The position numbers and the translations under genes are program-made. This document shows positions 1-64,000 of a stretch of 64,000 bases of DNA, one piece after another. Every line of letters begins with the position of its first letter. Position 1 is the stretch's first letter. The notes below the pieces were generated by a model. It was given only the letters and a program-made list of their open reading frames with translations, was not told the origin of the DNA and did no database searches. The DNA lies in contig OZ024747.1 of the NCBI GenBank assembly GCA_964016885.1, positions 37,200,001 through 37,264,000 of the forward strand, read 5' to 3'. Source of the stretch: Eledone cirrhosa (taxonomy: Eukaryota).

Positions 1-115
1 AAACCTTCCATCTCAATTTCACTTTTGAAAATTATAAGAACTGTGAAACTGGTAAAGTAAATAAATAAATATTCTTAAAATACTCCAGTGGCATTTTCAA
101 TTTCTTTTCCATATT

Positions 116-330
<215 letters not shown>

Positions 331-399
331 GTGGGTATATATATATATGTCCAGGTCTGTTGTTTTAACCTGATTAGTTCTTTCGTTGTTTTGGTATTG

Positions 400-565
400 T
401 ATGGTTGGGTTTTGCCTACCACAATTTTCAATGTGTCAAGCTATTTAAACGTAATGTTATTACTCTAAGGACCTACCCTTATTGAGTGCTTTGATACGCA
501 TTCCTTATAGTAGGTCAACTCTGCTTCGCCACAGCCAAAGCTTCGATTTTACTAAGCTTCCAATT
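400..565 (+). repeat. Dispersed repeat, second copy at ~43600-43755
   Basis: Shared blocks GTTATTACTCTAAGG, CCTTATTGAGTGC and CTTCGATTTTACTAA in both copies; both abut (TA)n. Confidence 0.75.
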
Positions 566-830
566 GAATATATATATATATAGATAGAAAGATAATAGAT
601 AGATAGATAGATAGATTTCTTTATTTACCATAAAGGCATAAAAAGAAGGGACAAATACAAAGGGGGAGTTTACATATAATCGAGTAAAAAGGGTGTAACA
701 TGAAAATAATCGAAAATAACCTCAAAAGGGAGGGGACGTGATGGGGGTTGCACACACCCCCGAAAAAGTGTGCAATCCTTTGCCCAGGGAGCACATGGAG
801 AAGGTGCTCCCCTCTCCTTTACTTCTTTAC

Positions 831-3800
831 CTACAGGATGGTATACAGAGAAGGCCCATTTACACGAGCCATTCTCGCCACTATCACCCACCTTTCATAA
901 AACTGCCTGTGGCCAAGCACCTCTCTCTCCATTCTTATCCTTCTTCCGAAGTGATATCGGAAGAAGTAGACCAGACTATGGCCAGAGAGGAAGTTGCCTG
1001 ACCTCAGACCTTTCAATCGTGTCCACCAAACAACCTCTTTCAACATGGCTATTACGCACAGAAAAACCGCCTTTGCTTCCTTTGTGAAGAGGGGAGGCGG
1101 TTTGATTGTCATCACGGACTCGGCTGTCAATTTAATCGGCGCCACCCGCGACAGCAGTTGTTCGGCGTAGCCCCACAGATCAGCCACGCCCGGACATTGC
1201 ACCAATGCGTGCGCCACGGTTTCTTCGTGACGCACGCATCTAGGGCAAATCTTTTTTGAGGGATCCCTGCCCGGGCGCCCGTGTCTGTAGAGCCTCTCTC
1301 GAACGGGTAGAGCCCCTCGGTAGCACTGCCAGGCCAGTGACTTCTGGAAGTTGTCCATTGGTCCTGGGCCGAAAGTCCTACCGAACAGGCTGGCCAGTTC
1401 GTCTTCTTCCATGTCCAGCGACTCTCCAAGGGTGTCATCGCCCCTGCTAGCCACCAGCCCTCTATAGAATGATGAGGTGGATTCTCCACCGATGGCCCGG
1501 CCCGCTTGCCAGAGAGCCCTGAGCGCCTGAGCACACTCAGTGTGCCAGTCTCCCAGTTTTCCGGATCTTTGCTTGACCCAGGACTGTAGCTCGGTGAGTG
1601 AGACGAGTCTCGGAAAGGCTCGTTTCACGAACGGAGCCCACACCGGTTGACCAGTGAGGAATACCTGTAGGTGCCGTAGCCTTAATGCGTGCCTACGCAT
1701 CATCAACCACGGCATCCCCAGCCCTCCTTTCGAAGGTTGTTGGCAGCAGATGGATCTTCTCACCATAGGAGGACGCTTCTTCCAAAGAAATTGGAAGAGC
1801 ATGCGTTCCATGGTGGTGAGTGTTTCCTTAGGGCAAGGCACGACAGTCAGGCGGTAGTAAGTGACGGACGCTATGTAAATGTTCGCCACCTCCGCCCGGC
1901 CTTTTAGGGACAGCTTACACTTGGCCCATTTCTGGGTTAGTGCAAACACCTTGTTCGTAACCTCGTTCCAGTTCTTTTCCACCTGGAGGTCCGGTCCAAA
2001 CCAGACCCCAAGCAACTTTACCGGGCCCTCCGTCCAGTGTCCGACGACACCATCGGGAGGCATCGGTCTGCCTCTCCACGTTCCGAGTTGCAGCCCGATG
2101 GATTTTTCCCGGTTCAGTTTCGCTCCTGACAACCTTTCGTACTCCTCCAGTAAGGTACCGATCGCCTCGATCTCCGAGTCGGTTGATACCATTACTGTTA
2201 CGTCATCGGCGTAGGCCGACACCGCTTTGCTCAATCCTGGTTCCAGGGGGATACCCTGCAACAACTCCAACTTCCTCAGTAAAGGCTCGAGAGTCAATAC
2301 GTACAGAAGGGAGGAGAGAGGGCACCCCTGTCGAATGGATCGTGTGATTTCGAACGGCTTCGAAAGGTAGCCGTTCACCTTGATCCTAGAACAGATGTGG
2401 TTGCTATGTAGGGCAGTGATCCAGCCTCTGAAAACAGGACCGAACCCAGCCGCCGCTAGCACCGCATCCAGGTAACCATGGTCGACCCTATCGAATGCCT
2501 TAGACTGATCCAAGTTGATCAGGGCCCCACCGAAGCCGGGTTTGTTGCCAACCCTCTCTATGATGTATCGCATGAGGTGGAGGTTATCGTGAATGGACCT
2601 GGATGGGATAGCACATGTCTGCGCATCTCCCACCAGGCCACCCACGACAAGCGCCAACCTCTTTGCTAACACCTTGGCCAAAATCTTTAACTCTGTGTTT
2701 AGCAGGGTTATGGGCCGAAAATTATTTATACTATCCCCCTTGTTCTCGTCCTTCCTCACCAGCGTGACTACGCCCTTGGCTACAGAACAAGGAATTCTCC
2801 CGTTCTGCTGCCAATTGCAGTAGACCGCTTCGAGGAGTTCGGAGAAGAAGACCGGCATTGCTAAATAAAGTTCGTAAGGTATACCATCGAGACCTGGAGA
2901 TTTGCGTCTGCTGCATTGGCTCAGCGCATCTCCGATCTCATCAGCCGAGATTGGTCCTTCGCAGGACTCTGCCTCTTTGCTCGAGAGACGCGGCAGGCCG
3001 TCGAGGTATGGACCGAAATCCACGCCCCGGCCCGGACCCTCGCCTCCCCCGAACAATCGGGCAAAGTGCTTTTGAAAGGCCTCGCACATCTGCTTAGGCT
3101 CCCGGATCACTCGTCCATCTTCGTCTTGCAACGACCGGATGGTGGATCGATTTCCACTTTTAGCTTCTGTCACGCGGGCCCATCCAACGGCTTTGGCCCC
3201 CTCATTACCTAGAGCACGTATTTTACTTCGAATGACGCAGCCTTCATGCTTTGCATCGAAAAACTGGTTCAAGGCCGTCCTCGATGCCAGCACTCTGGCC
3301 ACATCTTCGCTCTTGATTGCCTCTTCTAATTTACCTGTTAATTCTTTCTCGTTTCTATTCCTATTGGCAGCTAACATCTTGCTATAACTTATTGATTCTG
3401 TTCTAATCTCTCTTTTGAGAGATGCCCACCATCGGTTGTTGACGATTGCACCCGTCAACCTCTCCTTAACTAATCTGCTAATCCGGTTTCTGTAAGTCTC
3501 TTTTGCCGGTAAAGACAAATTAAGTTTCCAGTAACCGGGACCCTGTCTATGTGTTTTCTCGAGATTGACCACGCAGGTCACTAATTTGTGATCCGTGTAG
3601 CCAACCGTGCGCATTTCTGGACAGCTTAATATGTCCCTATCCTTACTTCTAACTAAGAATCTATCTAAGTACGATCTAGATTGACCACTGTGGTTTCTCC
3701 AAGTCCAGGTAGGCACAGTTGGAAAATCTAGTCGATATCTATCGACCAAGTTAAAACGGTCGAGTAACCCCTTGAGGCTGTTACACCCCCCTCTATTAGG

Positions 3801-4268
3801 ACATGCTCCTGCATAGTCCCAACGTGCATCCAGGATGTCATTCCAATCCCCCGCTAGAAGCAGGGAACGCGACGTTCCCAGAAAAGTCTCCAAACGCTGG
3901 AAGAAGTCGGGCCGTTCAGCTCCGAAAGGGGAGTAGACGGCGACCAGTCTCAAGGCCGCACTTTCACTACTGCCAACGTCTAGCACCAACAAACGACCCT
4001 CCGGGTCCGAGTGCACAACCTGTACGGCAAGACCCAGGTGTTTTTGCAGCAGCACGACAACCCCACCCCCACCTCCAGGTTGACAGAGAGATGCATGCAC
4101 CTCAAAGTCATCGAAGGTGGGGGCCAGCTGCCGCATGACGCTGATTCGAGTCTCACAGATAACCATTACATTTATACTACATGACCTGAGGTCATTTAGA
4201 AGCTTTGCTTGCTTCCAAGTTGAGCCCAGGCCACGTGCATTCAAACATCCTACTCTTAACACATCCAT
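831..4268 (-). CDS. E1 ORF2: APE endonuclease, reverse transcriptase and C-terminal Cys/His zinc motif (1145 aa)
   Basis: EN motifs LNARGL, ET, GDWN, YLDRF, TDH; RT motifs FRPITLLN, DQSKAFD, RQGCPLS, YADD; C-terminal CPRC..ETVAHALVQC. Confidence 0.97.
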   Translation of the reverse strand: MDVLRVGCLNARGLGSTWKQAKLLNDLRSCSINVMVICETRISVMRQLAPTFDDFEVHASLCQPGGGGGVVVLLQKHLGLAVQVVHSDPEGRLLVLDVGSSESAALRLVAVYSPFGAERPDFFQRLETFLGTSRSLLLAGDWNDILDARWDYAGACPNRGGCNSLKGLLDRFNLVDRYRLDFPTVPTWTWRNHSGQSRSYLDRFLVRSKDRDILSCPEMRTVGYTDHKLVTCVVNLEKTHRQGPGYWKLNLSLPAKETYRNRISRLVKERLTGAIVNNRWWASLKREIRTESISYSKMLAANRNRNEKELTGKLEEAIKSEDVARVLASRTALNQFFDAKHEGCVIRSKIRALGNEGAKAVGWARVTEAKSGNRSTIRSLQDEDGRVIREPKQMCEAFQKHFARLFGGGEGPGRGVDFGPYLDGLPRLSSKEAESCEGPISADEIGDALSQCSRRKSPGLDGIPYELYLAMPVFFSELLEAVYCNWQQNGRIPCSVAKGVVTLVRKDENKGDSINNFRPITLLNTELKILAKVLAKRLALVVGGLVGDAQTCAIPSRSIHDNLHLMRYIIERVGNKPGFGGALINLDQSKAFDRVDHGYLDAVLAAAGFGPVFRGWITALHSNHICSRIKVNGYLSKPFEITRSIRQGCPLSSLLYVLTLEPLLRKLELLQGIPLEPGLSKAVSAYADDVTVMVSTDSEIEAIGTLLEEYERLSGAKLNREKSIGLQLGTWRGRPMPPDGVVGHWTEGPVKLLGVWFGPDLQVEKNWNEVTNKVFALTQKWAKCKLSLKGRAEVANIYIASVTYYRLTVVPCPKETLTTMERMLFQFLWKKRPPMVRRSICCQQPSKGGLGMPWLMMRRHALRLRHLQVFLTGQPVWAPFVKRAFPRLVSLTELQSWVKQRSGKLGDWHTECAQALRALWQAGRAIGGESTSSFYRGLVASRGDDTLGESLDMEEDELASLFGRTFGPGPMDNFQKSLAWQCYRGALPVRERLYRHGRPGRDPSKKICPRCVRHEETVAHALVQCPGVADLWGYAEQLLSRVAPIKLTAESVMTIKPPPLFTKEAKAVFLCVIAMLKEVVWWTRLKGLRSGNFLSGHSLVYFFRYHFGRRIRMEREVLGHRQFYERWVIVARMARVNGPSLYTIL

Positions 4269-4301
4269 GTGGGCGGCAGAGCCAAAGGAGAGTGTAGAGA
4301 C

Positions 4302-6179
4302 CTACCTTTCCGCTTCCCGGGGTTCGGGTTGCACGACTTCCATGGGGTCGGGGGTGTTGGGTGAAGGGGTGTCTTGTGGTGGTGTGGGGTCGTCGGTGTG
4401 TGGTGGGGTTGGGGTGTTTGGAGTTGTGTTGGGGAGGGGAAGGGGAGGGGGAAAGCTTTTTAGTAGGACGCGGTTTATGGGTTTGACAGAGGGTGGTCCT
4501 ACGTCCTCCTTAAAATCCTTTTTTAGTTTTTGGTAGAGGTTCATTGGGATTTTTATTAGTTTTAAATGTGGGTGGTTTTCTGAAGAAACAAAGTTTACAC
4601 CTTCGGTTTGTACCGAAGGATTATTGTATATGAGTTCATTTAATTTATTATTGTTTCTGTTGATGTAAGTATAGTGTAGTGTCTTTTTTTCCGATGGTGT
4701 GAGTGTTTCGAAGAGGGGAGGGGCAGGTTTGGTTTTGTTTGTTGCTGGAGGGGTGTTTTCTGTTTTGTTAGATTGTGTTGCGATTTGGGTGGGGGTTGTT
4801 TGTCCTTGTGTGTTTTGCACATGTTTTCTTTTTTTCCTTTTAATCTGTCTGAAGGACTCCGTTTCTTCCTCCGAATTCGTTGGGTTATCTTCAGTGTTGG
4901 AGGGAAGAGGTATGTTTGCTGGTAATGTTTCCGTGTTGGTTTTCTTTGTGGGGGAGATGGATGTCACTATGTTAGACTGTGTTGTGTGTTGTGTCTGCGG
5001 TGGTTGTGTTGTTTTATTGAGTGAGAGGTTGGGTGGGCCTGTATTTTGTTTTGGGGTAATGTGTTGTGACTGTTTGTGTTGTGGTGGTGTTGTGGTGTTA
5101 CTGAGGGACGGGTTGGGTGGGACTGAGTTTTGTTGTTTGTTTATCTGTTGTGGTGGTGGTGGTGGAGCTGGTGTTGGTAGCAGGGTTTTCTTTTTGTTGA
5201 GTTGGGGACAAGCGGCCTTCAGGTGCCCTCTGCCTGCACAGATATGGCAGGACGGCCTTCTCCCCTCCACGCTAATGTTTATATACCCGTGGTCCTCTAA
5301 TAGGATTCTGTCGGGTATTTGGGCGATGCGTTCAGGCTTCATTTGTACTACCAGCTCTATACCTGTTCCACTGAACGCATTGCCTGTGGTTTTCCCAATG
5401 GAAATCACGTTGTCATTCACTGGATCGATGAAGCCAGCTATGAGCCAGCAGTAGTCCACATCTGGCATCATTGCATCCAGCCATATGCGTTGAGTTTTTT
5501 TTCCCATATAAGATGGATAAAAGGTGAAATTTTTCGAACGAATCGGTGACAAAGCACATTTTTTTGCCGCCGATTCGTTCTTCATGATAATTGCTAGGCT
5601 TCCATACAGTCTGTCTTTTCTTATGAAAGTTGTTTCATTCAGTACTTCTGCGAGTACTGTTTTGATATCTGCTTGAGAAGGCTGTTCAGGTTTTTTTGTA
5701 CTGTTGTTGATGGTCCGAAACTTGACCGTTCGGCTTTCAATGTCTTTCGTGAATTCTTGAGGCATTTTTACCAATAAAATACCATTCTCACCTTCACTTA
5801 TGTATTGTTTTGCGTCCGTGATCCTTCGTACCACATCTGAAATGTTTTCCGCTATATAAGTCAAAGATTTCTTTGTTTTCTGTGCAAATGAAGTCTTGTC
5901 GTCTGCTTTGTTTTCTGATATTATGTTATTTTCAACTGTTATTTTTTTGTTTGTTGTGTCTTTGTTTGTGTTATTAGTATTGTCATGCAATTTTTCAAAT
6001 TTTTTTTCTTCGTTGTTTTCGACATTTAATTTTTTCTCCGCAGATTCGTCCGTTTTTATTTTCATTTTTTCTTCCTTCTCTATGACGTTAGTTGGGAAGG
6101 AAGGGAGGACTAAAGCGTGCGAGCTTACAACTCTTACCGCTGTCCCCCCACCACTATTTTCGTTCGCTGCGTTTAACAT
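4302..6179 (-). CDS. E1 ORF1: nucleic-acid-binding protein with CCHC zinc knuckle (625 aa)
   Basis: CHICAGRGHLKAAC knuckle; upstream of ORF2; homologous to ORF1 of E3/E4. Confidence 0.9.
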   Translation of the reverse strand: MLNAANENSGGGTAVRVVSSHALVLPSFPTNVIEKEEKMKIKTDESAEKKLNVENNEEKKFEKLHDNTNNTNKDTTNKKITVENNIISENKADDKTSFAQKTKKSLTYIAENISDVVRRITDAKQYISEGENGILLVKMPQEFTKDIESRTVKFRTINNSTKKPEQPSQADIKTVLAEVLNETTFIRKDRLYGSLAIIMKNESAAKKCALSPIRSKNFTFYPSYMGKKTQRIWLDAMMPDVDYCWLIAGFIDPVNDNVISIGKTTGNAFSGTGIELVVQMKPERIAQIPDRILLEDHGYINISVEGRRPSCHICAGRGHLKAACPQLNKKKTLLPTPAPPPPPQQINKQQNSVPPNPSLSNTTTPPQHKQSQHITPKQNTGPPNLSLNKTTQPPQTQHTTQSNIVTSISPTKKTNTETLPANIPLPSNTEDNPTNSEEETESFRQIKRKKRKHVQNTQGQTTPTQIATQSNKTENTPPATNKTKPAPPLFETLTPSEKKTLHYTYINRNNNKLNELIYNNPSVQTEGVNFVSSENHPHLKLIKIPMNLYQKLKKDFKEDVGPPSVKPINRVLLKSFPPPLPLPNTTPNTPTPPHTDDPTPPQDTPSPNTPDPMEVVQPEPREAER

Positions 6180-6413
6180 TTCTGTTAGACGATTGAAATT
6201 TTTTACACAAAATTTTTTTTAAAACAGGTTTTTCGCCTCTAGGAGGGGTAAAGATGAGCTGACCCACCGCCTGACAGTTCAGACGGAGGGTCAAGCTACA
6301 CAATTGTATCAAAATTAAGTTTGAACTCACAAAATTTCCTCAATAAATTTGAACAAAACTTCTGTGCGAAGTGAATGACATCCACACTGTAGAACAGACG
6401 ACAGCTAGATTAT

Positions 6414-6459
<46 letters not shown>

Positions 6460-6696
6460 CATATTCATTTATGTTCAGTGGTTCACCAATGAGTAGAACT
6501 GGTCAATCCTTACAATAAACCATGATGTAATTGTGAGAAAAGCATTCAACTTTATAAAACTCATCCATCGTAGATGTTCAATCTCGTGGCTGGTGCAGGA
6601 GCGGAGTTAAATATTTATTTAATTAAAACAACAGAAGGCCGGCCTTGAAATAGCTCTTTAAAGTTTTTATATTGCCAAAAAAACATTATATATATT

Positions 6697-6745
6697 TCAA
6701 TGACCTTGTTTCGTAAGACCCTGGCGACATCATCAGGTTTGAATT
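6697..6745 (-). ncRNA. Hammerhead-ribozyme-like core
   Basis: Minus strand CTGATGA..CGAAAC-aag-GTC with TTCAA/TTGAA flanks; stem II weak. Confidence 0.4.
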
Positions 6746-6791
6746 GTATGATTAGTTAATCAATAATGATTAACTAATCAATAATGATTAA

Positions 6792-6864
<73 letters not shown>

Positions 6865-6865
<1 letters not shown>

Positions 6866-7100
6866 TTTATTAAAATAACAGATTAAGTTGAAGCAAAGAA
6901 TCGCTGCTTTCACCCTTAACGGGATCTTCTAAAATTAACAAAGTCAATCTGTGAACGCAGAAGTGAATATTTCAAAAAACGTTGCAACCGGGGGAAGACA
7001 GGAAGACGATACTTTGGTTCGTGGAACGTTCCCTGGCAAAGAACGGGAAAAAACGAATATAATACGTCATTATTTGGAGCGGTAAAAAACAATTACACGC
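6865..7100 (-). repeat. Dispersed repeat, possibly Penelope pLTR-like; inverted copy at ~52420-52660
   Basis: Reverse complement aligns over ~230 bp (GGTTGCAACGTTTTTTGAAATAT..TTCTGCGTTCACAGATTGACTTT..GAAAGCAGCGATTCTTTGCTT). Confidence 0.8.
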
Positions 7101-7118
7101 AAAGACAAAACCACGTTA

Positions 7119-10100
7119 GGCACCTGGAGACCTTTCTGTGTACGTCTCGCCCTTTACTGTTAGCGGGGGACTGGAATGGCATCTTAGACGCGCGCTGGGA
7201 TTGTGTGGGAGTAGCCTATAGGAGGGGGGTGCAAAAGCCTCAAGCACCTACTCAGCCAGTTCCAACTGTCTGACAGGTATCGACTAGATTTCCCCAATGT
7301 GCCAGTATGGACATGGTCCAACCGAATGGGGTCATCTAGATCGTATATAGACAGGATCTTCATTAGGAAAATAGATAGAAATATTGTAGGCTGCCCACTT
7401 TTTAAAACGGTCGCCTATTCAGATCACAAATGTGTGATCTGTACGGTCGACCTAGAGAAAACGCGTAGGTTAGGACCTGGTTACTGGAAGTTGAACATGT
7501 CATTTCCGGCACGTAAGGCTTACAAGAACCGAGTCAACAATTTAGTTAAGCAAAAGTTGACAGGGGGGATCATCAACAACAGATGGTGGGGGGGGGGGGC
7601 TCTCAAAAGAGAGATAAGAGTAACTTCGATAGAGTTCAGCAAAGAACTAGCGTTAGAGAAAAATAGTAAGGAGAGGGAGCTGGTAGATAAGTTAGACGAG
7701 GCTATTGGTAGTGGCATTGCAACTGACGTGCTAGCGGCGAGAATGGCATTAGACCATTTCTTCAATGCGAAACACGAAGGTTGCATTGTCAGAGCTAAGG
7801 CACGTGCGCTGAGAAACGAGGGAACCAAAGCTGTTCGATGGGCCCGCGTGGCGGAGGCGCAGCGTGGTAATAAAACCACAATTCGGTCTTTGACGGACCG
7901 AGACGGACACGAGATAAGCGATTCCAAGCGGGTGTGTGAGGCCTTTCGCCAGCATTTTGCTCGGTTGTTCACGGAGAGTGACGAGTCAGAGAGAGTAGCG
8001 GATTTCAGTCCCCACCTTGACGGCTTGCCGCGCATCTCGACGGTCGACGCCGAGCGCTGCGAAAGGCCGATTACTTCAGCCGAAATTCAGGACGCCCTTG
8101 TCGGCTGCATGAATCGCAAGTCACCCTGTTTGGATGGCCTGCCCTACGAGCTTTACGTAAATATGCCAAACTTGTTCTCCGATCTCCTCGAAGCACTCTA
8201 CTGCAACTGGCAGCACAATGGGAGTATTCCCAGTTCTGTGAGCAGGGAGTGGTGACGCTGATAAGGAAAGACGAGAACAAGAGGGATACATTAGACAACT
8301 AGGCCCATAACTCTGCTCAACACAGAGTTTAAGATTTTGGCCAAGGTGTTAGCAAAGAGATTGGCGCTTGTCGTCGAGGATTTGGTTGGGGAGGCGCAAA
8401 CTTGCGCAATCCCAGCCAGGTCCATACACGACAATCTCCACCTCATGCAATACATCATAGAGAATGTAGGGTGTAAACCTGGCTTCGGTGGGGCACTGAT
8501 CAATTTAGATCAATCGAAAGCATTCGATAGGATCGACCATCGGTATCTGGAGTTTGTCCTCAAAGCAGCTGGCTTCGGCCCTGTCTTCAGAAGCTGGATC
8601 GCTGCAATACACAGCGGTACTTGCTCGTTGGGCAAAGTTAATGGCCACCCCTCGGAACCATTTCGGCTCTCCCGATCGGTCCGTCAAGGGTGCCCTCTCT
8701 CTTCCCTTCTGTACGTATTGACTCCCGAGCCTTTACTGCGGAAGCTGGAGCTATTGCAGGGCATCCAGCTCGAACCGGGACGTGGAAAGGCGGTGTCGGC
8801 TTATGCGGAGGACATCACCGTGATGGTGTCGAACACCTCAGAAATTGAGGTGGTCGGCACCTTATTGAAGGAATATGAAAGGTTGACAGGAGCCAAACTT
8901 AACCCGGAAAAGTCGGTGGGCTTGCAGCTCGGTACCTGGAAAGGCAAGCCCAACAGCGTCGTGGGGCGCTAGACGGACGGACCGGTAAAGTTGCTCGGGG
9001 TTTGGTTCAGACCAGACATCCAGGTGGAAAAGAATTGGGACAAGGTAACGAGCAGAGTAGCCAGTCTCACCCAAAAATGGGCTGGGAGGAAGCTATCACT
9101 GAAAGGTCGCGCGGAGGTGGCGAATGCGTACATCGCGTCCGTCATCTACTACCGCCTGACCGTCGTGCCTTGTCCCCGTCCGCGCCTCGTCAAGTTGGAA
9201 CGGCTCCTCTTCAAATTCTTGTGGAGGGGACAAATTCCGTTGGTGAGGCGGTCCATCTGCTGCCAGCACCCTCTACGCGAAGGGCTGGGCTTGCCGTGGC
9301 TAGGACACTCCAGTTATTCTGCCGAAACGGTGAACAGGTGTGGTCGCCGTTTATCAGAGACTGGGTGACTGGCACCTGGAATGTTGACAGGCACTCACTG
9401 CCCTCTACCAAGCGAGCAATGCAATCAGTGAAACTTCCACTCTCGAGTTCTATAGAGGATTAGTGGTGGGAAGTGCGATGACGCACTCGGAGAAGCTTTA
9501 GACCACGACGAAGTCGAACTGACCAGTCTGTACCGGAGGACTTTCGAGCCGGGCACGATGGACAATTTCCAGAAATCCCTCGCTTGGCAGTGCTACCGGG
9601 GGAGCACTGCCGGTTCGGGATAAACTCTACAGACACGGAAGTGCTGTCAGACGGACCTGCCCATGATGCGCACAGAACGACGAAACCGTTCTGCATGCAC
9701 TTGTCCAATGTCCGTGCATTACTGACTTATGGAGTTATGTCGAACAGCTACTGTCGCGTGTGGAACGAATCCGGCTATCGGTCGAGTCCATAGTGAAGAT
9801 CGACCCGCCGCCTTCCTTAGGTCAGGAAGAGCAGGAAATGTTCCTCTGTCTGGTGGCAGTTGCGAAAGAGGTTATATGATGGACCAGATTAAAAGGACTG
9901 AAGACAGAAACTTTTCTCTTCGGCCAATCCCTCATCAACTTCTTAAAGTTTCACCTGGAAAGAAAGGTGAGGGTGGAGAGAGAAGTGCTTCCCCCCAGTA
10001 CATTTGCTAAAAGGTGGATGAATGTGGCGAGAATGGTCCATGTGAATGGGCCTACTCTGACCATGCGCCTATAGGCTAGCTAACTTGAGGAGAGGGGCTG

Positions 10101-10353
10101 CTCTCCTTGGGTGCCCTAGAAGTGCAGGGTGGTTCAGGATTGGTGGGGTACCCGAGTGACCCCAGGGTCCCCCCCCCCCTATCGGGGAATTTATTTTGTT
10201 ATATTTATGCATAGTTTATTTTATATTTTCATATCTTCATTGTTAAATTAGTCTTGCCATTGTGCACTTTACTCGACCTTATTGTAAACCCCCACTGTCC
10301 CTGTCTTTGTATTGTCCCCTACATGTCGGCCCTTGTGGCTAATAAATGAAATC
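7119..10353 (+). mobile_element. E2: 5'-truncated, decayed Tx1-like element (E4 family)
   Basis: Fragmented ORF2 (7299-8255, 8337-8972, 8991-9368) with YAED in place of YADD; ends AATAAATGAAATC(ATT)n. Confidence 0.93.
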
Positions 10354-10552
10354 ATTATTATTATTATTATTGTTCTTTAATAATAATAATAATGATTTCA
10401 TTTATTAGCCACAAGGGCCGACATGTAGGGGACAATACAAAGACAGGGACAGTGGGGGTTTAGAATAAGGTCGAGTAAAAGTGCACAATGGCAAGACTAA
10501 TTTAACAATGAAGATATGAAAATATAAAATAAACTATGCATAAATATAACAT
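10195..10552. repeat. Near-perfect inverted repeat with ~170 bp arms (E2 3'UTR and its reverse complement)
   Basis: 10379-10552 is the reverse complement of ~10195-10367 with about two differences. Confidence 0.95.
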
Positions 10553-10577
10553 AAATAATTATTATTATTATTGTGCT

Positions 10578-10777
10578 TTAGGGCGGTGGATTGGCAGTAT
10601 CGGTAGAGGGTCGGACGCCATGCTTTCCAGCATAGTTACGTCTCTTTACGATCTGAGTTCAAATCCCGCCGAGGTTGACTTTGCCTTTCATCATTACGGG
10701 GTCGATAAAATAAAGTACCAGTAATGCACTGAGTAATTGCTGGCCTTGTGCCTAAAGTAAAAAAAAAAATAAAAAAA
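10578..10777 (+). mobile_element. SINE (tRNA-derived type, octopus-like)
   Basis: A-box-like TGGCAGTATCGG, B-box GAGTTCAAATCCC, body GCCGAGGTTGACTTTGCCTTTCATC, 3' GGCCTTGTGCC then (ATT)n; other copies in window. Confidence 0.85.
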
Positions 10778-10790
10778 TATTATTATTATT

Positions 10791-13700
10791 GTTCTTTGAG
10801 TTTCAGTCATTGATGTTAGTTAACTGGAAAGTTTGTTGAAATGAATATCAAGCCACTACCTGCAGCCTCAGATATTCAGGACGTATCGGAGGGTTCTTGC
10901 TGTTCCCAGCAAGCATGCCTTTTGAAACGTTCCAAAAAGCGGGGTGAGGCCAATTTTCTTTAATCATCCCTGGAAACTTTTTGAGATGACAATCGGGACG
11001 ACCTTGACCTCATGGCAGTTCCAAATAATTTTTACCTCCCACTTTAAGTCCTGGTATCGGTTAATTTTCTCCCTCTCCTTTTCTTGCAGGCCACATCCAC
11101 AATCAGGCACGATTTTTTTCCTTGCCCACAACCACCAGGTCAGGTCTATTGTGTTCCAGTTTCTTGTCCGTCTGTATCCTGAAATCCCACACCACCTTCA
11201 CCTGATCGTTTTCTCTCACCGACTCTGGCTTATGCTCATACCACTTCTCAGAATGTGGTAAATTGTTTACTTTGCATAGGTGCCAGTGGATCACCCTGCC
11301 CATCACATCATGTCTCCAGCCTTTATAGTGAGTCTGGGCTAGGTGTTTACACTCGGATACAATGTGAGCCACAGTCTCCTCTCTCTCTTCACAGATCCTG
11401 CACAGTGGGCTAGCCTCCTCCTTGTAAATATGGTGTTTCAACCACTTCGTTTTGAGGGCCTGCTCTTGCGCAGCCATTAGCATTCCTTCTGTAGCCTTTT
11501 TAAGGTCTCCTCTTTTCAACCAGTTCCATGTCTGTGGATCTCTGAAATCAGTTTTTTCAAAGAAGGTACTATGAAGGGATTTTTCATGAAGGCTGCTCTT
11601 TCTCCTTGTTGTTATTTCCTCCTTGGACATCCCCTTATCTATTGTCCTCTCCTTCAGTACAATTCTGAGCATTGGCTCCTTACTATCAGTCATGTATTTG
11701 TGTAGGTTGTTTTTCTCCATCTGAACACAGTCCTCTATGTTGATAAGACCTCTTCCACCTTCAGATCTCCTTAAGTAGAGTCTATCGACATCACTCCTCT
11801 TGTGGAACATTTTGTAGATAGTCATTAGCTTCCTAGTCTTCCTATCCATTTCTTTTTGTTCAGCAACATTCCATCTCAGAATTCCCGCACTGTACCTAAT
11901 AACAGACACAGCTCGGGAATTTACTGCACTTATGGCATTCCTACTGTTCAGATGTGACTTTAATACGCTCCTTATTCGCCGAATGTATTCAGATCTTATC
12001 AATTCCTTCATTTTTTTGTTCTTGATGTCATCAGCCTCCAGAACACCCAAATACTTGTATCCTTCTTCAGTGTCAATTTCCTTTATCATCTCACCTGTTG
12101 GTACCTGGATTCCGTTGCTTCTGCTCAATTTACCCCCTCTTCATCACAAGGACTTCACATTTACTAATACCAAATTACATACATATATCATTGCTGAAAA
12201 AACGGACAGTGTCAACAAGCACATCCAACTCCTTCTCACTATTCCCGAAGAGCTTAAGATCGTCCATGAAGAGGAGGTGATTGATGGTAAGCTCTCCCTT
12301 TCCCAACTTGTATCCTGCTCTCACTTTTCGCAGTATAATGGTCAGGGGCATCAGGGCAAGGACAAACAACAGAGGGGACAGACTATCTCCCTGGAAGATA
12401 CTTCTATTGAACTTCACGCCTCCCAAGGATTCTCCAGCTGATGTTAAATCTGTTTTCCACGAATTCATACTTTTAACCAACAACTGTCTGATGGTATCTG
12501 CCATCTTGAAGATCTCTAGGCTTTTGGTGATCCAAGAACGAGGCATCATGTCAAATGCCTTTTCGTAGTCTATCCATCCCATGGCAAGACCAGTGCGTCT
12601 CCTCTTGCAATTCCTCATTACCATCTTATTAATAAGTAACTGGTCTTTTGTACCACGGGACTTCTTTCGGCATCCTTTCTGTTCGTCCGGTAACAAGTTG
12701 TTTGTGTGGAGGTGATGGTAGATTTCCTCAGACATGTCAACAGTTTCCACATTAAGGACAGACATGTGATAGGTCTATAGTTGGTAACATCAATACCCTT
12801 GATTCGGTCTTTCATTACCAGAACTGTGGTACCTTTTGTCAACCATTCTAGTACCTCACCTGACATCAAGCAGTCATTGAACATGGTTGTCAGTTTCGGG
12901 TGGAGGGATGTTATATGTTTAATCCAATACCCTTGCACGCAATCTGGGCCTGGTGATTTCCAGTTGGTTAGTTTTTTGGCCGGCCCCTTAAGAGTTTCAA
13001 CTGTGATACTCAAATCTGTTTGTTGGTGTGCCTGTTCGCTAATCTCCTTATGTACTGTCTCAATCCACACTGCCTGGTCATTATGTTTAACATCCTGCTC
13101 CCATATTCCTCTCCAGAATGTCTTAGTTTGTTCCGCCTCAGGGATCAAGTCGTTGCCTCTTTCTTTCCCTTCAAGCTGTCCAAACAGCATCTTCTGGTTG
13201 TTGTCAAACATGCGGTTCTGTCTATACTGACTCTGCTCTCGTATCGCCTAATTTTTGCACTCTTTGCTACAATGCGTTGCTTCAGTTCCTCTATGATAAT
13301 ATTTAGTTTTTTCCTCCTAGTTGTGTACTTTATTTCCAGTCTATTTTTAGTGTCTATGTTTTTTAGTGTCCCATTCAGTCGGGACTCAAGCTTTCCAATG
13401 TCATTTCTCAGTTCCTTGATTTGACCATTCAGTCGTTTCTTCCACCAAGGTTCTGGTCTTTCTTGTTTGTTGTTTCCTCTTGCTTTTATGCCATGTATTT
13501 TCCTCACCGCATTTGCTGTTGCTTTGAAGATATTGTTGCACTGGGGAAGGCTCCTCGCCTCAAGGTATGGGATGACTTTGTTTACCTTAGCTGTTGTTTC
13601 TTTTAACTTTTTCCTGTCTACAAATCTTAGGTTCATAGGTTTCCCACTATCATTGTTCAATTCATCTACCACTAAGTTTAGGATATCAACCAAATCTTGT

Positions 13701-14330
13701 CCTAGCCCGTCAGCATTCATCTCCTCAATGGCCGTATCTTTGTTCCAGGTATTATTTATTTCAGCATTCAGATCATTGTCTGCTTCAGATGGTTCCTCCG
13801 TTCTCTCAACCTCTTCACCTTCATTTCCCACTGGCTCGTTTGCCTGGCATACTCCACTCTCCATTTCCAACCTAATCTCTCTGCTCAGTTCCTCCAGTTC
13901 CAGCTCGCTTTTAGTTCTTATTAGTTCTTATTACCCGAGCCTGCCCGGCCAATTTTTGTTCATCTAATTTAAATAGGCCAATCTCGTTCCAGATGTTATG
14001 CATCCGTTTCCTATAGCCTTTCTCCTTGGGGTTACTCTTCAGGTAACATTGCATAACAGTTCTATTCAATTCTTTCGTCCGGTTGGTTCTGGTCCCTTTC
14101 CTTCTTCTTCTCCCTCCGACACCAGCAGTATTTGGTTGACAGCCAGGTCCCTGCTGCTGAGCCAGGGAGCACTTGCTGGGTGAGAGTCTGTCACGTGACA
14201 TTCCAGTCTCCACTTCACCGTTATTCGAACTGTTTAGGTTCGACATTTAAACACTCTTATTGAGGATTGGTGAATGTATGGTTACATAACCACCGGTGAT
14301 TTTAGTGTGTCACTATCACGCTGTAGACGA
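10791..14330 (-). mobile_element. Decayed Dong/R4-like non-LTR retrotransposon (RT plus restriction-like endonuclease)
   Basis: Fragment ORFs: [76 protein letters not shown]; 3' end joins (TAA)n. Confidence 0.88.
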
Positions 14331-14579
14331 ACATAAATAAACAAACAAACAAATAGGTAACCCCCCCCCCCCCCAACACACACACACACACACAAAAAAA
14401 GAATAAGCATAAGTTTCATTGTAATGTAATGTTTGAATGTCTGACTTAGTTTTTTTTTTCCTTCTCTGTCTGTCTGTTTGTTTTTCTTTCCATTTTCCTT
14501 TTCTTTATGTTTTTCGTTGTTGCTGTGCTGTTTTGATTTTGATTTTTGTTTTTTTGATTTTTTGACCGGGTCATCCTTA

Positions 14580-14584
<5 letters not shown>

Positions 14585-14638
<54 letters not shown>
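14585..14638. repeat. (ATT)18 microsatellite, 5' target of E3
   Basis: Pure ATT run directly before E3. Confidence 0.95.
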
Positions 14639-14846
14639 GGCGACCTACGTAGTAAATCGTATCATCGTGAGCTCCGCAAAGGTTTGTTATTTCCGTTTGT
14701 TAAAAATTGCCGTTTATGGAAAATTTTTATTGTTAACTATATATAAGCGCACATACATTGTTTTCCGAAAAGGACACCCAAAATGATTGGGGCCTTGTGC
14801 CCAAAATTTAAACTTTTATGATTATCAAAAGATTTCTTTGAAAAAA

Positions 14847-16826
14847 ATGGCTAATTCACCTCTGCACCAAGCAGCTGAAAGCCTTCCTCACAAATTAACA
14901 CCTCACACCGACACCACCATTGTAAATGTTACTACGTTTACCAACACTAAAAAAATATAAGCAGTAGCAATATTTTAAATTTGTCTCAGGCAGACATTCA
15001 TTTCCCGTCATTACCAATGACTGCAGGTGTTAAAGCCGCCACCACCACCACTACCGCGACAACCCCCACCCCACCACCACCGCGACAACAGAAACAAAAG
15101 GAAAAAATAAATCAACTCGTGATGTCGAAATATTTTCGACCAAAATGGACTCTTCCAAACCGACTTTCACTAACGTCCCCACCATCACAACTGAAACTAA
15201 AATTAATAATAACAAAAATAACGATAGCAACAACAACAATGACATTAAAAAAAACCACCCTGAGTTTTGCCAGAGTAGCAAAACAGTTCGAAGCATTTAC
15301 GGTAACTCAGGAGGGTTTAGAAAATGCCAAACAAATGGTAAAGAAAGATGGGTACAGGGTCAGCCTCACCCCCCCCCCCTAATAAAATGGAGCATCGGCG
15401 CCTATGCACCGTGTCGTATCGAACAATAAATGTAAAATCGCGCCGAGTGGAACGGGCATCCGAGTCCCAAATCCAAAAAGCTTTGGGACATGTGTGGGCA
15501 AGAAAAATCCACATCAGACGTGGGCAGAAGTATGGAACCGTGGACGTGTTCTTTGAAACACCAGAGGAGGCTAGAGAACACTCCATGGCCCCATTAAGAA
15601 GTGACGACTTCACACTCGTCCCAAGCTATTGTGGCCAGAGACTCGTAAAGATCAGGGTGACCCACGTTCCACCGACCATCGAAATTCCCTGGCTAATAGC
15701 GGCCGTCCTCGCCGGCATCGAAGCCAACACAAAGATAATAGCAATAGCAAAAGAAAAGCAGGAGAACTGGTCCGGATCTGGGATGGAGCTCCTGATCCAA
15801 GCGGACCAAAAGAGCATTGAAGAGATCCCAGAGGTAATAGACCTCACTGACGGCAGCCACCTCACCGTAATTGTCGAGGGCAGAAGGCCTAGGTGCGTCG
15901 TTTGTGGTGAAGGAACCCACCTAAGGGCTTTCTGCCCTCAGGCTAAAAGGTTGAGGCCACCTCTCCTACCCACCCCAGTGACACAACCATCAACACCACC
16001 AGTAGCAGAGATGGCAGCAACAACTGTAGCAGCAACAACAGAAGCAACTATAACAGCAACAACCCCATCAACAGTAGCAAAACCAACACCACCACCACCA
16101 GCAAAACCAACACCACCACCACCGAACGCTTCAGAACTAGCACCAGCGCCTACACCATCCACCACGCCACAAACAAAACTAACGCGTGTGGACGATTTTC
16201 CACTCCCCGGCCTATCACAACTGGAGACAGATTGTGACGACGAGGAGTGGGAAACGGTATCAGGAAAAAAAAAGAAACCAAAAAAGAAAAAATTCTCTTC
16301 ATTCCCCCTCCAAAAACAAAATACAGAGGGAAACAAATAAATTAACAAACAAAAAAGTTAGGACAGATATGCCACCATCCACACCAGCATCACCAACCAC
16401 ATCAAACCCAAACACCAACACCATCACCATCATTAACCCCAACACCACCATCACCTACACCACAAAAGTCACCAAAATGCGAAACAGAAACAAACCCACA
16501 ACAAACGCAAACAAAACAACCAAAACGATACACACTACACAGCATTAAATTTGAACAACAACCAATTATTACACTACATCCAACACAACACCAGCATCAC
16601 AGAAAATGACTACACAACAACCCAAAAATTCACACCACCTCCACACATACAAATCACTCGCATCACACAGAAAACGTACATGACACTAAAACAAAAATTC
16701 CCCAAAGACATCGGAGACTTCCGACAAGCACTCTCCAGGAGGATTTATAAGGACATCCTTCCTGAGGAGGCCACAGGCAGTGAAAAGGATGGAAAAACCG
16801 TCCTTCCCCTACGAGAAGTAAGGTAA
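14847..16826 (+). pseudogene. E3 ORF1, broken into several frames
   Basis: CVVCGEGTHLRAFC knuckle in 15348-16340; C-terminal domain in 16551-16826; breaks lie at or near A/C homopolymers. Confidence 0.8.
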
Positions 16827-16861
16827 GTGGTCTTTCCCATCTTTTCCACTCTATTTTAAAC

Positions 16862-19800
16862 ATGACCTCACTCAGAATAGGCAGCATAAATGCGCGTGGC
16901 TTGGGGTCGTCATGGAAGCAGGGTCACCTGCTCAACGACCTCAGGTCACTAAACATAGATGTAGTGGCCATCAGCGAGACCAGAATCTCCGAAGCACGGG
17001 CCTTCGCACCGATCTTCGGCGGCTACGATGTGTACGCATCTCCCAGCCGTCCTGGATCGGGTGGAGGAGTTGCTGTGCTTTTTCGGAGAGGTTTGGATCT
17101 CGCCATACGGGCCATCTTCCTGGACCCAGAGGGTAAGCTGGTGGTGCTGGACGTGACCAGCGGAGACGGGCAAGCTTTCAGGCTAGTGGCCGTCTATGCC
17201 CCGACAGGAGCAGGGCGGCCTGATTTCTTCCGGCGTCTGGAGACCTTTCTTGGAACGTCCCGCTCTTTAGTGTTAGTGGGCGACTGGAACGGGATCTTAG
17301 ATGCACGCTGGGACTGTGTGGGATTAGCGGATAGGGGTGGAGGGTGCAAGAGCCTCACCAACCTGCTCAGGCGTTTTGAACTGTCTGACAGGTACCGATT
17401 GGATTTCCCGAATGTGCCAATGTGGACTTGGACAAACCGCATAGGGTCATCCAGATCATATCTAGATAGAGTATTTTGTAGGGAAATAGATAGGTCTAGC
17501 ATAGGCTGTCCACAATTCAAGATAGTCAGCTACACGGACCACAAATTCGTGACCTGTGTGCTTGACTTAGATAGGCTTCATAGACGAGGACCCGGCTACT
17601 GGAAGCTAAACGCGTCCTTACCAGCGCGCAAGGCCTACAGAGACCGGATTAGCGAACTAGTTAAGCGGGCGTTGACGGGGGCCATCGTCAACAACAAGTG
17701 GTGGTTTGCTCTGAAAAGAGCGATTAGAATAGAATCGATTAGGTTTAGTAAGGCTTTAGCAATAGAGAAAAATAGAGCAGAGGGAGAACTAGTTAGAAAA
17801 TTAGACGAGGCGCTTAGCAAAGGCATTGCGACCGACGTGCTTGCGGCGAAATTGGCCCTTGACCAATTCTTCAATGCAAAGCACGAAGGCTGCGTTGTCA
17901 GAGCTAGGGTGCGTGCTCTCAGACACGAGGGGACGAAAGCCGTTCAATGGGCCCGAGTGGCGGAGGCGCGTCGTGGCAACAAAGCCACGATCCGGTCTTT
18001 GGTGGACCACGACGGGCGCATGCTACTCGATCCCGGGCAAATGTGTGAAGCTTTTCAGCGACACTTCGCTCAGCTGTTCGGGGGCAGCGGGGGGCCGGGT
18101 AGAGGGATGGACTTTAGTGTCTACCTCGACGGACTGCCGCGGCTCTCGGCCACTGAGGCGAAGTGTTGCGAAAAGCCGATAACAGCCGCTGAAGTACGGG
18201 AGGCAATGACTGGCTGCACAAGGGGTAAATCGCCTGGTTTGGATGGTCTGCCCTATGAACTTTACGTACAGATGCCAGACTTGTTCGGAGGCCTCTTGGC
18301 GGACGTCTACTGCAACTGGCAACAGAACGGGAGAATTCCCAGTTCTGTGAGCCGAGGAGCGGTGGCACTGCTGAGAAAGGATCCGAACAAGGGGGATAAC
18401 ATAGACAATTTCCGGCCCATAACTCTGCTAAACACAGAGTTTAAGATTTTGGCCAAGGTGCTAGCAAAGAGGTTGGCGCTTGTCGTTGGTGGTCTGGTGG
18501 GAGAGGCGCAGACATGCGCCATTCCCGACAGATCCATCCACGACAACCTCCACCTCATGCGATACATCGTAGAGAGGGTAGCTAGGGAACCTGGCACGGG
18601 TGGGTCCTTGATCAATTTAGATCAGTCGAAAGCTTTCGATAGGGTCGACCATCGTTACCTAGCGGCAGTCCTGAGGGCGGCTGGCTTTGGGCCCGTCTTC
18701 AGAGGCTGGATCGCTGCCATGCACAGCGACATCTGCTCTGTAGTGAGAGTGAACGGTCACCTGTCGGAACCGTTCAACATCATGCGCTCGGTCCGCCAAG
18801 GATGTCCCCTCTCGTCCCTCTTGTACGTATTGACTCTCGAGCCATTACTGCACAAACTGGAGACGTTGAGGGGAGTCCCGCGCGAACTAGGATGCGGAAG
18901 ATCCGTGTCAGCATATGCGGACGATGTCACCGTAGTGGTGTCGAACGCCAAACACATCGAGGCGATCGGCACTACACTAAGAGAATACGAAGCGGTGACA
19001 GGAGCAATGATCAACCAGGAAAAGTCAGTGGGCCTGCAGCTCGGCACCTGGAGAGGCAGGTCCATGCCGTCCAACAGCGTCGTCGGGCGCTGGACGGACG
19101 GACCGGTTAAATTGCTAGGGGTCTGGTTCGGTCCGGACCTCCAGACGGACAAAAACTGGGACGAGGTGACGAGCAGGGTGGCTTCTCTCACCCAGAAATG
19201 GGCGGAGAGGAAGCTATCCCTGAAAGGTCGAGCGGAGGTGGCTAACGCGTACATCGCGTCTGTCATCTGCTACCGCCTAACCGTCGTACCTTGTCCTAAG
19301 CCTCGCCTGACTGCGCTGGAGCGTTTGCTCTTTCGCTTTTTGTGGAAGGGACGTGCTCCGATGGTCAGGCGGTCCATCTGTTGTCAACACCCGCTACGTG
19401 GAGGGCTGGGCATGCCGTGGCTGATGATGCGCAGGCACGCGCTCAGGCTACGACATCTCCACCTCTTCCTCGACGGTGATCAGGTGTGGTCGCCGTTTGC
19501 TAGACGCGTTTTTCCCCAGCTCGTTTCCTTGACGGAGCTGCAGTCCTGGGTCAAGCGAAGACCGAGAGGGAGCGCCTGGAGACTGGAATGTCTTCAGGCG
19601 CTCACAGCCCTCGACCAATCGGGCAATGTGATCGGTGGAAACTCCACCTCGGCGTTCTATAGAGGATTAGTGGAGGGGAAGAGCGACGACGTACTTGGGG
19701 AAACTCTAGGCGTCGACGAAAATCAACTAGCCAATCTCTTCGGAAGAACTTTCGGGCCAGGGCCTATGGACAACTTCCAGAAATCTCTGGCCTGGCAGTG

Positions 19801-20281
19801 CTACCGAGGAGCCTTGCCAGTTCGGGATAAACTCTACAGGCATGGAGGTGCCGTCAGCCGGGCATGTCCGAGATGCGCGCAGGGCGACGAAACCGTCCTG
19901 CACGCACTCGTCCAGTGTCCGAAAATTGCTGACTTGTGGGTTTATGTCGAACACCTGCTGTCGCGTTTAGGACGGATCCAGCTATCATCTGAGTCTATCG
20001 TGAGGATTGCCCCGCCCTCCTCCTTTAGCCGGGAAGGGCAGGCAGTTTTTATCTGTCTGGTGGCCATGGCGAAAGAGATAGTATGGTGGACACGTTTGAA
20101 AGGGCTGAAGACGAGCACTTACCTCTTCGGTGATGCTCTGATTGACTTTTTCAAATTTCATTTGAAAAGGAAAATCAGAGTAGAGAAGGAAGTGCTCTCT
20201 TCCCAGCATTTTGTTGAAAGATGGGTGAGAGAAGCAAGAATGGCCCGAGTGAATGGGCCGACTCTGAGTATATATCTGTAA
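16862..20281 (+). CDS. E3 ORF2: APE endonuclease-reverse transcriptase (1139 aa)
   Basis: Uninterrupted; GDWN, TDH, RQGCPLS, YADD, CPRC..HALVQC. Confidence 0.97.
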   Translation: MTSLRIGSINARGLGSSWKQGHLLNDLRSLNIDVVAISETRISEARAFAPIFGGYDVYASPSRPGSGGGVAVLFRRGLDLAIRAIFLDPEGKLVVLDVTSGDGQAFRLVAVYAPTGAGRPDFFRRLETFLGTSRSLVLVGDWNGILDARWDCVGLADRGGGCKSLTNLLRRFELSDRYRLDFPNVPMWTWTNRIGSSRSYLDRVFCREIDRSSIGCPQFKIVSYTDHKFVTCVLDLDRLHRRGPGYWKLNASLPARKAYRDRISELVKRALTGAIVNNKWWFALKRAIRIESIRFSKALAIEKNRAEGELVRKLDEALSKGIATDVLAAKLALDQFFNAKHEGCVVRARVRALRHEGTKAVQWARVAEARRGNKATIRSLVDHDGRMLLDPGQMCEAFQRHFAQLFGGSGGPGRGMDFSVYLDGLPRLSATEAKCCEKPITAAEVREAMTGCTRGKSPGLDGLPYELYVQMPDLFGGLLADVYCNWQQNGRIPSSVSRGAVALLRKDPNKGDNIDNFRPITLLNTEFKILAKVLAKRLALVVGGLVGEAQTCAIPDRSIHDNLHLMRYIVERVAREPGTGGSLINLDQSKAFDRVDHRYLAAVLRAAGFGPVFRGWIAAMHSDICSVVRVNGHLSEPFNIMRSVRQGCPLSSLLYVLTLEPLLHKLETLRGVPRELGCGRSVSAYADDVTVVVSNAKHIEAIGTTLREYEAVTGAMINQEKSVGLQLGTWRGRSMPSNSVVGRWTDGPVKLLGVWFGPDLQTDKNWDEVTSRVASLTQKWAERKLSLKGRAEVANAYIASVICYRLTVVPCPKPRLTALERLLFRFLWKGRAPMVRRSICCQHPLRGGLGMPWLMMRRHALRLRHLHLFLDGDQVWSPFARRVFPQLVSLTELQSWVKRRPRGSAWRLECLQALTALDQSGNVIGGNSTSAFYRGLVEGKSDDVLGETLGVDENQLANLFGRTFGPGPMDNFQKSLAWQCYRGALPVRDKLYRHGGAVSRACPRCAQGDETVLHALVQCPKIADLWVYVEHLLSRLGRIQLSSESIVRIAPPSSFSREGQAVFICLVAMAKEIVWWTRLKGLKTSTYLFGDALIDFFKFHLKRKIRVEKEVLSSQHFVERWVREARMARVNGPTLSIYL

Positions 20282-20541
20282 ACTAAAGGTGGAAAACTGG
20301 GAGAGGGCACTTGCCTTGGTGGTCAGGGTCATTGTGGCTTTTTACTGGGCTTTCTCCACAAATGTCCCTCCGAAGTCTCCCCCCTTTTGGGGAATGTTTC
20401 ATTGTTATTTTCATTGTTATTTTTGTTACATCCTCTGTTTTTGTTTTTTTACACGCAGAAATGCCCATTTGTACCGTCCTGCATTGTCCTGCACTGTCCT
20501 TAATGTCTACTTTATGTACACCCTTGTGGTTAATAAAGAAA

Positions 20542-20573
<32 letters not shown>

Positions 20574-20784
20574 GACGAAAGTGGATGTACGTTTTTTGAA
20601 GCTCCTTGAGTAAGCAATTTTTTGAGGATTAATTGTGGAGAATTGTTTATTTTTTTGTACCGCTGAAGCATTATAAGACATTCATTTGTATCCTGTGAAG
20701 GAATAACTCATAATATTTGGGCCTTTTGGCCCAAATATTTGAACTTTATTTTGGAAAAATAATAATTTCTTTTCTCAAAAAAAC

Positions 20785-22695
20785 GTGGCGGAGCCACGCC
20801 CCCTAGAGGCGGGTCTGCTGTCGTGCAACGGCGACTTGAGCGTTGAGAGGAGAGGTGGGGCGAGGAGCGCCACCAGCACGAGTGTGAGCAGCGACAGTGC
20901 CAGCACCAACGGGCCGAGCGGCGCGGAAGGTGGTAACAGCGACAACACCAACACCAACAAGCCGAACAGCGCAGAAGGTGGTAATAGCGAGAGCACCAAC
21001 AAAACGAACAGCACAGAGAGTAATTGTAGCGACAGCAGCAGCACCAACAAGGCCAACAGCACAGAGGGTAACCACGACACAGGGGAGAACAACAACAGCA
21101 ATAGCAGCAGCAACACCAACAAGAACAAGAACAGTGACAACACCAACAAGAACACCTTCGCTGCTGTGGCAGCGGCTAAAAGGAGACCATGCTACAGCAT
21201 CGACTTAACCAACAGAGAGGAAAAGTTGGCCCAGGCCTGGAAAATCATAAATCAAGAGCAGACCTGGGCAAACTTAACTGTCCCGACAGAAGCCATTGAG
21301 GCAGTGGAAAAAAGAACGGTGCATTTCAGATGCATCTCAGTAGAGACAAAGAGGGCAGCGATAATCGCCCAAGCTGATATAGAAGCCGCACTGAAATACA
21401 TCAGAGAGGACACAGACTTCATAGAGAGGGGCAGGCAATACGGCACCGTTTCGGTGCTGTTCAAGTCTGAAGCCCTCGCTGTGAAGCATTCAATGACCCC
21501 TTGCAAAACCAGCAAGGTCATAATGTACCCCTCCCACATGGGAAAACGAATAGCACGTGTGCGCATTCCCAGGATTCCACCAGGACTTGATATGTGGTGG
21601 CTCCTGGGTTGCGTAATCGTGGAAGGAACGGATACAGTCCCGGTAGAGGGAACGAGAACTGCCAGGGACGACTGGTCCGGGGTTGATCTGGAGATACTGC
21701 TCCAAATCAGACCCGAAAACGTAAAAGCAATCCCGGACCACATCCGCCTCCAAAACGTGAGGGTGTTGCATATAATGACTGAGGGCAAAAGGCTGCATTG
21801 TTTCCTTTGTGGGGAAACGACACACTTGCGAGCCTTCTGCCCTCAACTGCCGAAAAGCGCAAGGGGTCGAAAGATTCCACTGCTGGCGACGCCGGGACAA
21901 GGACCACCAGCAACACCGTCAACAATGGAACCACCAAAATTGCATACCCAGGGGGGAAACGAGGAAAGCTCTCCCATTCCCCCTCCCCCCCAAAATACAC
22001 ACACGAACAAGAACATAAACACTCACTCAGACACAAACACGCTCACAGCCACAGACCCCTCATCCTCCAGCAGTGAAGATGAGGGAAAACCAAAATCCCC
22101 CAAAATACAAAAAACAAAACACAAAAAAAAAAGAAATCCACAAAGCACAAACACCCCCACAAAAAAAAATACACACACCACCCACACAAACATTTTCCCC
22201 ACAGCATCACCAACACAACCACCAAAATCCCCCAAACGCAAACAAGCTAAACAGACACAAGAACAAATAGACACACAAACATCAGAAACTACAGACACCC
22301 CACCCACAACAAACGCAGACACAATAGAAACAACACTAACAAAGCTATCACCACCACAATCACACGAACAAATAAAACCCGAGCAACAAAACATTAAAAA
22401 CTTCGTGCTTGCCAGAAGGGCCAACAAGGAATTGATGGCCCATGTAGCACGAAGCACAAACATCGAAAAAGACGGGGAAACATTTGAAGCGAGCACATTT
22501 CGCGTACCAGATAATTTGCTTCTGATGCGAATGTCGCTCGCTTCATACAAAGAAATTCGAAAGAGCTTTCCTCGGGATGTGGGAACCCCGAACGTAAAAC
22601 CCACTTCAAGACTATTAAAGGGGTTCCCAAAAGAAACCCCACAAACCATGGAGGTCGAACCACCCGACCTTCACAAGACCCCGGAAGGTAAGTAA
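20785..22695 (+). CDS. E4 ORF1 (636 aa, begins at GTG; Asn/Ser-rich N-terminus, CCHC knuckle)
   Basis: Open frame; CFLCGETTHLRAFC; start codon uncertain. Confidence 0.85.
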   Translation: MAEPRPLEAGLLSCNGDLSVERRGGARSATSTSVSSDSASTNGPSGAEGGNSDNTNTNKPNSAEGGNSESTNKTNSTESNCSDSSSTNKANSTEGNHDTGENNNSNSSSNTNKNKNSDNTNKNTFAAVAAAKRRPCYSIDLTNREEKLAQAWKIINQEQTWANLTVPTEAIEAVEKRTVHFRCISVETKRAAIIAQADIEAALKYIREDTDFIERGRQYGTVSVLFKSEALAVKHSMTPCKTSKVIMYPSHMGKRIARVRIPRIPPGLDMWWLLGCVIVEGTDTVPVEGTRTARDDWSGVDLEILLQIRPENVKAIPDHIRLQNVRVLHIMTEGKRLHCFLCGETTHLRAFCPQLPKSARGRKIPLLATPGQGPPATPSTMEPPKLHTQGGNEESSPIPPPPQNTHTNKNINTHSDTNTLTATDPSSSSSEDEGKPKSPKIQKTKHKKKRNPQSTNTPTKKNTHTTHTNIFPTASPTQPPKSPKRKQAKQTQEQIDTQTSETTDTPPTTNADTIETTLTKLSPPQSHEQIKPEQQNIKNFVLARRANKELMAHVARSTNIEKDGETFEASTFRVPDNLLLMRMSLASYKEIRKSFPRDVGTPNVKPTSRLLKGFPKETPQTMEVEPPDLHKTPEGK

Positions 22696-22724
22696 ACCTT
22701 TCCTCTCCCATTCATCCTGCCAGC

Positions 22725-25700
22725 ATGGCCATAAGAGTAGGAAGTTTAAATGTTCGTGGCCTGGGGTCGCCCTGGAAGCAAGGTCACTTGCTCAACGACC
22801 TCAGGTCACTAGGAATGGATGTAATTGCCATCAGCGAGACCAGAATTTCCGACACACGCGCACTGGCGCCGATTTTCGACGATTATCAGATCTTTGCATC
22901 TGTTAGTCGGCCGGGAATGGGAGGTGGAGTGGCTGTGCTGTTTAGGAAATGTCTGGATCTCGAGGTAAGGTCAATCTTCCGGGATCCTGACGGAAAGTTG
23001 GTGGTCCTGGACGTGAGCAATAGCGAAGGTGGTGCCTTTAGACTGGTGGCCGTCTACGCCCCTACTGGGGCCGGTCGGCCGGACTTCTTTAGGCGCCTGG
23101 AAAACTTTCTGCTTACGTCTCGCCCTTTACTGTTAATAGGGGATTGGAATGGCATCTTAGAAGCACGCTGGGATTGTGTGGGAGTATCTGATAGGAGCGG
23201 GTGGTGCAAAAGCCTCAAGTACCTGATCAGCCAGTTTCAACTGTCTGACAGGTACCGACTAGATTTCCCTAATGCGCCAGTATGGACCTGGACCAATCGC
23301 ATAGGGTCATCTAGATCGTACATAGATAGGATTTTCATTAGGAAAAGAGATAGAAATAGTGTAGGATGTCCACATTTTAAAACGGTTGCCTATTCAGATC
23401 ACAAGCTTGTGATCTGTATGGTCGACCTAGATAAGACACGTAGGTTAGGACCCAGCTACTGGAAGCTAAACATGTCGTTTCCGGCACGTAAAGCTTACAG
23501 GGACCGGGTCAACAACTTAGTTAAGCAAAAGTTGACAGGGGGGGTTGTCAACAACAGGTGGTGGGGGGCTCTCAAAAGAGAGATTAGAGCAACCTCGATA
23601 GGATTTAGCAAAGAAGTAGCAATAGAGAAAAATAGAAAGGAGGAGGGGCTGATAGCTAAGTTAGACGAGGCTATTTGTAGTGGCATTGCAACAGACGTGC
23701 TAGCGGCGAGAATGGCACTAGACCATTTCTTCAATGCGAAACACGAAGGTTGCATTGTCAGAGCTAAGGCGCGTGCTCTGAGGAACGAGGGAACCAAAGC
23801 TGCCCGATGGGCTCGCTTTGCAGAGACGCAGCGTGGAAATAAAACCACAATTCGGTCTTTGACGGATCGAGATGGACACGAACTGAGCGATTCCAAGCAG
23901 ATGTGTGAGGCCTTTCGCCAGCACTTTGCTCGATTGTTCGGGAGGATGGGTGAGTCGGAGATGGCGGCGGACTTCAGTCCCTACCTCGACGGCTTGCCAC
24001 GCCTCTCGACGGCCGACGCTGAGCGCTGCGAAGAGCCGATAACATCAGTCGAAATTCAGGACGCCCTTGTCGGCTGCTCGAGTCGCAAGTCACCCGGTTT
24101 GGATGGTCTGCCCTACGAGCTTTACGTAAATATGCCAGACTTGTTCTCCGATCTCCTCGAAGCGCTCTACTGCAACTGGCAGCAGAACGGGAGCATTCCC
24201 AGTTCTGTGAGCCGTGGCGTAGTGACGCTGATAAGGAAAGACGAGAACAAGAGGGACACTCTAGATAATTTCAGGCCCATAACCCTGCTCAACACAGAGT
24301 TTAAGATTTTGGCCAAGGTGTTAGCGAAAAGGTTGGCGCTTGTCGTCAAAGATTTGGTTGGGGAGGCGCAAACTTGCGCAATCCCGACCAGGTCCATACA
24401 CGACAACCTCCACCTCATGCGATACATCATAGAGAGGGTTGGGTGCAAACCTGGCTTCGGTGGGGCTCTGATCAATTTAGATCAATCGAAAGCATTCGAT
24501 AGGGTCGACCATCGGTACTTGGAGGCTGTCCTCGAGGCGGCTGGCTTCGGCCCCGTCTTCAGAAGCTGGATCGCTGCAATGTACAGCGGCATCTGCTCGG
24601 TGGTCAAAGTTAATGGCCACCTCTCGGAACCGTTTCAGATCTCTCGATCGGTCCGTCAAGGGTGCCCTCTCTCCTCACTTCTGTACGTATTGACTCTTGA
24701 GCCTCTACTGCGGAAGCTGGAGTTGTTGCAGGGCATCCCGCTCGAACCGGGACGCAGAAAGGCTGCGTCCGCTTATGCGGACGACATCACCGTGATGGTG
24801 TCGGACACCTCGGAAATCGAGGTGATCCGCACCCATTTGGAGGAATATGAAAGGTTGACGGGAGCAAAACTTAACCCGGAAAAGTCGGCACCTGGAGAGG
24901 CAAGTCCATGCCGTCCAACAGCGTCGTTGGGCGCTGGACAGACGGACCGGTAAAGTTGCTCGGGGTTTGGTTCGGACCAGACCTCCAGGTGGATAAGAAT
25001 TGGGACGAGGTGACGAGCAGGATAGCCAACCTCACCCAGAAATGGGCTGAGAGAAAGCTATCACTGAAAGGGCGGGCGGAGGTGGCGAACGCGTACATCG
25101 CGTCCGTCATCTACTACCGCCTGACCGTCGTGCCTTGCCCCCGTCCACGCCTCGCCAATTTGGAACGGCTCCTTTTCAAATTTTTGTGGAGGGGACGGGT
25201 CCCGTTGGTGAGGCGGTCCATCTGCTGCCAGCACCCTCTTCGTGGAGGGCTGGGCATGCCGTGGCTAATGATGCGCAGACATGCGCTGAGGCTGCGACAT
25301 CTCCAGATATTTTGCCTAAACGGTGAACAGGTGTGGTCGCCGTTTGTTAGACGGGCCTTTCCGCAGCTCATCTCTTTGACTGAGCTGCAGTCCTGGGTCA
25401 AGAAGAGACCGAGACTGGGCGACTGGCATCTGGAATGTTGCCAGGCGCTCACTGCACTCTGCAAGGTGGGCAATGCGGTCAGTGGAACTTCCACTCAAGA
25501 TTTCTATAGAGGATTAGTGGAGGGCAAGTGCGATGACGTACTAGGAGAGGCTCTGGGCGTCAACGAAGTAGAACTGACCAGTATGTTCCGGAGGACTTTC
25601 GAGCCGGGGACGATGGATAACTTCCAGAAATCCCTCGCTTGGCAGTGCTACCGGGGGGCGCTGCCGGTTCGGGATAAACTCTACAGGCACGGAAGTGCTG

Positions 25701-26128
25701 TCAGACGAACCTGCCCGAGATGCGCGCAGAGCGACGAAACCGTTCTGCACGCACTCGTCCAGTGTCCGTGCATTGCTGACTTGTGGGGTTATGTCGAACA
25801 GCTATTGTCGCGTGTAGAACGGATCCGGCTATCGTCCGAGTCCATAGTGAAGATTGACCCGCCGCCTTCTTTTGGTCAGGAAGGGCAGGCAATTTTCCTC
25901 TGCCTGGTGGCAGTAGCGAAAGAGGTTGCATGGTGGACCAGGTTGAAAGGACTGAAGACAGACACTTTTCTCTTCGGCCAATCCCTCATCAACTTCTTCA
26001 AGTTTCACTTGGAAAGGAAGGTGAGGGTGGAGAGAGAAGTGCTGCCCCCCAGTACATTTACTGAAAGGTGGGTGAATGTGGCGAGAATGGCCCGCGTGAG
26101 TGGGCCTACTCTGATCATGCGCCTGTAG
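22725..26128 (+). pseudogene. E4 ORF2 split by a 16-bp deletion frameshift near 24885
   Basis: AAAGTCGGCACCTGG here versus AAAGTCGGTGGGCTTGCAGCTCGGTACCTGG in E2; deletion lies between TCGG microhomologies. Confidence 0.92.
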
Positions 26129-27039
26129 GCTGGTGAATTCGAGAAGGAGAGGGGTGCCCTTCCCGGGTGCCCTAGGAGCGTCGGGTGGCTCAGGACTGGT
26201 GGGGTGCTTGAGTCAACCCTGGGTGGTGATCCCTCTTATTGGGGAACTTTCATTGTTGTATTTTTATTGTTATTTTGTTTTTTGTTATTTATACTTACTC
26301 GATCTCTATGTAAACCCCCACTGTCCCTGTCTATTGTGTTGTCTCCTATATGTCGGCCCTTGTGGCCAATAAATGAAATCATTATCATTATTGTTATTAT
26401 TATGTTTTTTTTGTTTTTTTTCTCGTGCAATGGCCATACTCGATAACGAGGGGGCTGCCATCATGTATGTATGTATATTTTATGTATTTATAATATATAT
26501 ATATACATAATATGTGTGTGTGCCTATGCACATGTGTGTGTACACACGCATATATGTACCACGGTAGGGGTGGTAGCGCTGGTGGTGATGGTGTATACAA
26601 ACATATATGCCCGTGTAATTGTGTATGTATGTAAACATGCATATTTGGATGAATATATATTTTTAGATAGATAGATATATAGATAGATATACATTTGCTT
26701 TTACACATATATATGCATATATATACATGTGTATGTGTGTGTGTGTGAGAGAGAGAGAGCGTGTGTGTATGTGTGTGTATGTGTGTGTATGTGTGTGTGT
26801 ATGGATGTTTATATATATCTATATATATACATTCATATACGTATATGCACACGTAAATGAACATCAACGTGAACAAGAGGAAGAAAAACCAACCATGAAA
26901 ATTTAGAAAATACTAATCGATAAATATTTCTTATCGAACCGAAGCTTTAAGAGATCCCTGAATCTTCTAGAGTGGAGTCACGTGCTGGGCTTCGTGAAGA
27001 GAAATTTCAATATCGGCAATTATGTCTCTGAGAACGGCT

Positions 27040-27538
27040 GTGGTGGTGGTGGTCGTGGTGGTGGTGTGCGGGCGATGGTGGTGGTGGTGGTGGTGGTGGT
27101 GGTGGTGGTAGGGTTGGTGGTGGTGATGTGCGGGCGATAGCGATGGTGGTGGTGTGCGGACGTTGGTGGTGGTGGTGATGTGCGGGCGATAGCGATGGTG
27201 GTGGTGGTGTGCGGGCGTTGGTGGTGGTGGTGATGGTGGTGGTAGGGTTGTTGGTGGTGGTGGTGGTGGTGGTGGTGGTGGTGGTAGGGTTGGTGGTGGT
27301 AGTGGTGGTGTGCGTGCGATGGTGGTGGTAGAGTTGTTGTTGTTGGTGGTGGTGGTGGTGGAGGTGGTGGTGGTGGTAGTGCGGGCAATGGTGGCGATGG
27401 TGGGGGGTGGGGTGGGGTGGGTGGGGGTGGGGAGGAAGCTGTAGTGGGATGGGGGGACGGTAGTGGTAAGGTTGGTGGCGGCGGTGGTGGTGGTAGGGAT
27501 AGTGTGGGGGGGGTTATGTGGTTGTGGTGGTAGCGGTT

Positions 27539-27573
<35 letters not shown>

Positions 27574-27625
27574 CATGGTGGTAGTAGTAGTAGTGGTGCA
27601 GCTGGTGGTGGTTGTAGTAGTAGGC

Positions 27626-27665
<40 letters not shown>

Positions 27666-27683
27666 AAGTAGTAGTAGTAGTAT

Positions 27684-27728
<45 letters not shown>

Positions 27729-27733
27729 AAATA

Positions 27734-27777
<44 letters not shown>

Positions 27778-27844
27778 AGTAGTAGTGGTAGTAGCTGTAG
27801 TAGTAGTAGTAGTGGTGATAGTGGTAGTAGTAGTTGTAGTAGTT

Positions 27845-27875
<31 letters not shown>

Positions 27876-28209
27876 CGGTGGTAGTAGTAGTAGTGGTGAT
27901 AGTGGTAGTAGTAGTTGTAGTAGTAGTAGTAGTAGTAGTGGTGGTGCTGTTGCCACTGCTGCTGGTGGTGGTGGTGACTATAATGGTGGTGGTGTTGGTA
28001 CTGCTGGTGTAGTGGGGGTGGGGGTGGGGGTGGCGGGTAGCTGTAGTGTTGTGGAGAGGGTGACGGTAGTGGTGGTGGTGGTGGCGGCGGTGGTGGCAGT
28101 AGGGATAGTGTGTGTGTGTGTGTGTGTTGGGGGGGGGTATGTGTTTGTGGTGGTAGTAGTAGTAGTAGTAGTAGTCATGGTGGTAGTAGTAGTAGTGGTG
28201 CAGCTGGTG

Positions 28210-28275
<66 letters not shown>

Positions 28276-28318
28276 TTAGGAGTAGTAGTAATAGTAGTAT
28301 TAGTAGTAGTAGTAGAAA
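27040..28318. repeat. Compound (GGT)n/(AGT)n simple-repeat tract
   Basis: Directly visible; ~27425-27730 is echoed at ~28015-28318. Confidence 0.93.
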
Positions 28319-31300
28319 TAGTCAACATCACCACCAGCAGCAGTAGCGACACCACCACCATTATAGTCACCAGCATCACCACCAGCAGCAGTAGCAACAC
28401 CACCACCATTATAGTCACCATCAGCAGCGGCAGCAGTAGCAACACCACCACCATTATAGTCACCATCACCACCAGCAGCAGTAGCAACACCACCACCATT
28501 ATAGTCACCACCACCACCAGCAGCAGTAGCAACACCACCACCATTATAGTCACCACCACCACCAGCAGTAGCAACACCACCACCATTATAGTCACCATCA
28601 CCACCAGCAGCAGTAGCAACACCACCACCATTATAGTCACCACCACCACCAGCAGCAGTAGCAACACCACCACCATTATAGTCACCACCACCACCAGCAG
28701 TAGCAACACCACCACCATTATAGTCACCATCACCACCAGCAGCAGTAGCAACACCACCACCATTATAGTCACCATCAGCAGCGGCAGCAGTAGCAACACC
28801 ACCACCATTATAGTCACCACCACCACCAGCAGTAGCAACACCACCACCATTATAGTCACCATCACCACCAGCAGCAGTAGCAACACCACCACCATTATAG
28901 TCACCATCACCACCAGCAGCAGTAGCGACACCACCCCCATTATAGTCACCACCATCACCAGCAGCAGCAGTAGCAATACCACCACAATTATAGTCAACAC
29001 CACTGCTGCTGGTGGTGGTGGTGACTATAATGGTGGTGTTGCTACTGCTGCTGCTGTTGGTGGTGGTGATTATAATGGTGGTGGTGTTGCTACTGCTGCT
29101 GCTGGTGGTGGTGTTGACTATAATGGTGGTGGTGTTGCTACTGCTGCTGGTGGTGGTGGTGACTATAATGGTGGTGGTGTTGCTACTGCTGCTGGTGGTG
29201 GTGGTGACTATAATGGTGGTGGTGTTGCTACTGCTGCTGGTGGTGGTGGTGACTATAATGGTGGTGGTGTTGCTACTGCTGCTGGTGGTGGTGGTGACTA
29301 TAATGGTGGTGGTGTTGCTACTGCTGCTGGTGGTGGTGGTGACTATAATGGTGGTGGTGTTGCTACTGCTGCTGGTGGTGATGGTGGTGACTATAATGGT
29401 GGTCGTGTTGCTACTGCTGCTGGTGGTGGTGGTGACTATAATGGTGGTGGTGTTGCTACTGCTGCTGGTGGTGGTGGTGACTATAATGGTGGTGGTGTTG
29501 CTACTGCTGCTGCTGGTGGTGGTGGTGACTATAATGGTGGTGGTGTTGCTACTGCTGCTGGTGGTGGTGGTGACTATAATGGTGGTGGTGTTGCTACTGC
29601 TGCTGCTGGTGGTGGTGGTGACTATAATGGTGGTGGTGTTGCTACTGCTGCTGGTGGTGGTGGTGAGTATAATGGTGGTGGTGTTGCTACTGCTGCTGGT
29701 GGTGATGGTGGTGACTATAATGGTGGTGGTGTTGCTACTGCTGCTGCTGGTGGTGGTGGTGACTATAATGGTGGTGGTGTTGCTACTGCTGCTGTTGGTG
29801 GTGGTGACTATAATGGTGGTGGTGTTGCTACTGCTGCTGCTGGTGGTGGTGGTGACTATAATTGAGGTGGTGTTGCTACTGCTGCTGCTGGTGGTGGTGG
29901 TGTTGCTACTGCTGCTGGTGGTGATGGTGGTGACTATAATGGTGGTGGTGTTGCTACTGCTGCTGGTGGTGGTGGTGATGGTGGTGACTATAATGGTGGT
30001 CGTGTCGCTACTGCTGCTGGTGGTGATGGTGGTGACTATAATGGTGGTGGTGTCGCTACTGCTGCTGGTGGTGGTGGTGACTATAATGGTGGTGGTGTTG
30101 CTACTGCTGCTGGTGGTGATGGTGACTATAATGGTGGTGGTGTTGCTACTGCTGCTGGTGGTGATGGTGGTGACTATAATGGTGGTGGTGTTGCTACTGC
30201 TGCTGCTGTTGGTGGTGGTGATTATAATGGTGGTGGTGTTGCTACTGCTGCTGCTGTTGGTGGTGGTGATTATAATGGTGGTGGTGTTGCTACTGCTGCT
30301 GCTGGTGGTGGTGTTGACTATAATGGTGGTGGTGTTGCTACTGCTGCTGGTGGTGGTGGTGACTATAATGGTGGTGGTGTTGCTACTGCTGCTGGTGGTG
30401 GTGGTGACTATAATGGTGGTGGTGTTGCTACTGCTGCTGGTGGTGGTGGTGACTATAATGGTGGTGGTGTTGCTACTGCTGCTGGTGGTGGTGGTGACTA
30501 TAATGGTGGTGGTGTTGCTACTGCTGCTGGTGGTGGTGGTGACTATAATGGTGGTGGTGTTGCTACTGCTGCTGCTGGTGGTGGTGGTGACTATAATGGT
30601 GGTGGTGTTGCTACTGTTGCTGTTGGTGGTGGTGACTATAATGGTGGTGGTGTTGCTACTGCTGCTGCTGGTGGTGGTGGTGACTATAATTGAGGTGGTG
30701 TTGCTACTGCTGCTGCTGGTGGTGGTGGTGTTGCTACTGCTGCTGGTGGTGATGGTGGTGACTATAATGGTGGTGGTGTTGCTACTGCTGCTGGTGGTCG
30801 TGGTGATGGTGGTGACTATAATGGTGGTCGTGTCGCTACTGCTGCTGGTGGTGATGGTGGTGACTATAATGGTGGTGGTGTCGCTACTGCTGCTGGTGGT
30901 GGTGACTATAATGGTGGTGGTGTTGCTACTGCTGCTGGTGGTGATGGTGACTATAATGGTGGTGGTGTTGCTACTGCTGCTGGTGGTGATGGTGGTGACT
31001 ATAATGGTGGTGGTGTTGCTACTGCTGCTGGTGGTGGTGGTGACTATAATAGTGGTGGTGTTGCTACTGCTGCTGGTGGTGATGGTGACTATAATGGTGG
31101 TGGTGTTGCTACTGCTGCTGGTGGTGATGGTGGTGACTATAATGGTGGTGGTGTTGCTACTGCTGCTGCTGGTGGTGGTGGTGACTATAATGGTGGTGGT
31201 GTTGCTACTGCTGCTGGTGGTGATGGTGGTGACTATAATGGTCGTGGTGTCGTTACTGCTGCTGCTGGTGATGGTGGTGACTATAATGGTGGTGGTGTCG

Positions 31301-34300
31301 CTACTGCTGCTGGTGGTGATGGTGACTATAATGGTCGTGGTGTCGCTACTGCTGCTGGTGGTGGTGGTGACTATAATGGTGGTGGTGTTGCTACTGCTGC
31401 TGGTGGTGATGGTGACTATAATGGTGGTGGTGTTGCTACTGCTGCTGGTGGTGATGGTGGTGACTATAATGGTCGTGGTGTCGTTACTGCTGCTGGTGGT
31501 GATGGTGGTGACTATAATGATGGTGGTGTTGCTACTGCTGCTGCTGGTGATGGTGGTGACTATAATGGTGGTGGTGTTGCTACTGCTGCTGCTGGTGGTG
31601 GTGACTATAATGGTGGTGGTGTTGCTACTGCTGCTGGTGGTGATGGTGGTGACTATAATGGTGGTGGTGTCGCTACTGCTGCTGGTGGTGATGGTGACTA
31701 TAATGGTGGTGGTGTTGCTACTGCTGCTGGTGGTGATGGTGACTATAATGGTGGTGGTGTTGCTACTGCTGCTGCTGGTGGTGGTGGTGACTATAATGGT
31801 GGTGGTGTTGCTACTGCTGCTGGTGGTGATGGTGACTATAATGGTGGTGGTGTTACTACTGCTGCTGGTGGTGATGGTGGTGACTATAATGGTGGTGGTG
31901 TTGCTACTGCTGCTGGTGGTGGTGGTGGTGACTATAATGGAGGTGGTGTTGCTACTGCTGCTGGTGGTGGTGATGGTGACTATAATGGTGGTGGTGTTAC
32001 TACTGCTGCTGGTGGTGATGGTGGTGACTATAATGGTGGTGGTGTTGCTACTGCTGCTGGTGGTGATGGTGGTGACTATAAATGTGGTGGTGTCGCTACT
32101 GCTGCTGGTGGTGATGGTGACTATAATGGTGGTGGTGTTGCTACTGCTGCTGGTGGTGATGGTGACTATAATGGAGGTGGTGTTGCTACTGCTGCTGGTG
32201 GTGATGGTGACTATAATGGTGGTGGTGTTGCTACTGCTGCTGGTGGTGATGGTGGTGACTATAATGGTGGTGGTGTCGCTACTGCTGGTGGTGGTGGTGG
32301 TGACTATAATGGTGGTGGTGTCGCTACTGCTGGTGGTGGTGGTGGGGACTATAATGGTGGTGGTGTCGCTACTGCTGGTGGTGGTGGTGGTGACTATAAT
32401 GGTGGTGGTGTCGCTACTGCTGGTGGTGGTGGTGGTGACTATAATGGTGGGGGTGTTGCTACTGCTGCTGGTGGTGATGGTGGTGACTATAATGATCGTG
32501 GTGTTGCTACTCTGCTGCTGGTGATGGTGGTGACTATAATGGTGGAGGTGTTGCTACTGCTGCTGGTGGTGGTGGTGACTATAATGGTGGTGGTGTCGCT
32601 ACTGCTGCTGGTGGTGGTGGTGACTATAATGGTGGTGGTGTTGCTACTGCTGCTGGTGGTGATGGTGCCTATAATGGTAGAGGTGTTGCTACTGCTGCTG
32701 GTGGTGATGGTGACTATAATGGTGGTGGTGGTGGTGCTACTGCTGCTGGTGGTGATGGTGACTATAATGGTGGTGGTGTTGCTACTGCTGCTGGTGGTGG
32801 TGGTGGTGACTATAATGGTGGTGGTGTTGCTACTGCTGCTTGTGGTGGTGGTGATGGTGGTGACTATAATGGTGGTGGTGTTGCTACTGCTGCTGGTGGT
32901 GATGGTGGTGACTATAATGGTCGTGGTGTCGTTACTGCTGCTGGTGGTGATGGTGGTGACTATAATGATGGTGGTGTTGCTACTGCTGCTGCTGGTGATG
33001 GTGGTGACTATAATGGTGGTGGTGTTGCTACTGCTGCTGCTGGTGGTGGTGACTATAATGGTGGTGGTGTTGCTACTGCTGCTGGTGGTGATGGTGGTGA
33101 CTATAATGGTGGTGGTGTCGCTACTGCTGCTGGTGGTGATGGTGACTATAATGGTGGTGGTGTTGCTACTGCTGCTGGTGGTGATGGTGACTATAATGGT
33201 GGTGGTGTTGCTACTGCTGCTGCTGGTGGTGGTGGTGACTATAATGGTGGTGGTGTTGCTACTGCTGCTGGTGGTGATGGTGACTATAATGGTGGTGGTG
33301 TTACTACTGCTGCTGGTGGTGATGGTGGTGACTATAATGGTGGTGGTGTTGCTACTGCTGCTGGTGGTGGTGGTGGTGACTATAATGGAGGTGGTGTTGC
33401 TACTGCTGCTGGTGGTGGTGATGGTGACTATAATGGTGGTGGTGTTACTACTGCTGCTGGTGGTGATGGTGGTGACTATAATGGTGGTGGTGTTGCTACT
33501 GCTGCTGGTGGTGATGGTGGTGACTATAAATGTGGTGGTGTCGCTACTGCTGCTGGTGGTGATGGTGACTATAATGGTGGTGGTGTTGCTACTGCTGCTG
33601 GTGGTGATGGTGACTATAATGGAGGTGGTGTTGCTACTGCTGCTGGTGGTGATGGTGACTATAATGGTGGTGGTGTTGCTACTGCTGCTGGTGGTGATGG
33701 TGGTGACTATAATGGTGGTGGTGTCGCTACTGCTGGTGGTGGTGGTGGTGACTATAATGGTGGTGGTGTCGCTACTGCTGGTGGTGGTGGTGGGGACTAT
33801 AATGGTGGTGGTGTCGCTACTGCTGGTGGTGGTGGTGGTGACTATAATGGTGGTGGTGTCGCTACTGCTGGTGGTGGTGGTGGTGACTATAATGGTGGGG
33901 GTGTTGCTACTGCTGCTGGTGGTGATGGTGGTGACTATAATGATCGTGGTGTTGCTACTCTGCTGCTGGTGATGGTGGTGACTATAATGGTGGAGGTGTT
34001 GCTACTGCTGCTGGTGGTGGTGGTGACTATAATGGTGGTGGTGTCGCTACTGCTGCTGGTGGTGGTGGTGACTATAATGGTGGTGGTGTTGCTACTGCTG
34101 CTGGTGGTGATGGTGCCTATAATGGTAGAGGTGTTGCTACTGCTGCTGGTGGTGATGGTGACTATAATGGTGGTGGTGGTGGTGCTACTGCTGCTGGTGG
34201 TGATGGTGACTATAATGGTGGTGGTGTTGCTACTGCTGCTGGTGGTGGTGGTGGTGACTATAATGGTGGTGGTGTTGCTACTGCTGCTTGTGGTGGTGGT

Positions 34301-37300
34301 GATGGTGGTGACTATAATGGTGGTGGTGTTGCTACGGCTGCTGCTGGTGGTGACTATAATGGTGGTGGTGTTGCTACTGCTGCTGGTGGTGGTGGTGGTG
34401 TTGCTACTGCTGGTGGTGGTGGTGGTGACTATAATGGTGGTGGTGTTGCTACTGCTGCTGCTGGTGGTGGTGGTGACTATAATTGTGGTGGTGTTGCTAC
34501 TGCTGCTGGTGGTGATGGTGACTATAATGGTGGTGGTGTCGCTACTGCTGCTGGTGGTGGTGGTGACTATAATGGTGGTGTTGTTACTGCTGCTGCTGGT
34601 GGTGGTGGTGACTATAATGGTGGTGGTGTTGCTACTGCAGCTGGTGGTGCTGGTGACTATAATGGTGGTGGTGTTGCTACTGCTGCTGGTGGTGATGGTC
34701 ACTATAATGGTGGTGGTGTTGCTACTGCTGCTGCTGGTGGTGGTGGTGACTATAATGGTGGTGGTGTTGCTACTGCTGCTGGTGGTGATGGTGACTATAA
34801 TGGTGGTGGTGTTGCTACTGCTGCTGCTGGTGGTGGTGGTGACTATAATGGTGGTGGTGTTGCTACTGCTGCTGCTGGTGATGGTGACTATAATGGTGGT
34901 GGTGTTGCTACTGCTGCTGCTGGTGATGGTGACTATAATGGTGGTGGTGTCGCTACTGCTGCTGGTGGTGGTGGTGACTATAATGGTGGTGGTGTTGCTA
35001 CTGCTGCTGCTGGTGGTGGTGGTGACTATAATGGTGGTGGTGTTGCTACTGCTGCTGCTGGTGATGGTGACTATAATGGTGGTGGTGTCGCTACTGCTGC
35101 TGGTGGTGGTGGTGACTATAATGGTGGTGGTGTTGCTACTGCTGCTGCTGGTGGTGGTGGTGACTATAATGGTGGTGGTGTTGCTACTGCTGCTGCTGGT
35201 GGTGGTGGTGACTATAATGGTGGTGGTGTTGCTACTGCTGCTGCTGGTGATGGTGACTATAATGGTGGTGGTGTTGCTACTGCTGCTGCTGGTGGTGGTG
35301 GTGACTATAATGGTGGTGCTGTTGCTACTGCTGCTGCTGGTGGTGGTGGTTTTGCTACTGCTGCTGGTGGTGATGGTGACTATAATGGTGGTGGTGTTGC
35401 TACTGCTGCTGGTGGTGATGGTGGTGACTATAATGGGGGTGGTGTCGCTACTGCTGCTGGTGGTGGTGGTGACTATAATGGTGGTGGTGTTGCTACTGCT
35501 GCTGGTGGTGATGGTGACTATAATGGTGGTGGTGTTGCTACTGCTGCTGCTGGTGGTGGTGGTGACTATAATGGTGGTGTTGTTGCTACTGCTGCTGTTG
35601 GTGGTGGTGACTATAATGGTGGTGGTGTTGCTACTGCTGCTGGTGGTGATGGTGGTGACTATAATGGTGGTGCTGTTGCTACTGCTGCTGCTGGTGGTGG
35701 TGGTTTTGCTACTGATGCTGGTGGTGATGGTGACTATAATGGTGGTGGTGTTGCTACTGCTGCTGGTGGTGATGGTGGTGACTATAATGGGGGTGGTGTC
35801 GCTACTGCTGGTGGTGTTGGTGGTGGTGACTATAATGGTGGTGGTGTTGCTACTGCTGGTGGTGATGGTGGTGACTATAATGGGGGTGGTGTCGCTACTG
35901 CTGCTGGTGGTGATGGTGGTGACTATAATGGGGGTGGTGTCGCTACTGCTGGTGGTGTTGGTTGTGGTGACTATAATGGGGGTGGTGTCGCTACTGCTGG
36001 TGGTGTTGGTGGTGGTGACTATAATGGTGGTGGTGTTGCTACTGCTGCTGGTGGTGATGGTGGTGATGGTGGTGGTGTTGCTACTGCTGCTGGTGGTGAT
36101 GGTGACTATAATGGTGGTGGTGTTGCTACTGCTGCTGGTGGTGATGGTGACTATAATGGAGGTGGTGTTGCTACTGCTGCTGGTGGTGATGGTGGTGATG
36201 GTGGTGGTGTCGCTACTGCTGCTAGTGGTGATGGTGACTATAATGGTGGTGGTGTTGCTACTGCTGCTGGTGGTGATGGTGACTATAATGGAGGTGGTGT
36301 TGCTACTGCTGCTGGTGGTGATGGTGACTATAATGGTGGTGGTGTTGCTACTGCTGCTGGTGGTGATGGTGGTGACTATAATGGTGGTGGTGTTGCTACT
36401 GCTGCTGGCGGTGATGGTGGTGACTATAATGGTGGTGGTGTTGCTACTGCTGGTGGTGTTGGTGGTGGTGACTATAATGGTGGTGGTGTTGCTACTGCTG
36501 CTGGTGGTGATGGTGGTGACTATAATGGGGGTGGTGTCGCTACTGCTGGTGGTGTTGGTGGTGGTGACTATAATGGTGGTGGTGTTGCTACTGCTGCTGG
36601 TGGTGATGGTGGTGATGGTGGTGGTGTTGCTACTGCTGCTGGTGGTGATGGTGACTATAATGGAGGTGGTGTTGCTACTGCTGCTGGTGGTGATGGTGAC
36701 TATAATGGTGGTGGTGTTGCTACTGCTGCTGCTGGTGGTGATGGTGGTGACTATAATGATCGTGGTGTTGCTACTGCTGCTGGTGGTGATGGTGGTGATG
36801 GTGGTGGTGTTGCTACTGCTGCTGCTGGTGGTGGTGGTGTTGCTACTGCTGCTGGTGGTGATGGTGACTATAATGGAGGTGGTGTTGCTACTGCTGCTGG
36901 TGGTGATGGTGACTATAATGGTGGTGGTGTTGCTACTGCTGCTGGTGGTGATGGTGGTGACTATAATGGTCGTGGTGTCGTTACTGCTGCTGCTGGTGGT
37001 GGTGGTGACTATAATGGTGGAGGTGTTGCTACTGCTGGTGGTGGTGGTGGTGGTGACTATAATGGTGGTGGTGTTGCTACTGCTGCTGGTGGTGATGTTG
37101 ACTATTATGGTGGAGGTGTTGCTACTGCTGCTGGTGGTGATGGTGACTATAATGGTGGTGGTGTTGCTACTGCTGCTGCTGGTGGTGGTGGTGTTGCTAC
37201 TGCTGCTGGTGGTGATGGTGACTATAATGGTGGTGGTGTTGCTACTGCTGCTGGTGGTGATGGTGACTATAATGGTGGTGGTGTTGCTGCTGCTGCTGGT

Positions 37301-37620
37301 GGTGATGGTGACTATAATGGTGGTGGTGTTGCTACTGCTGCTGGTGGTGATGGTGACTATAATGGTGGTGGTGTTGCTACTGCTGTTGGTGGTGGTGTTG
37401 ACTATCATGGTGGAAGTGTTGCTACTGCTGCTGGTGGTGATGGTGACTATAATGGTGGTGGTGTTGCTACTGCTGTTGGTGGTGGTGTTGACTATCATGG
37501 TGGAAGTGTTGCTACTGCTGCTGGTGGTGGTGGTGACTATAATGGTGGTGGTGTTGCTACTGCTGCTGCTGGTGGTGATGGTGACTATAATGGTGGTGTT
37601 GCTACTGCTGTTGTTAGTGA
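28319..37620. repeat. Minisatellite, variable ~33-45 bp unit (GGT)nGACTATAAT(GGT)nGTTGCTACT(GCT)n; first ~680 bp inverted
   Basis: Well over 200 units; 28319-29000 reads as the reverse complement (ATTATAGTC). Confidence 0.97.
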
Positions 37621-37627
37621 TGATATA

Positions 37628-38335
37628 TAACAACAATAACAACAACAACAATAACAACCACAACAACAACAACCTCAACAACAACAACAATAACAACAAC
37701 AATAAGAACCTCAACAACAACAACAATAACAACAACAATAACAACCTCAACAACAACAACAACAACAACCTCAACAACAACAACAACAACAACAATAACA
37801 ACAATAACAACCTCAACAACAACAACAACAACAACAACCTCAACAATAACAACAACAATAACAACAATAACAACAATAACAACCTCAACAACAACAACAA
37901 CAATAACAACAACAATAACAACGTCAACAACAACTACAAACTCAACAACAACAACAATAACAACAATAACAACAATAACAACCTTAACAACATCAACAAC
38001 AATAACAACAACAATAACAACCTCAACAACAATAACAACAACAACAACAACAACAATAACAACAACAGTAACAACCTCAACAATAACAACAACAATAACA
38101 ACCTCAACAACAATAATAACAACAACAACAACAACAACAACAATAACAACAACAATAACAACAACAATAACGACCTCAACAATAACAACCTCAACAATAA
38201 CAACCTCAACAACAACAACAGTAACAACCTCAACAATAACAACAACAATAACAACAACAATAACAACCTCAACAACAACAGTAACAACCTCAACAACAGC
38301 ATCAACAACAACTACAACAACAACAACAACAACGA
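37628..38335. repeat. (AAC/AAT)n tract punctuated by CTC
   Basis: Directly visible. Confidence 0.95.
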
Positions 38336-38551
38336 GAAGTACAATAGAAACTTGGAGGTGAAATAATTCGTATGTAGTTATTCCAAAGTTGGCTGACATC
38401 CAGCAAATCTATGATCAAACAGGTTCCACCCTTCATCAATACGTTTTTGGTTTTGTTTTTATTCAAGCATGGTGTGCGTGGTGGATGCTCCGTAGGTTTC
38501 GACGATGGTTATATTTAGTTGTTCGATCAACTAAACTCTAATATCAATAAT

Positions 38552-38698
38552 TGTTTCTACTTTTTGGCACAAGGCCAGCAATTATCCCAGTGCATTACTG
38601 GTACTTTATTTCATCAACCCCGTAAGGATGAAAGGTAAAGTTAACCTCGGCGGGATTTGAACTCAGAATGGCGTCCGACTCTCTAGCGATACTGCCAA
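38552..38698 (-). mobile_element. SINE copy with 9-bp target-site duplication
   Basis: Same family as 10578; ATCAATAAT at 38543-38551 and 38699-38707. Confidence 0.85.
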
Positions 38699-39277
38699 AT
38701 CAATAATACTCCCTCGATTTCCATCTATAATTGTACCATTCTATTCCAGTCGCCCCTTGAATGCTAATTGCCTTTGAATTCATTAGTTTATTTGTGCAAC
38801 CAGGCTATAACAATTTGCTCTTCAATTAGATCAAATCTGACTCGCTTTTTCCACCACATATGTTTTTGCAAGCATCCTGGAAAATGTTTGATAAATTTTG
38901 TTCGAAATACATTTTTTTTTATAAAGGAACACGTTTAGAATAAAATGATTTATTCTAGAATTAGCTTCAATGTATATAAGAAGAGATCTTTGCACGTGAA
39001 CATGCGTTGTTATTTGTGAGAAGTTTTCTTTATATATTATTTCAAGACTCACATACATTAATGGAAAGGTCGTGTTGTTACCCTCCTTTTAGCATTCTTC
39101 TAAGTATTTACTTTGTAAACTTCATGGTTAATTTGTTAAACATTTGAAGCTTCCTCATTACTTTTAACCCTAATCTCGCTTCTTTATTTGAAGAATTTTA
39201 TTTCGTATTTTTTTCATATTTCCTTACACACACGAATGTTTTGTTGTTTTTTTTCATATTTTTTACGCTTGCTAAGA

Positions 39278-39422
39278 TAGCAGCGACTTGGCAGAGTCGG
39301 ATAGAATGCTTTGCAGTTTTATTTCGGCTCTCTACACTTTGCGTTCAAATCCCACCGAAGTCAACCTTGCCTTTTATCCATTCGAGGTCGAGAAAAACTA
39401 CCAGATTAGTACTGGGGCCGAT
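39278..39422 (+). mobile_element. Diverged partial SINE
   Basis: TGGCAGAGTCGG..GTTCAAATCCCACCGAAGTCAACCTTGCCTTTTATCC. Confidence 0.7.
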
Positions 39423-39758
39423 TCTTTCTCTATATCTCTTTCTCACTGCCCTTCTCTCTCTCTATATATATATATATATATGGATCCTTCTCTGGGACAA
39501 GTATGTTGTATTCAGATCTGGCGTGGAGAAAGGCTCCACCAGGTTTTTAAATGACCTAGAAACTCTGTATATGGCACCCATACGACTCCTACTGGAGTTA
39601 CCGGACAAATAGGAAGTAATTACTCGCTAAGATTTCTCGTCTGTACACACACTTTTCTATATTTGATTGCATATACGTGATCCATGCATCTTATACATTT
39701 TATTTCTACTTTTGTTTTCCTTACATAAATTTACATTGCATATGTCATTATTTTACAA

Positions 39759-39924
39759 GGTAGAGGGTCGGACGCCATGCTTTGATGCATTGAGTTACGG
39801 TCCTTGCCATTCTGAATTCAAATCCCGCCGAGGTTAACTTTGCCTTTCATCCTTACAGGGTCAATAAAATAAAGTAATAGTAATACACTGGATAATTGCT
39901 GGCCTTGTGCCAAAAGTAGAAACA
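39759..39924 (+). mobile_element. 5'-truncated SINE with 12-bp target-site duplication
   Basis: ATTATTTTACAA at 39747-39758 and 39925-39936. Confidence 0.85.
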
Positions 39925-40069
39925 ATTATTTTACAATTCTCTGTTTCCCTTTATCTTGTCTTCTCATCTTATTTTGTTACATCGGTTATATTGTCAAACA
40001 ATAAGATTATTTTGTTTTAATAGTAACCGATCGCTTGGACTTTGAAGCGCTGAGAATATGGATATATAT

Positions 40070-40314
40070 GTATAAAGGATGATGTGCTCACGCACAAATA
40101 TGCTATGAAATAGCTTATAAAATAGGGTGAAGACCCTTAAAGACAAAAAGAAAGTTGCCATCGGCCGTTATGAGGAGTTGAACACCATATCTATCACCCG
40201 GTATCTGAGAGATATGAGGCTCAATTCCTCATATCGGCCGTCTTTAGGGATCGTCACTCTATTTTATAATCTATTTTAAAGCATCTCTGCGCATGAGCCC
40301 ATCATCTTTTATAC
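40070..40314. repeat. Imperfect ~245 bp foldback (MITE-like)
   Basis: Nested arms GTATAAAGGATGATG/CATCATCTTTTATAC, TTATAAAATAGGGTGA/TCACTCTATTTTATAA, CGGCCGTTATGAGGA/TCCTCATATCGGCCG. Confidence 0.8.
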
Positions 40315-40486
40315 TTATCAATCATATTCGATTCTAGCTGGTCTAGCTATTCAAATATTGTAACTGTATGGCATTTAAATGAATTTCTTATACTTCATTT
40401 TTCGTAATCCTCCGAAGATCGGAAGCGAGAAACTAAACTTCGTAATCACACAGTCAATACAAATATGCATACATAGAAACAAAAGT

Positions 40487-40521
<35 letters not shown>

Positions 40522-42523
40522 AGATATTTTGAAAGCTGTAAAGTTTAAAATGTCAATATTTATTTCTAGCTATCACCTTTTATTAGAATTTAAATTTTCT
40601 GAACCATTAGTATAATCTTATGAAGGCTAACGTTTAAGTGTATTTGTCGGGAGTAGGTTTTAGCACGCGTGTTAGTTTGTGCGCGGGTTAGTATGTATGC
40701 TTGAGTGTGTGTTTGCCTGTTTGAGTGTGTGTTTACATGTTTTCTTTCTGGGTACATTTGCAAGTAAACGTATATATCCATGTATGCATTTCTCTGTGAA
40801 TGGGTATTTGCGTGATATATATGTGCTTCTGTATGTTTTATTTAAGCATCATATTTGTTACAGGTCAATCGTCGTTTGCGATCAGATGACCTGTTCTTAA
40901 CCGGGTTTGAACTAAGAATTTTTATTTCAAACGCTCGGAGATTTATAATATCCTACGCAATATCTAATCTTAAATTTATTCTGTTGCCAAGAAAATAACT
41001 AAATGAATACAGATGTTGAGATAGGGTCTAAAGACCATATATGTTATAGGAAATTTTGATTTCTAACCAAAACAACGCAAGGTCACATATTTACATGCGT
41101 GGGACAATGAGACGGTGAAGCATTTGTGCTTTTCTCAAGAACATTTTAAACAAAACAGGAAAGATGAAGAGAATGAAAGACAAGGAAAGAGAAAAGAATG
41201 GAGGTGAAATGAAGAGAAGAAAGCAGAGTGGCTGAGGTCAGAGGAATAGAAAATATGAAGATAGAGACGGAAAATCAATAATTCTTATAACATTTATTTT
41301 GTTCCTTGTAAAAATTGAAATCTAACTGTATTTCCATTTTTATTGCTTTCTTTACACTGACATAAAATTGATGTACTACCACACACATTTACTCACAAAA
41401 CACGTGGAAGTATCGTACATATGCAGTAAATATATACACGTATGTAGACGCATAGACATACACACATACAACACACTAAATTTTCCCCTTCGAAATGCCA
41501 TGAAATGTTTCGCTAATGTCTCTGCATATATAAATAATGCTGTATACATACATGGGTATACACCCACACGTTGTTTTATTTAGACTGAACTCTGTTACCC
41601 AAAAATAAAATCAATTTTTTTAATGGATGCACACGTTACTAATTGTTGCATAGATGGCATGAAAACATCGGAATAATGGATGAGATGCAGCTAGAATAAT
41701 GCACCTGGTGCTGCGTGTGTATGTATGTGGGAGAGAAAGATCTCTGGTAGTGACCCACTTACGTTACGTTTGGCAAGAGTTTCTTCAATCTTTTCATTTA
41801 CTGAGAATCTGTGATATAAATGATAAATTGTGATACAATGATAAAAAATATAGTCTATTAATATAATTTTACTCCGTTTTCACACATCTTTAATCGCACT
41901 GTTTGTACACATATGTTATATGAAAAACAAATTCATATACATATATATATATTTATATATATAAAATTTTAGTAAGTAAGTTAATTTTTAATTTTTAAAA
42001 TTTTCTTATTTTACGTCTTTCATATAATTGTTCTGCATCCCCCTGCATAGAACCACCTAGGTACTATGACATAACTTATGTATTTGCTAGCATTAGTGTA
42101 CATCTGTACGCATATTGTTGGTAAATATACTAATTCTATATATATATATATATTCAAAAGGCAAAAAGAAATAACAAAGCAAACGACATAGTACAATGAA
42201 GAAATGTATTATTAATACAACGGGAGGAAACATAATAGCACCTCTGACGATGTTGCAGATGTGCAACGAAAGAACTTTGTTAGACTATATATATGTGTTT
42301 GTGTCTATATTATATCTGTATTTTTGACCGTTGGTCAGTCAATGGTAACATTGAGGACCGAATAAATTAAATTAACCGATATAAAAGACACAGAAGCGAA
42401 AACCAACCAAACAGTGAGTGTGTTCTGTATTAATTCTGGCAATATTATTACACAAATATGACCCTCCCCAAGTATAACAATATTTGTTTCGACACACGAT
42501 TTCATATAAAAAAACTCGCAAAA

Positions 42524-42588
<65 letters not shown>

Positions 42589-42590
<2 letters not shown>

Positions 42591-43500
42591 TAGATTGAGT
42601 GAGAAACTCAAAATAGTCTTTTACAATTAAAGAGCTCAAAGAAAGGAATCTTTCCGGGCCGTGTAATATAATTGGATATATGAGAGGGATGAACACCGAT
42701 ATAGGTATACATGTGTTCCAATTGCAAATGACCAAGTTAGCTAGGTTGAAAAGATACTAATTTAAAACAATATGGTATGCCTGACTCGATTTAAAGTAAT
42801 AAATCAATAAAAATAACAAACCTATATCGAACAATAGCCTTTGATACCCGGCAAGAATTATTAAGTGAAAGCCAGAATTCCTGTGCCCAGGCAAACCATA
42901 TTGTTTTAAATTAGTATTTTTTCAACCTAGCTAACTTGGTCATTTGCAATTGGAACACATGTATACTTGTATCTGTATTCATCCCTCTCATATATTCAAT
43001 TATATTACACGGCTCGGAAAGATTCCCTTCTTTGAGCTATTTAATTGTAAAAGACTATTTTGAGTTTCTAACTCAATCTATGATATTCTCAGCTCCTTAC
43101 GTAGAGCTAACTTTAGTCTCATAAACCTAGCTGCTATTTTTAGCGGCATGACTATGAGACACGCTAGGCGCTGCGACATGTGCGTTTATATCAGCATATC
43201 GTTCAGTCCTCTTAGATCCTTTGAAGTGAAAGGTACGAATTTTCCTGGATTCTCGCAGATGAGCACAGGATTTCTGGCATTCACTTAATAATTCTTGCGA
43301 AACAGATTTTGGTCTGTCCGGGTATCAAAGGCTATTGCCCGATATAGGTTTGTTATTTTTATTGATTTATTACTTTAAATCGAGTCTGGCAAACCATATT
43401 GTTTTAAATTAGTATTTTTTCAACCTAGCTAACTTGGTCATTTGCAATTGGACCACATGTATACTTGTATCTGTGTTCATCCCTCTCATATATCCAATTA
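42589..43500 (+). mobile_element. Retrozyme- or Penelope-pLTR-like partial tandem unit (~495 bp) with inverted 5' copy
   Basis: 42890-43005 repeated at 43388-43500; 42589-42885 is an inverted copy; hammerhead-like fold at 43248-43326; flanked by (TA)n. Confidence 0.65.
43248..43326 (+). ncRNA. Type I hammerhead-like fold with mutated core (CAGATGA)
   Basis: Stem I GATTCTCG/CGGGTATC; stem II GCACAGGA/TTCTTGC; GAAA; stem III ACAGA/TCTGT; GTC site. Confidence 0.6.
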
Positions 43501-43503
43501 TAT

Positions 43504-43567
<64 letters not shown>

Positions 43568-46064
43568 CCTGAATGTATTTTCGTTGCTTAGGTTTGTGGC
43601 TAGGCTTGCCTGTCGCAATTTTCAATTTGTCACGCTATCTAACGTATGTTATTACTCTAAGGTTCAGCCTTATTGAGTGCATTGCTGCACATTCCTAATT
43701 GTATATCTTCAGCTTGGCTACAGCCGAAACTTCGATTTTACTAAACTTCCATTTGTATATATATGTATAGTATGTTAGTCTTGTGTGTTATTCATTAGGG
43801 GTGTGATTGTGTATGCATGAGCGTATATTTGTGTATTTGTCTTTGTGTGTGTGGGGGGGGGGGGGTAAGACAAAGGAAATGGTACCAAAAATTGTTGGAG
43901 ATTTCTTTGAAGAGGTGCAAAATCAAGCGTTCATAAGTCTGGTGGCCGCTCTGCCTGCTCATTTTGCAGTTTCACTGTTGACTGATAATGATTAAAGACG
44001 TGGAGAAATGCATGAATAAGAATAGACACCAGCTAGCCAAAATCGAAATCTCAAAGTCTTTAATAAGACTGAAATATAGGTACCATATATAGTTATCGAA
44101 GCAAGTGTTTGGGGGTTACTAAAACGTTAAAAACATACTCAATACAACTATTCAAACTCAAGCTTAACTGTGTATTAAACCTATATCAAAATAATCGGTG
44201 TGAAATACAAAATCTTGGTATATTTTTCTGTCTTTATAACAACCGCCTTTTTGTTGTGATTAGTTGGTTTAAAATAAGACAAGGTTTTCTAGTTTTATTG
44301 GTTAGAAAGCAATGAAGATTTAATCATGAAATATAGAAAATGTGATATAGGAGATACATATTTCTGGTTTTCTTTACTACTTTCATTTCATGTGCTTATT
44401 TCTGATTTCTGATATAATTTGTTTCATATTTTTATTTGAATAGCGTTAGTATCTTTCCATTGCTAATTAATTCGGTTTCGTTGTTTCTATGGTTTATAAA
44501 TAATTGTTATTTCTTATTGAACGCAACTTTTATTTTCAATTTTTGTAAATGCATATATATATATATATATATTGAATATAAGCAGACTGTTGTATCAGTG
44601 CTACATTATTAGTTTATTGATGATACGCCTTTGTTGTGCCTATGAAACATTTAGTTGTGATTTTTGTTTGTTCTTTGGGGTTTTTGTTGTTGTTTTTTAT
44701 GGATGGGGGGTCTCATTAATGAGAATGATTATTCTTTTTTGATAAAATAATTCTACTTGGTTCGTGTTTATCAAAATGTATGAACTACTTTGAAAAATAT
44801 AAGATTAGCTTCGAGGTTTGGGATTCATGATTTATGGAAGATTCAATTTTAGAATAATTAGGGAAGTGGGTATCAAGAACGTTAATACTATTACCAACAT
44901 AAACGAAATAAAATGAATCTGCAAAAGCAATCGAAACAGGATCACGAATATGACTGACGGCGATTTTATCTCTCCATTGGTGGACACGCTATCTAAAGCG
45001 ACACTTTATAATATAATGGATTAATCGTTTATTTGCTTTCTCGAGTGTGGGCTTAAATGGTCACATGTACCTGAAAATGGAAATAGATAACCTCTCTTGT
45101 TTATGTTTGCCTGAACGAGGAAATATTCACTGGTGGTTGTGTGACTAAATTGTTTATAGGACAATACTCCATTTTACTTGGTGTGGATGAGCAAGTAAAT
45201 ATTTCTCTGAAGAATTATCATTTCAAAGAACATGCATAAAGGATTAACATGTCTTACATTTCAATCATGCAATTTTCCTAGAATAGGCAAATGGTAATTC
45301 CTTTAAGGTTTATACGTGATACCGAATCTTATGGGCTACTCTAGCTGAGGTGTTTTGTTTTATTGTAGTTGCTGTTGATTTTGTGTTCTTTGTTGGTTTT
45401 CTGCTCGCTGCTTTCTTTCTTTCTGTGTTGTTGTTTTTTGAATGTTGTTGTTGTTGTTGTTGTTCTTGATGTTGTTGCTAATACTTTTCTCTTCGCTTAA
45501 CTTGAAAACAGTGAAAAAAGAATATTTCCTCTTGTATATTCTGAATAGCTATTAAATTTATTTCGGTTTTTCCTGAAATAGCAGGATAGCACTTTTTTTC
45601 CTCAAAGAACAAAAATGCATATACTGCTTGAAATTGGAGAGTGCATCACTATCGTGTGTGCAGTGGGTTCTAATTTAATTATATTGGAAAATCTTCAAAG
45701 CAATGTTCCGTAAATGCGTTTCTAAGACATTGATTATATCCAGAATATTTTCGTAGAGAATAAGGAATTCTCCTTAATATGCTACTTTACAGAACAAAAT
45801 TATTTTTCGTGGCTTAAGGAATATATATTTTTTTTATATAACCCATCAATAGAGGTTTGTCAAAACGTCTTCCTGCCTCACTACCTCTCATTCCCACGAT
45901 ACCGATTTGCTATCCCAACTTTACCATCAACAACAAAAATGGTGTTTCTTGTTTAGCAAACAGAATCACCATCGACAATTTATAACCAATAGCAAAACAA
46001 AATTTTCCAGGGATGCCTTCTGTATGAAGAATATATAGCTATTCATGCAGAAATAATTCCTGGA

Positions 46065-46312
46065 AAGCTACGGTTAATTATCTGTAATATAGTGTACCAA
46101 ATATAATTTTAATCAATTGAAATTACAACTGTAAAGAGAATATAAATCTTTGTAAATAAGGGAAAAGTGGAAAAACTGCGAAACTTGAATTGATTAAAAT
46201 TGTAGTGGTGATATTTTAATCAATTCAACTTTAGAGTTCCCTTCTCGTTTGGAATATATTTTCAATTGATTCAAATTTTGGCTCATTACATTATATTAGC
46301 CGACACGTAACT
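46065..46312. repeat. Degenerate foldback element
   Basis: TTGAATTGATTAAAAT/ATTTTAATCAATTCAA around 46205; outer AATCAATTGAA/TTCAATTGATT arms. Confidence 0.6.
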
Positions 46313-46649
46313 ATATAATATAACCAAACTCGTCAATTCCACCCCTACACATTATGCAATTCTATTTCGATTGACTCTGCTTGTTTGGTGCGATGCCAAA
46401 ACAGTTTCCAATTAACTATGCAAATCACAATCTTGTGATCTTTCTGGAAATAAATTTGAAACTGTTAATTACTCGACATTATCGATATTTGTTAACTATA
46501 ATTAAGCTGTAATCTTAATTATCATCTTTAGTGTAGTTCGATAGCAGAGTACAGACTTGGCTTAGATGGTACTCTTTGAGATGCAGTTGGTCGTGTTATT
46601 GTTTCGTCCTAGATCAATGCTTATTCTGATTTTGTTTTATATGGAGAAC

Positions 46650-46935
46650 CATTCTAACGTACCCTTTTTATATATTTAGGACCCATTCCAATGTATCCTT
46701 CTTTATATGTAGGACTCTTTCTAATCCCCCATGTTTATATATGTAGAGCCCTTTCTAATGTACCCTTGTTATATGTAGGACCCTTTCAAATATAACTTTT
46801 TTGCTTACGAATGACCTTTTCAAATGTAACCTTTTTTTTATATGTAGAACCCTTTTAATGGACTTTTGTTATATGTAGGACCCTTTCAAGTATAGATTTT
46901 TTGCATACGAATGGCCTTTTCAAATGTACCCCTTT
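46650..46935. repeat. ~30-bp minisatellite (ATATGTAGGACCCTTTCTAATGTACCCTT)
   Basis: About nine diverged tandem units. Confidence 0.8.
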
Positions 46936-48664
46936 ACTTATATATTCTTTTTACGTATGCAGTACATAGGTAAGGGTATCAATTTTAAGGACACGCAGTA
47001 TTTCACAACAGTAACGATACAAGACAAACTGCAAGTTGTGGACCCAACACAGAGTAAGGTGAAATAGAATATTAATTAATTCTTTCTAACTAAAAAGGAT
47101 ATTTCTAGTCTTTGAAGGCTGCAATTCCTATGGGTGGAACAGGTGAGATATACAAGGGAAGAAACTACCAGGAGAGTATTTGTGATTACATTTAGGGATT
47201 ACAATTTGAAAGGGATGATACCTAGTCTCCAATATCGTGCTCCGTTTAAACTCGTGAAAATGAAGCAACACAAAATGCAATTACGCTATCGAATATAATT
47301 AATATTAAAACCTCTCTCTCTCTCTCTCTGCGAGTGCGTGCGTGTTAAATATATGTTTGAAATATATTTTCTCCTATACATTAATTATTTCATGCTTTTC
47401 ATAAACAAACCTATTTCTACTTTATTGTCGAAAGTTTTATTATATATTGACGTTACTTCCAATCTTGTGTAACATATATTCATAGTTAACTTCATAACAC
47501 CACCCCGATCAAGGTGTAGAGTCTGTCATCCTCTACCATCCTCTTTTTCTTTGCCTAATAGACCTTGCCCTTTCCCTATAGTCCTTGATTTTTCCCTCCT
47601 TTTCTTCTCATTTATGGCATTTATAGTGCTTTCCTTTACTATCCTATAAAGCCAGATCTGTCCATTTAACCCTTCCCCTTTTTTTTCATTAATTTCCATC
47701 ATATTATAACTTTTGTTTGTAAAATATAGTTGATCTACGTTAAAATAGTCTAAGGACTCTTAAGGGGGTTTTCGGATTTGCAATCTTTAAGTTTAGGCTT
47801 CAGTTAAATATTAATTATTTTCTTGGGTATGTATGCACTACCCTCCTTCTACTGCTCTACTACGACTCACTTTAACAGTTGAGCATTTTATGGGAAAGTA
47901 CCGGCTGTATTTTCCAACAAAGAATGTAACAATCTCATTATAAAAGTATGATACGAATTGTCTACAAAATAGATAATTTCACGAATATAATACTTTGAAA
48001 AACTTACTCTTTCGACAAAGAACATTAAGACATTCGGCTTCAAAATTCTAAAATATCCCTCTCGTAACAAAATATTTGAACCAGTTGAAGCGAATTATTT
48101 TAATTTAGTTAGAGGCGTGACATTCAACAATTTTAAAACACTGAACATTTTCAATGACCCTAAAATATCTTTGTAGATTCAGACAAAACAAAATAATCAT
48201 ACGAGTTAGATTATTCCATATACTACCTATTGTTATGCAATAATATTACAAATATTTACAAAAGAGTAATAAATTTCGATTAATTTAGATCTAAGAGATC
48301 ACCTCGATTTTATGTATAAAAACAAAAACAAAACATTGCAATGTTAGCACTACGTAAAACGGATATCGCTTTTTAAGTACCATAAAATTGTTTGAGCAAC
48401 AAAACAACTAGACATATTAATTTTATGAAAGTCGGTTAAGAGTCGTTACTAAAAAGGTTTAGGCAACAATAATCTTCACACTTAAAACTGCGTTTCTATT
48501 TAACCCTTATGCAACTATTATATTTCTGATAAAGATTTGATTTGATAGCATTAACAATAAACATCGGTATATATATTCACGACTGTTACTGTAATTTTCA
48601 CTTTTATGATCTTCAGGAAATTGTTATGTTAACATTGAATGTGTCAACACTAAATATATGTACA

Positions 48665-48735
<71 letters not shown>

Positions 48736-49294
48736 GGTGCATGTGTGTGTATTTTTACAGTTCTGTGTTCTTTTATTTTTAGTGTTAAACGTTGATAGTA
48801 CATAAAATCTGTGTCTATATGCACATACACATGCACGTGGACACACACTTGTCTATGATATGTCTCTGTGTATATATTTAGATATACATATGGGTACAAT
48901 TCATAAAACATTAGAAGTTTAGATAACGTTATATGTACATTTTCTGTTTATCTTCATGCCTGCATGTAGTGCGAAAATATCCTTGGGTGAAATTTGTTAT
49001 GGTACGAAAGCACAGCGTCTCGGCATATTTTCATATCGTGTGTGATATTCGTCAATTACAAGGAATATAAACCAGGACGTAGTCCAAGGGTCGCCTCACG
49101 TGAATACACCATGATCATCAAGGTTGGCCTTGGCACACACCTACACACGCTCGCACGTACATATATAAACACCCCAATGAAATTCGCAAACAGTCACACA
49201 GACGCACATACACATAAGCATAAACACACACACAACCTAAATCACCAAAAACATTACTCACCGATGCCAAATTATCCACCACAAACCCACAACC

Positions 49295-49620
49295 AATTGT
49301 CAAAAAATGTGGTCGCTCTAATTGTGGAACCTGTACTCACCTCATTGAAGGCAACACGTATACATTTAAATCAGGATAAAATTTTGCTGTAAAAAATCAC
49401 TTCACTTGCTAATCCCAAAATCTACTTTATGCCATTAAATGTAAAGGATGCAATGAATATCATATAGGGCAAACTAAACTCACACTCAGAAACAGAATGA
49501 CAATTCATCGCCAACAATTACGAGACCCTACCATAAGACAGATACCTCTCAGTGCACATCTAGACATATGCGCAAGTAATAAGACACCCCAAATTCCAAG
49601 TCTTCCTACTTTATCTTTGC
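49295..49620 (+). pseudogene. Penelope-like GIY-YIG endonuclease relic
   Basis: Manual translation: CQKCGRSNCGTC..FTC*SQNLLYAIKCKGCNEYHIGQTKLTLRNRMTIHRQQL..LSAHLDIC; in-frame stops. Confidence 0.85.
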
Positions 49621-50181
49621 GCTGACAATACAACAGAACAAATACGAATAAATATAGTTTAATATAAATTAAATATAGTTTAATATACATTAATATGTTA
49701 ACACCATAACATACTAACCATCCACACAGACACATGCATTCACACACATAACACCCTCTTCTATATTCGAAAATAAATGACCAGAGCTAAATGTAGTTTA
49801 ACATACGTTAATATTTTAACACCTTAACATGCTAACCATACCCCCTACACACACATGACACCCTTCTCCATTTCTACAAATGGAATCATTTTCCTACACA
49901 CGCACACACACACACATCCGCACACAATAAAAATATATATCTCTATTTTCTACCCTGCCGCCACCTCCAACACTATTGATACAAACATTCAATTTATTTC
50001 ACCGTGTGTATGATTATAATTGATTGGCAGCATGCTAACTAAAGACTACCTACCTATATCACTCAAGAACATCCCAACCCCATCCAGGACTACTTATCGT
50101 CCCCTACTTTTGCTCTTTACTCTCTTTACTCTTTGTTCTTGAAAGTTTGGTTGGTAGAGTCCATAACACCAATCAAACCCC

Positions 50182-50241
50182 TTTTATAGCTCTGACGAAT
50201 CCTACGGTTACGTAAGGAAGAAACATTGTAAGCCAATAAAA
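50182..50241 (+). ncRNA. Minimal hammerhead-like ribozyme downstream of the Penelope relic
   Basis: GCT-CTGACGA-(TCCT.ACG/CGT.AGGA stem)-GAAAC-att-GTA-AGC. Confidence 0.55.
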
Positions 50242-50275
50242 ATCTTTTGATGTTGTAGACGCTCTTGTGTTCTTT

Positions 50276-50331
<56 letters not shown>

Positions 50332-50405
50332 AAGGAATTGTGGTAAGGAACCAGATGGACTATAACGCACCAGAGTACTCAATACTTAGGGTAGTAGAGT
50401 GGGAA

Positions 50406-50522
50406 ATAGGAAAAATTATGACCCTGACAGTAGAGCTCAAGCCGTTTCGACGGCTATTTCTGGTCCAGAAATAGCCGTCGAAACGGCTTGAGCTCTGCCG
50501 TCGGGGTCATACTTTTTCCTAT
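50406..50522. repeat. ~115 bp near-perfect palindrome
   Basis: AGAGCTCAAGCCGTTTCGACGGCTATTTCTGG-T-CCAGAAATAGCCGTCGAAACGGCTTGAGCTCT. Confidence 0.93.
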
Positions 50523-50539
50523 ATATATATATATTACCG

Positions 50540-50990
50540 CCGAATTATACAGTCGTTATATTGACGACTGTATCGCTGTCACGACTCTCACCCGGGAACA
50601 GCTCGACTCCTTTCTCTCTTTCCTCTTCTCCTTCCCTTCCTCCCTCCACTTCACCACGTCCATCTCCACTACCTCCATCCACTTCTTGGACATGTCCATC
50701 GCCATCGACCCCTCCCACCGCTCAATCATCACCTCCGCTTTCTTCAAACCCACCGCCTCCCACTCCTATCTCGACTTTACTCCCTCCCACACTAAACACT
50801 CCATTCCTTATACCCAACTTCTCCGGATCCACCGACTTGCAGCCGAAATGCGGACTTTGAGATCCAGGCACTTTCTCTGGTCCATCATGTCACCCAGAGG
50901 GGTTACCCCTTCCCTTGTCCACGCCACTCTAAAACCCGTTCTTCCAATTACAGACATGCACCGTTTGAACTCCCAACCCCTCTTCCTTTA
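50540..50990 (+). pseudogene. Penelope-like reverse transcriptase C-terminal fragment
   Basis: RYIDD..FLDM..FKPT..YLDF..SIPYTQLLRIHRL; followed by a CA-rich tract and a hammerhead-like core at 52257. Confidence 0.85.
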
Positions 50991-51538
50991 GCCCCCGACT
51001 GACTCCCCCAGCCGTCCCTTCCACCTACTATCACCCCTAACCTCTACCCCCCATACACACACCTCACCACCCGACTAACACTACTAAAAGAAACCCTACC
51101 ACTACCCTTTCCTTCACCCTTACACCTCTTACACCACAAAAAACACACACGCACTTACACCCTAAACACACCATTATATACACTCACTCACACACCGACA
51201 CTACCTCTTCGCATGTCCACTACGCTTTCTACACACACACACACACACACACATTCACATAACTCCATACACACATACATACACACATGCCACTCTCAGC
51301 CACCTCCGCCCACACACTTGCCTGTCTACACAGTTACTACCCTTCATGTAGTAGTACTACTATCATTCTCACTCCGACTCTTTCGACTTGACCCCTCCCG
51401 GTTGCGTACGTCACACTACCATTTCACTTCCTCATCACCATTTTCTTCTACTTGAACTTGGAATTTACCTCACATTGAAATCCACCTGGTAAACCTTCAA
51501 TCTTTACCCTCCACACACACACACGCACACGCACACGC

Positions 51539-51575
<37 letters not shown>

Positions 51576-52934
51576 AACATCCAATCATAAACTTAGACTC
51601 ACACACACACACACTTGCACCAATTCCGCACACATGCAACTACACACATTACATGAACCCACATCACCTGCAGACACACCACGCATCCCCTTCTTTTAAT
51701 CACACAAACACACACGCACTTGCACATCTACACATACACCCACATTTCACCCCACACCGCCTCCGGATTTGACATGACCTCATCTCATCCCATCCGGCCC
51801 CCTCCATCACCACACACATACATACACACCATCACCCATACAGGGGCTCTACACGGACAGACATACTCTCTACCCCAACATACACACAATAGTTTTTCAA
51901 AACCCACATTCATACACACTCGCTTCCTTCCAGACTCTCACACTTATATCTACACATACACACACACACTTACATCTACACATACACACACACCTTATCT
52001 TCCGCCATCCCGGCTCGAACTCTAATTTTCCTAACACCCCACCCCCCTCTTTCCCACTCCACCCATCCGTTACACCCTACTACACCCGCCATCCTTCATT
52101 TCCACTTTTTTTATTCTTTTTTTTTTATATATTTTTTTAATTCTGTTTTTATTCATTTTGATTTTCCTGTTTATTTTTATTTCTATTTTACCGCTCTTTG
52201 ATGTTCTTCCTATTATCTTCCCTCCTCATTCGCCCTCGGAGTTCCTCCCTACTGTCCTGATGAATGACTTATGTCCGAAACGTCGTAACCTCCTCCACTC
52301 TCACCAAGCGTGAAGCTAATAACACTATATACCATTGACTCCTGCTTTGTTTGTCTTTTTGAACTATATATTTATATAAATGAAAATATAAATATTACAT
52401 AACTATATATATACATGTCTGTGTGTAATTGTTTTCAACCCTCCAAATAATGACGTATTATCTTCGTTTTTTTCTGTTCTTTGCCAGGGAACGTCTCCAC
52501 GAACCTAAGTATCGTCTTCCTGTCTCCCTTCGGTTGCAACGTTTTTTGAAATATTTACTTCTGCGTTCACAGATTGACTTTTTTAGTTTCAGAAGATCTC
52601 GTTAAGGCTGAAAGCAGCGATTCTTTGCTTAAACTTTAATCTTTTATTTTAATAAATATTTGCCCTACGGTTCTTATATATTTGATATATATTTATCCTT
52701 ATCGAGCCCTCTTTGGATTTTAGTCTTCAAATTTATTATTATTACTATATATATATATATATATATATAAGTAAACGAGGTATCATATAAGGTAATCCAT
52801 GTAGAGGTTAGGAGTAATCTGTAAAGAGTAATCGTGCGGCGTTGTTTGGTTCGACAAGATGTTTGCCTGGTTGTGGCGTTCGGGTGGCCGATTCCAGATA
52901 GTTCCTAGGTAAGCGGTTCCTGGAGTATTAATAA

Positions 52935-53178
52935 TGAAGGAGTGAAGAATATCACGGATCAGCTATACAGCAGGGTTTATTCCAAACATTAACAAATGTT
53001 TCATTGCCCCGGTATGTCTAAAAATCGCTATCTGCGGTGCTGCTTTGACATTAGATTTTAAGTACCGTTAGTATCAGCAAAATTTTGATAATTTCGCTGA
53101 TAACACAACGGGCCCATGAAACATTTGTTCATACTTGGAATAAACCCTGCTGTAAAGCTTGTTATTCTTCACTCCTAA
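52935..53178. repeat. Inverted pair of pLTR-like ends
   Basis: ATGAAACATTTGTT..TTGGAATAAACCCTGCTGTA..TATTCTTCACTCCT on + at 53115-53177 and on - at 52937-53012. Confidence 0.7.
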
Positions 53179-53939
53179 AAATATATATATATGTGTGTGT
53201 GTGTGTAACCAGAGTATTTTCCCTAGTCGTGCACATATGTATGTGTGTCCATCTGTATGTTTGTGTGTGTGCCTGTGTGTATATGTGTGTGCGTGCGCGC
53301 GTGTGTGTGGCTGTAAGTTTCAACTATCTGGAAACTTGCTCAGACAGTAAGCTAAGAAAAATTTGAATTTATACGTGACAAATTCAATAAAATATCTTCG
53401 TTAATACTTTATCTGAATATAAGTACAAATCTATCTACGTATATTATAAATAAGCATATGCATATACACAGAATTAAATAAAATATTTCAAGATAGCTTT
53501 TTATCAAAATCGACTCACAAATGGTTAAATCGTTAAATTATTAAATATAATCACATATGCGCTACTTAGATACTCTTTCCGTGAAATTATGTTCTTATTT
53601 GCGCAAATTTAACTAAAGGCTTGTATATGCTTAAAATTCAATAAAATATTTCAAGGCAGCTTCTGCATCACAATAGATTCCCAAATGATTAAATATGTAT
53701 GAAGGTAAATTTCATATATGTTAACAGTGACACTTTACATATGCATCGCTTATATCTAAACACTGACATATACACAGAAATATGTTGAAGAACATCTTAG
53801 CATAAAAATAGTTTCACACATTATTAAATGTAGTTGAAATCATATTATTACACAGACATCTATCTACATATATAATTATGTATATCATATTTAAACGTTT
53901 ACAGTTTGGTACGGACATACACTAGCACACACATATAAG

Positions 53940-56900
53940 ACCCATTCAACGCTTCCGTGGCACCCATACCAAGGCCACGGATAACTAAAATAGTGGCAGT
54001 AGCGGCAGCAACACCAACAGTCACAGTAGTTACACCGGCGGCAAAATCGCTGGAGCGGGCTCCACTACCACCACCAACTGCCGTGGAGTTCATACTCCTC
54101 CCAAATGCCGCGGAATCCGACATGGAATGTGAGGCGGGAGTGGAGTGGAAAAAAGTTTACCACAAAAAGAAAAGAAAGAACCCCTTAGCTTCGCCCTCCA
54201 AAAGCGAGGGCAAACGAAGCGGGATAAAGGCTGCAAGGCGACATGCAGCAACACAACCACCATCACCGTCACCACCACAAGCATCACCACCAACAACAGC
54301 CACACCACCACCAGCATCACCACAAACAACAACATCACAAACACAACAAGGTACACTCAACTAACAGCAGCAACAGCACCAACCCCCCAAAATAAAAAAA
54401 GTACACAGCCGTAAACATTATAAATTAAGAACTCGTGGAATATATAAAACAGCACACAGACATTACATACAAAAATTACAGACAATTACAGATAAAAATA
54501 AATATTGTCGAATTTAAACATTATAAACATTTAAAACAAAAATTCCCCAACGCGGTTGGGGGCCTTCAGAGTGTCTGTTACCAAGAGAATATACACGGAT
54601 ATTATCTTGGAGACACCGATAACCAGCCAAAGAGACAGTTCGACTGTCCCTTTCCCACACGATCAAGGTCGATGATCCTTTCTCACTTGCCCTGTTCCTC
54701 ACCCAACATGGCCTTACTTAGGATAGGCAGTGTAAATGTACGGGGCATGGTGGTCATCTTGGAAGCAGGGCCACCTGCTTAACGATCTCAGGTCACTAAA
54801 ATCGATGTGGTGGCCATCAGTGAGACCAGAATCTCAGAAGCACGAGACTTCGCACCCATCTTCGGCGATGAATACGCATCTCCCAACCGTTGTTGTGCTT
54901 TTTCGGAGAGGCTTGGATCTCGCCATATAGGCCATCTTCCTAGACCCAGAAGGTAAGTTGATGGTGCTGGAAGTGACCGGCAGCGAAGGCAATGCTTTCA
55001 GGCTAGTAGCCGTCTACGCCCCAACAGAAGCAGGACGGCCAGATTTCTTCAGACGTCTAGAGACCTTTCTTGGAACATCCCGCTCTTTAGTGTTAGTGGG
55101 CGATTGGAACGGTATCTTAGATGCACGCTGGGATTATGTGTTGTTAGTAGACAGTAAAAGCCTCAACAACCTGCTCAGATGTTTTGAACTGTCTGACAGG
55201 TATCGACTGGATTATCCGAATGTGCCAATGTGGACATGGACACACCGCATCGGGTCATCCAGATCGTATTTAGATAGAGTATTGTCTAGGGAAGCAGATA
55301 AGACTAGCGTAGATTGTACACATCTTAAAGTAGTCGGCTACTCGGACCACAAATTTGTGATCTGTGAAGTCGACTTAGATAGATTTCATACGCAGGAACC
55401 TGGTTACTGGAAGCTGAATGCGTTGTTCCCGGCGCGCAAAGCTTACAGAGACCGGATAAGCGAATTAGTTAAACGTGCGTTGACGGGTGCGATCGTCAAC
55501 AACAGGTGGTGGTTTACCCGGAAAAGGGCAATTAGAGTAGACTCGATAAGGTTTCGCAAAGGAGTAGCGACAGAGGAAATAGAGTAGAGGGAGAGCTAGT
55601 TAGAAAGAGGCTTTTCGGGCAGGCAATGCAACCGACCTGCTTGCGGCGAGATTGGCACTCGACTAATTCTTCAACGCAAAGCACGATGGCTGCGTTATCA
55701 GAGCTAGAGCACGAGCTCTGAGACACGAGGGAACAAAAGTCGTCCAATGGGCCCGAGTGGCGGAAGCGCGACGTGGCAACAAAGCCACAATTCGGTCTTT
55801 GCCTGACCAAAACTGGCGCATGTTACTCGAACCCGAGCAGATGTGTGAGGCTTTTCAGCAGCACTGTGCTCAATTGTTCGGGCGGCGGCGGGCCAGATCG
55901 GAGTATGGACTTCGGTGCATACCTCGACAGACTTCCGCGGCTCTCGACGACCGCGGCACAGTATTTCGAAAAGCCGATAACAGCAGGTGAAATATGGGAA
56001 GCGTTATCAGACTGCACGAGGGGAAAATCGCCAGGTTTGGATGGTCTGCCCTACGAGCTTTATGCGTACATGCCAGACTTGTTCTGTGACCTCTTGCCAA
56101 ATGTCTACTGAAACTGGCTGCAGAACGGGAGCATTCCCAGTTTTGTGAGCCGGGGAGGGGTGATGCTGCTGAGAAAAGACCCGAACAAGGGGGACGTTAT
56201 AGCAACTTCAGGCTCATAACTCTGATAGACGCAGAGATCAAGATTTTGGCCAAGGTGTTAGCAAAGAGATTGGCGCTTGTCGTTGGTGATCTGCTGGGAG
56301 AGGCGCAGACATGCGCCATTCCAGACAGATCCATCCACAACCTCCACCTCATGCAATACATCGTAGAGAGGGTGGTTAAGGAACCTGGCATGGGTGGGGC
56401 CCTGATCAACTTAGATCAATCTAAAGTGGTGGTCCTCGAGACTGCAGGCTTCGGGCCTGCTTTCAGGGGTTGGATCGCTGCGATGCACAACAACATCTGC
56501 TCAGATGTGAGGGTGAGCGGTCACCTACCATAGCCGTTTAGCATCATGCGCTTGGTCCGCCAGAGTTGTCCCCTCGCGTCCGTCTTGTACATATTGGCCC
56601 TCGAACCGTTACTGTACGAATTGGAGGCGACGAGGGGCGTTCCACGCGAACTGTGATGTTGGAGATCCGTCTCAGCTTACGCCGACGACGTCACCGTGGT
56701 GGTGTCAAGCACCGGACATATCCAAATGCTCGGCACCGCTCTCAAGGAATATTAAGCAGTGACAGGAGCAAAGTTAAACCAGGAAAAGTCGATGGGCTTG
56801 CAGTTCGGCACCTGGAGAGGCAAGTCCATGCCGTCCGACAGATCGTTGGGCGCAAGACGGAAGGACCGATTAAATTGTTCGGAGACTGGTTCGGTCGGGA

Positions 56901-57928
56901 CCTCCAGTTAGAGAAAAACTGTAGCGAGGTGACAAGGTGACGAATGCATTCATCGCATCCGTCATCTGCTACCGCCTAACCGTCGTGCCTTGCCCGGCCC
57001 AACTCTGACCAAAATGGAGAGCCTCCTCTTCTGCTTTTTGCGGAAGGGACGTGCTCCCATGGTCACTAGTATCGGTGGAACATCCACCTCGACCAAGACG
57101 ATCAGCTATTCGCTCTCTTCAAAAGAACTTTCAGCCCGGGGCCTGTGGACTACTTCCAGAAATCCCTGGCCTGGCAGTGCTACCGGAGAGCGTTGCCGGT
57201 TCGAGATAAGCTATACAGGCACGGAAGTGCCGTCAGCCAGACCTGTCCAAGATGCGCGCAGGGCGACGAAACCGCCGCGCACGCACTCGTTCAGTGCCCG
57301 AGCATTGCTGACTTGTGGGGCTATGTCGAGCAGTTTCTGTCGCGTGTAGGACGGATCCGGTTATCGAATGAGTTCATTGTGCAAATAGCCCCGCCGTCCT
57401 TCTTTAAGGAGGAAGAAAGGGAGGCAGTTTTCATCTGCCTGGTGGCTATGACGAAAGAGATTGTATGGTGGGCAAGGTTGAAAGGATTGAAGACGGACAT
57501 TTTCCTCTTCAGCGAATCCCTGATTAATTTTTTCAAATTTCACTTGAAGAGGAAAATCAGGATGGAGAGGCAAGTGCTGTCTTCTATTAAATCTGTTGAA
57601 CGGTGGGTGAAAGTGGTGAGTCTGGTCCGAGTGAACCAGACTCTGAGTAAGCCCCTGTAGACTGAGGAGTGGGAGAACTAGGAGAGGATGCTTGCCCTGG
57701 TGGTCAGGGTGGCCGTTGTCTTTTCTGTGGTTTTCGACTCTCGGAGTTTTCCCCACTATTGGGGAAATTTTGGTATCTGAATTTTTTAATTTGTTTTTAC
57801 ACATTACTATTTTCTTGTTATAACCTTTTTACAGGGCCAAAACCCACATTGTATCGTCCTGTACCGTTCTGTCCCCGTCTATTGTATTGTTACCTATATG
57901 TCGGCACTTGTGGCCAATAAATTAATCC
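53940..57928 (+). mobile_element. E5: 5'-truncated, decayed Tx1-like element (E3-related)
   Basis: ORF1 C-terminal remains; ORF2 from ATG ~54708 to TAG 57660 with stops and deletions; degenerate ATT tail. Confidence 0.92.
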
Positions 57929-57946
57929 ATTCTTCTTATTATTGTT

Positions 57947-58655
57947 GGCTGTCAGTCAGTGAAGACGTGTTTTTGGAGTTCCGCAAAAGTAGGACATTTT
58001 CTGTTTATTTTCATTTATAATAATTGTTGTATTCTTTGAAAGGGATCGTAAGTCTCCCGCTTTTGCCCTTTGAAGGGCCTTTTGGCCCAAATATTTGAAC
58101 TTTTTGTATTTAAAAAGAAATTCTCGAAAATAAAACATAGCTGAGCCAGGCCCCCAACTTTAAGTCTGCTGTCGTGTGACAGCGACCTAAACGTTGAGAG
58201 GAGGGAAGCCGCAAACACATTGATTTACACTACAAATACATTTAGCAGCACCACCACAAACAGCATGACAGCTGCAGCAGCAACACCAATAGTGAGAATA
58301 ATAACTTTAAAAAAACAAAAACGACAGCACCAACCACAGCAGTAACAGCGACAACCAAAAGACAGCCAGCAGAAATGATGACAACAAAAACAACGAAATT
58401 AACACCACTAACAAGAACATGAACAGCAACAATACCAACTGCACCGCGAACAACAGCGGCACCAAATATATAACCAACTGCAACAGTGATAGCAACAACA
58501 ACAAAAAGAACAACAACACCAACAATAAAAACGACAACAACAACACCAACAGCACCAACGACAACAACAAGAACACTTTCGCTGCGGCAGCAGCCAAAAA
58601 GAGGCCATGCTTCAGCATGGACCTCTCGAACAAAGATGAAAAGTTGGCCCATGCC
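57947..58655 (+). mobile_element. E6: 5' fragment (5'UTR plus ORF1 N-terminus) of an E4-like element
   Basis: NKNTFAAAAAKKRPCFSMDLSNKDEKLAHA matches E4 ORF1; starts right after the E5 tail. Confidence 0.88.
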
Positions 58656-61600
58656 ACCCAGGGTTGATTCAGGTACCCCATCAATCCTGAACCACCGACG
58701 CTTCGAGGACACCCGGGAAGGACACCCCTCTCCTCCTCAAATTCACCAGTCTACAGGCGCATGATCAGAGGAGGCCCACGCACACAGGACATTCTCGCCA
58801 CATTCATCCAGCTTTTAGCAAATGTGCTGGGGGCAGCACTTCTCTCTCCACCCTCACCTTCCTCTCCAAATGAAATTTGAAAAGTTGATGAGGGATTGGC
58901 TGAAGAGAAAAGTGTCTGTCTTCAGTCCTTTCAACCTGGTCCACCATACAACCTCTTTCGCTACTACCACCACACAGAGGAAAATTGCCTGCCCTTCCTG
59001 GCCAAAAGAGGCGGCCGGTCGATCTTCACTATGGACTCGGCAGATAGCCGGATCCGTTCTACACGCGACGAGTGCGTGCAGATGGTTTCGTCGCTCTGCG
59101 CACACCTCGTGCAGGTCCGTCTGACAGTACTTCCGTGCCTGTAGAGTTTATCTCGAACCGGCAGTGACCCCGGATAGCACTGCCAAGCGAGGAATTTGAG
59201 GAAGTTATCCATTGTCCCTGGCTCGAAAGTCCTCCGGAACAGACTGGTTAGTTCGACTTCGTCGATGCCCGGAGTCTCTTCAAGTCCATCGTTGCACTTG
59301 CCCACCACTAATCCTCTATAGAACTCGAGAGTGAATATTCCACTGACCACATTACCCGCCTAGTAGAGGGCAGTGAGTGCCTGGCAACATTCCAGATACC
59401 AGTCACCCAGTCTCGGTCTCTTCTTGACCCAGGATTGCAGCTCAGTCAAAGAGACGAACTGCGGTAAGGCAGAATATCTGGAGATGCCGCAGTCTCAGTG
59501 CATGTCTGCGCATCATTTGCCACGGCATGGTCAGCCCTCCACATAGAGGGTGCTGGCAGCAGATAGACCGCCTCACCAACGGAAACTGTTCCCTCCACAA
59601 GAATTTGAAGAGGAGCCGTTCCAGGTTGGCAAGGTGCGGACGGGGGCAAGGGAGGAGGGTCAGACTGCAGTATATGACGGACGCGATGTATGCGTTCACC
59701 ACCTCCGCCCGACCTTTCAGTGATAGCTTCCTCGCATCCCACTTCTGGGTGAGACTGGCTACCTTACCCGTCACCTCGTCACAATTCTTATCCACCTGGA
59801 GGTCTGGAACGAACCAAACCCCGAGCAACTTTACCGGTCCGTTCGTCCAGCGCCCAATGAAGCGGTTGGACGGCATGGACTTGCCTCTCCAGGTACCGAG
59901 TTGCAAGCCCACCGACTTTTCCGGGTTAAGGTTTGCTCTTATTCTTCCAATAAGTTGCGACCACCTCTATTTCTGAGGTGACCGACACCATCACGGTGAT
60001 GTCGTCCGAATAAGCCGACACACACTTTCCACGTTCCGGTTCGAGCGGGATGCCCATCAACAGCTCGAGCTTCCGCAGTAAAGGCTCGAGAGTCAATACG
60101 TACAGAAGTGAGGGGAGAGGGGACCCTTGACGGACCGATCGGGAGACCTGAAACGGTTCCGAGAGGTGGCCATTAATTTTGACCACCGAGCAGCGATCCC
60201 GCTTCTGAATACGGGTCGAAGCCAGCTGCCTTGAAGACAGCCTCCAGGTACCGATGGTCGACCCTATCGAATGCTTTTGATTGATCTAAATTGATCAGAG
60301 CCCCACCGAACCCTCTCTATTATGTATAGCATGAAGTGGAGGTTGTTGTGTATGGACCTGGTCGGGATTGCGCAAGTTTGCGCCCCCTCAACCAAATCTT
60401 CGACAAGCGCCAACCTCTTCGCTAACACCTTGGCCAAAACCTTGAACTCTGTGTTGAGCAGAGTTATGGGCCTGAAATTGTCTAATGTGTCCCTCTTGTT
60501 CTCGTCTTTCCTTATCAGCGTCCCTACGCACCGGCTCACAGAACAGGGGATACTCCCATTCTGCTGCTAGTGGCAGTAGAGGACTTCGAGGAGATTGGAG
60601 AACAAGTCTGGCATATTTACGTAAAGCTCGTAGAGAAGACCATCCAAACCGGGGACTTGCGCCTTATGCAGCCGACAAGGGCATCCTGAATCTCGGCTGA
60701 AATAATCGGCCTTTCGAAGCTCTCAGCGTCGGCCGACAGAGTTACGGCAAGCCGTCGAGTTAGGGACAGAAGTCCGCCACCGTCTCTGACTCACCACTTC
60801 CCCCGAACAACCTAGCAAAATGCTGGCGAAAAGCCTCACACATCCACCTGGAATCGCTCAATTCCTGTCCGTCTCGGTCCGTCAAAGACCGAATTGTGGC
60901 TTTATTACCACGCTGAGCCTCTGTCACGCGGGCTCATTGAACAGCTTTCGTTCCCTCGTTTCTCAGAGCACGCGCCTTAGCTCTGACAATGCAACCTTCG
61001 TGTTTTCCAATGAAGAAATGATCTAATGCCATTCTCACCACTAGCACGTCAGTTGCAATGCCACTACAAATAGCCTTGTCTAACTTATCTACCAGTTCCC
61101 CCACCTTTCTAATTGTCTCTAACGCTAGTTCTTTGCTAAACCCTATCGACATTACTCTAATCTCTCTCTTGAGAGCCCCCAGCCCCCCACCCCCCACCAT
61201 CTGTTGCTTAACTAAATTGTTGACCCGGTCCCTGTAAGCATTACCTGCCGGAAACGACAAGTTCAGCTTCCAGTAACCAGGTCCTAACCTGCGCGTCTTA
61301 TCTAGGTCGGCTTTGCAGATCACAAACTTGTGATCTGAGTAGACGACCGTTTTAAAATGTGGACAGCCAACACTATTTCTATCTATTTTCCTAATGAATA
61401 TCCTGTCTATATACGATCTCGATGACTCTATGTGGTTGGTCCACGTCCACACTGGCGCATTAGGGAAATCTAGTTGGTACTTGTCAGACAGTTGGAACTG
61501 GCTGATCAGGTACTTGAGGCTTTTGCACCCATCCGCTTTTATCGGATAGTTCCACACAATCCCAGCGTGCGTCTAAGATGCCGTTCCAGTCCCCCGCTAA

Positions 61601-63870
61601 CAGTAAAGGGCGAGACGTTCCCAGAAAGGCTTTCAGGTGCCTAAAGAAATCCAGCCGTCCTGCCCCGGTAGATGGACACCAGTCTAAAGGCACCACCTTC
61701 GCTATTGTTCACGTCCAGGACCACCAACTTACCGTCTGGGTCCCAGAGGATCGACCTTACCTCGAGATCCAGGCCTTTCCTAAACAGCACTACCACCCCA
61801 CCTCCCATTCCCGGCCGACTATCAGATGGAAAGATTTGATAGTCATCAAAAATAGGGGCTAGTGCGCGCGTGTCGGAAATCCTGGTCTCGCTGACGGCAA
61901 TTACATCCATTTCTAGAGACCTGAGGTCGTTGAGCAGGTGACCCTACTTCCAGGACGATCCCAGACCTCGAACATTTAAACATCCTACTCATATTATGAC
62001 CATGTTGATAGGCTAATAGAGAGAGGAAAGGTTTACTTACCTCCCGGAGTGTTGTGGAGGTCGGGTGGTTTGACCTCTATTGTTGGTGGGGTTTCCATTA
62101 GGAACCCTTTTAGGAGCCTACTCGTGGCTTTTACATTATGTGTTCCCACGTCGTCGGGAAAGATTTCCCTAATATCTTTATAAGTTTGTATTGGCATCCG
62201 CACCAAGAGCAGTGTTTGGGGCACAATGAGGGAACAGGTGCCAAAAATCTCTCCCTCTTTCTCAATGTCTTTACTTCGTGGCCATTAGTTGTTTGTTGGC
62301 CTTCCTTAGTAACACCCAGTTTGGTGTGTCTGTTATTGTTGGTGTCTACGTCTGTTTTCTTTTGTTTGGAATGACTTGTGCTTGTGCTGGTGTTGTTGAC
62401 GGTCGTGGAGTCAGTATTGCTGTGGGTGTGTTTTGTGTGCTTGTTGTGTGTGGATTTTTATTTTTATTTTTGTGCTTCTCTTTTGCTTTGTAGGTTTGGG
62501 GGGTTTCGCCTCATCTTCCCTCGGAGAAATGGAGGAACTGGTGTCTGGGGACTCTGTGTCAGAGGGGAGTGGGTGTGTAAGTTTTGCTCTTTGTCTATGT
62601 GTTTGTAAAAGGAGGGAGGGAGAGCTTGTTTGAGCGACAACCTGGTTGGATTTAATTATCCTTGTTGTTAATGGTGCTGTTTCATTTTCTGTTGCTGCTG
62701 GTGTTGTCCCTCCTCCCGACACCTTTGTTGGCAGCAACGGAGGTTTGCGGCCCCCTGCAGTTTTCAATTGAGGGCAAAAGGCTCTCAGGTGTGTGGTGAA
62801 GTCACACACGAAAGAATGCGGTCTTTTGCCCTCCGTGACTACCTGGATTTCGTGCCCGTCTGATAGTTTGATGTGATCCGGACCGCCGCCCCCCTCTCTC
62901 TCTCTCTCTTTGTAAATTTAATGTCGAGGAGGCTGTCAGGGCCCTCTACCGCCACGCATCCCAGAAGCCACCATAAATCCAGTCTTGGTAGAATCCATCC
63001 TGGGAACACGGACCCTTACTGTTCTCCTCCCCATGTAGGACCGGTACAAAATGATTTGGTCCGTTTTTCAATGGACCACAGAATGCTTTATAGCAAGGGC
63101 GTCAGTTTTGAAAAGCACCAAGATGCTCCCAAATTGTCTGGCCCTTGTTATATGGTCTCTATCATCATTTCAGTGCTGCCTCTATCTGTCCTTAGGAGGC
63201 ATTCTCGACTTTTCGATATTTGACCGAAATACATCGATATTTCAAAGTTCTCCTCTCCTTTGCTGCCATTAGCTCTGTCAGGACCTTTAAATTGACCCAA
63301 CTTTTTTCTTTTTCTCTGTAAGGTCGAAATCGTACAGCGTTTGGCTCTTTGCTATTGTGGCCGCGAAAGTACTGTTTTTGATGATGCTGTTGTTGTTGTC
63401 CTTATTTTTGTAGTTGCTGTTTTGCTGTTTTTCATTGACTAAATTGTTGTTGGTGCAGTCGTCGCTCTTGTTGTTGTTGGTGTTGTCGTTGTTGTTGGTG
63501 TTTCCTTTGATGTTTGTTGCTGTGGTTGTACTTGTTGGTGTTGTTGCTGTTATTGCTGTTGCAGTTGGTTATATCTTTGGTGCTACTGTTGTTTCTCGGT
63601 GCAGTTGGTATTGTTGGTGCTGCCGCTGTTTATGTTCTTGTTAGTGGTGTTAATGTCATTGTTGTTTTCGTTGTCATTGTTTTCGTTTTCGTTGTTTAGT
63701 TGTTTTCGTTGCCAAAAGGTCCAAATATTATACAGTCACCCCTTCACAGGGCAAAGACGGAGATCTTACGACCCTTTTCAAAGAATGCAACTATTATTAT
63801 AAATGAAAATAAACAGAAAATTTCCCACTTTTGCGGAGCTCCAAAAAGACGTTTACATTGTCTGACAGCC
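58653..63870 (-). mobile_element. E7: decayed near-full-length Tx1-like element lacking the distal 3'UTR
   Basis: Fragmented ORF1 (C..CDFTTHLRAFC) and ORF2 (YSDD); 5' end abuts the (ATT)5 tail of a SINE. Confidence 0.92.
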
Positions 63871-63885
63871 AATAATAATAATAAT

Positions 63886-64000
63886 GGTTTCTACTTTTGG
63901 CACAAGGCCAGCAATTATCCCAATACATTACTGGTACTTTATTTTATCGACCCCGTAAGGATGAAAGGCAAAGTTAACCTCGGTGGGATTTGAACTCAGA
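63886..64000 (-). mobile_element. SINE 3' portion (runs off window)
   Basis: Near-identical to the copy at 38552-38698. Confidence 0.85.

Follow-up and report, generated by a model that had tools for sequence, protein, structure and literature searches.

Candidate splicing of the whole of ORF2, and a predicted long-range RNA duplex, in young LINEs of Eledone cirrhosa

Drosophila copia and the Arabidopsis Ty1/Copia element EVD, as the available part of PMC5580714 describes them, make a spliced RNA for the structural protein only, carry a conserved U1 site, and have a stop created by splicing. Both are LTR elements with a single gag-pol ORF, their spliced RNAs have been shown, and copia, whose intron measures about 3 kb, terminates at its usual 3' end. 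Splice sites also occur within LINE RNA: human L1 gives rise to SpIREs, which use splice sites lying within the 5'UTR or join the 5'UTR to ORF1, have no onward mobility, and are present as genomic copies (PMC5860796). In SART1 and L1, RNA structure at the ORF1/ORF2 junction bears on ORF2 initiation and is local (PMC5972666); the excess of ORF1 over ORF2 protein in LINEs is usually ascribed to inefficient re-initiation (PMC5972666). Octopod L1-Tx1 LINEs and the microsatellite-targeting Kibi/Koshi (available portions of PMC4494074 and PMC13282606) have two ORFs, with an APE endonuclease, a reverse transcriptase (RT) and a zinc finger in ORF2, and those portions describe neither a donor/acceptor pair nor a duplex between the ORF junction and the 3'UTR.

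We analyzed a 64,000-nt window of the Eledone cirrhosa genome (OZ024747.1, 37,200,001-37,264,000, assembly GCA_964016885.1), in whose positions all coordinates are given. Its elements E1-E5 and E7 are young two-ORF L1/Tx1-type LINEs. The Pfam domains Exo_endo_phos, RVT_1 and zf-RVT were all found in ORF2, representing APE endonuclease, RT, and the C-terminal zinc-binding domain, and the best solved relative of ORF2 is human L1 ORF2p (E 1.5e-52). The separate upstream ORF1s, of about 600 aa, align with an invariant CCHC, and zf-CCHC was matched weakly, below cut-off, in three of eight. The Tx1 label is provisional and follows in part one table of PMC13282606, our RT tree having been built without named Tx1 references. 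Like Kibi/Koshi (PMC4494074, PMC13282606), copies here have (ATT)n or (TATC)n on either side; in the window this holds for E1, E3, and E4, where the repeat may be tail or target. Among 18 distant L1/Tx1-like metagenome loci, no donor was found at the ORF1 stop and the duplex was absent in all 11 tested; P0003 was not found in viral contigs. By analogy, the Eledone elements would work like copia-type subgenomic splicing without being members of that class: unlike copia and EVD, they are non-LTR elements with two ORFs and an ORF1 stop of their own, the splicing is one that we infer, and a long-range duplex is predicted over both splice sites.

The arrangement is clearest in E4 (20574..26400, forward strand), a full-length element of a young family that was inserted into E3's own (ATT)n tail. 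Its exon end plus donor has 335 exact matches in the genome, and 30 loci are 100% identical over 401 nt. ORF1 (20743..22695) has 650 codons from stop to stop, a CCHC knuckle, and a G-K-stop end, and over its last codons lies the phase-1 donor motif AAG/GTAAGT (22685..22693; GAA G/GTAAGT at 22688). ORF2 (22725..26128) makes up most of the predicted intron. The region 26120..26185 holds its TAG stop, whose AG, ending at 26128, is the candidate acceptor, followed by a TGA at 26134-26136, a purine tract, and an anti-donor; AATAAA (26368..26373) and an (ATT)n tail follow. The predicted spliced junction joins 22687 to 26129.

The donor carries much of the argument. AG/GTRRGT is near-invariant across 20 families and occurs in ORF1 phases 0, 1, and 2, which were confirmed by open-frame length and comparison with intact ORF1s. 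On an 18-family tree, positions -2 to +6 need 1, 0, 0, 0, 1, 3, 1, and 0 changes, against 2-7 for flanking positions; 200 four-fold ORF2 sites average 2.79. This conservation is far beyond chance, and the 5' splice-site consensus of a GT-AG intron is under constraint. Because the strand with which the donor pairs in the duplex varies freely, the constraint sits on the donor strand. Within the window, the reverse-strand donors are AAG/GTAGGT in E1 (4300..4308, GT starting at 4305, phase 2) and GAG/GTAAGT in E7 (62035..62043, phase 1). On the forward strand, E5 has a decayed donor (54665..54673) that reads GTAAGT in phase 1 in family copies; E2 (about 7116-10370) is 5'-truncated and lacks a donor, so its phase was taken from relatives. 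Where the donor is in phase 2, its variants are the same as the stop codons TAA/TAG/TGA. Database ORF1 homologs ending P-E-G-K-S (Argonauta, P0014) and D-Q-G-K (P0012) are, at the protein level, consistent with a retained phase-1 donor. Tiling 400 kb added only four more usable junctions. The motifs quoted by the first-pass annotation are present letter for letter (E4 22688/26128, E7 62040/58751, E5 54668/57660, E2 10074, and E3 16823 with its TAA-ending ORF2).

That annotation had set E3 aside as an exception in which no stop is restored. At the family level this proved wrong, as a stop is restored at a different, downstream acceptor. E3 has a phase-2 donor, AAG/GTAAGT (16820..16828, forward), with the ORF1 stop TAA inside it, and an intact ORF2 (16862..20281) that ends in TAA without a terminal AG. 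In the 3'UTR, a T-rich tract and CAG (20436..20458, last intron base 20458) form a relocated candidate acceptor, and the predicted junction joins 16822 to 20459. In 28 of 30 TAA-ending family copies, a T-run leads to a CAG 138-181 nt downstream of ORF2; sister families read CAC/GAC/GCC there, and a CAG occurs close by in one E5 copy. By splice-site sequence score, this YAG with its pyrimidine tract ranks first of 264 AGs in E3 and gives the top family median among 18 families scored. In the donor's frame, 28 of 30 TAA-ending copies carry a stop at codon 20 past the CAG (TAA 15, TGA 9, TAG 2), where sisters read TCA/TCG/TTA; the predicted ORF1 tail of the family is thus 19 residues long. The window copy itself reads TAC (20517..20519), with AATAAA at 20532. 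Two relatives that keep the terminal TAG have the CAG without the codon-20 stop, and the CAG is older than the loss of the terminal AG. By these comparisons, both the CAG acceptor and the in-frame stop are derived, and the supposed exception, although a single lineage, is the best support for a splicing reading.

The acceptor at the end of ORF2 is a different matter. Other window elements end ORF2 with TAG followed by G TAA, a phase-2 stop (E1, 827..833, reverse), TAG/GC TAG (E2, 10072..10079, forward), TAG/AC TGA (E5, 57658..57665, forward), and TAG/AC TGG TGA (E7, 58743..58753, reverse). It had been proposed that donor phase matches the phase of the restored stop. Using 85 of 109 elements, we found this in 12 of 19 TAG-ending families (stop within three codons) and a mismatch in the other seven, against 9/38 for other phases; the match holds in 7/7 phase-1, 1/1 phase-0, and 4/11 phase-2 families. 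Permutation gave p 0.019 at three codons or fewer and 0.32 for an immediate stop, values that are naive because kin are not independent: E2, E4, and E7, for example, fall in one clade and cannot count as separate cases. Families D, E, and F2 have a phase-2 donor yet a phase-1 stop, E3 retains a phase-1 stop despite lacking the terminal AG, some of the seven mismatched families have intact ORF1s, and shifts number roughly 2-3 towards a match and 2-4 away (trees read by eye). With kinship counted, the phase match at the ORF2-terminal AG is weak. The terminal AG ranks 2-48 among 247-280 AGs in acceptor score, and no synonymous pyrimidine excess precedes it in any of 17 families. A branch point like CTGAC, also suggested earlier, is seen by eye, as CTGAY, only in some A-clade copies. 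Conservation of the TAG, with one change only, was discarded as evidence, since 12 of 29 two-fold purine sites reach the same level. The ORF2-terminal acceptor appears weak, and a covarying RNA duplex appears to account for most of it. Over the final 140 nt of the 3'UTR in 18 families, no dinucleotide is as depleted as AG (26 observed, 67.5 expected), an avoidance that fits either splicing or a U1 function without it. A stop before AATAAA is missing in 0/17 families in the donor phase and 3/34 in other phases, an uninformative test.

In the predicted duplex, the ORF1/ORF2 junction pairs with sequence at the ORF2 stop and in the 3'UTR. In E4, its 5' strand (22672..22730, forward) spans the ORF1 end, donor, pyrimidine spacer, and the ORF2 ATG at 22725, and its 3' strand is the 26120..26185 region; the partner thus lies 3.4 kb away, unlike the local structures of SART1 and L1. 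Energies are -32.6 kcal/mol for a family's own pairs against -26.0 for cross-family pairs (0 of 100,000 permutations), and double changes occur at seven of nine consensus pairs against 0.3 in 200 shuffles. Pairing extends through the donor, whose bases match the anti-donor in many families; the bases after the TAG covary with the inter-ORF spacer, and those of the terminal acceptor pair with the surroundings of the ORF2 start. The duplex forms in only two of three whole-RNA folds, the E4 minimum-energy fold being without it. Shuffled sequences give local hairpins as stable as those at the sites in E4 and E3.

Searches of the Eledone genome returned no spliced retrocopies against 335 unspliced ones, and none against 2,497 in a second search; none was found for families D/E/F2 (a count with no denominator) or for the E3 family. 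Of five apparent spliced matches, two were donor variants with ORF2 still behind them and three were unrelated loci. Contigs of four sequencing runs, of unknown kind, listed no 22687-26129 joint on E4, and those of one run, X4, are unbroken across the E4 donor and acceptor, which is not evidence since contigs drop rare forms. X4 contig depth was about 190 on 21517-22673 and 21 on the contig entering ORF2, a depth that cannot rank the parts. Word-index searches with ORF1 gave no matches, and none of the 150 listed among 755 profile matches has a tail in the 3'UTR (spliced) frame. We found no literature report of ORF2-excising splicing, or of such a duplex, in a LINE, although Repbase reports could describe the families.

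From the donor, invariant in three phases, and the relocated E3 acceptor with its derived stop, our best reading is that part of the transcripts probably splice out the whole of ORF2, giving an ORF1-only mRNA. Selection on a spliced product, as first proposed, thus stays the favored interpretation, resting on these two observations and not on the phase match. The donor could instead be a real U1 site acting mainly without splicing, by guarding the long RNA from premature cleavage or tuning 3'-end formation or export, with the acceptor and stops as by-products of a duplex-embedded stop codon and the duplex mainly controlling ORF2 translation. Such a role, demonstrated for EVD in the available part of PMC5580714, would suit an invariant donor beside a weak terminal acceptor that the E3 family no longer has, acceptor bases that covary with the ATG context, the phase mismatch in 7/19 families, and the lack of spliced genomic copies; we nevertheless consider it unlikely, though not far-fetched, as it leaves the E3 family's derived strong acceptor and in-frame stop unexplained.

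We give little credence to two further possibilities. A short intron of 41-61 nt from the same donor would remove the ORF1 stop and fuse ORF1 to ORF2, in keeping with an in-frame YAG 47-61 nt past the donor in 7 of 20 families (all window families except E1) and with an M family that has no ORF2 ATG. For an animal, an intron of this size would be unusually short. In 13 of 20 families no in-frame YAG occurs within 40-95 nt, and the AGs derive from conserved R-V-G codons, which yield an AG in each of phases 1 and 2. It is similarly improbable that the sites have no spliceosomal role and are look-alikes that stem from duplex pairing, stop codons, and the final residues of ORF1 and are kept by descent. 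The donor does pair with the anti-donor in many families, and its phase-2 variants equal the stop codons; yet other paired positions change 2-7 times and the donor core 0-1 times, also where it is unpaired and outside a stop codon, and the E3 relocation would be left without a cause.

Under ORF1-only splicing, U1 would bind the donor at the ORF1 end, and the acceptor would be the AG that ends ORF2, replaced by the 3'UTR CAG in the E3 family. In contrast to SpIREs, the whole of ORF2 lies within the predicted intron, and spliced genomic copies were not found; a spliced RNA without ORF2 may not be mobilized in cis, which would explain their absence. With its stop in the last exon, this RNA would supply surplus ORF1 protein. 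A short C-terminal extension is presumably tolerated given the low-complexity ORF1 tail, so that an immediate stop may be dispensable in some families. By covering the two splice sites together with the start codon of ORF2, the duplex would keep most RNA full-length. More tentatively, it is possible that the entire RT gene is a regulated retained intron, in which one helix of 70-90 bp hides donor, acceptor, and ORF2 start codon and switches between ORF1-only mRNA and full-length template, and that in one lineage the acceptor shifted and a new stop arose, keeping the spliced product intact. If so, ORF1 excess in a LINE could be reached by another route, a copia-like spliced ORF1 mRNA under the control of a long-range helix. 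The predicted junction coordinates, such as 4306 to 830 in E1, are exact and differ by family. The ORF2 5' motif is present in 10,192 genome copies, and a strong donor adjoins it in nearly all sampled; at least 10,000 such copies could feed host-gene exonization. The E4 copy itself carries a private 16-nt deletion in ORF2, near 24888.

E1–E5 and E7, the LINE elements of the window C7:37200001-37264000, are non-LTR retrotransposons with two ORFs, and are assigned to the L1/Tx1 group by the domains of ORF2 (Exo_endo_phos, RVT_1, and zf-RVT), human L1 ORF2p being its best solved relative. The window's proteins have named relatives in Argonauta hians, Octopus sinensis, and O. bimaculoides, which makes an octopod the probable host. 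E1, E3, and E4 are full-length, with (TATC)n or (ATT)n on their flanks, E4 is inserted in the tail of E3, and E2 lacks its 5' part. In the 3.0-Gb genome, a motif from the 5' end of ORF2 occurs 10,192 times, and a second motif overlapping it 4,399 times. From the first 100 places of each motif we took 60 for the first and 40 for the second, picked for motif diversity; with five window elements and four tile elements, the sample comes to 109. Using a tree, 85 were sorted by eye into 20 families, and 24 were excluded because the fetched stretch had no ORF2 end or no donor, because the stop was broken, or because the element looked chimeric. Comparison with intact ORF1s set the donor phase, which is phase 1 in seven families, phase 2 in 12, and phase 0 in one.

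The splice-donor motif near the end of ORF1 is under real constraint. The motifs quoted by the first-pass annotation are all present at their coordinates, and each of the 20 family representatives has AG|GTRRGT 25–47 nt upstream of ORF2, with positions −1, +1, +2, +5, and +6 invariant among them. On an 18-family tree, positions −2 to +6 require 1, 0, 0, 0, 1, 3, 1, and 0 changes, compared with 2–7 at flanking positions and a mean of 2.79 at four-fold ORF2 sites; the single +5 change traces to decayed copies, and a caveat is that in phase-2 families the +3/+4 variants coincide with TAA, TAG, and TGA, all three stop codons. The donor cannot be put down to the ORF1 stop, since the phase-0 family keeps it although ORF1 extends 12 codons beyond.

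Co-variation between donor phase and the stop following the ORF2 TAG had been put forward as a sign of selection on a spliced product. It holds for 12 of 19 TAG-ending families, which have a donor-phase stop within three codons, and fails for the remaining seven; in the other phases such a stop occurs in 9 of 38 cases (permutation p 0.019, with kin treated as independent). An immediate donor-phase stop is found in 7/19 (p 0.32). Every phase-1 family and the phase-0 family match, yet only 4 of 11 phase-2 families do. Families D, E, and F2 combine a phase-2 donor with a phase-1 stop, and one copy among them (L307) has an intact ORF1 of 626 codons; I, Ib, K, and Kb lack any in-phase stop nearby. 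On our trees, of which the protein tree is a quick one, a phase-1 stop seems to be the ancestral state, and changes that brought a match (F1, the G–M ancestor, and M) roughly equal in number those that removed one. The phase argument for splicing is thus weaker than originally stated.

E3 had been listed as an exception whose ORF2 ends in TAA with no nearby stop restored. The TAA is correct; a stop is restored at codon 20 of the donor's frame, ahead of AATAAA, in 28 of 30 TAA-ending family ends, the window copy having TAC. In a tally of 155 ends, 30 had TAA, and these continue into E3-family sequence. In this family, a T-run and CAG stand 138–181 nt into the 3'UTR (window position 20458); across 18 families, no dinucleotide is more depleted in this region than AG (26 observed vs. 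67.5 expected). This CAG ranks first of the 264 AGs of E3, and the family median is the highest of 18 families. ORF2 ends in TAA in 30 of 32 distinct E3-type 3' ends, and these 30 carry CAG (28), CAC (1), or CGG (1), where sister families mostly have CAC, GAC, or GCC. Readable codons 20 are TAA (15), TGA (9), TAG (2), TAC (1), and TCA (1), and those of sisters TCA, TCG, or TTA. Two relatives that retain the terminal TAG have the CAG and lack the codon-20 stop, and we infer that the acceptor came first, and that afterwards the terminal AG disappeared and the new frame acquired a stop. The relocated acceptor and its stop are our best evidence for splicing, suggestive rather than proof, because they represent a single lineage, some ends are neighbours whose own donors were unread, and a transition in TAA yields another stop in two cases out of three.

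For the other families, the candidate acceptor is the AG of the ORF2 stop. It ranks 2–48 among 247–280 AGs by splice-site score, no synonymous pyrimidine excess precedes it in 17 families, and retention of the TAG is unremarkable, 12 of 29 two-fold purine sites being conserved as well. Much of this terminal acceptor is accounted for by a predicted long-range duplex, in which the spacer and ORF2 start pair with the ORF2 stop and ~40 nt of 3'UTR. Mean energy is −32.6 kcal/mol for own pairs and −26.0 for cross-family pairs (0 of 100,000 permutations), and in 18/20 families at most two of 108–202 rival windows pair equally well. The helix runs on through the donor into the ORF1 end (own −27.2, cross −22.6). 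In the anchored core, the stop's G pairs with a C four bases upstream of the ATG in 19/20 families. In two families, the first post-stop base has gone from G to A and its partner from C to T, and additional double changes lie next to the ATG. The consensus fold has nine inter-segment pairs, seven with double changes, vs. 0.3 in 200 shuffled pairings. Spacer lengths of the two strands correlate (rho 0.58, kinship ignored), and whole-RNA folds contain the helix for E1 and E3 and lack it for E4. Pairing alone is insufficient to explain the donor, since the strand facing its core varies freely and the donor itself does not.

The reading we favor, with some reserve, is that part of the transcripts lose all of ORF2 by splicing, which would yield an ORF1-only mRNA; the duplex would keep most RNA unspliced and would also damp ORF2 initiation. 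This resembles copia, described in PMC5580714 as splicing to a gag-only RNA, with the difference that here the event is predicted from sequence. A non-splicing U1 site, with the acceptor as a by-product, is a less probable alternative. A short intron fusing ORF1 to ORF2 finds a YAG in frame in 7/20 families and seems to us improbable; equally so the absence of any spliceosomal role. We found no report of a donor-acceptor-duplex arrangement in a LINE in the literature searched, including the accessible parts of PMC13282606, PMC4494074, PMC1636488, and PMC5972666.

Genome searches returned no spliced copies of E4 (335 unspliced), E1/I/J/K (2,497 unspliced), D/E/F2, or the E3 family. Cis-preference of the kind shown by L1 proteins (PMC5860796) would excuse missing copies of an RNA without ORF2, although human L1 leaves spliced genomic copies nonetheless. 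A spliced-frame tail is present in 0/150 ORF1-like proteins among the matches listed. One 603-aa ORF1 homolog (P0012) comes from an ENA contig of 2,209 nt, which barely fits ORF1 and two UTRs, the size that an ORF1-only RNA would have. Contig depth, which is no guide to the abundance of the parts, is about ninefold higher in sequencing run X4 over the 3' half of ORF1 (window positions 21517–22673) than on the contig that leads into ORF2; these ORF1 contigs have an allele found as the minor one in two further runs.

Of 49 distant L1/Tx1-like metagenome loci, 18 were examined; none of these had a donor at the ORF1 stop, and the duplex ranked first in none of the 11 tested. An Argonauta ORF2 nests within our group as sister to the E3/E5 clade, and the E-G-K-S C-terminus of an Argonauta ORF1 fits, at the protein level, an old phase-1 donor.

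The 3' tail or target type tracks the tree, with (ATT)n in the E2/E3/E4/E5/E7 clades and (TATC)n-like tails in the remaining families. Full-length E4-family copies form head-to-tail arrays with a period of ~5,840 nt at G000:C1:423365589-423418126 (ten copies) and C2:264520196-264531837. The E3-family copies L166, L181, and L157 are alike at their ORF2 ends, and the ORF1 of L166 differs from those of the other two; the L181 ORF1 resembles that of the B2 family, which suggests ORF1 swapping between families. In family M (L147, L165, L169, and L170), ORF2 has ATA overlapping the ORF1 stop instead of an ATG, and is still intact in several copies, which suggests an active family that uses non-AUG initiation or recoding. 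After the 3' end of E2, an inverted near-identical copy of its last 200 nt lies tail to tail (window 10330–10600), followed by a short interspersed repeat. The minus strand at 11103–13927 carries a disrupted RT element from outside the E1–E7 group, with RVT_1 and a weak zf-RVT. An 11-kb minisatellite at 27400–38400, with a unit of ~45–48 nt and an inverted segment near 28300–28900, has long open frames on both strands.
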